From Anaeramoeba ignava BMAN (lineage: Eukaryota > Protista > Anaeramoebae), in contig JAPDFW010000059.1 in the NCBI GenBank assembly GCA_028826165.1, positions 1,364,001 through 1,428,000 on the forward strand: a stretch of DNA of 64,000 nucleotides, read 5' to 3'. The notes under the pieces were generated by a model. It had not been told where the DNA came from. It worked only from the letters and a program-made list of their open reading frames with translations, and did not search any database. This document shows positions 1 through 64,000 of the stretch, one piece after another. Numbering within the stretch: the stretch's first letter is position 1; each line of letters begins with the position of its first letter. The position numbers and the translations under genes were made by a program.

Positions 1-242
1 TTAGTTATTTTATTTTGGATGAACCTCTTGTTAAAAAAATTGTAGAACTTTATCAATCTTTTTCAGATAAAAATTTAATTGTTCATCAAATGGAAGTTTT
101 TGTTAGTTTTATTCAAGATATTGTTCTTGCTTTAAAAATTTCAAAAGAACTTCGTTTTTTCAATTTATTTGATAATTTAAAAAGTGTTTTACCTTTACAT
201 TTAGTTAAAGAAGTAATTAAAAATGAGAAAGAAAAAAAGTGA
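1..242 (+). CDS. 3' end of an unidentified protein-coding gene (runs off the window start)
   Basis: Open frame ...LDEPLVKKIVELYQSF...KNEKEKK ends in TGA at 240-242; coding-like composition; converges on the helicase gene. No recognisable motif. Confidence 0.55.
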   Translation, partial: SYFILDEPLVKKIVELYQSFSDKNLIVHQMEVFVSFIQDIVLALKISKELRFFNLFDNLKSVLPLHLVKEVIKNEKEKK

Positions 243-344
243 AAGGAAAGAAAAGAAATTTTTATTTTTAGGGAAAAAAAAGTTCTATTTTTCTTCTTAC
301 TTTTTTTTTCTAATTAATTGATTAACCAATTAATTAAAAATTTT

Positions 345-3562
<3,218 letters not shown>

Positions 3563-3614
3563 TCCGTTTTATTTTTAAAAAATGAAAAGAAAAAATGAAA
3601 AAATAAAAAAATAA

Positions 3615-4445
3615 AAATTGATTTAAAAATTGATTTAGAAATTGATTTAAAAATTAATTTAAAAATTGATTTAAAAATTGATTTAGATTTAAAAATTGAT
3701 TTAGAAATTGATTTAGATTTTGATTTAGAAATTAATTTTGAAATTGATTTGGGATTTGACTTGGGATTTGATTTTGATTCTGAAATTGATTTAAAAATTG
3801 ATTTAAAAATTGATTTAAAAATTGATTTAAAAATTGATTTAGAAATTGATTTTGAAATTGATTTTGGAAATTGATTTAGAAATTGATTTGGAAATTAATT
3901 TTGAAATTGATTTGGAATTTGATTTAGAAATTGATTTAGAAATTGATTTAGAAATTGATTTAGAAATTGATTTAGAAATTGATTTAGAAATTAATTTTGG
4001 AATTGACTTGGAATTTGACTTGGAATTTGATTTGGAAATTAATTTTGAAATTGATTTGGGATTTGACTTAGAATTTGATTTAGAAATTGATTTAGAAATT
4101 GATTTAGAAATTGATTTAGAAATTGATTTAGAAATTGATTTAGAAATTGATTTTGGAAATTGATTTAGAAATTGATTTGGAAATTAATTTTGAAATTGAC
4201 TTGGAATTTGACTTGTGATTTGGATTTGATTTTGACTTGGGATTTGACTTGGAATTTGACTTGGAATTTGACTTGGAATTTGACTTGGAATTTGACTTGG
4301 AATTTGAATTTGATTTTGGTTCTGAAATTGATTTTGATTCTGAAATTGAAATTGATTCTTGAAATTGAAATTGATCTTGAAATTGAAATTGATCTTGAAA
4401 TTGAAATTGATTCTGAAATTGAAATTGATCTTGAAATTGAAATGG
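3615..4445. repeat. 12-bp minisatellite (GAAATTGATTTA / GAATTTGACTTG variants); partly intergenic, partly the C-terminal tail of the ankyrin-BTB gene
   Basis: Directly visible; accounts for spurious ORFs 3846..4163 and 4172..4453. Confidence 0.9.
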
Positions 4446-7400
4446 ATTTATAAATTGATCTGGAACAAAATTATTCAATTTAACTAAATTACCATTGAAA
4501 TTAACAATTCTTTGATTCGATTCAATTTCTTGCTTCCTTAAATCCCTTAAAAATAAATCAATTATTGAATTTTGATTTAATTGATAATAATCTTTAACAT
4601 CTCGAAGTTCTAAAAGAATTTTGTGATTAATTTCTTTTGTTTGTTCAAATTCATCATGATAAAGAAAATAAATAAATTGTTCAATTGTTTCAAATGATTT
4701 TCTTGAATAATCATGAACCTGATTTGATGTATCTTTAACATTTAATTCAAACATTCCTTTAAATAATTCACTTCTTAATATTAATATTAATTTATGAACT
4801 TGAACTTCTTTTTCTTCAATAATTATTTTGAAATCTTTTGTTGATTCTTGGTGATATAATTTATCAAAATCTTTTAACAATCCTTTTCTTCCTTTCTTTT
4901 CTTCAATCCATTTTGAATCAATTCCAATTTCTTTGAAAAATTCTTCAAGTTGTTTCTGTTTTTTATTCCATTTTTCAATTTGTTCTTGTTTTGGAAAATC
5001 TGGTGATTTATTCAGAAAAAGTTCTTTAAATTCCTCGAAATCAAGAAATCCTGTATAAATGAAATTTAAAGCCATTTCAATTTCTTCTTTTTTTGAGTTT
5101 TGTTTGCATTTGTTGATAAATTTTTGTAAAATTAAATCATCATTATCAAATCTTGTTAATAAAACTAGTTTATGAACTTGGAACTTAAATGAATTAATTG
5201 ATTGGATAATCAAATCTGAGAAACTTTCACTTGATTCTAGTAAATTTTTCATATCTTGATTAAATGAATATACTTTAGGAAAAATATTAATAAATTCTTT
5301 TGTGATTCTTGTATCTTTCATCAAATCAAAACCTAATAAATCATTCATTAATAAAGCTTGAATTGCTTTTTCGTTATTATTCTCAAGAATTATAGAAATT
5401 GGATTTTGCCCATAATTGCTTTTAAGACTAAGATCAGAGCCTTTTTCAACAAGAAATTGGATAATTTCAGATGATTTGAGATTTTTACAAGCAAAATGTA
5501 AAGGAGTTTCTTGATAGCTATTTTTAAGAAAAATATCTGCACCTTTTTCAACAAGATATTTCACAATTTCAAATGAATTTTCTCTTTGATAGTCGCAAAC
5601 AAAATGTAAAGGTGTTTTGTTATAATATTTTTGAGAATTAACATCAGCTCCATTTTCAACAAGAATTTTGATAATATCAAGTGAATCTTGATATGCACAA
5701 GCCAAGTCTAATGGACCTCTGTTTGATTTATTGATATTATTAGCATCAGCTCCATTTTCAACAAGTAATTTAATAACTTGAAATGAAATTTTTTGTTTTT
5801 GATATTCGCATGCAAGATCTAAAGGTGTTTGTTGGTAATTATTTTTTGCATTAACATCAGCTCCTTTTTCAACAAGTAATTGAATCACTTCAAAAGAATT
5901 ACTATCGCGACAAGCTTTATGCAAAGGTATATTATTTTCTTTATCTTTATAATTAATTTCAGCTCCCTTTTCTACAAGTAATTTAATAGCCTCAAATGGA
6001 CTATTTTGTTGGCAAGCAACACCCAATATTGATTGTTCATTTGTTGCTTTTGAATTAACATCAGCTCCTTTTTCAACAAGTAAATTGATTGTTTCAAATG
6101 GATTTCGAGAATAGAAAGCAAAGTGTAAAGCTGTTTGTTGAGATTTATTTTTTTCATTAACATCAATTCCTTTTTCAATAAGAAATTTAATCACTTCAAT
6201 TGGAGAATTATGTAAACAAGCGATATGCAAAGCTGTTTCTTGATCTTTTGTTTTAATAGTAGCATCAGCTCCTTTTTCAACAAGCAGCTTTACAATTTCA
6301 AATGAATTTTCTGGTTTTGTTTTACAAACAAAATGTAATGGTGTTTCATCATAAATTGTCTTTGCATTCAAATCAGCTCCTTTTTCAATAAGAAATTCAA
6401 CAATCTTAAATATATTCAAGTTTTGATTCTGATCTCTTTTTTGACAAATTAAATGTAAAGGTGTTAAGTCATGATTTCTTTTAGAATTAACATTAGCTCC
6501 TTTTTCAACAAGAAATTTCACAATTTCAAATGAATTTTCTGGTTGTTTTTCACAAATTAGATGTAAAGGTGATTGCTGGAAATATCTTACTTGAATATTA
6601 ACATCAGCTCCTTTTTCAACAAGGAATTGAATAATATCAAATGAATCTTCTTTTTCACAAGCAAAGTGTAAAGCTGTTTCTTTTTCCTTTGTTTGAGAGT
6701 TTACATCAATTCCTTTTTCAATTAGTAATTTAACAATTTCAAGTGGATTTGATTTTGGTTTTGGATTTGGATTTTTTTTGCAAATCAAATGTAAAAGATT
6801 TCCATTATCTTGGGTTGTCGAATTAAAATCAAATCCTTTTTCAATTGCAAATTTAGTCATTTCAAATGAATTTTCTTGATTTGAATAATCATAATCAATA
6901 TATAAATATGTTTGTCCATATCTATTTTTAGCATTGATATCAGCTCCATTTTCAATAAGTAATTTAACAAGCTCAATTGAATTTGGGTTTTTAGAAGCAA
7001 AATGTAAAGGAGTTTCTTCAGAATTACTTTTAACATTAATTTCAGCTCCTTTTTCAATAAGTAATTTAGCAATTTCAATTGATCTCCCATTTTGACAAGC
7101 AAGATGTAAAGGAGTTTCTTGAGAACTATTTTTACAATTAATTTCAGCTCCTTTTTCAATAAGGAATTTAACAAGTTCAAATGAATTTTCGTTTTGATAT
7201 CTGCAAAGAAAATGCAAAGGAGTTTCTCGATATCTATTTGGAGAATTGATATCAGCTCCTTTTTCAATAAGAAATTTAGCAATTTCAATTGATTTTGGGT
7301 TTTGACAAGCAAAATGTAAAGGAGTTTCTTCAGAATTATTTTGAGAATTAACATCAGCTCCTTTTTCAATAAGAAATTGAATCACTTCAATTGATTTTCC

Positions 7401-7874
7401 ATTTCTAGAAGCAGAATGCAAAGGAGTTTCATTACCATTTGCTATATTATTCAAATCAGCTCCTTTTTCAACAAGTAATTTAATCACTTCAAATGAATTT
7501 TCATTTTGATATTTGCAAAGAAAATGCAAAGGAGTTTCACTATCATTTGTTATAATATTCAAATCAGCTCCTTTTTCAACAAGTAATTTTACAACATCAA
7601 GTGAAATTGAACTTGGATACTGACAAACTAAATGTAAAGGAGCTCGATATTCTAATTTTGGTGCTGCTGCATTTATTCTTCTTGTTGAAATTAAGAAATC
7701 AATTGAGTGATAATAATTTCTTTCATTTAAATTATAAGGAAAACGTTTTCTAAAATTCATCATTTCTATTTTTGTATCCGGATTCATTCCTAAATTAATT
7801 ATATATTTAATTTCTTCAAAAGAATTTTTTTGGAAAGCAAAATAAAATTTTTTCATTAATTCAATTTGATCCAT
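4140..7874 (-). CDS. Ankyrin-repeat (~22 repeats) protein with C-terminal tandem BTB/POZ domains; intronless, 1244 aa
   Basis: Repeated TPLHxAC...LLVEKGADVN ankyrin units, then SDLII...VHKLVLLTR and KDFKII...VHKLILILRSELFKGMF BTB cores; repeat-derived low-complexity tail. Confidence 0.92.
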   Translation of the reverse strand: MDQIELMKKFYFAFQKNSFEEIKYIINLGMNPDTKIEMMNFRKRFPYNLNERNYYHSIDFLISTRRINAAAPKLEYRAPLHLVCQYPSSISLDVVKLLVEKGADLNIITNDSETPLHFLCKYQNENSFEVIKLLVEKGADLNNIANGNETPLHSASRNGKSIEVIQFLIEKGADVNSQNNSEETPLHFACQNPKSIEIAKFLIEKGADINSPNRYRETPLHFLCRYQNENSFELVKFLIEKGAEINCKNSSQETPLHLACQNGRSIEIAKLLIEKGAEINVKSNSEETPLHFASKNPNSIELVKLLIENGADINAKNRYGQTYLYIDYDYSNQENSFEMTKFAIEKGFDFNSTTQDNGNLLHLICKKNPNPKPKSNPLEIVKLLIEKGIDVNSQTKEKETALHFACEKEDSFDIIQFLVEKGADVNIQVRYFQQSPLHLICEKQPENSFEIVKFLVEKGANVNSKRNHDLTPLHLICQKRDQNQNLNIFKIVEFLIEKGADLNAKTIYDETPLHFVCKTKPENSFEIVKLLVEKGADATIKTKDQETALHIACLHNSPIEVIKFLIEKGIDVNEKNKSQQTALHFAFYSRNPFETINLLVEKGADVNSKATNEQSILGVACQQNSPFEAIKLLVEKGAEINYKDKENNIPLHKACRDSNSFEVIQLLVEKGADVNAKNNYQQTPLDLACEYQKQKISFQVIKLLVENGADANNINKSNRGPLDLACAYQDSLDIIKILVENGADVNSQKYYNKTPLHFVCDYQRENSFEIVKYLVEKGADIFLKNSYQETPLHFACKNLKSSEIIQFLVEKGSDLSLKSNYGQNPISIILENNNEKAIQALLMNDLLGFDLMKDTRITKEFINIFPKVYSFNQDMKNLLESSESFSDLIIQSINSFKFQVHKLVLLTRFDNDDLILQKFINKCKQNSKKEEIEMALNFIYTGFLDFEEFKELFLNKSPDFPKQEQIEKWNKKQKQLEEFFKEIGIDSKWIEEKKGRKGLLKDFDKLYHQESTKDFKIIIEEKEVQVHKLILILRSELFKGMFELNVKDTSNQVHDYSRKSFETIEQFIYFLYHDEFEQTKEINHKILLELRDVKDYYQLNQNSIIDLFLRDLRKQEIESNQRIVNFNGNLVKLNNFVPDQFINPFQFQDQFQFQNQFQFQDQFQFQDQFQFQESISISESKSISEPKSNSNSKSNSKSNSKSNSKSNSKSNPKSKSNPNHKSNSKSISKLISKSISKSISKINF

Positions 7875-7958
7875 TTTAAAAAAAAAAATAAAAAGAAAAA
7901 AAATGAAAAAATTTTTGCTTTTTTTAATTTCGAAAAATCCAAAAAAAAAAAAAAAAAA

Positions 7959-10900
7959 TTATTTCCTTTCAATTTCAATAGGAGAAAATGGAATTTCATC
8001 ATCATCATCTGTTGATTGATTATCAGAATGCATATCCCAAAACATTGAATAATCTTGAAATTCAACAGAAATTGTTGGTTTTGAAGGAGTAGTTTCATTT
8101 CTTTTTGAAATTCTTAATTCTTTTGTTTTTCTTCTTGTTACTCTAGATGTTAATGTTGGATCAGAAATGAAAGAATCAACAAAATCTTGTTTTGATAAAT
8201 CATCATAAATTTCCATCTAAAAATTACATATTTAAATTCAAATATTTAAATTAATATTTAAATCAAATATTTAAATCAATATTTAAATCAATATTTAAAT
8301 TCAAATATTTAAATTAATATTTAAATCAAATATTTAAATTCAAATATTTAAATTAATATTTAAATCAAATATTTAAATCAATTATTTAAATCAAATATTT
8401 AAATCAAATATTTAAATCAAATATTTAAATTAATATATAAATTAATATATTTAAATCAATATATAAATTAATATTTAAATCAAATATTTAAATTAATATT
8501 TAAATTCAGGATTTTTAATTATTTAAAGAAATATTTAAATAATGATTTTCTTAAAGATTATTTTCAAATATTTTCAATTATTCAAATCAAATATTTAAAT
8601 TAAGCTTAATTTAAAAAAGAAAAATTGAATTATTTCTTAAAGATCTTCTAGCTCTTCTAATCAAAGGAAGATAAGTATTAACCTAAAAAAATGAAAATTG
8701 AATTAATTTTAAAATCATTTTAAAATTAATTATTATAAAATTGAAAATACAGTTGGTGTTTGTTTCTTTTTAATAGATTCTTTTTGATTTTGTTTTTCAT
8801 CTTTCTCTTTATCTTTAGTTTCACTTCTTTTACCCATTTTTCTTTTTGATTGACCAGCTCTTCCACAAATTTCGCATTTTTTTCCTGTAACTAAACATTC
8901 ATTATGATAAATATGTCCACAATTAAAAAGAACAAAATTTTTAGTTTTTGCAATTTCTGATTCACCAAATTGAATTTTATTTCCACAAGAACCACATTTC
9001 ATTTCATGAATTAAAACAGCACTTGAACGTTGTTGGAATAATTTTCTCATTGTTCGAAAAGAATCCTAAAAATATTTGAATTTTTAAATTGAATTGAATT
9101 TGAATTTTAATTTTTAAATTGAATTTTGAATTGAATTGAATTGAATTGTAAATTAATACTTGAACTAATAATCTTTTTGCTGTTGTTAAAATAGTTGTTT
9201 CATAGGCATATGTATCAATCATTGATTGAATAACACTTTTAAATTTATCAAATTTTTGTTCACGATAATCCTTAATTAATTTATCAAGAACATCAGACAT
9301 AGAAAGATGACCAATCATCTTATTCAAAGTAAACAAAACAAATCCAGTTAAAACATCATATTGTTTTTGAGAAACAAGAGTTTCAAGTTTGTTTTTATTT
9401 TGCTTCATGAGATGTTGAATAGGAATTGTAAAAATATCCAAAAGATGAAACCACATTTCTTGTGCAGTTGTTGTTGTCATCTCCACATTTCGAATACAAA
9501 ATTGAGTTGATTCATTCAGAATTTTTCGGACTTGAATAATTTCAGGAACAGTTGATTCTTCAACGGTAACATCTGTTTCAATTTGTTCTTGGGATTCAAG
9601 AATTTTTGATTGGAGTTTGTTGACATTTTCACTAAGTGCTTCCAAAAGAATTTTCCAAGCACTTTGAATATCTCCCATTCTTTCAAGAAGATAAACTCTT
9701 GCATCTGCAACATTGAAGTCTGTTGTTGCTTGTAAACAATAATCCAAACGATAGTTCTCGCTCGAACGCAAATATGCTAGAACATTTCCTGGCTCAATTT
9801 CACACATCAGACGAATATAACACTCATTCAATTCGCTTGTTAATTCTATTTTTTTCTTTTGATTTTCTTCATTTTCTTCGCTTCGATTTTTGTTTTTCTT
9901 TGTATTCTTGCTTTGAATAACTTGAATAATTCCATTTAAATAGTAATAATGAAATTTTGGAGTTGATGGTAATTTTTTCATAATAATTTCATGTTGTTCG
10001 GGAAAGGAATTCATAATCAATTTTGCTGTTTTCAGTGGTTCAATCATTAGTAAAGATTGTAAATGCTCCAAAATGGCATTTTTTAATGCCTCATATGTTT
10101 CTTTAGAGGATTCTGGATTATCAATAACTCCATCAATTAAAATAAAAACATCATTTTTACGAATTTCATCCCGAAGATAATATCGGAATCCATTGATGTA
10201 ATCATTTGTTCGAATGTATAAATATTCACATATTTTGTCATATCCAACAGTCTCTGAAAGTAGAAGTAATTTTTTTTCATCAAATGATTCCGCATTTGGT
10301 CCTTTTAATATCTTCAAAAATAATCTTTCTTTTTCATCAGGATTTAATTTTTCTTCCATGTTTTGTTCAGGTTCAAGTTTCACAAGATATGAAATGATTG
10401 CGCCCAATAATCTTTGACTTATTCGAACTTTATGATCCATTAGGTAATAAGATGTAAAAATGTAAAATTCTTCCAAATCTTTTGGCTAAATAGTTTTAAT
10501 TTTAATTTTTAAATGAATTTTAATATTAATTTTTAATTTTTGATTAAAAACCTTGAATTTTGAACTTTCGGATATTTTTAAAGGATCTAAAATATCAATT
10601 TCGGAATCTAATAATATTGATTCAATAATTGCAAATGCATTTTCAGTTATTGTTATTGACAATTTTGTTGATTCTTGATTTTTTTGTTTATCATTATTTT
10701 CATTTTTTTGTTTATCGTTATTTTCTTCATTTTCATTTTCATTTTCATTTATATTTTCATCATTTTCATCATTTTCATTTATATTTTCATTATTTTCATT
10801 ATTTTCTTGAGGAGATTCTTTTATTGTTTCTGTTTCTTTTGTTTTTGTTTTTGTTTTTGTTTTTGATTTTTCTGTAATTTTCATTTGATTTTCCATTTGA

Positions 10901-13900
10901 TATTCTTCAATTCTTTCACAAATTAAAGCTACTGATTCTAAAACTTGATGAACATTCATTAATAATAATACTAAAAGATATGGATAAGATCCTCTAGCTA
11001 AAAATTACAAGAAAAAAAAATAAAAGGAAATAAATTATAAATTTATAATTTAAAACATTATAAATTTAAAATTAACCATCCTTTTCGTGTTTTTTGAAAA
11101 GAAGTGAATATAAATCAGTTTGAATTTCAAGAAGTTTTTCTTCTGAAATTGTTCTTAAATTTGGTGAAAGTATGTAATTAAGATATTTTGGAATTAATAA
11201 AGAAAGATTTTTCATCATTTCTTCTGGATTTTCAACTTTTGCATGTTGATGAACAAAAAATCGACTTTTTTGAAACTGAGAATTTTTTTGATTTTGATCT
11301 TGATTTTGATTTTGATTTGTTTGGCCTGTATAATAACAGAAAATATTAAGCATATAATATAAAGGAGAAATAAAATCTAAAAGATCTCGATTTGATACTC
11401 TTATCATAGCTTGATATAAATGATAATGCCTATAAATTCCAACAACCTAAAAAAATATATTGATTTTTTTAAATTGAAAAAAAATCAAAGAGTAAAGAAT
11501 GTTTTTTGATTAAAATTATTTGCTTCTTTCTTTTGTTATCATAAATTAAAAAAAAATAATAATCACAAATTTTGGATCAAGATGACTAGAATTTAATTCA
11601 AGACAGCAAGCTTCTGCTCTTTTTAATTTGTGGTTTTGGTAATAATTCTTAACAAAAGAGAGAAGAAGTTTTCCTGGAATTTTTGCAAAATCATCACTTG
11701 TTCCAAGACCTGAACGATAAGTATTTCGAACAGAAATATTTTTTTGACTTTTTCTGCCAGTTAATCCATTTGTTGCAATATTTTTCTCGTTAATTTGAGT
11801 TTGAGTGATCAAAAATGGTTCGAATCTTTCTAAAATTTCTGATAGAAAATTACTTTTTTCAAATTTGGAAAAAATTGTATGAAAAAGGAAAGTATATTGT
11901 TCTGTATGTTGACAACAAGATATTGCAAGCATAGAAAGTTCTTGAGCAATTAATTTTTTATTGGAATCATTAATTTCATTTTCTTGATTTTCATGATTAA
12001 TTTGATTTTCTTGATTTTCTTGATTTTCATTATTTTCATTATTTTCATTATTTTCATTATTTTCATTATTTTCATTTTTTTCATTATTTTCATTTTTTTG
12101 ATTTGCTAATTTTAATTTTTCAAGTGAAATATCAATAAACATTCCAAGTGTGTTTAATAATCTTGTTATTATAATTGCTTGTCTTTCCAAATAATGTAAA
12201 GTTGGTAAACTTGATGGAGATTTTGCATTTCCCTTTAAGAAATGAATAATTTTTAATTTTTAATTTTTAAATTTTTGATTTAAATTTCATTTTTAAATAA
12301 TTACAGAAAAAAATTCAAGTATTAAATTAATTGCATCAATAAAATAATTTTTTTGAAGTAAAAAGTTAATTGTATCATGGAAAGAAAGAATAATAAAAAC
12401 ATTAAATTCGTTTTTTCCAAAAAATAATATTTCTGAAAATGAATGTCTAACTATTGATTTATGGTAAGAATTTGCTGTTTTTTCAGTATCTTTTTCAGTT
12501 TTAATTTTTTGAGGTTTAAATGAATTTGATGAAAACATTAAAGAATCAACAATTTCTGTGCTTGAGAAAGGATCATATAAATAGCCTATTCCTCGAGCAT
12601 CAAAAATAGAGATAGACTTTTATAATTTTAATTTTAAATTTAAATTTTAATTTTGAAATGAATTTTAAATTTTAATTTTAATTATAATTTTAATTTTATT
12701 TTTAATTTTATACATTTTCTCCAACCCAAAATACTGAACGACCATTAAAAGATAAATCAATTGATGTTCGAGGAATAAATTGAACAACAGATTCTTGAAT
12801 ATTTTGATCTGTTATTTGTTGAATTTCAATTTGGAAAATAGAAAGAGTTTTTCCCCAAACAACAGCAAACATTGGAAATGAAATTTCTCTTCCAGTACTA
12901 GTTTCAAATTCTAAATTAAATAAAACAAATTTTCCGATTTAATTTAATTCAATTCAGTTTTTTAATTTTAATTTAATTTAATTTAATTTTTTAATTTTAA
13001 TTTAATTTAATTTAATTTAATTTAATTTAATTTAATTTTAATTTAATTTTAATTTAATTTAATTTAATTTAATTTAAAATGAAATTTAATTTCCATTTAA
13101 TTTAATTTTTTAATTTAAAATTTCTAATTTAATTTAATTTAATTTAATTTAATTTTAATTTAATTTAATTTAATTTAATTTAATTTAATTTTAATTTAAT
13201 TTAATTTAATTTAATTTAATTTTAATTTAATTTAATTTAATTTAATTTAATTTAATTTAATTTTAATTTAATTTAATTTAATTTTAATTTAATTTATTTA
13301 ATTTAAAATTAATTTAATTTAATTTAATTCAATTTAAAATTAATTTAATTTAATTTAATTCAATTTAAAATTAATTTAATTTAATTTAATTCAATTTAAA
13401 ATTAATTTAATTTAATTTAATTTAATTTAATTTAATTTAATTTAATTTAATTTAATTTAATTTAATTTAATTTTTTAATTCAGTTTTTTAATTTTAAATT
13501 TGAATATGATTTGGTTTCACCTTGTGGTGGTTTCCATGCAAAATAAGGAAATGTTGTTGTTTTCTTTTTTGGATCTGGTGGTTGATTAAAATAAAAAAGT
13601 ATTGCTATTGTTGGATTTAATTGAATAATAAAAACCTAAGTAAAAAATTTAATTCAAACAATTTTGTTTTCAATTTTGATAAGAAAAATTAATTCTAAAT
13701 TAAAAAAAATTAAATTTCACTTTTTTTGTTGAAATAATTGCAATAAAAGGAGGAGCATCTATATTAGAATTTAAATCATTTTTGAGTAAAGGTTTTGCAG
13801 CTAAAATATGAGAATTAACAATTCCTTCAATAATATGTGGTTGTTTAGAAACTTTCCACATTAAAAGTTTTGAGAAAGTTAAAATATTGATATTTCCCTA

Positions 13901-15653
13901 ATTGAATTTTAATTTTTAATTTTTAAATTGATTTTTGAATTTATTTTTAATTGAATTTTAATTTTTAATTTTTAAATTGATTTTTAAATTGATTTTTGAA
14001 TTTTAAATTGATTTTTAAATTGATTTTTAAATTGATTTTTAAATTGATTTTTTAATTTAATTTTTAAATTGATTTTTAAATTGATTTTTAAATTGATTTT
14101 TAAATTGATTTTTAAATTGATTTTTAAATTGATTTTTTAATTTTTAAATTGATTTTTAAATTAATTTTTGAATTGATTTTTAAATTGATTTTTAAATTAA
14201 TTTTTAAATTGATTTTTAAATTAATTTGATTTTTAAATTGATTTTTAAATTGATTTTTAATTTTTAAATTGATTTTTAATTTGATTTTTAATTTTTAAAT
14301 TGAATTTTAATTTTTAAATTGATTTTTAAATTGATTTTTGATTTTTAAATTGATTTTTAAATTGAATTTTGATTTTTAAATCGATTTTTGAATTAATTTT
14401 AAATTGATTTTTAATTTTTAAATTGATTTTTACAATCTCATCAATACAAAAAGTTTTTCCTTTTTCAGATAGAAATTTAACATCAACAACTGGATTTTTA
14501 AAAGCATTTACTTTTTTCATTTCTTTTTTTGTTTTCCAATTCCAAAGAATAACACTTCCACTATGATATCCAGCAATTAACCATTCTTGACAATCAGGTA
14601 AAGAAGAAAAATCCAAACAAGTTACAGAACCAAGAATAGCTAAAAAAAAAAAAAAGATAATTTTATTTGAAGAAGAAAAAGAGAAAAAATTTTAATTTGA
14701 ATATTTTTTAATTTTAAATTTTTAATTTTACTTGTAGCTGGTTTGATTGAATAAAGAAATTTTTGAGAATGATTAAATATTGCAATAATTCCTTGTTCAG
14801 AACCAATCGCCATAACATTTTTTTGAGTCTAAAATTAAAATTCATTTATAAAATTCATTTATAAAATTCATTTATAAAATTAAAATTGAAATTAAAATTG
14901 AAATTAAAATTCATTTATAAAATTCATTTCAAAATTAAAATTAAAATTGAAATTAATATTGAAATTAATATTATAATTAAAATTATAATTAAAATTCATT
15001 TATAAAATTCATTTTGAAATCAATATTAAAATTCATTTTGAAATTGAAATTAAAATTCATTTATAAAATTCATTTATAAAATTCATTTATAAAATTCTAT
15101 TTACAACAAGACAAGTTGGTTCTCCAATCCCTAATTTTTGTAATTTTTCAGCTAATTCAACTTGTTTAAGCATTCCTAATCTTTGTATTTTTGGAGCTTG
15201 AGATTTAAAAATTTGAGGAAGTCTTTGTTCTTTTTCTAAATCTTTTTGATTTTTTTGATTTGATTGATTTGATTGATTTTGAATATTTTGAATATTTTGA
15301 ATATTTTCAATATCATCATCAACATCATCATCTCCATCAATAATTGACTTCATTGCATCTTCTCCAATTTGCTTAATCATATCTTCAACAACACCTTCAT
15401 CTTGGTCACTTTTTATAGATTCTGTTTCACTGTCTAAAAGAACATTTAACTTCGTTTCTTCGTTTTCTTTTTTATCTTTTTTTTTTTCGGTTTTTTTTTT
15501 ATCTTTTTTTTTTGGTTTTAAATTTGTTTCTGAATCTGAATTGGAATCTAAATCTGAATCTAATAACATGCTTAATGTAGTATTTGTAGGAATATTTGCT
15601 GTTTCTATTGGGTCTTCATTATCAGAAGAAGTATCAAGAAGTGGATTTGACAT
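7959..15653 (-). CDS. VPS8: Vacuolar protein sorting 8 (CORVET subunit); 14 exons: 15653-15105, 14828-14732, 14639-14434, 13897-13721, 13635-13521, 12910-12714, 12616-12305, 12232-11567, 11446-11077, 10997-10552, 10485-9160, 9065-8751, 8682-~8625/8653, 8216-7959
   Basis: Acidic N-terminus; WD40 propeller (GEPTCLV..MAIGSEQG, GSVTCLDFS..LIAGYHSGSVILW); Vps8/CORVET core (DFISPL); clathrin-heavy-chain-like repeat (YIRLMCEIEPGNVLAYL..NYRLDYCL..YLLERMGD); C-terminal RING-H2 (CGSC...FNCGHIYHNEC...CEIC). 12 of 13 introns are frame-preserving GT-AG; the last donor is unresolved. Confidence 0.85.
12935..13500. repeat. (AATTT)n pentamer microsatellite in Vps8 intron 5
   Basis: Directly visible. Confidence 0.9.
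13900..14430. repeat. (AAATTGATTTTT)n 12-bp repeat in Vps8 intron 3
   Basis: Directly visible. Confidence 0.9.
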
Positions 15654-15784
15654 TTTTTTTAAAAAAAAAATAATTAAAAAATTAAAAAGGAAAAAAATGA
15701 AAAAAAAAAAGCAAAAAAAAAAAAATTTTTAATTTAATATTTTTTTTTCATTTTTTTCTCTTCAAAACATTTATTAAATAAATA
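15654..15784. promoter_or_regulatory. 131-bp bidirectional promoter (Vps8 / cupin) with outward-facing TCATTTTT initiator motifs
   Basis: Minus-strand TCA at 15700-15698 and plus-strand TCA at 15748-15750, each in a T-rich tract 35-45 nt before its ATG. Confidence 0.65.
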
Positions 15785-16573
15785 ATGAAACTTGTTTTTT
15801 TCTTTTCATTTCTTTTTATTTTAACTTTTTTCAAAATTAACTCACTCAATCAATGTTCTCTTGGTGAATTTACAGGAAAAGCAAAAAACATATTATTTGA
15901 TGATTTAGTGAATTCACCAGAAATATTACAAGGGCAATTTGTATCATTTAAAGCATCAACAGGAGGAAAAGGAAGTTCAACTTGGTTACAATTAAAAAAA
16001 CCAAATAGTGAATTATTTGGAAGAAATTTCCAAGGAATCAATTACACATTTGCAGTTGGAAATGTTGTAATCACATCGCAAGATAAAGCTTTCTCATTCC
16101 CAACAGATATAAGATCTGATGTTGATGTTTATTTAGAAGGAACAGTTTCAAATATTTCAATTATTCTTCCTCAATTATCACCTTTAACACTAATTCAAGT
16201 TGAAGTTTCCGCAATTAATTTCACAAGTGAATCGCAGAGCTTGTGTCAATCTTGGTCAAACCAACCTATTACTCAAGACTTGCATAAAGGTGATATCCAC
16301 GGCGATAATGTTGGTGGTGGTCTTGTTTGTTTAGATCCTGGTAAAACTGAACCACTTCATACTACTTATCATTCAACGGAAGTTATCACAGGTATTTCGG
16401 GTGATGTTTGGTTAGGTCTAGAAAGAGGTGTTGGTACTTATCAATATATTCATATCACTTCTTTTTTTTCTGCTCTCGTTCCTCCAGCAACTCCTCATTA
16501 TGTTATCAATAATTCAACTCAACAAAGTTGTTATATTTTTGTTCATTCAATAGTGGATTCAACTTTTGATTAA
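15785..16573 (+). CDS. Secreted cupin-fold (RmlC-like) protein, 262 aa, intronless
   Basis: Hydrophobic signal peptide (MKLVFFFSFLFILTFFKINS). C-terminal cupin motif 1-like LDPGKTEPLHTTYHSTEVITGISG and motif 2-like ALVPPATPHYVIN. Confidence 0.7.
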   Translation: MKLVFFFSFLFILTFFKINSLNQCSLGEFTGKAKNILFDDLVNSPEILQGQFVSFKASTGGKGSSTWLQLKKPNSELFGRNFQGINYTFAVGNVVITSQDKAFSFPTDIRSDVDVYLEGTVSNISIILPQLSPLTLIQVEVSAINFTSESQSLCQSWSNQPITQDLHKGDIHGDNVGGGLVCLDPGKTEPLHTTYHSTEVITGISGDVWLGLERGVGTYQYIHITSFFSALVPPATPHYVINNSTQQSCYIFVHSIVDSTFD

Positions 16574-16781
16574 AAAATTAAAAAATTAAAAAATTCCACT
16601 TTTTTTTTTGAACTAGCAAAAAAAAATAAAAGCAAAATTCCACTTTTTTTTTTCTTTTCATTTTTCTTTTATTTCTTTTCTTGAATTTTAAAAAAAAAAA
16701 AAAAGAGATGTTTTTGTTCTTGTTTAGTTTTTTTTTTTTATATTCTGTTCTTATTTCTTTGTTTTGTTTTTTATGTTCTTT

Positions 16782-18364
16782 TTAAAACATTGCAGCATAA
16801 AGAATGCAATTAGCAAGAATTTTTCCACCATCAGTTGAATTAACCCAATAATGAGAATATTCCAGATCTGAAGGAGGATAAAAATTGATAACAACAACAT
16901 TTCCCCAATCTGGTTGAACTCTTTTTTCTGCAATCATTGGAGCATCATTATTATATCTAGCGATTAAATTACCAGATTCATGATTAATATTAACATAATA
17001 AGATCCTTCACCGTTATCAAAAGATTTAATATCTTGAAGAATAAAGTGTTTTTTATCTGATTTTTCAAGATCAAGAGTGACACGATTCCACATTGAAAAA
17101 ATTCCTTTTGAAAATGGAAGAAATTGATTTTCTGGTTTTTCCAATTCTCCCATAAGTTTTCCATCATAAATTGAATCTGTTGCAAGAAGCCAAACAGCTG
17201 AAAAAACAAGTCCTCTTCCTGTTTTAACATATTCTGCAAGAACATCTCCCATTTCTTTTTCTTTATATCTACTAAATCCTGAATAAAAGAATATGACATC
17301 ATAATCTAATAATGAATCTAAATCTGGAACTATTTCCATTGCATGAAAAACATCTATTTTGACTTTTTGTGCTCTTATTAAAGATAAAACATTTTGAATA
17401 CGAGTTTCTTTATGATGTGCACAAAGAAGAAGAGCAGAAACCTATCATAAGATAATAAATTTTCATATTAAATTTTCATATTAAATTTTCATATTAAATT
17501 TTCATATTAAATTTTCAATAAACAAACATCTTCCTTTTTTTTGGGTCTCACAAAAGGTGGGAATCTTCTTCGATTTGGAGTAGGATTCTTGCTTCTAATT
17601 GAAATTAAATTTTTCATTACTTTACTTTCCAAAAGTTTTGTTTTCTTCAACTCTTTCAATTCATTCGAATCAAAACAATTAAAACGAATCAAAGGAATTA
17701 ATTCAATTAAAGCTTCTTTAAGATTAGATTTATTAGGCTTGACCTTATTCAACTTGCAAACCCATTTCCCCCAATTATAAACAGATTGAAACAAAATAAA
17801 TTCTTTTGTTCGAAATGAATCCAAAGAAAGAATTTCTTTGATTGTATCTTGCATTCTTCCTTCTAAAATATTTGGATAATCTTGAAAAAGAGTTCGATGT
17901 GTTTGAATAAAACGAAGAATTATTTCCTTTGTTTCTTGATCCCCAAAAAAAATATTTGGATCTTCTAAATATTGAAAGCAATTCAAAGGCGTTAGCATTC
18001 CATACAAAAATTCCAAACAATCCTTTTTAAATTCTGATAAAAGATATTTATCCGAAACTTGAATCAATTGAAAAACTGTATTTGCGTTAATATTTTTCTC
18101 CCGAAAATAAACATAAAACATAATTGTTTCAAATATTTTGTAATCAATATCGGGAATATTCACAACTGCTACTGCTTTATTTGCTACTTCCTTCCATCCA
18201 AGTCCATAAAACATTTTCTTCCAAAAATCACTTGCTAATGATAATATTAATTTGTGTGCATAAAAAATTTTTTCTGTTTTTCCAACAATAAATTTAACAT
18301 CTGCGAATTTTCTTTGATTAAAAAGTTTTTTTAATGATTGAGTTAAATTGAGAGGATCACTCAT
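16782..18364 (-). CDS. BTB/POZ-BACK protein with a C-terminal alpha/beta (possibly class I glutamine-amidotransferase-like) domain; exons 18364-17528, 17441-16782
   Basis: ADVKFIVG...AHKLILSLASDFWKKMFY BTB; BACK-like EFILFQSVYNW...LIPLIRF; a GT..AG intron at 17527-17442 joins it in frame to YDVIFFYS...GDVLAEYVKTGRGLVF. The C-terminal fold is inference. Confidence 0.8.
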
Positions 18365-18471
18365 TTAAAAACAAAAAATTGAGAAAAAAAATGAAAAAAA
18401 AAAATTGAGAAAAAAAAAATTTATTTTTATTTCTATTAAAAGTTTTTGAAAAGAAAATGAAAGAAGAAAAT

Positions 18472-21273
18472 TTATAATTTATAAAATGTTGTTTTTTTTG
18501 GTTGATTTGAATTATTTTGGAAATTTGGTCCAATTGATTTGAAATTTAATTTTTTTGGATTTTGTTTAATTTTCTTTTCATCTTCTAAACGAGAAAAAAA
18601 AGCTTGACTTGAAAATTTTAATTGTGGATTTTTTTGATTAAAAGAGAATTTAACTTTTGAAGGAAGATTTCCTTGTTTGACATTTTCTTCAAGAATTTGT
18701 TGAGCGTGTTTTTTATCCTGAATTTTAATTCCTGAAAAATTACTTAATTGGAATTGTTTTTGTTTGTTTTGTTTATGTTTAATTCTTTTTATTTCTCGAT
18801 GTTTTGATTTTTTTTCTTTTCTTGTTAATTCTTTTTCATCTTTAAATTCTTTCTGATTTTTGTTTTCGTAAATTTCTTGTGGTGCAAGTAAATTGGAATC
18901 ACTTATATTTGTTGGTATTTTTTCTTCAATTCTTATAGAAGGCATATCTTTTCTAATTTCAAGATCATCTTTAATAAATTTTTGTTTGTATCGGAAATTT
19001 GTAAATGAATCTAAACGTAAAGTTAATTGGTCATATAATTTTGTTAATTCTTCATGTTTTTTTTCAAGTTTTGATTTTTCTTTTTGGTCTAAAACTTTTT
19101 CTTGGAACTAAATTAAATTAAATCAAATAAATATATTTAGAATTAAATATTCTTTTTAGAATTAAATTTATTTTGGAATTAAATTAAATTAAATATTTTG
19201 GAATTAAATATTCTTTTTGGAATTAAATATTTTTTGGAATTAAATTTTTACTTCTTTTTCATATATTTCTGCAAGACCTTCTTTACTTTTCTCTTGATTA
19301 ACTTCAGGAAGTTTCATTTGATATTCTTGTTGAGGTTCTGATTTTCTTTGAACATCATCAAAAGAACCTTCTCTAATTCTTTTTTTAATAATATTTTCAA
19401 GTTCTTGAGTTTTTTCTTGTGTAATAACTGGATCAGGCTTAATTAATAAATAAATAAAATAATTAAATTTAAATTAAAATTAAAATTAAAATTAAAATTA
19501 AAATTAAAATTGAAATTAATATTAATATTAATATTAATATTAAATACAGGAGTTGCAAATTCAAAATCAAGCATTGTTTCTAAAAGACTATTTTTGGGTC
19601 TTTTTGATGATGTAACTTCTCCTGTTAATACCCATTCTTTCTCTAAAAGTGCTTGTTTTTCTAATTCTTCAATTTGTTGTTTTATTAACTTGAGTTTTTT
19701 TTCATGTTTTGATTCAATTTTTTCTCCATTGTTTTTTTGTTTATTTTCATTGATTTCATTTGATTCAGTGATTATTTTTTCAAGATTTTCTTTTTCTTGT
19801 TCTTTTTCTTTAATTTCTTTAAAAATTTTTTGATTTTTTAATTTTGTTTTAGAAGAAAATAAATTTAATAAATCTCCAACAACAGGATCTTCATTATCAT
19901 CTTCATCTTCATCTTCATCTTCATCTTCATCTTCATCATCTTTTGATAATTTTTGTTGTTTAATTTGAGATTCATTTTTTGATTGATTTTTTTTTGTTGG
20001 AGGATCAAAAAAATCATTATAAAAAATATCATCTTCACTTTCAGAATCCTCATTTTCTTCATTTGAATCTAAATTATTTCCATAAAGATAATCTTGAAGT
20101 TGTTCTTCTTCTAAAATTGCATCTTCTTGCTCTTCTGATGGGTTATTATTTTGGAGAAAACCATCATTTTCAATAAATTCATTAAAATCATCTGAGTTTA
20201 AAAAATCATTTTCAGAAAATTGTTGAGAATCATTTTGATTTTCATTTAAATCATTTTTTTTTAATTGATCTTTTTTCAATTCATTTTCATTTAATTCATC
20301 TTTATTTAAATCATTTTCATTTAATTCATCTTCATTTAATTCATCTTCATTTAATTCATTTTCATTTAAATCATCTTCTGATTTATATTCATCTTCATTT
20401 AAATCATCTTCTGATTTATATTCATCTTCATTTAATTCATTTTCTGATTTATATTCATTTTCATTTAATTCATTTTCTGATTTATATTCATTTTCATTTA
20501 ATTCATTTTCATTTAATTCATCTTCTGATTTATATTCATCTTCATTTAAATCATTTTCATTTAATTGATCTTCATTTAAATCATTTTCTGATTTATATTC
20601 ATCTTCATTTAATTCATCTTCATTTAATTTATCTTCATTTAAATCATCTTCATTTAAATCATCTTCATTTAAATCATTTTCATTTAAATCATTTTCATTT
20701 AATTCATCTTCATTTAAATCATCTTCTGATTTATATTCATTTTCATTTAATTGATCTTCATTTAAATCATTTTCATTTAATTGATCTTCATTTAAATCAT
20801 CTTCATTTAAATCATCTTCATTTAAATCATCTTCATTTAAATCATTTTCATTTAATTCATCTTCATTTAATTCATCTTCTGATTCTTCAATTTCTTCAGT
20901 TTCTTCATTTTTTTTTCTTTTAGATCCTTTTTTCTTTTCTTGTGAAAATTTTTCAATTTTTTTCTCTATAAAATTTAAAAGAGGTTTATTTTGCATTTGA
21001 ATTTCTTCCCAAATTTGTTGAGGTTCAAATCCATCAACAAATAATTGTTTCAAATTTTGATTAATTGAAGGAAAAACTTTCTTTTCTATTTTTTTATTTT
21101 TTAATTTAATTTAGAAAAAAAAAATTTTTTTTAAATTTTATTTTATAAAAAAAAATAATTAAAAAACCTTCATCAAATAAAGTTTTAGTTGTAGAAATTA
21201 ATTCATTAATTGTTTCTTTTGAAGCACCAATTAAAAGATCAGGATTTTGATAAATTTTATCAATTGAATTCAT
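18472..21273 (-). CDS. MPP10: U3 snoRNP protein Mpp10; exons 21273-21168, 21085-19548, 19437-19252, 19107-18472
   Basis: LFVDGFEPQQIWEEI, DIFYNDFFDP, EKEWVLTGEVTSSKRPKNSLLE, PVITQEKTQELENIIKKRI..FDDV, QEKSKEGLAEIYEKE, LLAPQEI. Three frame-preserving GT-AG introns. Confidence 0.92.
20235..20880 (-). repeat. Coding 15/21-bp tandem repeat encoding (NEDDL/NENDL/YKSE)n in the Mpp10 acidic region
   Basis: Visible in both DNA and translation. Confidence 0.9.
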
Positions 21274-21349
21274 TTTATTAATTGAAAAAAGAAAGGAAAA
21301 AAAAATGAAAAAAGAAAAAAAATGAAAAAAAAATTTTTGAAATTAAATT

Positions 21350-21960
21350 TTAAAAATTAAATTGAAATTGAAATAAAATATTAAATTGAATATTAAATTT
21401 TAAATTGAAATAAAATATTAAATTGAAATAAAATATTAAATATTAAATTGAAATAAAATATTAAATATTAAATTGAAATTGAAATTGAAATAAATATTAA
21501 ATTGAAATTAAATTGAAATTGAAATTGAAATAAAATATTAAATTGAATTGAAATTAAATACTGAATAGAAATGAAATTGAAATTGAAATAAAATATTAAA
21601 TTGAAATTGAAATTAAATATTAAATAGAAATAAAATATTAAATTGAAATTGAAATAAAATATTAAATAATAAATATGAAATAGGAATAAAATATTGAAAT
21701 AAAATATTAAATTGAAATTAAATATTAAATATTGAAATTGAAATAAATATTAAATATTAAATTGAAATTGAAATTAAATATTAAATTGAAATTAAATATT
21801 AAATTGAAATAAAATATTAAATTTAAATTAAATATTAAATATAAAATATTAAATTGAAATTGAAATTGAAATTGAAATTGAAATTGAAATTGAAATTGAA
21901 ATTAAATTGAAATAGAAATTGAAATTGAAATTGAAATCGAAATTAAATTGGAATCAAATT
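21350..21960. repeat. Intergenic degenerate (AAATTG)/(AAATATT) repeat
   Basis: Directly visible between Mpp10 and the acyltransferase gene. Confidence 0.8.
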
Positions 21961-21978
21961 TTTTGGGAAATGAAAAAA

Positions 21979-23727
21979 TCATAATTCAGATTTGGGGATT
22001 TGATTTGAATTTTGTGCTGTTATTTTAGCAAAATAACTCATTGAATAACCCAAATAAACAACTGCTTGACCTGCAGATAAACCGAACCACATTATAAGAT
22101 TACCAAAACGGGAGTTTCTAATTGAAGGTATACGAGTGACGTATATAACAGAAAACTGACCGAGCATTGAAGCAAACATATAAGGACGAATGAGTAAGAA
22201 AGACATCGAGATTATATATTCATGCCACAATGCAGAAACAAGAAAAACAAGAACAGTAGCACCTGCCTTTGGAACCTTCATATCCACCATCGAGTCTATG
22301 TATATATGGCGGAGAAACCATTCATAAACTAGACTGTTCCACTTGTTCCAAAACTGATCAAATGAGAGAGCATTCCACCAATCGTCATAGAATTTCCTAT
22401 CTGCAAACATGAAAATTTCCGCAATCAAATTAAGGAAGCAATGGAACACACCATAAAACATCGTTAGCCATGCAAACACTGTGGGAACTGCTAGCTTCAA
22501 AACTAACCGTCCAAAATTTTTTTCCCATGTTTCTTTAAAACCAGGAACCATAAAGTAATTTATATTTAAATAAGCAACAAATAAACTTCCAGACATTAAA
22601 AAAGAATATTTCAGTATTTTCATCCAGTCGCGTTTTTCTGTGCGCGGAAACTCCAGTTCGTAAACTAATGTTGGATATACTAAATACAATCCAAAATCTT
22701 TCAAATTAATATTACTTGGATATTTTTTTCCTTTTGTTTCTTCTTTTTTTTTCGTTTCTTGTTTCGTTCTTTATTTTTTCTGTTTGTGGATTTTTAGCTT
22801 TTTCTTTTTTGTTAATTTCTGCTTGTCTTTGTCTGTTACTAAAAAAGAATGAATGAGTTTTCATTAATAAAACTGCCATTTGCATTGTAATTGCTCCTCT
22901 TCCCACTATTTAAATTTTAATATTATAAATGAATTTTAATTTAATTTTAATTTTAATTTTGATTTTAATATTATAAATGAATTTTAATTTTAAATTTAAA
23001 TTTAATTTAATTTTAATTTTAATTTTAATTTTAATTTTAATTTTAATTTTAATTTTAATTTTAATTTTAATTTTAATTTTAATTTTAATTTTAATTTTAA
23101 TTTTAATTTTAATTTTAATTTTAATTTTAATTTTAAATTTAATTTATAAATGAATTTTAAATTGAATTTGTAAATTAACTGATTGAAAAATCAAATTTTA
23201 AAGCAAGATAAGTTGGGACAATAAAAAGAATAAACTGAGAAATTGAATAAAGAATGTAAGCAATTGTATTAGAAATATATTTTTTAACAATCAATATTTC
23301 AAGAAGAAGAATATTAGAACACCAACAAATCATAAGCTAAAAAAGAAGAAGAAAAAGAAAAAGAAAAAGAAAAAGAAAAAGAAAAAGAAAAATTTAGTAA
23401 AGTTTTTATGAAAAATTTTTTCTTTAATCTTTTAAAATTAAATTTAATTAAATTAATTACAAAAGAAATAACGAGAACAATATGTAAATTTCCAGTTAAA
23501 TATAAAAATAAACTCCAGTCAACAAAAGGTTCTCCTTTTTCAAAATTTGAAACGATTTTTTCAGCAAAAAGTAATATAACAATAACAATTGCTAAATTTT
23601 CAAGTCCAACTGAAAGTGTTTTTGGTCCTGGTTCATTTTCTATTAATGAATTTCTATTTTGTGGTGAATGTGTATGTCTTCTTGTTGTTTTTTGTTTTGA
23701 TTTATTATTTGTTGTTTTAGATTCCAT
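21979..23727 (-). CDS. MBOAT sterol O-acyltransferase / DGAT1-family enzyme; exons 23727-23461, 23336-23180, 22905-21979, with one apparent +1 frameshift at 22744-22752
   Basis: LLMKTHSF, YPSNINL..F...PTLVYELEFPRT, FHCFLNLIAE..FADRKFYDDWWN, WNSLVYEW, catalytic-His motif SALWHEY. Removing one base from the A9 run joins the frames. Confidence 0.88.
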
Positions 23728-23831
23728 TTTAAAAATAAAAATGAAAAGAAAAAAATGAAAATTAAAAAATAAAAATTAAATTGTTGTGAAAATTGTTTAT
23801 TAAAAAAAAAAAGTGGAATGAGTAAAAAAAA

Positions 23832-26800
23832 TTAATTTGTTTTTGATTTTTTAATTTCAAAAAAAGAATCATCAATATTATACTTTCCAAAATGATTTCT
23901 TATTGCAGAATTACTAAATTCATAATTTATTCCATTTGTTGTTATAACAAACAATCTGAAATTTGGATTAATAATTATTTTTCTTGATTCTTCTCCAAAA
24001 GATATGGTTACTAAAATATCACCATCTTTTTGAATATAATTTTGATTGAATAATTTATATAAAAATGGATAAATTTCTGGATAATCAAAAATAATAAGTT
24101 TTTTCCCATTTGTAATGCAAAATTCAACAATCATTAATTTTTCTTTTAATTCATCTTCTTTAGATTTCTTTAAAGTGGAAAATATTTTTGAAGAACTTAT
24201 TACAGTAGAATTATCATGAAAGAATTTATCATATAAAATTGTAAAAAATGAAGCATCTTGAATAGATAATAAAATATGTCTTAAAGATTTAGCAGATTCT
24301 AATCGATTTTGTTTTTCTTTTTTTGGTTTTAAATTTTCGGAAATTAATTCTTCAAAATTAATTTTTTTTTCTTTTCTAGGTATTTTAAATGGTAAATTTT
24401 CGAAAAATTCTGGGAAAGATTCTTGAGTAATTCCAAAATGTTTGAAAATTAATAATTTATAACCATTAAATAAATATGCAGATTCATCACTTTCAGAATA
24501 AATTGATTTGAAATCACGAATAAAAGCATAAACATCTCTGACATCATAAAAATTAGTTTCCAATTTTTGATTTTGGATTATTTGTGGAAATTGTTTTGAA
24601 ATGATCTTTTCTTGATTACTAAAAATATAAGAAATTTGTTCCTTTAAAAATCCACTAATTTCATCAGAAAATTGAATTAAAAGTTCTTCTATTGTTAGTT
24701 CAAATTCTTTAAAATTAAAATATTGATGATTTAAAACAAATCCACAAAATGGAAAATCAACAAAGGAATTTGATAATAAAATAATTGAAGGAAATGGTAA
24801 TAAATTCTCGTTTGGAAAATTATATTTTTCATTCAAAATAGTTTGTATTTGAGAATAAAGAACTTTTAAGGATTCATTTGATAAATTTGTAAATTCTTTA
24901 AAAATAAAAACAGGAATAACATCTCTTTGATTTTTTTGTAAATTTTTCATGCCATCTTGAAATTTTTTTTGAAGATATTCTTTTGATATTAATTCTGAAG
25001 AAATGATTTCAATTTTTTTTAAATAAGGAATTTTCATTTTTTGTAATTTAGGTTTTTGATTTGGATTAAATTTAAATAAATCGAAAATAATTTCCAAAGA
25101 AATTGTTTTTGAAGTTCCTAATAATATAAAACAAAATTAATAATTTAATAATTTAATATTTGTTTTTTTTTAAATATTCAAATTTTACCTGGTTTTCCGA
25201 TTATTAATAAAGGTATTTGAGAGAAACATGAAACCAAAATAAAAAGTATATTCTCCTTTAAGATTTTGTTTTTAACAATATCATTTTTGGATAAATCAAT
25301 TTCCAAGAAGTTAAATAAATTGGTTATAATTGTATTAAAATTTTCTTCAATATTGAATAATTTAATTTTTCTATTCATTTTAGATAATAATGAATCTCTT
25401 TTTTTTCCATCCAAATAATAAAAATAAACAAGAAAGAAACATAACGAAAACGTTAAATAAACTTTTTCTGATAAAGTATTTTCATTAGTAATAAATATTT
25501 CACCAATTGGATTGCATATTAACCATTGAAATACTCTTGTAAAAATTGAAACATCTTGATAAGATTCAAAATATTCATTAGGAAAAGTTGAATGTTTTTT
25601 AATGTGTTTTCTTGAATAGAAAATTATTTGTGATAATTCCTGTATTTGATAATGAAGGAATATAAATTCTGGAATTGGTTTGGAAATGTTTTGAAGAAGA
25701 ATTGCTTGAATAATTTTTAATTCATCCAAAGATGGAGAATTTCCAAAATCATATAAATCTTGGAAAAATGATTCAGGAATTATTTGAGGTAAAGAAATTA
25801 AATTATTATTATTATTCTGATCTTGAGGAATATTACTTGAAAAAGCAGATTTAAATGAAGCTAAGAAATGAATATTTTCTGGGATTGATTCTTGTTGAAT
25901 AACTCTATCAAGTAAAATTTTTTTGAATAAAATGATGCATTCTTTGGATGAACAATTGAAATTATGGAACCAAATATTGATTGTTGGTTTTGAATCCTTT
26001 TTGATAAATTGTTTGGCTTTTTCAATAACTTCAATAATATCTTCTTGTGTTGTTTGAGAATTAACATAATAGATAATAAGTTTTTGATTGAAAATATTTT
26101 TCAATAAATATTGGATAATTAATTTGGTTTCCACTTCATCTCCATCTATAAATATAACAGGAATATTCAAAGATAATTTAAAGATGATATAAATCATTTT
26201 GATTATATTGCTTTCTTGTATAAAAAAAGGATATTCTCCATTGTTAAATTTCTCAGGGAAATTTGAAAAAATATTTAATAATTGGGAATTTGTTGGATTA
26301 AATGATAAGAAAATATTTGAAACTTCTTTCAGAAAAATATCGACTAAATCTTGTGAAATTTCATAAAAAGTGATTAGATTTTGATCATTGATTTTTTTGA
26401 TAACTTTTGAATCAAAAATTGATTGTAAATTTATATTACTGATAAATAACGTTCTTAATTTTTCATTTTTTGAATCATTATTTTGCAAAAACAAAGGAAT
26501 GGATAATTGTTTGTCATTCCATTTAATTTTGTTACTTAATATTTTCCAAAAATGTTCTGATTCATTTGAATAATTATATTCTTCTTCTTTTTGATTCCAA
26601 TGAAGAAAACTTGAAATGATGTCAATAATTGAAGAAAAATAAACTTTCAATAATGATTCAATGAATAGTTTTTGTTCTTGTTGTTTTCCAGATTTAATTA
26701 TGTTTATAAAATTAGATAATAGTTCATTTTGTGATTTTAATATCACAATAAGATTTGAAAATAATCGGAAAGTTAAATTTTCATCAACAAGTTTTTCTGA

Positions 26801-29800
26801 AATTTTGTTTTTTAAAAAATTAAATAATTTGAGTTTGAATAGTTTTTTATCAGATTTTGTTATATCGGAATCTTGTAAATAATCTTTAAATGAATTAAAG
26901 AAGCTTTCAATACTTTTCCATTTTTCATCTTTTTTCTCCTCAATATTGAAATTATTTAAATGATATTTATTAAGAGAAAATATCTGTGAATCAACTTCCA
27001 TTTCGTTTCTTTCAAAAAAATATAATAGAGGGAAATGATCAAATTGACTTGAGATTTTTGTTTCTTTTTTACTTGATACTTCTAATGCTAAAAAATAAGA
27101 AGATGAATCAAAAATCCAGTTGAAATTTTGGGATAATTTTCTTTTAGATTCAATTGAACCCCACATAGAAAGAGTCCAAAGATAATCTAGAGTTTCTAAT
27201 TTAATTGAGAAAGGAAGTTCTATATGAATAAATTTGAAATGATTTTTGTGAGAATTAATTATAGAATAAATTGTATCAATAAATTCTTTTGTTGTTCCAT
27301 TCGAAATTACGAAATTATGATATGAAAATTTTTTCTTTAAATTTTTCTTTGAATTTTTCTTTGAATTTTCCTTTGAATTTTTCTTTAAATCAATAAATTT
27401 TTTGTATATTTGATAACTTTTCCCCATTCCAGGAAAATCAGAAGAAAATATCTGTAAATTTTCATGTAATTTTGTTTTAAAAATGATATGATCTATAAAA
27501 TTTTGAGGAATAACAAAGTCTTTATATGATATTAAAGATTTTTGGAAATGGTTTATAATTCTGAAACTTCCAATATAATTTTCATAATAAAAAATAACTA
27601 ATGGAAAATGTATTTTATATGAAATTTCTTGAATTTTTTTGTTGAGGAAATTTAAACATTCTGGATTTAGTTTATGTGAATGAATAATTGTGAAAATATA
27701 CTTTTGTTTATCATCGTTTTCTTCATAATTTTGATTGTAAATTTGATAAATAGAAAAGAATTTTTCAATATCATTTATCATTGTATTTTCTTGATTACAA
27801 ATCAAAACATTTTCTTTTAATGGGAAGTGATTGCAATAAACAAAATATAAACTTGTCACTATTTTATAAACTTTTTTTTCTTTTGGAATTTTGCAAAAGG
27901 AAATATTTAAAGGTTGTATTTCCTTATTTCCTTCAAGAATTTGAGTAATTTTTTTATTCTTTTTTGGCATATCTTTTTTGATAATTTTTGCACTTGGAAT
28001 TGAAATTTCTTTTGTTCTTTTTTTAATTGAATCTTTAATAGATAATTTAGATATATTTTGAGTAAAATTTTTTAATTTTGTTAAATTTGTCTCTTTTTTT
28101 GATGAACTTGTAAACAGTTTTCCAAATTTTTTTGGATTAAAATTAGGATAAAACGAAGAAAGAAGTGAAAGTGAATTTGATTCATCTTCCTTTTTTTTTG
28201 AAAAATAACCTTCAATAATTGAGGAAAATTGTTCTTGTGAAAAGAAAGATATTTGAAATGATTGAGGAAATTTAATAATTTTTTCCCATTCAGATAAATT
28301 TAATGAAAGTTCTTTTTCAAAATTATCTAATTTACTTTGAAAATCAGTTAATGAAGATTTATGTTTTTTTGAAGAATCTTTTGGTATTTGAACAAAATGT
28401 AAATTTTTTAATTTAATACTAATTTCTGCTATTTTTTCAATTTTTGAAAAATTTGTTTTAAAAATTTCAAGTTCTTTTTTGTATTCTTTTTTGGATATAA
28501 TATTATCATAAAATATATTAATTTCTAAAAAATCTTTAAAATTAAGTGATTTCTCTTGTTTTTGTTTTTCATTTTGATATAAAAATCCAAATTTTTCATT
28601 AGATGAATAAATGAAATGATAATTAGAACTTTCTTTTCCAAAAATTAAAGCTAAATTATTTAAGATTTTTTGTTCAGTTGATATTTTTTTCATTTTAAAT
28701 GATGAAAATTTGGAAAGAAATTTTTCTACTTCTTGATAATCAATTTCAATTTCTTTATCTTTTTCTTTTGAAATTGAACTTATTGCTAAATCAATCAATT
28801 TTTCAAAAGATTTAAATGGAGTTGTTTTATAAAGAAATTTCTTCATTTGTTCTCTTTTTTGTTTCAAAAATTTTTCTAATGACCTTCTACATTTTGTTGA
28901 ATTAAGGAAAATGATAAATTTTTCATCATTTGGGAAATTTATGAAAATTTCAAAAAGTTGAGAGAAATGATTTGAAAAACTTGATTCTAAAGTTTTAAAT
29001 TTTTCTGATAATGAATTAATTGTTTGATAGATCTCAACTATTTTATTAATTTCTTTTAAAGGTTGCTTTTTTCTCCAGTTTTCATTGAAAAAAATTGTAA
29101 TAAATTCATCTTTAAATTTAAAATGAGACAAAAACTTGAAAATGAATTGATTTTCTTGATTTTGTTGATTTTCAAATTTCATTTGCTTTATTTTCTTCAA
29201 TTTCCTTATTTTCATTTTGAATTTCTTTAATTTCTTTAATTTCATTTGCTTTATTTTCTTGAATTTTCTTGAATTTTTTATTTTCTTCAATTTCTTTATT
29301 TTCTTGAATTTCTTTATTTTCTTTTTTTATTTGAATTTGAAAAAGATTCTAATATTTCAAGTTCTTCTTTAAATAAACTAATATCTGTGAAATTTAAAAG
29401 TATTTGATCTATTTCTTCAAATGTTATTTCTTGATTAAAAATATAATCAAATTTTTCTTTAAATTTTTGGATCATAGTTTTTTGATAATTTGATATTTGA
29501 TTTAATTGATTAAAAATATCTTCTTCTGGGGTAATTTGAAAAAAAGTATCCAAAATATCCATTTTAAAAATTTTACTTTTTTGATAATTTAGGATAAATC
29601 CAATATTAGATTCCTTATCAATTTTTTTATCTTTAGTTTGCTTTTGTATTTCAGAAATTGAAATTTTAGAATTATTAAACATTTCAAAGATTTCATTAAT
29701 TTTTTGGATTTTTTGAATTTTTTGTTCATTTTGAGAATAATATCCTGATAAAATTTCAAATAATTGCTTTTGATTCTTTAATTCCTCATATAAATCTTGA

Positions 29801-32206
29801 TTATTTTTGTATTCTTCTGGAGAAAATTTTTCAAGACATTTCCAAAATGATTGATTAATTAAATTTTCAAGTTGAATGAAAGAATGATTATTTGTATCTT
29901 TGATATATTTTTGAAAATTTTCATATATTTTTTGAATTTCTTTTTTTAAATCTGAATTGGGAATTTGATTAAAAGATTTATCCAATTTAATTCTCCATTC
30001 TAAAATTAACTTTAAATTGTTATTATTAGTATCTTCTTTTTCTGGTTGCAAAATTGTTTTAATATCATCTGTAAATTTAATTTCTTTTATAGTATTTTCA
30101 AAAAGTTTAAATTGCATATATGATGGTATTGATTGAATAATCTTATCATTTTGAATAATTTTTTGTTTTGAAATAGTTTGAAATATGGATTGAATAAAAA
30201 GGAAAAAGTCATCAGCAATAAAATGAAAAAAAAATTTTAAGTATTTAAATGTATTTGGATCAAAAATAATTTCTAGTTTTTGTATTGAATCTTTTTCTGA
30301 AATAAATTTCTGCTTATAAAAATTTTCAAATATCACTTTTTGAAATGAAATTAATCTATTTTTTTGTTTTTTTTGTAAATTATTAAGTGTTTCTTGAGTA
30401 ATTTCTTGAAATTCATTTGGATCCAAACCATCGAGTATTTCTTGAAAGTCATTTGGATCCAAATCCTTAAATTGATCATGAAATTCTTTATCATTTACAT
30501 AATCACTTTCTGAAAAATCTTCATCTTCATAATAATCTTGATATAACTTATTATTAATTGTATTACCAAAATCAAACCAATATTCAATTTGTTGTTCTTG
30601 TTTATCATTGAAATAATATTCTGACCAATTCAAATTACCAAAAGTATTAATGTTTGTAAATTCTTCTTTGATTGATTTTTTTTCTTCATAATTATGCAAA
30701 GGGTAACATTTTATTTTAAGAAGAAATTTTCTCCAAAAATTATAAAATTCTTCCATTTTTGTAAATTGTAAATTTTTGAAAATTTGTGTAATGAATAAAT
30801 CAAATCGAGAATCAAGATAATCTTTAAATGCATCATTGAAAAAATTTTCAGAAAATAAACGTTTTAATTCTTGTGTTTTTGAATAAATTTTATCATCAAA
30901 AAAAAGATGTAAATTTTTGAATAAAAGCTCAAAATGTACTTTATCTAATTTATTTGATTTAATAAATGTATATATTTCTTGAGACATTTCTTCAGGTGAA
31001 AATTGAGAAAGTAAACTTTCTTTTTTTTCTCTTTGTATAAATCTTAGATAATCAGGAAGAAATAAAAAAAATTGTAAATTCCAAATTTTTTCATCAATTA
31101 TAAATAAGTTTGTAAATTTAATTCTAATTTGCTGATTTTCAAAAAAATCATTTTCATAAATAAAAAGAGCTAAATTTTTTGTGGAATTTTGGAATTTTTG
31201 GAAATAATTCTGAATTTTTGTTTTAAATTCTGACAAATATTTTTCTGAACAAAGACATGTCAAATAAAAGATAATACAATAATTTTTTTCCTAACATTTC
31301 ATTTAGAAATTTTGTTTTGAATGAAATTTGAAGAAAATCATCAATAACATCAGTAAAATTTATTTTTATTTCTTTTTTTTTTTCGATTATTTCTTTGTAG
31401 TTTTTGTCAATTTTCAAAATTTGATTTGTTAATTCTTGTTCAAGAATTTTTTCCATTTCACTTATTTTTTCTTTTTGTATATTTGGTTGAACATTTTCAT
31501 TTCCTTTTTGTATCTTTGGTTCGATACTTTCATTTTCTTTTGTTTTTTCTTTTTCTTCTTGATATCTGACTTTTGAAATTTCTTTTGTTTCTATGTTTTG
31601 TTTTTTAAAAATATTATGATTCATTAAGTTTCTTATTGAAATAGCAAAATTAAAAATAGACTCTTTTTCTTTTTCTTTAGAAGTAAATTCTTCAGAAAGA
31701 AATTCTTCAAAGCATGTATCAATCATTTCTGAAGCAATTTTTTTATAATCTTCTATTACTTTTGGAAATAAAAATAAAGTATTCTGTCGTAATAATTGTT
31801 GAACAGAAAATTGAAAAGATATTTTTGATAATTTAAGTTTTAGGTGAGTCTTAAATTTATTATATTTCAGGATTTTTTCAACATAAATAAAAATAATTTT
31901 AGGATGATATTGAATTTTTGGATTATCCCATGATTTTAAAATTGTTTTGATTCCTTTTCCAGTTGCTTTTTGAATTCCATTTGAAGTTGCTTTTTGAATT
32001 TCTTTTCCAATTTTGATTTTTGAATTTTGAATAAAAAAGAAAAATTGTATTTTTCTTTTTCTTTTGATTTTGATTTTGATTTTGATTTTGATTTTGATTT
32101 TGATTTTGATTTTGATTTTGATTTTGATTTTGATTTTGATTTTGATTTTGATTTTGATTTTGATTTTGATTTTGATTTTTTGTTTTTTTTGTTTTTTGTT
32201 TCTCAT
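23832..32206 (-). CDS. RNF213/mysterin-like giant AAA+ protein (~2,750 aa after reconstruction), lacking the C-terminal E3 module; intron 25188-25118; apparent +1 frameshifts near 31286, 29325 and 29175; start codon uncertain
   Basis: Collinear RNF213-like motifs: SSDFPGMGKS, IPVIFIDG (degenerate Walker A), IPLLIIGKPG|TSKT (Walker A rebuilt by splicing), RHILL, CITNGKKLII...LYKLFNQNY...INPNFRLFVI...IRNHFGKY (compare RNF213 CMETGKMVLL..LYDALNQYY..VHPNFRLIVI..LINRLEKH, quoted from memory). Confidence 0.75.
32064..32178. repeat. Perfect (TTTTGA)n hexamer at the 5' end of the RNF213-like gene
   Basis: Directly visible; reads as (KI)n or (QN)n depending on frame. Confidence 0.9.
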
Positions 32207-32388
32207 TTGTTGTTCTTTTTTTTTTTGTTGTTGTTTTTTTGGTTGTTTGTTTATTAAAAATGAAAAAGGAAAAAAATGAAAAAAAAAAGGAAAAAAAAAA
32301 TTTATTTTTAATTAAAAAAGTGGAAAATTTATTTTTATTTTTAATTTTTCATTTTTCTTCTTTTCATTTTTATTTTTAAAATTAAATT
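32207..32388. promoter_or_regulatory. Bidirectional promoter (RNF213-like / C2-EML) with paired Inr motifs on each strand and a central AAAAAAGTGGAA element
   Basis: Minus-strand TCATTTTT at ~32263 and ~32279; plus-strand TCATTTTT at 32349 and 32364; AAAAAAGTGGAA at ~32314-32325. Confidence 0.6.
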
Positions 32389-35300
32389 ATGAATAAAAAT
32401 CAATTTCAAAATGAAAAATCTATTTTAAAAAAATTCCCAAAATGGTTAATAATTGAAATTAAATTTGCAAAAAATTTAAAATGTAAAAATCCATTTTGCT
32501 ATATTAATTTTGGGAATTTTCAAAGAAAGAAAACTTCAATTCAATTTTATAATTCAAATCCAATTTGGAATCAAGTAAAAAAATAAACAAAATTAAAAAT
32601 AAAATACAAATTAAAAACAAAATTAAAAACAAAATTTAAATTTAAAACAAAATAGTCTTTTGCTTTTGGATTTTTTAATAAAATTCGAAATTTAAAAATT
32701 GAAATTTTTGATTATTTAAATTCTGACATGTATTTTAATCAAGAAAAAGAAAAAGAAAAAATATTTTTAAGTTATAGATTTTTATTTATATTTTTATTTA
32801 TAATTATTTTTATTTAAATCAATTTATTAATTATATTGGAAAAAATAAAGACAAGAAAAGATTGAAACGATCGAAGTTGAAAATGAAATTATAAAAACAA
32901 ATGAACCAATTACAAAAAAATATAATTTAAAACAAGAAAATGAAAATGGAGAATTAGAAGTTTTTCTACTTCAAAAGATATTTCCAAATCCTTTATCAGA
33001 AGAAGTAAAATTTAATTTCAATTTTAATTTTAATTTTATAAATGAATTTTAATTTATAAATGAATTTTAATTTATAAATGAATTTTAATTTATAAATCAA
33101 TTTAAATTTATAAATGAATTTTAATTTATAAATTAATTTTAATTTATAAATGAATTTTAATTTATAAGTAAAATTTAATTTATAAATCAATTTTAATTTA
33201 AATTTATAAATGAATTTTAATTTATAAATCAATTTAAATTTATAAATGAATTTAAATTTATAAATGAATTATAATTTATAAATGAATTTAAATTTATAAA
33301 TGAATTTAAATTTATAAATTAATTTTAATTTTATAAATGAATTTTAATTTCAAAATGAATTTAAATTTATAAATCAATTTTAATTTATAAATGAATTTAA
33401 ATTTATAAATGAATTTAAATTTATAAATCAATTTAAATTTATAAATGAATTTTAATTTATAAATGAATTATAATTTATAAATGAATTTTAATTTCAAAAT
33501 GAATTTTAATTTATAAATCAATTTAAATTTATAAATGAATTTTAATTTATAAATCAATTTAAATTTATAAATCAATTTAAATTTATAAATGAATTTTAAT
33601 TTATAAATGAATTTTAATTTATAAATCAATTTCAAATTTATAAATGAATTTAAATTTATAAATCAATTTTAATTTATAAATTAATTTTAATTTATAGGAA
33701 GTTGAAATTAAGTTTTCTAAAAAATTTATAGCTAATTTACAAGAATTTACATTTACAAATTATATAAACCTTAAATCACCAATTAATCCATGTTATTTTT
33801 ATCAATCACCATCAAAAATTAGCAAATTAATTGAAGAACAAAACAAACAAATTAAAGAAATCGAAAAGAAACTAGAAAAACACAACATTTCGACAAGCGA
33901 AAACAAAGAACAAACATCACAATCTGAACGTTCATCATTTAGTGGAATAACACTTACACAAGATGGTTCAGAAATAGTTTTAACAGAATCAAAAAACATT
34001 GAAACAGATAACGAATTGACAGACAGTGAGATCAACACAGATCCAAACAGACCAAGACTAGAACTCGAGTACATTTACGGATATCATGGAGCAGGAACAA
34101 GGAACAATTTGCATATTACAAAAACAGGAAAGATTGTTTATTTTACAGCAAAAATTGGGATTGTTTTGGATAAACAAACAGGAAAACAAAAATTCTTCAG
34201 AGAACACACAGAATCCATTTCTTGGTAAGTAGTAATTTTTATATTAGATCTTAAAAAAAAGATCCATGAACTAAGCTTGAAAAAAACTGTCTTCAAAATG
34301 GAAATAATTAGTCAAACTATTCATCATAATCGATCACTTATTGCAACTGGTCAAGAAAATATTGATCCTATTGTTTGTGTTTGGGACACTGAAAAAGTCA
34401 CTTTGCGCTCAAAATTCACAATTAAAAATATAAATGGTGTTGTTTCTATTGCATTTGATTCTAGTGGTTCTTATTTATTTGTGATTTCTGGAGATGAAAA
34501 AACTTCAATTCAAATTTGGGATTGGGAAAAAAGAACAAAAATTGCTTCAATTATTGGATCAACAGAAAAGGTTTTTTTTTTCAAACATTGAAAAATAATC
34601 AAATGGATTTACAAAATTTACATTTATTAAAATTGCAATATTTACTTTATTTCACGATTGTTTATTCAGGTTTTATGTGTTGATTCTGATCCAAAAAATT
34701 CTTCTCATTTTGTTACTTATGGAGTTAATAATCTTTGGTTCTTAGAATTTAAGGATAATGAGATCACACACAAACAAGCGTATATCACAGCAAAGAATTC
34801 GCAGATGTTTCTTTCAGCAATTTTCAATTCAGAAGGAGATGTAATTGTTTCCAATTCTTATGGAGATTTAAGTTTATGGGATTTTAAAAAAATAGTGTGT
34901 AAAAAAACAATACGCGCACATAGTGTAATGATATATTAAAAAAATGACTGGATATTAAACATGCATTTAGACTGAATATTATATTTCAATTTCTTTTTTT
35001 ATTTCTTAAGGGTCCTTGCACTTCTCTTTGTCAATTCAAGGATTCCTTTATTATAAGTGGCGGAAGAGATTCTGATTTGGCAATGTGGGATTCTTTATCT
35101 TTGGAAAAGGCTCCATTTAATACAAGAATAACAGGTGCTGGTTCTGTGCGTTCTCTTGATTCTGATGATAAGCAAATTGTTGTTGGAACAAATAAAAATC
35201 AGATTTGGGTTGTTAATGCAGATGATAACGTTCAAAATTGTTTAATCTCAGTACATTAAAAATATATTAAATTAAAAATATTCAATAAAAATATTTAAAC

Positions 35301-36754
35301 TATTCAATAAAAATATTCAATTAAAATATTCAATTAAAATATTCAATAAAAATATTTAAAATATTTAATTTAAATATTCAATTTAAAATATTTAAAATAT
35401 TTAATTAAAAATATTTAAAATATTCAATTTAAATATATTCAATTCAAATATTCAATTCAAATATTTAAAATATTCAATTAAAATATTTAATTCAAAAATA
35501 TTTAAAATATTCAGTTAAAATATTTAATTAAAAATATTCAATAAAAATATTTAAAATATTCAATTTAAATATTCAATTAAAAATATTTAATTCAAAATAT
35601 TTAATTTAAAAATATTCAATTAAAAATATTTAATTCAAAATATTTAATTAAAATATTTAATAAAAATATTCAATTCAAATATTTAAAATATTTAAAATAT
35701 TCAATTCAAAATATTTAAAATATTCAATTCAAAATATTTAATTTAAATATTTAATTTAAAATATTTAAAATATTCAATTAAAATATTAAAAATATTCAGT
35801 AAAAATATTCAATTTAAAATATTCAATAAAAATATTTAAAATATTCAATTAAAAATATTAAATTAAAAATATTAAAATAAAAATATTAAATTAAAAATAT
35901 TCAATTAAAAATATTCAATTCAAATATTTAATAAAAAATATTAAATTTAAAATATTCAAAATATTTAATTTAAAATATCTCTAAATTAGCCACATGGAGA
36001 TGCAGTGTCTTCTGTATCACCACATCCATCAAAAAATTACTTTTTAACTTCAAGTAATGAAAGAAGTGTAATTTGTTGGAATAGCGAAGAAAAATCAATG
36101 GCTTATAAAATCAACATCAACGGAAGAGCAGATAATCTCTGTTTTTCACCTAATGGAGAATTAATTGCAGTTTCAATGCAAGGAGGAGCGTTTACAGTGT
36201 TTCAAACATCAACACTTCGAATAATTGCAAATCGAAGTGAAATTCAAAAACATTCTTCATTTATAAGTTTTTCTCCAAATGCACAATTTTTAGCAATTGG
36301 ATTTGAAAATGGATTAATCAACATTCATAATTCTCAATCAAATTATAGGAAAGCAATGAGTTTTACAGTATCTCCTTCAGTTTTTACTTTGGATTGGTCT
36401 TCTTGTTCTTCTTTTATTCGTGTTTCAAATGGTCAAGAAATTTTCCACTTTTCTTTAGAAAAAAACAAAAATATTGATAAAATTGATGATGTTGTTTTTG
36501 ATACAAATTATTGTTCTTCTTTGATTCATCTTAATAACTCAATTATTCCGAAAACTATTCAAGTTCATGATAATTTTGTTTTTGCTGCTGATAATAATTT
36601 TATTAAAATTTTTAATGGAAATGATTTTTCTTCTGTTTCTTTTCCTTCAGGTCATTCAAATTTTGTTGAAAAAATTGCCATTTTGAAGAATTCAAAGTTA
36701 ATTAGTGTTGGAGGAGAAGATATGTCAATTTTTCAATGGAAATTTATCAATTAA
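32389..36754 (+). CDS. C2-domain + EMAP-like (EML; HELP motif + WD40) protein; 8 exons: 32389-32574, 32656-32729, 32851-33004, 33698-34224, 34312-34570, 34670-34924, 35011-35250, 35990-36754
   Basis: C2-like strands LIIEIKFAKNL..NPFCYINF..KKTSI..NPIWNQSFAF..LKIEIFD..GELEV. HELP motif RLELEYIYGYHG..RNNL, then EML-type WD40 (IATGQ, FVTYG, ISVGGEDMSIFQWK). All seven GT-AG introns keep the frame. Confidence 0.82.
33005..33697. repeat. 18-bp (TTTATAAATGAATTTTAA)n array filling EML intron 3
   Basis: Directly visible; accounts for spurious ORF 32996..33232. Confidence 0.9.
35255..35980. repeat. Degenerate (AAAATATT[C/T]AAT)n array filling EML intron 7
   Basis: Directly visible. Confidence 0.85.
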
Positions 36755-36829
36755 ATCCAAAATAAATCCAAAATTCAAAATTCAAAATAAATTCAAAATT
36801 CAAAATTCAAATTTTTATTTTGATTTTTT

Positions 36830-37285
36830 TTAAATTTCTTTATCAAAATCTTCAAATATTGTAACTCCAAATTCTATACTTTCTATTAAAAATTCAATTT
36901 GTTTATTATTTAATTCATATTCTTTTCTAAGTTCATCTAATTCATTTTCATAACAATCTGCAAATTTAATTTTATACCATCTTTTTAAATTTTCATTTTC
37001 TTTTTCTTTTAAATTTTCTTTTAAATTTTCTTTTTCGTTTAAAAATAAATTTGAATTTAATTCTTCTATTTTTTTCCATAAAATTATTGAATTCTTTTTA
37101 TTCATTTCTTTTGTATTTTCTTTTAAAAATGAAGGTTTTAATTTATTATATATTTTTTCAATTAAATTTTCTGTTTTTTCAATAAGTAAATTAAGTTGTT
37201 CTTTTTCTTCGTTTTTAAATTTTTTTGATTTTAATTTCTTAATATTTTTTTCAATTTCAATAAAAAAATTATTATTTAAATCCAT
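36830..37285 (-). CDS. Small protein with a C-terminal Rsa3 (ribosome assembly protein 3)-like domain, 151 aa
   Basis: WYKIKFADCYENELDELRKEYELNNKQIEFLIESIEFGVTIF fits the Rsa3 pattern Y...F.D.F..ELD.LR...F....L..LI..L..G..IF; Inr motifs upstream at 37321-37338. Confidence 0.65.
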   Translation of the reverse strand: MDLNNNFFIEIEKNIKKLKSKKFKNEEKEQLNLLIEKTENLIEKIYNKLKPSFLKENTKEMNKKNSIILWKKIEELNSNLFLNEKENLKENLKEKENENLKRWYKIKFADCYENELDELRKEYELNNKQIEFLIESIEFGVTIFEDFDKEI

Positions 37286-37338
37286 TATAAATTTATTAAC
37301 TTTTTTGAAAAGAAAAAAAATGAAAAATGAAAAAATGA

Positions 37339-37860
37339 ATTTTAATTTTAATTTTGATTTTAATTTTGATTTTAATTTTGATTTTGATTTTAATTTTAAT
37401 TTTGATTTTGATTTTAATTTTAATTTTGATTTTGATTTTAATTTTAATTTTAATTTTGATTTTAATTTTAAATTTAATTTTAATTTTAATTTTAATTTTA
37501 AATTTTGATTTTGATTTTAATTTTAAATTTAATTTTGATTTTAATTTTAATTTTAATTTTAATTTTAATTTTAATTTTAATTTTAATTTTAATTTTAATT
37601 TTAATTTTAATTTTAATTTTAATTTTAAATTTAATTTTAATTTTAATTTTAATTTTAATTTTGATTTTAATTTTAATTTTAAATTTAATTTTAATTTTGA
37701 TTTTGATTTTGATTTTGATTTAAATTTTAATTTTAATTTTTAAATTTTGATTTTGATTTTAATTTTAATTTAAATTTTAATTTTGATTTTAATTTTGATT
37801 TTAATTTTGATTTTAATTTTGATTTTAATTTTAATTTTAATTTTAATTTTAATTTTGATT
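37339..37860. repeat. (TTTTAA/TTTTGA)n intergenic hexamer tract
   Basis: Directly visible; the same tract recurs at 39680-39876 and 41800-42250. Confidence 0.9.
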
Positions 37861-39649
37861 TTAATTTTGATTTTGATTATTAAATTTGTTAATTAATAAA
37901 TCAAATAAATTTGGATTTGTTTGATTTAATTGAAAATAATCAATTCCAGTTTCTAATTCATTAATGATTTCTTGTGTAATTTCAATTTCATCTTTAATTT
38001 GATTTGAATAAATCCAATATTCAAATATTTGAAATGATTTATTACTTAATTCACTATAATCTGTAACTTTATTAGAAGTATCTTCAGTTACAGATAAAAA
38101 CATTCCTCGATATAATTCACTTCTCATTATTAATATTAATTTAGGAAATTTATATTGTTTTTCTTTTCTTTCAATAATAAAATCTTTTTCATTTTCATTT
38201 TCATTTAAATAAATTCTTTTCATTGTTTCTTCTATTTTTTCATTTAAATTTATAATTTCTTTAATTTCAGAATATAATTTTGGATTTATTATTCTGTTTG
38301 AATAAATCATTTCAAATATTTGATTTGATTCTTTAATTGATTTTTTTGAAATAATTTCTTGAAGTTTTTCAATTTGATTTTCATTTTGATTTAATCTATA
38401 TTTCAATATTAATTTATGAGCTTCAATTATTTCTCCATTTTCGGTTTTAAATGAAATATTGCAAAATTCTTTTCTTCTAAATAATTTTATCAAATCTTCT
38501 TCAAGATTGGAAAAAGGAGGAGGAGAATAATAAAGAAATGATTTGTAAGATCCACAAAGAAACATGATAATTGGAAATATTTTCATTAAATCTTAATTTA
38601 GGAAGTTCAATTTGAATTGGAATTAATTGATTGTTTTTATCTCCAGTTCCTAATTGACCAGAATAGTTATTTCCAAATCCTATTAATTTTGAATTGGATG
38701 TTAAAATCAAAGTATGATTACTTCCAATAGAAATATCAAGAATATCATCATTTTCAAATAAAGATGATTTGATTTCAGTAAATTCATAAGTATGTTCATC
38801 TTCTTTTCCAAGTCCATTATATTGATAATCTCCACATGAATAAAGTTTTCTTTTTGGATTTTCATTTTCATTTTCAATCAACATTATTGAATGATAATAT
38901 CCAGTTTGAATATCAATTATTTTGCCTTTTGGAATATTTTGGATTTTGGTCAATTTTTGGATTTTTCTTTCTTCTATTGATTCTCCTAATCCAAGTTGAA
39001 CATAATCATTTAAACCGCAACAAAATAATTCTTGATTTGAATTTAAAAGAAAAATATGATAACAACAATTTCCTGAAAATATTTTAGAAACATTTTTCAT
39101 TATTAAAATTGGTTTTTCTGTTTCTTCAAGTGTTTTAGAATCAAAACCAAGTTGACCATATTCATTTGAACCAATTCCGTAAGCATTTTGATTTGAAGTT
39201 AATAAGTAAATTGAATAACACCCACAAACAACATCTTGAATTATTCTATCATTTGTATCTTCAATTAATGATGAAATATTGATAAATTCTTTTGGATTTT
39301 TTGGATTAATATCTATTCCTTTGGCAAATACATTTCCTTCTGATGTTAAAATAGCTTCATTTACATAGCCAGAAATGACTTTTTGAATATTTTCTTCAAT
39401 TTGGATTTTTGAAGGATTTCGCTTTGAATTATTTTCATTTGAATATTCTATTGCTTTTCCATTTTTAAAAAGGAAAATTGTTGAAAATCCTGATGATGAA
39501 ATTTGTTTAATTTGTTTTTCATTTTCATTTTCATTTTCATTTTCATTTTCATTTTCAAATTTAAATTGAATTGGTTTTGTTATTTTATTTGATTCATTTT
39601 TGATAAGTTTTGGATTTTGATTTTGACCAAAAAATATAATTTCATTCAT
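37861..39649 (-). CDS. RCC1-repeat + tandem BTB protein, copy A; intronless, one apparent +1 frameshift at 38556-38558
   Basis: RCC1 repeats (AYGIGSNEYGQLG, HTLILT..LIGFGNNYSGQLG). After removing one T the frame reads VSCGSYKSF and continues into BTB (AHKLILKYRL; KDFII..KLILIMRSELYRGMF). Confidence 0.82.
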
Positions 39650-39876
39650 TTTTGAAAAGAAAAAAAATGAAAAAAATGAATTTTAATTTTAATTTTAATT
39701 TTGATTTTGATTTTAATTTTAATTTTAATTTTAATTTTAATTTTAATTCTAAATTTTAATTTTGATTTTAATTTTTAATTTTGATTTTGATTTTAATTTT
39801 GATTTTAATTTTAATTTAAATTTTAATTTTAATTTTTATTTTAATTTTAATTTTAATTTTAATTTTAATTTTAATT

Positions 39877-41639
39877 TTAATTTTGATTATTAAATTTTTT
39901 AATTAATAAATCAAATAAATTTGGATTTGTTTGATTTAATTGAAAATAATCAATTCCTGTTTCTAATTCATCAATAATTTCTTGTGTAATTTCAATTTCA
40001 TCTTTAATTTGATTTGAATAAATCCAATATTCTAATATTTGAAATGATTTATTACTTAATTCACTATAATCTGTAACTTTATTAGAAGTATCATTTGTTA
40101 CAGATAAAAACATTCCTCGATATAATTCACTTCTCATTATTAATATTAATTTTGGAAATTTATATTGTTTTTCTTTTCTTTCAATTATAAAATCTTTTTC
40201 ATTTTCATTTTCATTTAAATAAATTCTTTTCATTGTTTCTTCTATTTTTTCATTTGAATTTATAATTTCTTTAATTTCAGAATATAATTTTGGATTTATT
40301 TTGGAATTATTTGAATAAATCATTTCAAATATTTGATTTGATTCTTTAATTGATTTTTTTGAAATAATTTCTTTAAGTTTTTCAATTTGATTTTGATTTT
40401 GATTTAATCTATATTTCAATATTAATTTATGAGCTTTGATTATTTCTCCATTTTCTGGTTTTAAATGAAATATCACAAAATTCTTTTCTTTCAAATAATT
40501 TTATCAAATCTTCTTCAAGACTTGATATTATAGGATAAAAAAGAATAGAATTATTTTCTCCACAAGAAAGATGATAATTGGAAATATTAAATAATAATTG
40601 AGGAAGTTCAATTTGAACAGGCAAATTTTTCCTTTTTGTATTCCCATTCCCTAATTGACCATATTCATTACTCCCAAATCCTATTAGTTTTCCACTTTCA
40701 GTTAAAATCAAAGTATGTCGAAAACCGTTTGCAATTTCAAGAATATTATCATTTTCAAATAATTTTATCCTCATTTCAGTGAATTCTCTTGTATTTTGGC
40801 TATTCTTCAGACTTTTTAATTCAAATAAACCACTAGAGTAAATTTTTCTTAATCCTGATTCTTGATCTTCAATCAACAACATTGAGCGTAATCCTCTTAA
40901 TTGAATATCAATTATTTTGCCTTTTGGAATATTTTGGATTTTTGGTTAATTGATTAACTTTTGCTTCTTTTATTGATTTCCCTAATCCGAGTTGACCAAA
41001 AAAATTATCACCGCAACAAAACAATTCTTGATTTGAATTTAAAATAAAAACACAATTTGAAAAATTTCCTGAAAATATTTTAGAAACATTTTTCATCATT
41101 AAAATTGGTTTTTCTGTTTTTTTAAGTGTTTCAGAATCACAAGAAAGTTGGCCATGATCATTAGAACCAATTCCATAAGCATTTTGATTTGAAGTTAATA
41201 AGTAAATTGTGTTTTTTCCAGAAACAACATCTTGAATTATTCTATCATTTGTATCTTCAATTAATAATGTGATTTCCTTATAAGTTCTTGAAATCTTTGT
41301 TTTGTATCGATTTTGTCTTATGAAAACTTGACCTTTTTCTGATAAAAGAGCCTCATTTTCAATTCCAACAGAAATTTTTTTAATTTTTGGAAATTTGAGT
41401 TTTTTTGGATCTAAACCAACAATAAATTGAATCACTTCTCCACTGATGAAAAGAACATTTGTGATAAATTTATTTGATGCAATTTGTTTTATTGGTTCTT
41501 CTTGTAAATTTACAGTTGTCATTTGATGTGGTTTTGTTATTTGATAAGGATCATCTGAAAAACGATTAAAGAAAGGATTTTGACCAAAAATCCAAATATC
41601 ATTTTTTTGATTAAAATTGAAGTTTGAATTCGAGTTCAT
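39877..41639 (-). CDS. RCC1-repeat + tandem BTB protein, copy B; intronless, apparent +1 frameshifts at 40939-40943 and ~40456 (possible pseudogene)
   Basis: Collinear with copy A; alignment to copy A places both extra bases (LTKIQNIPKG; SFKTENGEII). Confidence 0.78.
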
Positions 41640-41799
41640 TTATTAAAAAAGAAGAAAAAGAAAAATTTAAAAAATGAAAATTTAAAAAATGAAAAATTTA
41701 AAAAATGAAAAATTTCTTTCGAATTTGATTTTAATTAAAAAATGAAAAATTAAAAAATGAAAAATTAAAAAATGAAATTTTGATTTTAAAAATTTTAAA

Positions 41800-42250
41800 A
41801 AATTTAATTTTGATTTTAATTTTGAATTTAATTTTAATTTTAAATTTAATTTTAATTTTGATTTTGATTTTAATTTTGATTTTGATTTTGATTTTAATTT
41901 TGAATTTGATTTTAATTTTAATTTAATTTTGATTTTGATTTTAATTTTAAATTTTAATTTTAATTTTAATTTTAATTTTAATTTTAATTTTAATTTTGAT
42001 TTTAATTTTAATTTTAATTTTGATTTTAATTTTAATTTTGATTTTGATTTTGATTTTAATTTTAATTTTGGATTTGATTTTAATTTTAATTTTAATTTGA
42101 ATTTGAATTTTAATTTTAATTTTAATTTTAAATTTAATTTTAATTTTAATTTTAATTTTGATTTTAATTTTGATTTTAATTTTAATTTTAATTTTAAATT
42201 TTAATTTTAATTTGAATTTGATTTGAATTTTAATTTTGAATTTAATTTTG
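41800..42250. repeat. (TTTTAA/TTTTGA)n intergenic hexamer tract
   Basis: Directly visible; accounts for spurious ORFs 41929..42204 and 41947..42273. Confidence 0.9.
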
Positions 42251-42256
42251 GATTTT

Positions 42257-43365
42257 CTAATTATTTTGATCATTTTCTAAATCTGAAATTGCAGCTCCTA
42301 AAGCACAATAATAAGCTCCATGATTGAGGAAAAAAGCTTGATGTTGACCTTTTGACCAATAATTTAAAGAATCAACAATATAATGATAAGTTTTAAGTTT
42401 ATCATTAACAAAAGCTCCAGTGAAAATGAATTTTGAAATATTATAAATTTTTCCATTTAAAACTGCAATATGAGAGATATTCCAGCAAACCATTTTCAAA
42501 ATTCCTTCTATAACATCAGCATTCCTTGTTGTCCAGTTTTGTTTGTTATTCCAGTCATTTGTTACTGCCATTTTTCCAAACCAAGATGCAACAATTTCTG
42601 CATTTAATCCGATTGCAGAATAATCTGATCCAAAAATATCTCCAACTACTAAATGAATTCTTTTTGAATCAATATTATTTTTTTCACTTGAATTAACTAT
42701 TGAACAAATTTCTTCATAAGAATCTACTCCACATAAAATCTACAAATATATTCAATTTAAAATTAAAAATTCAAATTCAAAATTAAAATTCAAATTTATA
42801 TTAATATTAATATTAAATCAATCACTCGAGTCAATCCTAGAAATGTTGCTCCTCCAACTCCTTCACCATCTATTCTTTCAACTTTTCCTTGATTAACCTT
42901 AATCAAACTAACTCCAGATCCAAAATTTACAACAATAAAAGGTTCTTCAAACAAAAAATTTTCAATAAATATCTTCATATTTTTTTGAATTGAAAATTGA
43001 AAAATTTCATTTGGAAAATTAATAACTCCATAACGAATTCCTTTAATCAAACAAGAAATCTCATCCAAAAAAAGAATATTCTTTTCAAAATAAGTTTCCA
43101 ATAAGTTTTTATACTTGATTGAACCTCCTCCAGTTAAATGAACATTTTTTTCATTATTTTTTTCATCATTTTTTTCATCATTTTTTTCTAAATCAAAAAT
43201 CCATTCAAAATTTGGATCTTTTTTAAGTTGTTTAAGAAAATCTTCAACTTTAATTGTTTCTTCAATTTTGAATATTTTAGTTTGAAATTGTGAATCTTTT
43301 TCTTCTTTATAAATTAATACAAGTTTAATTAAAGTTCCACCAATATCAAGACCTAAACGAAACAT
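42257..43365 (-). CDS. PANK: Type II pantothenate kinase (fumble family); exons 43365-42826, 42739-42257
   Basis: GLDIGGTLIKL, LTGGGS, DEISCLIKG, VNFGSGVS, GVGGATFLGL, LVVGDIFGSDY..IGL..EIVASWFGK, FLNHGAYYCALGA; one GT-AG intron, phase 0. Confidence 0.88.
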
Positions 43366-43488
43366 TTTGAAAGAAAAAAGAAAAAAATGAAAAAATGAAA
43401 AATGAAAAATTTAGAAAAAAATTTTTTTAATTTTTTTAATTTGAAAATTTCATTTTTTTCTTTTTTCTTTTTTCTTAGAATTTTCTAA
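43366..43488. promoter_or_regulatory. 123-bp bidirectional promoter (PanK / FPGS) with outward-facing Inr motifs
   Basis: Three minus-strand TCATTTTT (TGA on + at 43388, 43396, 43403) and one plus-strand TCATTTTTTT at 43450. Confidence 0.65.
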
Positions 43489-45121
43489 ATGCAAATTAAA
43501 ACTTATAAACAAGCAATAGAAAGATTATCAAAACTTCAATCAAATCAAAAAGCACGAATTCGAATGGATTCAACATTTTCTGGACACAATTCACTTTCAG
43601 AAATGGATCATTACATAGAAAGCCTAGAATTATCTCTCCAAAAACTTTCCGTTATACACGTGGCAGGAACAAAAGGAAAAGGATCAACTTGTGCGTTTGT
43701 TGAGTCAATTCTTCGGAATTGTGGATTGCGCACAGGACTCTATATTTCGCCTCATCTTGTGGACATTCGCGAGCGGATTGTTCTCAACGGAAATATGATC
43801 AGCAAGGAAGATTTTGCTGAGCATTTTTTTGCTGTTTATAATAAATTGGAACAAACTCGAACCCCCGATTTTCCCGAATTGCCCTCTTTTTTTCGCTTCA
43901 TGACTCTTTTTGCCTTCCATTATTTTCTTCATCAAAAAGTTGATGTCGCTATTATTGAAGTCGGCATCGGCGGCCGTTATGATTCCACAAACGTTGTTTT
44001 TCCTACTGTTTGTGGTGTTTCTTCTTTAGGGTTTGATCACATGTCAATTTTGGGGGATACTTTGGACAAAATTGCTTTTGAAAAAGCTGGTATTTTCAAA
44101 AGGAATGTTGTTGCTGTCACTTCCCCACAAAAACCTATTGCGTTGAAAACTCTTAAAGAAACAGCCACTTCTGTTGGATCGCCTCTTTTCCTTGTTCCTG
44201 ATCTTTCTGCGTATTCAAGTCAAAATGAAATTATCCTCAGTTTGGAAGGCGATCACCAGAAAATTAACGCTTCTTTGGCAATCACTCTTGCAAAGTTTTT
44301 CTTGCAATTAACTTTCAATGTTGTTGATGATCTTACAACTAATTTGGATTGGCAAAAATATTTGCTAGTTCAACCTTTTCAAAAAACTGATGAAATTTTT
44401 CAAGAGGATTTATCAACAGATTCTGCGCTAGAAATATTGTTTGCTAATTCAGAAAAAGTGAACAAAAATATCCAAAATTATTCTTTAACCGAAAATATAT
44501 TGATTGAAAAAAAACTGATAAATCCACAAAAACAGAAAATACAACATCCATCCGAAATATCGGAAATCCGAAATTGCAAACTAAGCAATTTATGGGGTTT
44601 TTTTCCTTAAGGGTTTATCAACAACTTCTTGGCCAGGAAGATGTCAAGTTTGTCCAAGTAAAAAAAGCGAGAATGTTATTTTCTATCTTGACGGAGCGCA
44701 CACTGACGAGAGTATTGGAATTGCCGTGAATTGGTTTGCGAATAAAACACGAACCAACGAAACAGAAACAACGGAAAATTCAAGTGTGAAAATTTTACTA
44801 TTTTTTTGTACTTCAGATCGTGATCCAAAAAATCTGTTACAACCTCTTATTAAAATGAATATTTTTCATCACGTTATCTTTTCTCCACATATTCCTGTCA
44901 AAAAAGCTGCTAAAATACCAGGAAATTGGCTTGATTTAATGAAGGAAATTTGGGAAAGTTCTGATCCAAAAGCACAAATTTATGTTGAAAAAACTCTTTC
45001 TTCTTCTCTTTCTTCAATTTATTCTATATCTGAAAATTTTCAAGACGTATTAATTCAAGTTTTGGTTACAGGAAGTTTACATATTGTTGGTGATGTTTTA
45101 TCTGTAGAACATTTAATATAG
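43489..45121 (+). CDS. FPGS: Folylpolyglutamate synthase; exons 43489-44457, 44612-45121
   Basis: IHVAGTKGKGSTCA, SPHLVDIRERI, EVGIGGRYDSTN, DHMSILG..IAFEKAGIFK, HQKINASLA, WPGRCQ, YLDGAHT, LVTGSLHIVG. Phase-0 intron GTGAAC(44458)..TAAG(44611); the donor is the best candidate, not proven. Confidence 0.92.
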
Positions 45122-45229
45122 AAGATTTTATACACAACAAAATAATTATAAAAAACTAAATTTACATTTTTTTTAGAATAAATTTTTCAAATTAAATTTT
45201 TTTCAAAAAAAGCAAAAAAAAAACCCAAA

Positions 45230-45410
45230 AAAAATTCCACTTTTTTTAATTTATTCCACTTTATTTAATTTATTTAATCTATTCAATTTATTCCACTTTA
45301 TTTAATCTATTTAATTTTTTTTTAATTTTATTTTAATTTTTTCATTTTTCATTTTTTCATTTTTTCATTTTTCATTTTTCATTTTTTTCATTTTAATTTT
45401 TTTTTTATAA
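45230..45410 (+). promoter_or_regulatory. LRR-gene promoter: three TTCCACTTT elements followed by ~7 tandem TCATTTTT Inr motifs
   Basis: TTCCACTTT at ~45235, ~45254 and ~45291; repeated TCATTTTT over 45342-45395 just before ATG 45411. Confidence 0.55.
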
Positions 45411-46493
45411 ATGTCTCAACAACTTAAAGAAGTTTTTGAAAGTGCAATTCAAACTCAAATTTGGAAAATTGATCTTTCCAATAAAGAAATAACTGATTTA
45501 AAAGAAATTGATTTTTCCAAACTTGAACATTTAGAAATTTTAGATTTAACAAACAATAATTTAAAAGAAATACCAGATTCAATTTGCGAAATGAAAAATT
45601 TAAAACGGCTTTTATTATCTCACAATAAATTAAAATCTTTGCCAAAAAATATTGGCAAACTTTCTAATTTGGAATGGCTTCATCTCTCTTATAATGAAGA
45701 TTTATCTTCTCTTCCTGATATTTCAGCTCTTGTTAATTTAACTGAACTTGATTTGAGTCATTGTAGTTTTAATGCTCTTCCTGGTGGTTTAGAAAAACTT
45801 AAAAAACTCACGACTATTGATGTATTTTGTTTCATTTCCTTTTTTCTTTTAAAAATTCATTTATAAAATTTAATTTAAAATTAAAATTAAAATTTATAAA
45901 ATTAAAATTAAAATTAAAATTAAATTTAAATTCATTTATAAAATTAAAATTAAAATTCATTTATAAAATTCATTTATAAAATTCATTTATAAAATTTATT
46001 TATAAAATTAAAATTAAATTCATTTATAAAATTAAAATTAAATTCATTTATAAAATTAAAATCAAAATTCATTTATAAAATTAAAATTAAAATTAAATTC
46101 ATTTATAAAATTAAAATTTAAATTAAAATTAAAATTAATTTATAAAATTAAAATTAAATTTAAAATTAAAATCAATATTAAAATTAAAATTATTTTTAGG
46201 CAAGTTCAAATCAAATCAAAGCTATCAATCCTTCAATTTGTAAAATGAAATCTTTAGGAAGATTATATTTAGATCATAATAAACTTAATCGAATTCATCA
46301 AGATTTTGGTTCTTTTCAAAATCTTAAAGTGCTTGATTTAAGTTTCAATCAAATTGTTGAACTTCCTTTTTCATTAACAAATCTTGATGGTTTATGGGAA
46401 CTTCATTTAGAAGGAAATGAAAAACTTAAAAATCCTCCTCAAGATGTTTTAAACAAAGAACCAAAAGAAATTTTAAGTTACATCAAAAAATAA
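45411..46493 (+). CDS. Stand-alone leucine-rich-repeat protein (~234 aa); exons 45411-45821, 46200-46493
   Basis: LxxLxLxxNxLxxLPxxI repeats; phase-0 GT-AG intron 45822-46199; C-cap LKNPPQDVLNKEPKEILSYI. Confidence 0.88.
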
Positions 46494-46587
46494 TCTCTTC
46501 TTTTTTCTTTCTTCTTTCTTTCTTTTCTTTTTTTTCTTTCATTTGATTCCATCAAATTTTTGAAATAAACAAAATTCTCAAAATTTT

Positions 46588-49500
46588 TTAGAAGTCAGTT
46601 TCTTCAATACTTTGTAAATATAAATCTTTTTCAGTATTAACAGTTTCCATAACAATATCATCAATATTTCCTTGATCATTCATTTCATTTTCATTTTCAT
46701 TTTCATCAATATCATTAACTGAATAAACAGTAACTGATGGTGTTACTTTAACTACTTTTCTTTTTTTATACCAATAAAATGCAACTCCTCCAACAACTGC
46801 TAATGCTCCAAAACTTGTTCCAAGTCCTGCATATAATCCTGTTTTAGATGTTGTACTTGGTTCAGAATCTGTTTTAAAATAAAATTTATTACTCCAAATT
46901 GAATATCCAATTTCATTTGTTGATCTAACTTCAATAGAATAATTTGTTGATGAACTTAAATTTGCAACAACTCCACTATTAATTGTTGTAAATGTTTCAC
47001 TTGTTTCATTTTCATTTTCATTTTTGATTGATTTTATTTCATATTGAATTATTGATTCGGCATTAATTCTTGGTTTATTCCATTCAATACTTAATGAATT
47101 ATATGATTTTTTTGTATTATATAATTCTTTGATTTGTTCTGGAATTGTTTTATTGGTTTCAAATTGAAATGATTTACTCCATTCTCCAAAATATTCATTA
47201 ATTTCTGCTCGAACTTTAACTGAATAATTTGTAAATGGAATTAAATTATCAAATGAAAAAAGATCTGAAATGAAATTAGTTCGATTAAATCCTGTATCAA
47301 GAAGAACTGTATATGTTGTAATATCTGGATCATTTAAATTTTCCCATCCAATAACTGCTGAATATGATTCAAGATTTTTTAAGAATATTCCTTCAATTTG
47401 TGAAGGTGCAAATGTTTGTGTACTTATTGAAAAATTTGATGAATTTCCAAATCCAATTGAATTAAATGGAATTATTATTATTGTATAATTGGTTTGTGTT
47501 GTTAAATTATAAAATGATCCTTGATTTGTATTAACTTGAATTTGAATTGAATTTGTTGAATTGTTATCTTCAATACATGTAACATTATATCCTTCAATGT
47601 ATCTTCCTCCATTATTAGGTTCATTCCAACTTAAAATTAAATAAGTTCTTCTAATTTCGATTGGAATTAATTCTTCAACTTTAAATGGTACTTCTGCTGA
47701 ATATGTTGAGATGTTTTTATCTTCACTCCATTCATTACATTCTCCAATAGGATTAATTGCTTTCATTGAAATTGAATATTCTCCTGATATTAAATTACTA
47801 ATATTATATTCATTTTCTGTTGAATTAATTTCAATTTGTGTTGAATTTTGAATACTTAAATTGGAAAATCTATATGAAAGAATATAAGAAGTAATATTTA
47901 ATCCTCCATTGTTTGGTTTTTTCCAATTTACTTTGATTGATGTTGAACTTAATGTTGTTGCATTAACTTGTTCCATTTGTTTTGGTGTTGTTGGTTGTGA
48001 TGTTGATGCAATTAATGTTTCTGAATAATTTGATTGTCCAATTTCATTTATTGATGAAATTGAAATATCGAATGTTCCTGATAAAAGTGAATTAAATTGA
48101 TATTGATATTCACTTATTGGTGGTTCAATTTGAATATATTGTGTAATATTTGTTGAATATGGAGTAAATGAAAAAATATAATTGATTATTGTTCTTCCAT
48201 TATCATTTGGTTTATCCCATTTAATTGTAATTGAGGTTGATGTTGCTGAAATTTGAGTTAATCCTGTAATTATATCTGGAATATTTGGTGATAATGTATT
48301 CATTAAAACTAAAATTCCTTCTGATTCTCCAATAGAATTAATTGAATAAACTGTAATATTATAAGAATCTGAAAGTAAATTTGTTAAATTATATTCTGAT
48401 ACAACTTCATTTGTTGAAATATTTCCATTTGAACCATTAGAACTTAATCCTTTATATTCAATAATGAAATATAGAATTGGTTTACCTCCATTTGAAATTG
48501 GTTGATTCCAACTCATATAAATTGAAGTTGAAGTTGAATTAATAAATAAAAGATTTGAAATTGGAGAAGGTGAAGTTGGTTGTAAAGTTGAAAAAACAAT
48601 AACATCACTTGTTGCTCCTTCTCCATTTTGATTTGTTGCTGATATTTTGATACTATAATTTCCTGAATAAATATTATTAAGAACATAATCATTTATTGAA
48701 GGTGATGGATTTCCTTCTAAATCAATTAAAATTTCATTCCAAAATGTATCACTTGTTAATTTATAATATAAATTATAAGAAGTAATATCACTTCCTCCAT
48801 TTCCTGGTTTTTCCCATTCAATTCCTAATGATGTTGATGTTGAATTAATTAATGAAGGAATTGATATTTTATCTGGAATAGTTGAATCATCAGTTGAAAT
48901 TGTTGCAATATCACTCCAATAATAAGACCATCCAGCATCATTATATGCTTTGATTTCAAAATCATATGATGTTTCAGATTCAAGATCTCCAATAATACAA
49001 CTTAATGATGTATTCATTATATTAATTACATCTGTAAATATTGAATCATTACTTAATTTATATTGAATTTTATATGCTTTAACTTCATCTCCACCTTGAT
49101 CATTTGGAATAAACCATCCTAATGTTATTGAAGTTGGTGAACTTGAAATTTTATAAGGTTTATTCATAATTCCAGGAGGAGAAGGAGGATTAGTATTCAT
49201 TATAAATTCAGTTCCATTATTTGAAAATCCAACTGAATTATTTGATTGCATTTTGATTGTATAAGTTCCTGAAAGTAATGAAGTTAATGTATAATAAAGA
49301 TTTGTACTAAAAAGATCAATAGAGTAAAAATCTTCAGAAGGTGTTGAATTTTCATATTTATACCAAATTTTATATCCAATAATTGTTGAACCTCCATTTG
49401 ATGGTTTAATCCAAGAAATTGAAATTGATGAAGAAGTTTTTCCAGTTTGTGAAATTGAATTAACTGGTGATGGAATTGTTGATGGATCAGTTTCAATAGT

Positions 49501-52442
49501 TAAATTATAACTTAAATCAGATTCAGGAGTAATTGAATTCAAAGCACGAATAGCTATTGTATAATTTGCATAATCTAAATTAGGAATTGTTGCTTCAAGA
49601 ACATCAGGAGAAACAAGTTGATAATTCCAATTTGTTTCAGGAATTTTCAAAAAAGAAATTTGATAATTTGTAATTTCACTTCCCCCATTTGATTGAGGAG
49701 CTGACCAATTAATAGAAATTGAATCACCAGTATGATTAATTTCATTTAATGAAGTAATAACAGAAGGACAAGTTGCTGGATCAGTCCAAATTGAAAAATC
49801 AGATGAAAAATCTCCAATAAATAATTCACTTTTTGCTCTAACTTTAACAATATATTCACCAGAAAGAATTGAAGTAATATGAAATGAATGAATATCAACT
49901 CCAAAACTATAAGTATTCCAAGTTTGATTACCAGCTTTATGAAACCAAAGATCATATCCAATTAAAGGAGATCCTCCATTTGAAGCAGTTCCCCAAGTTA
50001 TACCAAATGAAGTTGAAGATTTCCAAGATAAATCTTCAGAAATTGAAGGAGGAGAAGGAGGAATTGCACTTAAAGTACTTGCAGCAGTTTCAAGTGTCCA
50101 AACTCCAGTTCCTATTTATTTTTTTTCCAATATTTATATTTTAAATTAATTTGATTTGGAAATATAAATAATAAATCAAAATAATAAATAATCATATTTA
50201 AAATTTAATTTAATAAAAATAAGAATAATAAATACCTTCATTATTATATCCAGCAACTTGAGTTAAATAATTTCCTGAATATAAATTACTAATTGTATAT
50301 TGATGAACATCTCCAACAAGAGTAACTTCAATCCAATTACTTTCTCCATAAGGTGTATATTTAACTTTATATCCAAGAACTGAAAAATTAGGAGGATTTC
50401 CCCATAATAATCTAAATGAAGTTGGAGTTTGTGAATCAAAAGTAGGTTGTGACATTTGAGTTGGAGTACATTCTGTTTTACCACTTCCTGAATTTGTTGT
50501 GCCATTTGGACATGAACTACATCCTGTATTTCCTGTTCCAGTATTATAAGTATTTTGATTACATTGAGTACATGAAGCAACATTTGTTGATGTTGAATAT
50601 GTTCCTGCAACACAAAATGGACAAGTTGGAGTTGGAAGAGATGAACCAGCAAGACAAACACATTGTCCATTTGGTTGACAATTTCCTCCATTATAACATT
50701 CATTACAACTTGACATTCCATTTTCATTATATTGACATGAGCTCGCATATATATTTTTTTGACCACTTCCAGTATTATCAACAATAACAACATTTGTCCA
50801 ATTAAGTTTAGGATCAAGCAATCCTAAATCTCTGTTGCAATATAAACCACCACCAGATGTAGAAGCATAATTATCTTTGATTAATATATTTGTAAGTTCT
50901 GTTGAACATAATCCATTATAAATTGCTCCTCCTTTATTTCCTCGATTATTCACAAATATACTATTTCTCAGTACTGGATACCAATTATTGTTTAAACAAT
51001 AGAATCGAATTGCACCTCCTATTTTGATTTTTGATTTAAATTTGATTTAAATAATATTAAATAATAAATAATAAATATTAAATAATAAATATTAAATAAT
51101 AAATATTAAATAATAATAAATAATAAATAATAAATATTAAATATTAAATATTAAATAATAAATATTAAATAATAAATATTAAATATTAAATATTAAATAT
51201 TAAATATTAAATATTAAATATTAAAATATAAAAATATAAATATTAAATATTAAATATTAAAATAAAATAAAATAAATATTAAATAATAAATATTAAATAA
51301 TAAATATTAAATATTAAATATTAAATAATAAATATTAAATAATAAATATTAAATAATAAATAAATAATAAATATTAAATAACAAATAAAAATATTAAAAA
51401 TAAATTAAAATAAATATTAAAATATAAAATAAATTAAAATTAAAAATAAATATTAAATATTAAATAAATAATAAATATTAAATATTAAATATTAAATAAT
51501 AATAAATATTAAATATTAAATAAATATTAAATATTAAATATTAAAATATAAAAATAAATTAAAAAATATTAAATATTAAATAATAAATATTAAATAAATA
51601 ATAAATATTAAATATTAAATAATAAATATTAAATATTAAATATTAAATATTAAATATTAAATATTAAATATTAAATAATAAATATTAAATAATAAATATT
51701 AAATAATAAATATTAAATATTAAATATTAAATATTAAATATTAAATATTAAATATTAAATATTAAATATTAAATATTAAATATTAAATATTAAATATTAA
51801 ATATTAAATATTAAATATTAAATATTAAATATTAAATAATAAATATTAAATATTAAATAATAAATATTAAATATTAAATAATAAATATTAAATAATAAAT
51901 ATTAAATAATAAATAATAAATATTAAATATTAAATATTAAATATTAAATATTAAATATTAAATAATAAATAAATACCTTTATCACTATTACAATTTTGGA
52001 ATGTAAAACCATCAACTAAAGGTGAACTTGAATCATGAACATACATACATTGTCTTGCATTTCCTCCATCTAAAATAGTTACATCAGGTCCTCCAGTAGA
52101 AACAATATACCAAGTAGCATCTTGTCTATCTATTGTTTGAGAAAGATAATAATGACCAGGATAAACACAAACAATATCACTATTTCCACTAACTGATAAT
52201 CCTTTTTCGATTGTAGCACATGCAGTTTCATATGATTCACAATTATTACCATCACTTCCAAATGATTGAGCAATATATTTTGTACATGTATAACTTGTAT
52301 CATCAAATTTATAATTTGCTAATATTCTTTCTAATTTTATCACTCCTTCATTATTATTTGGATTTGTTTTTGAAGTTGAAATTGAAAATATTGTAAATAT
52401 TAAAGTTATTCCAAAAAATATTATTAATTTTGGGTTTTTCAT
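46588..52442 (-). CDS. Type I membrane receptor/adhesin, copy 1 (~1,590 aa): signal peptide, right-handed beta-helix head (GGAI repeats), EGF-like and Cys-rich segment, 12 FN3, TM, acidic tail; exons 52442-51977, 51018-50236, 50111-46588
   Basis: GSDGNNC..ACATIEKGL..VCVYPGHY..GGPDVTILDG..VDGFTFQN, GGAI/GGGLY repeats, CYNGGNCQPNGQCVC, CVAGTYS..CNQNTYN, 12 W..P.NGG..I..Y FN3 units, TM GLYAGLGTSFGALAVVGGVAFYWY followed by KKRK. Two phase-1 GT-AG introns. Confidence 0.88.
51045..51970. repeat. (AAATATT/AAATAAT)n heptamer array filling intron 1 of receptor copy 1
   Basis: Directly visible; homologous array at ~58065-58868 in copy 2. Confidence 0.9.
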
Positions 52443-53258
52443 TTCCTTTTAATTAATTTTTATTTTAATTTAGTTTTTTGTGAATTTAGTTGATTAAAAT
52501 TTTTGTTTTGGTTATTCTCTTTTTATTTTAAAATTTGAGAGTAAACAAAAAAAATGAAAAAAAAAGAAAAAAAAATAAATAAACAAAAAGAAAAAAAAAA
52601 GTGTCCAATTATCAAAAATTTCATAATAATTATTATTTTTTTTTTTCCAATTAAAAAATTTTATTTAAAAAAAAAAACAAAATTTGAAAAGAGAAAATAA
52701 ATAGAAAAGATTAAATTAAATAATTAATTTTGTTTATTTAAAATTAAAAGATCGAAAAAAAAAAGAATAATTAATTAATTTATTTAAATTTTAATTTATA
52801 AAAGAAAAAGAAAAAGAAAATTAAATAATTAAATAAATTAGTTTTAAAGAGATTAATTTTTAAAGGAATAATTAATAAAAATTTAATTTAAATTAATTTA
52901 ATTCATTTAAAAAAAAAAGTGGAATAAAATTTATTTTTTTATTTAAATTTTCCAAAAATAAAAAATTAAATAAAAATAATCAAAATAAATTTTAATTTTT
53001 AAATATCAAAAGAATAATTTGTTTATTTATTTATTTGTTTATTTATTTGTTTATTTGTTTAATCCAAAAATTATTTTTGAAATTAAAAAAAATTTAATTT
53101 TGTTATTTTTTTTGATTTTATTCTTTTTTTTTTGGAATTGATTGAAAAAGATTTGAAAAAAAGATTTGGAAAAAGATTGAAAAAAAGAAGAAAGATTTGG
53201 AAAAAATTGAATTAAATTTTGAAATTGAATTTTGTTTTGGAATTGTTGTTTTGATAAA

Positions 53259-56200
53259 TTATTTTTTAGAATCATTTTCATCAATACTTTGTAAATATAA
53301 ATCTTTTTCAGTATTAACAGTTTCCATAACAATATCATCAATATTTCCTTGATCATTCATTTCATTTTCATCTCCAAGAAGAGGTTCATCAATATCATTA
53401 ACTGAATAAACAGTAACTGATGGTGTTACTTTAACTACTTTTCTTTTTTTATACCAATAAAATGCAACTCCTCCAACAACTGCTAATGCTCCAAAACTTG
53501 TTCCAAGTCCTGCATATAATCCTGTTTTGGATGTTGTACTTGGTTCAGAATCTGTTTTAAAATAAAATTTGTTACTCCAAATTGAATATCCAATTTCATT
53601 TGTTGATCTAACTTCAATAGAATAATTTGTTGATGAACTTAAATTTGCAACAACTCCACTGTTAATTGTTGTAAATGTTTCACTCGTTTCATTTTCATTT
53701 TCATTTTCATTTTTGATTGATTTTATTTCATATTGAATTATTGATTCGGCATTAATTCTTGGTTTATTCCATTCAATACTTAATGAATTATATGATTTTT
53801 TTGTATTATATAATTCTTTGATTTGTTCTGGAATTGTTTTATTGGTTTCGAATTGAAATGGTTTACTCCATTCTCCAAAATATTCATTAATTTCTGCTCG
53901 AACTTTAACTGAATAATTTGTAAATGGAATTAAATTATCAAATGAAAAAAGATCTGAAATGAAATTAGTTCGATTAAATCCTGTATCAAGAAGAACTGTA
54001 TATGTTGTAATATCTGGATCATTTAAATTTTCCCATCCAATAACTGCTGAATATGATTCAAGATTTTTTAAGAATATTCCTTCAACTTGTGAAGGTGCAA
54101 ATGTTTGTGTACTTATTGAAAAATTTGATGAATTTCCAAATCCAATTGAATTAAATGGAATTATTATTATTGTATAATTGGTTTGTGTTGTTAAATTATA
54201 AAATGATCCTTGATTTGTGTTAACTTGAATTTGAATTGAATTTGTTAAATTGTTATCTTCAATACATGTAACATTATATCCATCAATATATCTTCCTCCA
54301 TTATTAGGTTCATTCCAACTTAAAATTAAATAAGTTCTTCTAATTTCGATTGGAATTAATTCTTCAACTTTAAATGGTACTTCTGCTGAATATGTTGAGA
54401 TGTTTTTATCTTCACTCCATTCATTACATTCTCCAATAGGATTAATTGCTTTCATTGAAATTGAATATTCTCCTGATATTAAATTACTAATATTATATTC
54501 ATTTTCTGTTGAATTAATTTCAATTTGTGTTGAATTTTGAATACTTAAATTGGAAAATCTATATGAAAGAATATAAGAAGTAATATTTAATCCTCCATTG
54601 TTTGGTTTTTTCCAATTTACTTTGATTGATGTTGAACTTAATGTTGTTGCATTAACTTGTTCCATTTGTTTTGGTGTTGTTGGTTGTGATGTTGATGCAA
54701 TTAATGTTTCTGAATAATTTGATTGTCCAATTTCATTTATTGATGAAATTGAAATATCGAATGTTCCTGATAAAAGTGAATTAAATTGATATTGATATCC
54801 ACTTGTTGGTGGTTCAATTTGAATATATTGTGTAATATTTGTTGAATATGGAGTAAATGAAAAAATATAATTGATTATTGTTCTTCCATTATCATTTGGT
54901 TTATCCCATTTAATTGTAATTGAAGTTGATGTTGCTGAAATTTGAGTTAATCCTGTAATTATATCTGGAATATTTGGTGATAATGTATTCATTAAAACTA
55001 AAATTCCTTCTGATTCTCCAATAGAATTAATTGAATAAACTGTAATATTATAAGAATCTGAAAGTAAATTTGTTAAATTATATTCTGATACAACTTCATT
55101 TGTTGAAATATTCCCATTTGAACCATTAGAACTTAATCCTTTATATTCAATAATGAAATATAAAATTGGTTTACCTCCACTTGAAATTGGTTGATTCCAA
55201 CTCATATAAATTGAAGTTGAAGTTGAATTGATAAATAAAAGATTTGAAATTGGAGAAGGTGAAGTTGGTTGTAAAGTTGAAAAAACAATAACATCACTTG
55301 TTGCTCCTTCTCCATTTTGATTTGTTGCTGATATTTTGATACTATAATTTCCTGAATAAATATTATTAAGAATATAATCATTTATTGAAGGTGATGGATT
55401 TCCTTCTAAATCAATTAAAATTTCATTCCAAAATGTATCACTTGTTAATTTATAATATAAATTATAAGAAGTAATATCACTTCCTCCATTTCCTGGTTTT
55501 TCCCATTCAATTCCTAATGATGTTGATGTTGAATTAATTAATGAAGGAATTGATATTTTATCTGGAATAGTTGAATCATCAGTTGAAATTGTTGCAATAT
55601 CACTCCAATAATAAGACCATCCAGCATCATTATATGCTTTGATTTCAAAATCATATGATGTTTCAGATTCAAGATTTCCAATAATACAACTTAATGATGT
55701 ATTCATTATATTAATTACATCTGTAAATATTGAATCATTACTTAATTTATATTGAATTTTATAAGCTTTAACTTCATCTCCACCTTGATCATTTGGAATA
55801 AACCATCCTAATGTTATTGAAGTTGGTGAACTTGAAATTTTATAAGGTTTATCCATAATTCCAGGAGGAGAAGGAGGATTAGTATTCATTATAAATTCAG
55901 TTCCATTATTTGAAAATCCAACTGAATTATTTGATTGCATTTTGATTGTATAAGTTCCTGAAAGTAATGAAGTTAATGTATAATAAAGATTTGTACTAAA
56001 AAGATCAATAGAGTAAAAATCTTCAGAAGGTGTTGCATTTTCATATTTATACCAAATTTTATATCCAATAATTGTTGAACCTCCATTTGATGGTTTAATC
56101 CAAGAAATTGAAATTGATGAAGAAGTTTTTCCAGTTTGTGAAATTGAATTAACTGGTGATGGAATTGTTGATGGATCAGTTTCAATAGTTAAATTATAAC

Positions 56201-59200
56201 TTAAATCAGCTTCAGGAGTAATTGAATTCAAAGCACGAATAGCTATTGTATAATTTGCATAATCTAAATTAGGAATTGTTGCTTCAAGAACATCAGGAGA
56301 AACAAGTTGATAATTCCAATTTATTTCAGGAATTTTCAAAAAAGCAATTTGATAATTTGTAATTTCACTTCCACCATTTGATTGAGGAGCTAACCAATTA
56401 ATAGAAATTGAATCACTAGTATGATTAATTTCATTTAATGAAGTAATAACAGAAGGACAAGTTGCTGGATCAGTCCAAATTGAAAAATCAGATGAAAAAT
56501 CTCCAATAAATAATTCACTTTTTGCTCTAACTTTAACAATATATTCACCAGAAAGAATTGAAGTAATATGAAATGAATGAATATCAACTTCAAAACTATA
56601 AGTATTCCAAGTTTGATTACCAGCTTTATGAAACCAAAGATCATATCCAATTAAAGGAGATCCTCCATTTGAAGCATTTCCCCAAGTTATACCAAATGAA
56701 GTTGAAGATTCCCAAGATAAATCTTCAGAAATTGAAGGAGGAGAAGGAGGAATTGCACTTAAAGTACTTGCAGCAGTTTCAAGTGTCCAAACTCCAGTTC
56801 CTATTTATTTTTTTTCCAATATTTATATTTTAAATTAATTTAATTTGGGAATATAAATAATAAATCAAAATAATAAATAATCATATTTAAAATTTAATTT
56901 AATAAATCAAAATAATTTGGGAATAAAAATAATAAATCAAAATAATAAATAATCATATTTAAAATTTAATTTAATAAATCAAATTAATTTTGGGAATAAA
57001 AATAATAAATCAAAATAATAAATAATCATATTTAAAATTTAATTTAATAAATTAATTTAATTTGGAAATATAAATAATAAATCAAAATAATAAATAATCA
57101 TATTTAAAATTTAATTTAATAAATTAAAATAATTTGGGAATATAAATAAATTGAAATTGATTTTGAATAAAAATAAGAATAATAAATCAAAATAATTTGG
57201 AAATATAAATAATAAATCAAAATAATAAATACCTTCATTATTATATCCAGCAACTTGAGTTAAATAATTTCCTGAGTATAAATTACTAATTGTATATTGA
57301 TGAACATCTCCAACAAGAGTAACTTCAATCCAATTACTTTCTCCATAAGGTGTATATTTAACTTTATATCCAAGAACTGAAAAATTAGGAGGATTTCCCC
57401 ATAATAATCTAAATGAAGTTGGAGTTTGTGAATCAAAAGTAGGTTGTGACATTTGAGTTGGAGTACATTCTGTTTTACCATTTCCTGAATTTGTTGTGCC
57501 TCCTGGACATGAACTACATCCTGTATTTCCTGTTCCAGTATTATAAGTATTTTGATTACATTGAGTACATGAAGCAGAATTTGTTGATGTTGAATATGTT
57601 CCTGCAACACAAAATGGACAAGTTGGAGTTGGAAGAGATGAACCAGCAAGACAAACACATTGTCCATTTGGTTGACAATTTCCTCCATTATAACAGTCGT
57701 TACAATCATACACACGATTTCCATTATATTTACATGAATATGATGACCACCATAATGAATTATCTTCAATATTTTTTTGACCATTTCCAGTATTATCAAC
57801 AATAACAACATTTGTCCAATCAATATTATTATGAATCAATCCAAAATCAATCGAGCAATATAAACCACCACCAGATGAAGAAGCATAATTATCTTTGATT
57901 AATACATTTGTAAGTTCTGTTGAACATAATCCATTATAAATTGCTCCTCCTTTACTTGCTCGATTATTAATTAATTTACTATTTCTCAGTACTGGATACC
58001 AATTCACAATCAAACAATAGAATTGAATTGCACCTCCTATTTTGATTTTTGATTTAAATTTGATTTAAATAATAATAAATAATATTAAATAATAAATAAT
58101 AAATATTAAATATTAAATATTAAATAATAAATATTAAATAATAAATATTAAATAATAAATATTAAATATTAAATATTAAATAATAAATATTAAATAATAA
58201 ATATTAAATAATAAATAATAAATATTAAATAATAAATATTAAATATTAAATAATAAATATTAAATATTAAATAATAAATATTAAATAATAAATATTAAAT
58301 ATTAAATAATAAATAATAAATATTAAATATTAAATAATAAATATTAAATATTAATAAATAATAAATATTAAATATTAAATAATAAATATTAAAATAAATA
58401 ATAAATATTAAATAATAAATATTAAATAATAAATATTAAATAATAAATAAATAAAAATAAATAAATATTAAATAATAAATATTAAATAATAAATAATAAA
58501 TAATAGATAATAAATATTAAATATTAAATAATAAAATAATAAATATTAAATAATAAATATTAAATATTAAATATTAAATAATAGATAATAAATAATAAAT
58601 ATTAAATAATAAATAATAAATATTAAATATTAAATAATAAATATTAAATATTAAATAATAAATAATAAATAATAGATAATAAATAATAAATATTAAATAT
58701 TAAATATTAAATAATAAATATTAAATATTAAATAATAAATATTAAATAATAAATATTAAATATTAAATATTAAATAATAAATATTAAATATTAGATATTA
58801 AATAATAAATATTAAATATTAGATATTAAATATTAAATATTAAATATTAAATATTAAATAATAAATAAATACCTTTATCACTATTACAATTTTGGAATGT
58901 AAAACCATCAACTAAAGGTGAACTTGAATCATGAACATACATACATTGTCTTGCATTTCCTCCATCTAAAATAGTTACATCAGGTCCTCCAATAGAAACA
59001 ATATCCCACCAAACATCCCATCTATCTATTGTTTGAGAAAGATAATAATGACCAGGATAAACACAAACAGTATCACTATTTCCACTAACTGATAATCCTT
59101 TTTCGATTGTAGCACATGCAGTTTCATATGATTCACAATTATTACCATCACTTCCAAATGATTGAGCAATATATTTTGTACATGTATAACTTGTATCATC

Positions 59201-59338
59201 AAATTTATAATTTGCTAATATTCTTTCTAATTTTATCACTTCTTCATTATTATTTGAATTTGTTTTTGAAGTTGAAATTGAAAATATTGTAAATATTAAA
59301 GTTATTCCAAAAAATATTATTAATTTTGGGTTTTTCAT
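53259..59338 (-). CDS. Type I membrane receptor/adhesin, copy 2; exons 59338-58873, 58036-57233, 56800-53259
   Basis: Same architecture and intron positions as copy 1. Confidence 0.88.
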
Positions 59339-60008
59339 TTCCTTTTAATTAATTTTTAATTTCTTTTTTAATTTAGTTTTTTGTGAATTTGAAAAAGAAG
59401 ATTAAAAAAAAATGAAAAAAAAATAAAAAAAATTATTTTTAAGTTGTGATTAAAGAAAAAATTGTGATAATTATGATGATTTTTTTGATTGAAATTGAAA
59501 ATTGTTAAAATGTGGCAAAAAATAATTAAAACAAGTGAAAAAAAGAAAAAAAAGAAAAAAAATTTTTGTTAAATTGATTAATCTTTATTTACTTATTTTT
59601 TTTTATTTAAATTTTCCAAAAATAAAAAATTAAATAAAAATAATCAAAATAAATTTTAATTTTTAAATATCAAAAAAATAATTTGTTTATTTATTTATTT
59701 GTTTGTTTGTTTGTTTATTCCAAAAATTATTTTTGAAATTAAAAAAAATTTAATTTTGTTATTTTTTTTGATTTTATTTTTTTTTTTTTTAAAAAGATTT
59801 GAGAAAAAGATTTGAAAAAGAAGAAAAGATTTGATTGAAAAAGATTTTGAAAAAAGATTTGAAAAAAAGATTTGAAAAAAAGATTGAAAAAAGAAGAAAG
59901 ATTTGAAAAAAAGATTTGGAAAAAGATTGAAAAAAAGAAGAAAGATTTGGAAAAAATTGAATTAAATTTTGAAATTGAATTTTGTTTTGGAATTGTTGTT
60001 TTGATGAA

Positions 60009-63000
60009 TTATTTTTTAGAAGTAGTTTCTTCAATACTTTGTAAATATAAATCTTTTTCAGTATTAACAGTTTCCATAACAATATCATCAATATTTCCTT
60101 GATCATTCATTTCATTTTCATTTTCATCAATATCATTAACTGAATAAACAGTAACTGATGGTGTTACTTTAACTACTTTTCTTTTTTTATACCAATAAAA
60201 TGCAACTCCTCCAACAACTGCTAATGCTCCAAAACTTGTTCCAAGTCCTGCATATAATCCTGTTTTGGATGTTGTACTTGGTTCAGAATCTGTTTTAAAA
60301 TAAAATTTATTACTCCAAATTGAATATCCAATTTCATTTGTTGATCTAACTTCAATAGAATAATTTGTTGATGAACTTAAATTTGCAACAACTCCACTAT
60401 TAATTGTTGTAAATGTTTCACTTGTTTCATTTTCATTTTCATTTTTGATTGATTTTATTTCATATTGAATTATTGATTCTCCATTAATTCTTGGTTTATT
60501 CCATTCAATACTTAATGAATTATATGATTTTTTTGTATTATATAATTCTTTGATTTGTTCTGGAATTGTTTTATTGGTTTCGAATTGAAATGATTTACTC
60601 CATTCTCCAAAATATTCATTAATTTCTGCTCGAACTTTAACTGAATAATTTGTAAATGGAATTAAATTATCAAATGAAAAAAGATCTGAAATGAAATTGG
60701 TTCGATTAAATCCTGTATTAAGAAGAACTGTATATGTTGTAATATCTGGATCATTTAAATTTTCCCATCCAATAACTGCTGAATATGATTCAAGATTTTT
60801 TAAGAATATTCCTTCAACTTGTGAAGGTGTAAATGTTTGTGTACTTATTGAAAAATTTGATGAATTTCCAAATCCAATTGAATTAAATGGAATTATTATT
60901 ATTGTATAATTGGTTTGTGTTGTTAAATTATAAAATGATCCTTGATTTGTGTTAACTTGAATTTGAATTGAATTTGTTAAATTGTTATCTTCAATACATG
61001 TAACATTATATCCTTCAATGTATCTTCCTCCATTATTAGGTTCATTCCAACTTAAAATTAAATAAGTTCTTCTAATTTCGATTGGAATTAATTCTTCAAC
61101 TTTAAATGGTACTTCTGCTGAATATGTTGAGATGTTTTTATCTTCACTCCATTCATTACATTCTCCAATAGGATTAATTGCTTTCATTGAAATTGAATAT
61201 TCTCCTGATATTAAATTACTAATATTATATTCATTTTCTGTTGAATTAATTTCAATTTGTGTTGAATTTTGAATACTTAAATTAGAAAATCTATATGAAA
61301 GAATATAAGAAGTAATATTTAATCCTCCATTATTTGGTTTTTTCCAATTTACTTTGATTGATGTTGAACTTAATGTTGTTGCATTAACTTGTTCCATTTG
61401 TTTTGGTGTTGTTGGTTGTGATGTTGATGCAATTAATGTTTCTGAATAATTTGATTGTCCAATTTCATTTATTGATGAAATTGAAATATCGAATGTTCCT
61501 GATAAAAGTGAATTAAATTGATATTGATATCCACTTATTGGTGGTTCAATTTGAATATATTGTGTAATATTTGTTGAATATGGAGTAAATGAAAAAATAT
61601 AATTAATTATTGTTCTTCCATTATCATTTGGTTTATCCCATTTAATTGTAATTGAAGTTGATGTTGCTGAAATTTGAGTTAATCCTGTAATTATATCTGG
61701 AATATTTGGTGATAATGTATTCATTGAAACTAAAATTCCTTCTGATTCTCCAATAGAATTAATTGAATAAACTGTAATATTATAAGAATCTGAAAGTAAA
61801 TTTGTTAAATTATATTCTGATACAACTTCATTTGTTGAAATATTCCCATTTGAACCATTAGAACTTAATCCTTTATATTCAATAATGAAATATAGAATTG
61901 GTTTACCTCCATTTGAAATTGGTTGATTCCAACTCATATAAATTGAAGTTGAAGTTGAATTAATAAATAAAAGATTTGAAATTGGAGAAGGTGAAGTTGG
62001 TTGTAAAGTTGAAAAAACAATAACATCACTTGTTGCTCCTTCTCCATTTTGATTTGTTGCTGATATTTTGATACTATAATTTCCTGAATAAATATTATTA
62101 AGAATATAATCATTTATTGAAGGTGATGGATTTCCTTCTAAATCAATTAAAATTTCATTCCAAAATGTATCACTTGTTAATTTATAATATAAATTATAAG
62201 AAGTAATATCACTTCCTCCATTTCCTGGTTTTTCCCATTCAATTCCTAATGATGTTGATGTTGAATTAATTAATGAAGGAATTAATATTTTATCTGGAAT
62301 AGTTGAATTATCAGTTGAAATTGTTGCAATATCACTCCAATAATAAGACCATCCAGCATCATTATATGCTTTGATTTCAAAATCATATGATGTTTCAGAT
62401 TCAAGATCTCCAATAATACAACTTAATGATGTATTCATTATATTAATTACATCTGTAAATATTGAATCATTACTTAATTTATATTGAATTTTATAAGCTT
62501 TAACTTCATCTCCACCTTGATCATTTGGAATAAACCATCCTAATGTTATTGAAGTTGGTGAACCTGAAATTTTATAAGGTTTATTCATAATTCCAGGAGG
62601 AGAAGGAGGATTAGTATTCATTATAAATTCAGTTCCATTATTTGAAAATCCAACTGAATTATTTGATTGCATTTTGATTGTATAAGTTCCTGAAAGTAAT
62701 GAAGTTAATGTATAATAAAGATTTGTACTAAAAAGATCAATAGATTTAAAATCTTCAGAAGGTGTTGCATTTTCATATTTATACCAAATTTTATATCCAA
62801 TAATTGTTGAACCTCCATTTGATGGTTTAATCCAAGAAATTGAAATTGATGAAGAAGTTTTTCCAGTTTGTGAAATTGAATTAACTGGTGATGGAATTGT
62901 TGATGGATCAGTTTCAATAGTTAAATTATAACTTAAATCAGATTCAGGAGTAATTGAATTCAAAGCACGAATAGCTATTGTATAATTTGCATAAATCAAA

Positions 63001-64000
63001 TTAGGAATTGTTGCTTCAAGAACATCAGGAGAAACAAGTTGATAATTCCAATTTGTTTCAGGAATTTTCAAAAAAGCAATTTGATAATTTATAATTTCAC
63101 TTCCACCATTTGATTGAGGAGCTGACCAATTAATAGAAATTGAATCACCAGTATGATTAATTTCATTTAATGAAGTAATAACAGAAGGACAAGTTGCTGG
63201 ATCAGTCCAAATCGAAAAATCAGATGAAAAATCTCCAATAAATAATTCACTTTTTGCTCTAACTTTAACAATATATTCACCAGAAAGAATTGAAGTAATA
63301 TGAAATGAATGAATATCAACTCCAAAACTATAAGTATTCCAAGTTTGATTACCAGCTTTATGAAACCAAAGATCATATCCAATTAAAGGAGATCCTCCAT
63401 TTGAAGCATTTCCCCAAGTTATACCAAATGAAGTTGAAGATTTCCAAGATAAATCTTCAGAAATTGAAGGAGGAGAAGGAGGAATTGCACTTAAAGTACT
63501 TGCAGCAGTTTCAAGTGTCCAAACTCCAGTTCCTATTTATTTTTTTTCCAATATTTATATTTTAAATTAATTTAATTTGGAAATATAAATAATAAATCAA
63601 AATAATAAATAATCATATTTAAAATTTAATTTAATAAATCATATTTAAAATTAAAATAAATTAAAATTTTGGGAAATAAATAAATTGAAAAAAATAATAA
63701 AATCAAAAAAATAAATAAAAATTTAATTTAAATAATCATATTTAAAATTTAATTTAATAAATTAAAATAATAAATACCTTCATTATTATATCCAACAACC
63801 TGAGTTAAATAATTTCCTGAATATAAATTACTAATTGTATATTGATGAACATCTCCAACAAGAGTAACTTCAGTCCAATTACTTTCTCCATAAGGTGTAT
63901 ATTTAACTTTATATCCAAGAACTGAAAAATTAGGAGGATTTCCCCATAATAATCTAAATGAAGTTGGAGTTTGTGAATCAAAAGTAGGTTGTGACATTTG
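60009..64000 (-). CDS. Type I membrane receptor/adhesin, copy 3 (5' part outside the window); exons >64000-63778, 63532-60009
   Basis: Nearly identical FN3 stalk, TM and tail; same intron 2 position. Confidence 0.88.

What the first reader, a model, noticed from the sequence alone, without database searches (positions are those of the whole stretch)
23832..32206. Mysterin/RNF213-like AAA+ protein with degenerate catalytic motifs and no E3 ligase half
Seen: four ORF fragments join into one ~2,750-aa protein with RNF213-order motifs. The first P-loop (PGMGKS, ~27415-27433) and the GKPGTSKT P-loop (only visible after removing intron 25188-25118) are intact. The Walker A/B pair between them is eroded (IPVIFIDGDEVETK; IWFHNFN), and the next Walker B reads FIFKEF. 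The gene stops right after the NPNFRLFVI..RNHFGKY module, 104 bp before the next gene. Established: animal RNF213 (~5,200 aa) couples this dynein-like AAA core to a C-terminal E3 module that ubiquitylates bacterial LPS and coats lipid droplets. Inference: a pseudo-ATPase sensor, decoy or scaffold form of a cell-autonomous immunity protein in a protist, possibly acting in trans with separate E3 adaptors.
Basis: partly seen in the sequence, partly recalled or inferred. Interest (0 to 1): 0.75.

Follow-up and report, generated by a model that had tools for sequence, protein, structure and literature searches.

The report
Truncated copy of enzyme-dead RNF213 relative
This is an amoeba relative of the human anti-bacterial protein RNF213 whose ATP-splitting sites are predicted to be dead across its whole subfamily, and the copy here stops early, likely because it is a cut-off duplicate of a longer, expressed twin gene.

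Summary
The motifs, the intron (25188-25118) and the stop 104 bp before the next gene are real. The gene is RNF213-family: its NCBI model is named rnf213 in Anaeramoeba ignava, 9 of 9 PDB sequence hits are RNF213, and Foldseek ranks RNF213 1-8, above dynein. It ends after the large half of AAA5, so AAA5-small, AAA6, hinge, E3 and CTD are all absent. The eroded motifs are not private. Five A. ignava paralogs form a clade (100/100) sharing them, and the one long member lacks the RZ catalytic Cys. The 'E3-less protein' reading is weakened. The stop junction is in DNA contigs, but a spliced-RNA run holds a contig matching the last 272 nt that then runs on, in frame, into 651 nt of other sequence; two DNA runs break at that same base. 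Best reading: a recent 3'-truncated duplicate of a longer expressed gene of a pseudo-ATPase RNF213 clade. One frameshift is absent from read contigs; the second junction is unbridged. New variant of a known kind; moderate interest.

The parts
31267..32206 (-). ORF1, 5' coding part (putative N-arm); start uncertain, 32060-32180 is an (AAAATC)n tract
   Evidence: no homology found; X5 RNA piece 31195-31351
31266..31266 (-). Frameshift between ORF1 and ORF2; base absent in read contigs of X1 and X5 (assembly error, or a difference between the two copies)
29317..31265 (-). ORF2, putative helical N-arm; no family or fold assigned
   Evidence: pLDDT 39; X5 RNA pieces 30127-30529
29173..29331 (-). 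E/N/K-rich coding repeat holding the unresolved ORF2/ORF3 junction
25189..29182 (-). First exon of database model P0001 (linker/AAA1 region by position, AAA2, AAA3, start of AAA4)
27416..27433 (-). AAA2 P-loop, Lys kept (structural ATP site in mouse RNF213)
   Evidence: PMC7311170 passages
26123..26164 (-). AAA3 Walker A, eroded: Gly before the Lys is Glu, Lys is Thr
25955..25975 (-). AAA3 Walker B, DE replaced by HN
25118..25188 (-). 71-nt GT..AG intron splitting the AAA4 Walker A
   Evidence: not spanned by a listed RNA contig
25104..25198 (-). AAA4 Walker A GKPGTSKT, intact across the intron
24891..24908 (-). AAA4 Walker B, Asp replaced by Lys (5 of 5 clade members)
23970..24047 (-). IR5-type insertion of AAA5L, an RNF213 signature
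   Evidence: PMC7311170 passages
23880..23900 (-). AAA5 arginine-finger box, Arg replaced by His
23840..23841 (-). Branch point: DNA contigs of X1 and X2 break here; RNA contig of X3 leaves the window sequence here and runs on for 651 nt
   Evidence: continuation not in the window
23832..23834 (-). Stop codon of the window copy, bridged by DNA contigs 23788-23870 (X1) and 23784-23870 (X2)
21979..23727 (-). Downstream neighbour, DGAT1-like MBOAT gene, spliced in X3 and X5; leaves no room for an E3 half at this locus

Best explanation
The window holds an RNF213-family gene that stops after AAA5-large and is likely a recent, 3'-truncated duplicate of a near-identical, longer, expressed twin elsewhere in the genome; both belong to an Anaeramoeba ignava clade predicted to be ATPase-dead. 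Shown: family, domain extent (AAA2, AAA3, AAA4, AAA5L), motif losses shared by five paralogs, the stop junction in DNA, and an RNA contig that continues past it. Inferred mechanism: in mammalian RNF213, ATP binding at AAA3/AAA4 switches on the RZ-finger E3 and hydrolysis drives coat formation on microbes. This clade has a Glu in the AAA3 P-loop, a Lys for the AAA4 Walker B Asp, no arginine fingers and, in its one long member, no RZ catalytic Cys. So the long forms would work as non-catalytic scaffolds or decoys: they would keep the fold and perhaps bound nucleotide at AAA2/AAA4, bind RNF213 targets, partners or antagonists, and not ubiquitylate (about 0.35 for that role). The window copy cannot close the six-domain ring and most likely has no selected function of its own.
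For: Family. Extent: match ends at mouse ~3134 while the AAA core runs to 3405; fold aligns to dynein AAA2-AAA5L. Clade 100/100. Motifs (5 clade rows, 23 non-Anaeramoeba rows, gaps not counted): AAA3 Walker A Gly is Glu in 4 of 4 vs Gly in 14 of 14; AAA4 Walker B Asp is Lys in 5 of 5 vs Asp in 14 of 17; AAA5 Arg finger 0 of 5 vs 22 of 22; AAA3 sensor II Arg 0 of 4 vs 17 of 17. Clade members keep 27-46% identity by region with long open frames, so the protein stayed under selection after the losses (inference). Paralog P0006 runs on 1,741 aa, matches the post-RZ E3 core (E 1.7e-12) and has Ser where the catalytic Cys sits (spacing from 10.1101/2021.05.10.443411). Twin: X3 is spliced RNA; its 923-nt contig matches 24112-23841 with 1 mismatch, then continues, its 10 visible codons open in frame; no GT donor there; not in the window. 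X1 and X2 contigs both start at 23841. The stop-form contigs run unbroken 50+ nt into the DGAT flank, against a same-locus allele. X1 and X2 (one sample) differ from each other at several sites and by a 24-nt indel, so at least two haplotypes exist.
Against: The twin rests on one RNA contig, of which only 30 letters were shown; ten open codons are weak alone; the DNA contig of the alternative branch was not among the rows shown. No protein for the twin in four searches, so it must be unassembled or unannotated. Its 651 nt were not shown to encode AAA5S/AAA6, nor to reach an E3. Contigs cannot show that the stop form is untranscribed. Two paralog models also end 37 and 32 aa after the same box, which could mean recurrent functional shortening. 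P0001 keeps the AAA2 Lys and the AAA4 Lys/Thr, sensor I and sensor II. No activity was measured; the decoy role has no direct evidence.
Confidence: 0.55

Rival explanations
1. The window copy is itself an expressed, selected short form: an N-arm plus AAA1-5L pseudo-ATPase acting as sensor, decoy or dominant-negative regulator of active RNF213 paralogs.
For: Stop junction solid in two DNA runs; 1,331-codon exon and last exon are open; RNA pieces along the gene; paralog models P0004 and P0005 end 37 and 32 aa after the same box vs 16 here; the cut falls at a domain edge.
Against: The only RNA contig reaching the exon end continues past it; RNA pieces cannot be assigned to either copy; the ends of P0004/P0005 are unverified, and unrelated metagenome fragments (P0011, P0024, P0032) also end 6-20 aa after this box, apparently at an intron; near-identity to the continuing form means too little time to show selection.
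Confidence: 0.2
2. One locus, two alleles or a mis-join: the continuing form is the intact allele here, and the window shows a deletion allele or an assembly join across a short repeat.
For: Heterozygous-looking sites also occur in the DGAT flank (23585); the two continuations begin with similar letters, as in microhomology deletions; the published A. ignava assembly is nanopore-based with ploidy unknown (PMC11550330); 23722-23783 was skipped by the read tool.
Against: Stop-form contigs pass unbroken from exon into flank, at the flank's depth in X1 (73.9 vs 73.3), with no merge point where a second allele would rejoin. A pure mis-join would need an exact 30-nt repeat.
Confidence: 0.13
3. The clade keeps a non-canonical active AAA4 site, the Walker B Lys standing in for Mg2+ coordination, so it is a slow switch and not a dead enzyme.
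For: AAA4 Walker A Lys/Arg 5 of 5, sensor I Asn 5 of 5, Walker B Glu 4 of 5, and the new Lys is invariant.
Against: Arg finger from AAA5 lost in 5 of 5, sensor II Arg kept in 1 of 5, P-loop glycines disturbed in P0004 and P0006.
Confidence: 0.1
4. It is a decayed dynein or midasin.
For: Structural similarity to dynein motors, Z about 20 (RNF213 chains were too long to be aligned there).
Against: 9 of 9 sequence hits and Foldseek ranks 1-8 are RNF213; IR5-type insertion present.
Confidence: 0.02

Closest known systems
Mammalian RNF213/mysterin (PDB 6TAX, 7OIK, 8S24, 9G08)
   Same: Order and fold of AAA2-AAA5L, AAA2 P-loop, AAA4 Walker A, IR5-type insertion.
   Different: AAA3 site wholly eroded, AAA4 Walker B Asp to Lys, no arginine fingers; window copy lacks AAA5S, AAA6, hinge, RING, RZ and CTD; no CBM20 detected in the N-terminal ORFs (weak tests).
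A. ignava paralogs KAJ5076909 (P0006), KAJ5066706 (P0004), KAJ5066620 (P0005), KAJ5067887 (P0007)
   Same: One clade with shared motif losses, 32-35% identity by BLASTP.
   Different: P0006 and P0007 continue past AAA5L; P0006 has an E3 core with a Cys-less RZ site; P0001 has the longest branch (1.93 vs 0.59-1.0).
Second A. ignava group (KAJ5079061/P0035, KAJ5067973/P0009, transcript P0008)
   Same: RNF213-like AAA4-AAA6.
   Different: Keeps the AAA5 Arg finger (3 of 3) and sensor II Arg where covered; its AAA3 and RZ state could not be read from the fragments.
Non-animal and invertebrate RNF213-like proteins (unnamed P0002, P0016, P0019; rotifer-rich Atlas clusters)
   Same: Family membership outside vertebrates.
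   Different: Canonical Walker motifs; most have a Pfam RZ finger, though P0003 and P0041 show no canonical RZ either, so E3 decay is not unique to Anaeramoeba.
Dynein motor domain
   Same: Tandem AAA fold, AAA2-AAA5L.
   Different: No sequence hit at E<=10; lower Foldseek rank.

Membership tests
RNF213/mysterin family (homology) | Best sequence and structure match is RNF213, tandem AAA units in RNF213 order | tested here: met
   9 of 9; ranks 1-8
RNF213/mysterin family (homology) | IR5 insertion in AAA5L | tested here: met
   aligned to the IR5 region, beta-hairpin in the model
RNF213/mysterin family (homology) | Non-catalytic AAA2 with Walker A | tested here: met
RNF213/mysterin family (homology) | N-arm with CBM20 and helical stalk | tested here: inconclusive
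   no sequence or Atlas hit for ORF1/ORF2; single-sequence model pLDDT 39
Functional RNF213 AAA-E3 enzyme | Catalytically competent AAA3 and AAA4 (Walker A, Walker B, sensors, Arg fingers) | tested here: not met
   (sequence only; no assay)
Functional RNF213 AAA-E3 enzyme | Complete six-unit AAA ring | tested here: not met
   window copy ends after AAA5L; open for the twin
Functional RNF213 AAA-E3 enzyme | E3 module with RZ finger catalytic Cys/His and CTD | tested here: not met
   absent at this locus; paralog P0006 has the module with Ser at the Cys position; unknown for the twin
Functional RNF213 AAA-E3 enzyme | ATP-activated ubiquitylation of LPS or proteins, coat formation | not testable with these tools
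   needs biochemistry
Dynein heavy chain / midasin | Closer match than RNF213 | tested here: not met
   dynein ranks from 9, no sequence hit; midasin is not among the 50 rows shown

The most novel reading that the evidence does not exclude
A. ignava, an amoeba that houses sulfate-reducing bacteria in a symbiosome, has turned a branch of RNF213 into an expanded set of enzyme-dead decoys (ATPase-dead, RZ-dead) and repeatedly cuts them off after AAA5L; the short forms are expressed and dampen ubiquitin coating of the symbionts or soak up bacterial anti-RNF213 effectors.
Probability: 0.12. Interest if true: 0.78.

Novelty: new variant of a known kind. Interest (0 to 1): 0.42.

Why it matters
RNF213 has been studied almost only in vertebrates, where ATP binding and the RZ finger are both required. 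A protist clade that kept the fold under selection while losing both activities would point to a non-enzymatic role of the scaffold (target binding, decoy, regulation) and offers natural inactive variants to test it, in a host that lives with bacterial symbionts.

Tried and rejected
No whole genome is held, so paralogs come from protein databases and their loci could not be read. Pfam: nothing above cut-off for the four ORFs. The 1,382-aa ORF alone: no PDB hit at E<=10. Searches for the twin's protein found only P0001 or distant relatives; word-based searches missed 35%-identical paralogs, so they only speak to near-identical proteins. The continuation's 30-mer is not in the window or in metagenome contigs. 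Splicing as the cause of the continuation rejected: no GT at the junction, no match in the window. Contig depth (gene body about 95-109, flank about 73 in X1) would fit an extra copy, but the tool warns it is no copy number: not used as evidence. No run was on record as RNA; X3 and X5 were recognised as RNA by a spliced junction. The intron 25188-25118 is not covered by a listed RNA contig: no evidence either way. Read-vs-window substitutions: 38 of 40 listed rows were coding (32 more not shown): 27 nonsynonymous, 10 synonymous, 1 stop that vanishes with the neighbouring change in its codon; this cannot tell assembly error from neutral drift. 'Three paralogs stop at the same place' not accepted as shown, since intron read-through gives the same pattern elsewhere. 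ORF2 model too poor for a fold search. P0035 RZ state: no significant match. DGAT1 adjacency and the lipid-droplet link: no synteny test possible, treated as chance. Earlier-findings look-ups empty.
Full report
Observation. The region is 80% A+T and holds four long minus-strand frames, 32311-31223, 31290-29314, 29326-25178 and 25136-23832. A database protein identical to the last two, P0001 (1,759 aa), is named 'e3 ubiquitin-protein ligase rnf213 [Anaeramoeba ignava]', KAJ5077185.1. Splicing out 25188-25118 (71 nt, GT..AG) from 29182 gives P0001 exactly.

Family. P0001 hits only RNF213 in the PDB (9 of 9 sequences at E<=10, best 5e-17). An AlphaFold2 model of residues 565-1759 from a 31-row alignment (pLDDT 71, pTM 0.67) ranks RNF213 1-8 in Foldseek (E 4e-38 to 2e-35) and dynein from rank 9. 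VIA-align could not take the over-long RNF213 chains and aligned the model to dynein AAA2-AAA5L at Z about 20. Residues 1-900 resemble AAA_5/AAA_7 clusters rich in rotifers (a lead only). ORF1 and ORF2 have no detectable relatives; their N-arm role is inferred from position.

Extent. In mouse RNF213 the AAA core spans 1775-3405, AAA2 binds a structural ATP, only AAA3 and AAA4 are catalytic, and IR5 is 3063-3103 (PMC7311170, passages). The match ends at about 3134 of the 5,161-residue mouse chain (numbering differs slightly). So the window copy carries IR5 and stops at the end of AAA5-large: AAA5-small, AAA6, hinge, E3 module and CTD are all missing.

Motifs. A search of 1.84 billion representatives with the last exon gave 32 hits. 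The six best after P0001 are A. ignava proteins. A tree of 35 rows, 230 columns (P0032, P0033, P0036-P0040 left out as short, duplicate or unrelated) groups P0001, P0004-P0007 at 100/100, with P0001 on the longest branch; four of the five have atypical composition, which can favour such grouping. Against 23 non-Anaeramoeba rows, gaps not counted: the Gly before the AAA3 Walker A Lys is Glu in 4 of 4 (Gly in 14 of 14 others); AAA3 sensor II Arg is lost in 4 of 4 (17 of 17 others keep it); AAA4 Walker B Asp is Lys in 5 of 5 (Asp in 14 of 17); the AAA5 Arg finger is lost in 5 of 5 (22 of 22 keep it). AAA3 sensor I Asn and the AAA3 and AAA4 Arg boxes are also gone. P0001 keeps the AAA2 Lys and the AAA4 Lys/Thr, sensor I and sensor II. 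The losses thus predate the clade's spread, and the proteins still share 27-46% identity by region. P0006 (2,641 aa, on a contig of the same length as P0001's) continues into a post-RZ E3 core (E 1.7e-12; weak pairwise). Its RZ-like site keeps C-x3-H and C-x2-C but has Ser at the catalytic Cys position and no downstream His (residue roles from 10.1101/2021.05.10.443411 and PMC12075652, passages); Pfam finds no RZ in it. Against uniqueness: unnamed P0003 and P0041 also show no canonical RZ.

Reads. Five coded runs hold the stretch, all as contigs. The frameshift at 31266 is absent in X1 and X5 and its removal opens 963 codons. The junction in the repeat 29173-29331 is not bridged. X1 and X2, one sample, carry different letters at several sites, so two haplotypes or copies exist. 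At the 3' end, DNA contigs 23788-23870 (X1) and 23784-23870 (X2) bridge the stop, so the truncated junction is real DNA; 23722-23783 was skipped by the tool. X3 and X5 are RNA: each has a contig joining 23461 to 23336 across an intron of the DGAT1-like gene. X5 has low-depth pieces along the whole RNF213-like gene. X3 has a 923-nt contig that matches 24112-23841 with one mismatch and then runs on for 651 other letters; the 30 shown read as ten open codons in the gene's frame. There is no GT at that place and the sequence is not in the window. X1 and X2 contigs both break at exactly 23841, as a graph does where two paths part. The stop-form contigs run on into the flank with no merge, which fits a second copy elsewhere better than a second allele here (inference). 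No protein for that copy was found, so it is probably collapsed or unannotated. This rests on one RNA contig, and contigs cannot show that the stop form is silent.

How it works. In mammals ATP binding at AAA3/AAA4 activates the E3 (PMC12075652) and binding plus hydrolysis is needed for coats on pathogens (PMC11549300, passages). A clade without these residues is predicted to do neither. Since it stayed under selection, the likeliest role is non-catalytic: binding targets, partners or antagonists as scaffold or decoy, beside a second A. ignava group that keeps the Arg finger. That role is inference only. The window copy, unable to close the ring and nearly identical to a continuing form, is best read as a recent truncated duplicate (0.55); an expressed short form (0.2), a same-locus allele or mis-join (0.13) and a non-canonical active AAA4 (0.1) remain.

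Literature. No paper in the library holds both RNF213 and Anaeramoeba. Searches on RNF213 with protist, evolution, paralog, amoeba or rotifer terms listed no survey of non-animal RNF213 (listings only, and three of these were swamped by unrelated papers; two searches were for the organism). The genome paper PMC11550330 (passages) reports symbiosomes, expanded gene families, nanopore assembly and unknown ploidy, and does not mention RNF213 in its text or in 11 of 15 supplements (four were not searched and may bear on this). PMC3963067 (passages) calls the gene likely conserved across vertebrates. Subscription papers are not covered. The database annotation already names the gene RNF213, so family membership is known; the clade-wide loss of catalysis was not found in print.

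Verdict. Observation largely real, interpretation partly supported. New variant of a known kind; interest 0.42.

Noticed in passing
window 46588-63536 (-): Three tandem near-identical genes, period about 6.7 kb, for large receptors with at least ten fibronectin-III repeats and a C-terminal hydrophobic segment; upstream exons look Cys-rich.
   Followed up: partly
window 37861-41639 (-): Two tandem RCC1-like beta-propeller plus BTB genes, each broken by an apparent frameshift between RCC1 and BTB parts: likely the same indel problem as in the target gene.
   Followed up: partly
window 4140-7958 (-) and 17507-18364 (-): Ankyrin-repeat plus BTB protein and a stand-alone BTB protein; BTB (cullin-3 adaptor type) genes are dense in this window.
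   Followed up: no
window 21979-23727 (-): DGAT1-like MBOAT directly downstream of the RNF213-like gene (E 3e-37); mammalian RNF213 acts on lipid droplets, but no synteny test was possible.
   Followed up: partly
window 31843-31882: An X1 contig differs from the window at 14 listed bases within 40 nt with no gap and stays in frame: a poor consensus patch or a converted tract between copies.
   Followed up: partly
window 27332-27355: 24-nt in-frame indel between X2 and the window in a short coding repeat just after the AAA2 P-loop.
   Followed up: no
window 15782-16573 (+) and 16782-17441 (-): Two small genes with weak cupin and ThuA-like matches below Pfam cut-off; possibly of bacterial type.
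   Followed up: no
protein P0002: Unnamed 3,566-aa RNF213-like protein with canonical Walker motifs, an RZ finger and a U-box (PF04564) where animals have the RING.
   Followed up: no

What the first reader, a model, noticed from the sequence alone, without database searches (positions are those of the whole stretch)
46588..64000. Tandem array of surface receptors with hypervariable beta-helix heads on near-identical 12xFN3 stalks: candidate recognition system
Seen: the ~1,170-aa third exon (11 FN3, TM, tail) differs among the three copies only by scattered substitutions. In copies 1 vs 2 the distal head has dense clusters of non-synonymous change between invariant framework residues: DRQDATWYIVST vs DRWDVWWDIVSI; AIRFYCLNNNWYP..SIFVNNRGNK vs AIQFYCLIVNWYP..SKLINNRASK; CNRDLGLLDPKLNWT vs CSIDFGLIHNNIDWT; IYASSCQYNENGMSSCNE vs IEDNSLWWSSYSCKYNGNRVYDCND (with an indel). 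Several changes add aromatic residues, especially Trp. Established: GGAI-type beta-helix repeats form adhesin/glycan-binding folds (e.g. Chlamydia Pmp-like repeats), and variable-head/constant-stalk tandem arrays typify allorecognition and non-self receptors. Inference: a diversifying receptor repertoire for prey, symbiont or kin recognition, held far from the membrane by a long FN3 rod. Only two heads are inside the window.
Basis: partly seen in the sequence, partly recalled or inferred. Interest (0 to 1): 0.85.

Follow-up and report, generated by a model that had tools for sequence, protein, structure and literature searches.

The report
Variable-head surface receptors of Anaeramoeba
An anaerobic amoeba that houses bacterial symbionts carries a small family of surface receptors on long, nearly identical stalks, whose tips differ mostly along one predicted binding groove, making them testable candidates for how it tells bacteria apart.

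Summary
The window is from Anaeramoeba ignava. Three intact tandem genes encode a signal peptide, a Pmp-like right-handed beta-helix head (pLDDT 90), a Cys-rich unit, 12 FN3 domains, one TM helix and an acidic tail. Heads differ by 10-16%, stalks by about 2%. The genome has 14 head-bearing genes; five end in an NF1-like RasGAP with its arginine finger. The variable-head pattern recurs in three other paralog pairs. In two subfamilies variation concentrates on the PB1/T1 groove edge (T1 23/38 vs T3 8/45). The head framework is homogenised even between contigs, leaving narrow divergence peaks, as expected when selection resists gene conversion. Limits: head dN/dS is only about 1-1.5 (stalk 0.4-0.5), the site-model signal vanishes when multi-nucleotide changes are allowed, the repertoire is small, there is no silent-cassette archive and no aromatic enrichment. 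The ligand is unknown; bacterial surface glycans are my best inference. No read-level check was possible.

The parts
51977..52442 (-). Copy A exon 1: signal peptide, capping helix, first two beta-helix coils
   Evidence: junction matches database models and the EukProt transcript of paralog D
52095..52130 (-). Copy A variable patch 1 (PB1/T1 of coil 1, residues 105-116)
51019..51976 (-). Copy A intron 1, 958 bp, almost pure A/T repeat; 836, 131 and 518 bp in B, C, D
50236..51018 (-). Copy A exon 2: GGAI coils 3-6, Cys-rich unit, FN3 number 1
50936..51007 (-). Copy A variable patch 2 (coil 3: PB1, T1 loop through T3)
50801..50836 (-). Copy A variable patch 3 (T1 loop of coil 5)
50699..50767 (-). 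Copy A variable patch 4 (coil 6 loop and cap; 7 aa shorter than B)
46588..50111 (-). Copy A exon 3: 11 FN3, TM helix, acidic cytoplasmic tail
46768..46839 (-). Copy A transmembrane helix, followed by a basic stop-transfer stretch
   Evidence: read directly from the sequence
58873..59338 (-). Copy B exon 1; variable patch 1 at 58991-59026
57233..58036 (-). Copy B exon 2; variable patches at 57954-58025, 57819-57854, 57696-57785
53259..56800 (-). Copy B exon 3: 11 FN3, TM, tail
63778..64000 (-). Copy C, 3' part of exon 2; the rest and exon 1 lie beyond the window, up to G000:C1:1429160
60009..63532 (-). Copy C exon 3: 11 FN3, TM, tail

Best explanation
A small inherited family of single-pass surface receptors. 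A non-catalytic beta-helix head, related to prokaryotic Pmp-like surface domains, sits on a heavily N-glycosylated 12xFN3 rod. Gene conversion keeps the paralogs alike over the stalk and the head framework, while selection keeps different residues on the PB1/T1 groove, so each copy binds a different ligand. The most likely ligands are bacterial surface polysaccharides of prey or symbionts. The window's copies have no signalling domain and would act as capture or uptake receptors through the conserved acidic tail; five relatives couple the same head to a RasGAP. Shown by computation: gene structure, fold, location of variation, conversion, RasGAP motifs. Inferred: selection as the cause, ligand class, role of the tail.
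For: Fold: pLDDT 90; best solved matches are polysaccharide lyases, hydrolases and tailspikes, Z 15-18; atlas matches are Chlam_PMP/DUF1565 proteins, TM 0.73-0.77. No invariant D/E/K/R/H in 18 heads. PB1+T1 vs rest of helix: 27/62 vs 21/107 variable in A-D (p=0.001) and 33/62 vs 14/107 in the C61 pair; variable sites overlap between the two subfamilies (p=0.008). PB1, T1 and T3 form the ligand groove in this fold (PMC8952511). Amino-acid-changing to silent codons, A/B: head 35:3, stalk 19:12, p=0.003; same direction in three more pairs, p=0.004-0.04. A/D silent differences per conserved codon: head 2.6%, stalk 12.7%, p=6e-6. Silent changes cluster next to amino-acid changes (25/210 vs 17/614). 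Conversion plus relaxed constraint alone gives the A/B head-to-stalk ratio of 8.9 in at most 5% of simulations. Divergence peaks under conversion are a published signature of selection (PMC3924837). The genome paper counts pectin-lyase-fold LGT proteins among host-symbiont candidates (PMC11550330).
Against: M2a vs M1a is significant with single-step codon models (LRT 33-41) but zero when multi-nucleotide changes are allowed (omega 0.32-0.37 vs 0.08 in the stalk). Pooled PB1+T1 dN/dS is 1.5 (p=0.04) but about 1.1 with conservative path counting. The groove bias is absent in the C121 pair and weak in C59/C143, where 5' edge effects confound. Face assignment came from secondary structure and coil register, not from coordinates. 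T3 loops are structurally constrained, so they are an imperfect control. No ligand, localisation or expression data for A-C.
Confidence: 0.5

Rival explanations
1. Neutral mosaic: conversion homogenises the long exon 3 more easily than the short head exons flanked by unalignable introns, and exposed loops simply tolerate change.
For: Head dN/dS is close to 1; the multi-hit model removes omega>1; silent divergence is raised inside the patches; the C121 and C59/C143 pairs diverge toward the 5' edge.
Against: In A/B the first 300 coding bases are 297/300 identical and the last 39 codons of exon 1, next to the intron, are identical; silent divergence in the helix framework is 0.006 vs 0.19 in PB1+T1; simulation P at most 0.05 (introns not modelled); the same sites vary in the C61 pair.
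Confidence: 0.17
2. Escape rather than recognition: the head is a docking site for a virus or intracellular bacterium, and variation evades it.
For: Arms-race patches look the same in sequence; a Legionellales endosymbiont is known in A. pumila.
Against: Variation sits in the fold's own ligand groove rather than across the surface; all copies are intact and there is no archive for switching.
Confidence: 0.13
3. Kin or self recognition between amoebae, as with TgrB1/TgrC1 or Alr proteins.
For: Long stalk, variable distal domain, and paired signalling (RasGAP) and non-signalling forms.
Against: Variation is between paralogs. Orthologous heads of two A. flamelloides strains differ no more than their stalks in six of seven pairs. 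The transcript of D differs from the genome copy at only 4 residues.
Confidence: 0.1
4. Surface-tethered polysaccharide lyase or hydrolase with copy-specific substrate range.
For: The closest solved folds are PL9, PL6, GH enzymes and tailspike depolymerases.
Against: No invariant charged residue; the outward PB1 ladder varies freely; the helix has about six coils, shorter than those enzymes.
Confidence: 0.07
5. Assembly or haplotype artefact.
For: Near-identical stalks; no read-level check was possible.
Against: Introns, 5' flanks and 3' ends differ between copies; unique genes lie on both sides of the array on a 1.8-Mb contig; differences are codon-structured with open frames; the pattern recurs at other loci.
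Confidence: 0.03

Closest known systems
Trichomonad Pmp-like surface proteins (PMC6701047)
   Same: Sister lineage; N-terminal GGA[ILV]/FxxN repeats, one TM helix, acidic cluster in the cytoplasmic tail; adhesion shown for the Trichomonas proteins.
   Different: Here a short capped helix plus Cys unit on 12 FN3; no ATPITK or NPx[YF] motif; RasGAP-coupled relatives; no trichomonad protein was identified among the full-head matches.
Bacterial and archaeal Chlam_PMP/DUF1565 beta-helix surface proteins
   Same: Same capped GGAI beta-helix; about 30% identity, E to 1e-39; TM-score 0.73-0.77.
   Different: Usually several helices in tandem with T9SS, PKD or Ig tails; they lack the invariant cysteines, the TM helix and the FN3-TM-tail layout.
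Multigene recognition families under conversion plus selection (MHC, plant R clusters, self-incompatibility loci; PMC3924837)
   Same: Mosaic paralogs, homogenised framework, divergence peaks at the presumed binding face.
   Different: Unrelated fold; no pseudogene donors found for this subfamily; allelic polymorphism not shown.
Dictyostelium TgrB1/TgrC1 and Hydractinia Alr (from memory)
   Same: Single-pass proteins with a variable distal domain on Ig-like repeats.
   Different: Those have Ig/IPT heads and extreme allelic polymorphism; here a beta-helix head with paralog variation.
Plexins and neurofibromin (for the RasGAP-bearing paralogs)
   Same: Receptor with a cytoplasmic Ras-family GAP (plexins, from memory); GAP sequence closest to NF1, E=3.5e-26, with arginine-finger and FLR motifs aligned.
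   Different: Unsplit NF1-type GAP, no Sema domain; the window's own copies have no GAP.

Membership tests
Chlamydial Pmp | GGA[ILV] and FxxN repeats forming a beta-helix | tested here: inconclusive
   Motifs present and fold predicted, but PF02415 scores 19 bits against a cut-off of 20.6
Chlamydial Pmp | C-terminal autotransporter barrel | tested here: not met
   FN3 rod, TM helix and tail instead
Trichomonad Pmp-like | Single TM helix and acidic cytoplasmic cluster | tested here: met
   Tail 21-24% D/E
Trichomonad Pmp-like | ATPITK motif and NPx[YF] endocytic motif | tested here: not met
   Absent from the sequences (definition)
Beta-helix lyases/hydrolases (PL9, PL6, GH28, tailspikes) | Right-handed parallel beta-helix | tested here: met
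   Z=17.8, rmsd 3.8, 211 aligned to Pel9A
Beta-helix lyases/hydrolases (PL9, PL6, GH28, tailspikes) | Conserved catalytic acidic or basic residues in the groove | tested here: not met
   Invariant columns are only G, C, N, T, A, S; the PB1 ladder varies
Allorecognition receptors (Tgr, Alr) | Extreme allelic polymorphism among isolates | tested here: inconclusive
   One A. ignava genome only; A. flamelloides strain pairs show head bias in 1 of 7
Allorecognition receptors (Tgr, Alr) | Allele-specific binding in trans | not testable with these tools
   Needs binding assays
Cassette-based antigenic variation (VSG, vls, msp2) | Archive of silent donor cassettes | tested here: not met
   DNA and protein searches of the genome find only whole genes
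Cassette-based antigenic variation (VSG, vls, msp2) | Mutually exclusive expression | not testable with these tools
Diversity-generating retroelement target | Adenine-only changes relative to a template repeat | tested here: not met
   Changes involve all bases; no separate template copy
Diversifying family under gene conversion | Divergence peaks flanked by homogenised sequence | tested here: met
Diversifying family under gene conversion | omega above 1 at specific sites | tested here: inconclusive
   Significant with single-hit models, absent with multi-hit models; 1.1-1.5 by counting
RasGAP (paralogs on C8, C13, C59, C81, C143) | PF00616 domain with arginine finger and FLR motif | tested here: met

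The most novel reading that the evidence does not exclude
These genes are partner-selection receptors of the symbiosome: a beta-helix taken from prokaryotes, diversified on its glycan groove, and deployed as GAP-less capture receptors alongside RasGAP-coupled receptors that hold back phagosome maturation when the right bacterium is bound.
Probability: 0.15. Interest if true: 0.87.

Novelty: new variant of a known kind. Interest (0 to 1): 0.57.

Why it matters
How Anaeramoeba selects and keeps its Desulfobacteraceae symbionts while eating other bacteria is open; the genome paper only lists domain counts as candidates. This gives 14 specific genes, a predicted binding edge and four natural variants that can be expressed and assayed. 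A single-pass receptor ending in an NF1-type RasGAP in a metamonad would be a plexin-like design reached independently; my three literature searches found no description, which is weak evidence of novelty.

Tried and rejected
First reading of the paralogs' cytoplasmic domain as a kinase: wrong, it is RasGAP. NG86 on whole heads: ratio 0.8-1.1, not above 1. M2a positive-selection result: not robust to multi-nucleotide changes. Runs test for clustering of informative sites in the head: p=0.11. Aromatic enrichment: rejected. Silent cassettes and a DGR template: none found. Partial transcripts of A-C: none found. Trees of exon 2 and of the last stalk domains did not resolve whether GAP-bearing or GAP-less forms came first. 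The atlas feature search on the TM-RasGAP part was blank. I submitted no spliced model of my own: searches were exon by exon by reference, or used database proteins returned by the tools.

Full report
Organism and gene structure. Homology hits place the window in Anaeramoeba ignava, an A+T-rich free-living metamonad with a bacterial symbiosome (PMC11550330). The window is G000:C1:1364001-1428000. Three minus-strand genes lie head to tail, each with three exons and phase-1 GT-AG introns. Database gene models give the same junctions for A (P0048), B (P0047) and C (P0001), and a EukProt transcript of the fourth close copy D on contig C72 (P0002) confirms both junctions for that paralog. Each protein of about 1590 aa has a signal peptide, a head of about 220 aa, a Cys-rich unit (weak ephrin-receptor-like match), 12 FN3 domains, a TM helix and an acidic tail of about 60 aa. 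The proteins have 32-44 N-glycosylation sequons, of which the head has 0-1.

Is it real? Intron 1 is 958, 836, 131 and 518 bp in A-D, and upstream sequence diverges within about 25 bp of the ATG. Unique genes flank the array. All frames are open. A haplotype duplicate is therefore unlikely. Four runs of one sample, apparently DNA, hold 33-78% of the words of copy A and no RNA run was listed.

Family. Exon-wise searches find 14 head-bearing genes: A-C, D, two on C61, two in tandem on C121 and one on C35, all with a short acidic tail; and five (C8, C13, C59, C81, C143) ending in RasGAP. The GAP is closest to neurofibromin, with the arginine-finger and FLR motifs aligned. Among 1.8 billion representatives, the matches covering the whole head that I looked up were all Anaeramoeba proteins. 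In A. flamelloides the head sits on FN3 plus tail (P0070) or on Cys-rich repeats plus a multi-TM region. Prokaryotic Chlam_PMP/beta-helix proteins match the helix part at about 30%. Lateral origin is plausible but was not tested by a tree.

Fold. AlphaFold2 on head B gives pLDDT 90 and pTM 0.89: a capping helix and about six coils. The best solved matches are BT_1002 (Z 18.0), Pel9A (17.8), alginate and rhamnogalacturonan lyases and tailspikes. The best predicted matches are Chlam_PMP/DUF1565 proteins. Across 18 Anaeramoeba heads only G, C, N, T, A and S are invariant, including four cysteines at the base of the T1 loops. That suggests a stapled binding surface rather than an enzyme (inference).

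Where the variation lies. I assigned residues to PB1/T1/PB2/T2/PB3/T3 from secondary structure and repeat register, without coordinates. In A-D, 27/62 PB1+T1 positions vary against 21/107 elsewhere (p=0.001), and T1 23/38 against T3 8/45 (p=9e-5). In the independent C61 pair the figures are 33/62 against 14/107, and the variable sites overlap between the two subfamilies (p=0.008). The outward PB1 ladder varies at 3/6 positions in A-D and 5/6 in C61. PB1 with T1 and T3 forms the substrate groove in this fold (PMC8952511). The C121 pair shows no such bias and C59/C143 only a weak one.

How it evolved. A/B/C heads differ by 10-16% and stalks by 1.6-2.0%. The other pairs give 27.5 vs 2.9%, 28 vs 3.1% and 31 vs 5.3%. 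In the stalk D is a clear outgroup (294/344 variable sites are D-only), but in the head it is not (16/86), and informative sites switch between AC|BD and AD|BC. Silent differences per conserved codon between A and D are 2.6% in the head against 12.7% in the stalk. So head sequence moves between contigs by conversion, the opposite of the 'stalk-only conversion' refutation. Silent changes sit next to amino-acid changes (4.7-fold odds), so the patches are older than their surroundings. They are flanked by near-identical sequence on both sides in A/B. A simple model of conversion plus fully relaxed heads, without introns, reaches the observed ratio in 0-5% of runs. This matches the published peak-of-divergence signature of selection under conversion (PMC3924837).

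Caveat on selection. Codon-level counts favour amino-acid change in all four sets (p 0.003-0.04 for the C1 pairs and the three other pairs). Single-hit site models give LRT 33-41 for omega>1 in the head and 2.5 in the stalk. Allowing multi-nucleotide changes removes the signal, leaving omega 0.32-0.37 against 0.08. Counting gives 1.1-1.5 on PB1+T1 and 0.4-0.5 in the stalk. Selection is thus supported by location, repetition and peak shape more than by omega itself. No silent donor archive exists, so this is a small inherited set and not a switching system.

Mechanism. Most likely each receptor holds its groove well away from the membrane and binds a distinct surface polysaccharide of bacteria. 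The GAP-less copies would pass bound cells to uptake or retention through tail motifs conserved with A. flamelloides P0070, and the RasGAP members would turn binding into local Ras/Rap inactivation. Ligand class, localisation and tail function are inference. Escape from a parasite, kin recognition and neutral mosaicism remain open.

Comparison and verdict. The nearest described proteins are trichomonad Pmp-like adhesins (TM plus acidic tail, PMC6701047), but their ATPITK and NPx[YF] motifs are absent and the FN3 rod and RasGAP are new. The genome paper lists 9 pectin-lyase-fold and 9 FN3 LGT candidates in A. ignava as possible host-symbiont factors without describing this family; whether these genes are among them I could not tell. 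The logic is known (variable head, conversion plus selection); the architecture appears undescribed. New variant of a known kind, interest 0.57.

Noticed in passing
L053, L057, L058, L054, L052 (contigs C59, C143, C81, C13, C8): Five single-pass receptors: beta-helix head, FN3 rod, TM, NF1-like RasGAP with arginine finger; three have EukProt-type or NCBI models. No description found in three literature searches.
   Followed up: partly
P0007, P0067, P0068, P0077, P0080, P0082, P0088 (A. flamelloides): The same head on Cys-rich repeat stalks with a multi-TM C-terminus; the head is a swappable module.
   Followed up: partly
P0088 vs P0223: The one A. flamelloides strain pair with head-biased divergence (7.9% vs 2.3%, p=1e-4); allelic variation or non-orthologous paralogs.
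   Followed up: partly
P0218 (EukProt transcript): The N-terminus resembles the C59 gene but the C-terminal end resembles the C8 gene: chimeric assembly or a recombinant.
   Followed up: no
P0002 vs P0049: The transcript of copy D differs from the genome copy at 4 residues; at 136 it has the A/B/C state.
   Followed up: partly
window 53370-53385: Copy B alone has a short tail insertion creating a DxxLL-type acidic dileucine, a possible sorting difference.
   Followed up: no
L051 (C35) and L052 (C8): Reading frames of these family members are split in the assembly; pseudogenes or sequencing errors.
   Followed up: no
G000 whole genome: RasGAP is strongly expanded: 140 exon-level matches to PF00616.
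   Followed up: no
window 37861-41639: Tandem RCC1-BTB genes with similar BTB halves; also noted by the scan (s1-707957).
   Followed up: no
window 23832-32206: Very large protein with AAA-like features; the scan calls it RNF213-like (s1-707834).
   Followed up: no
window 45411-46493: Small two-exon leucine-rich-repeat gene converging on copy A, ending about 95 bp from its stop.
   Followed up: no
window 4140-7874: Long ankyrin-repeat plus BTB-like protein in one exon.
   Followed up: no
window 51019-51976 and 58037-58872: Introns made almost wholly of TAAATAT-type repeats, GC about 2-6%.
   Followed up: no
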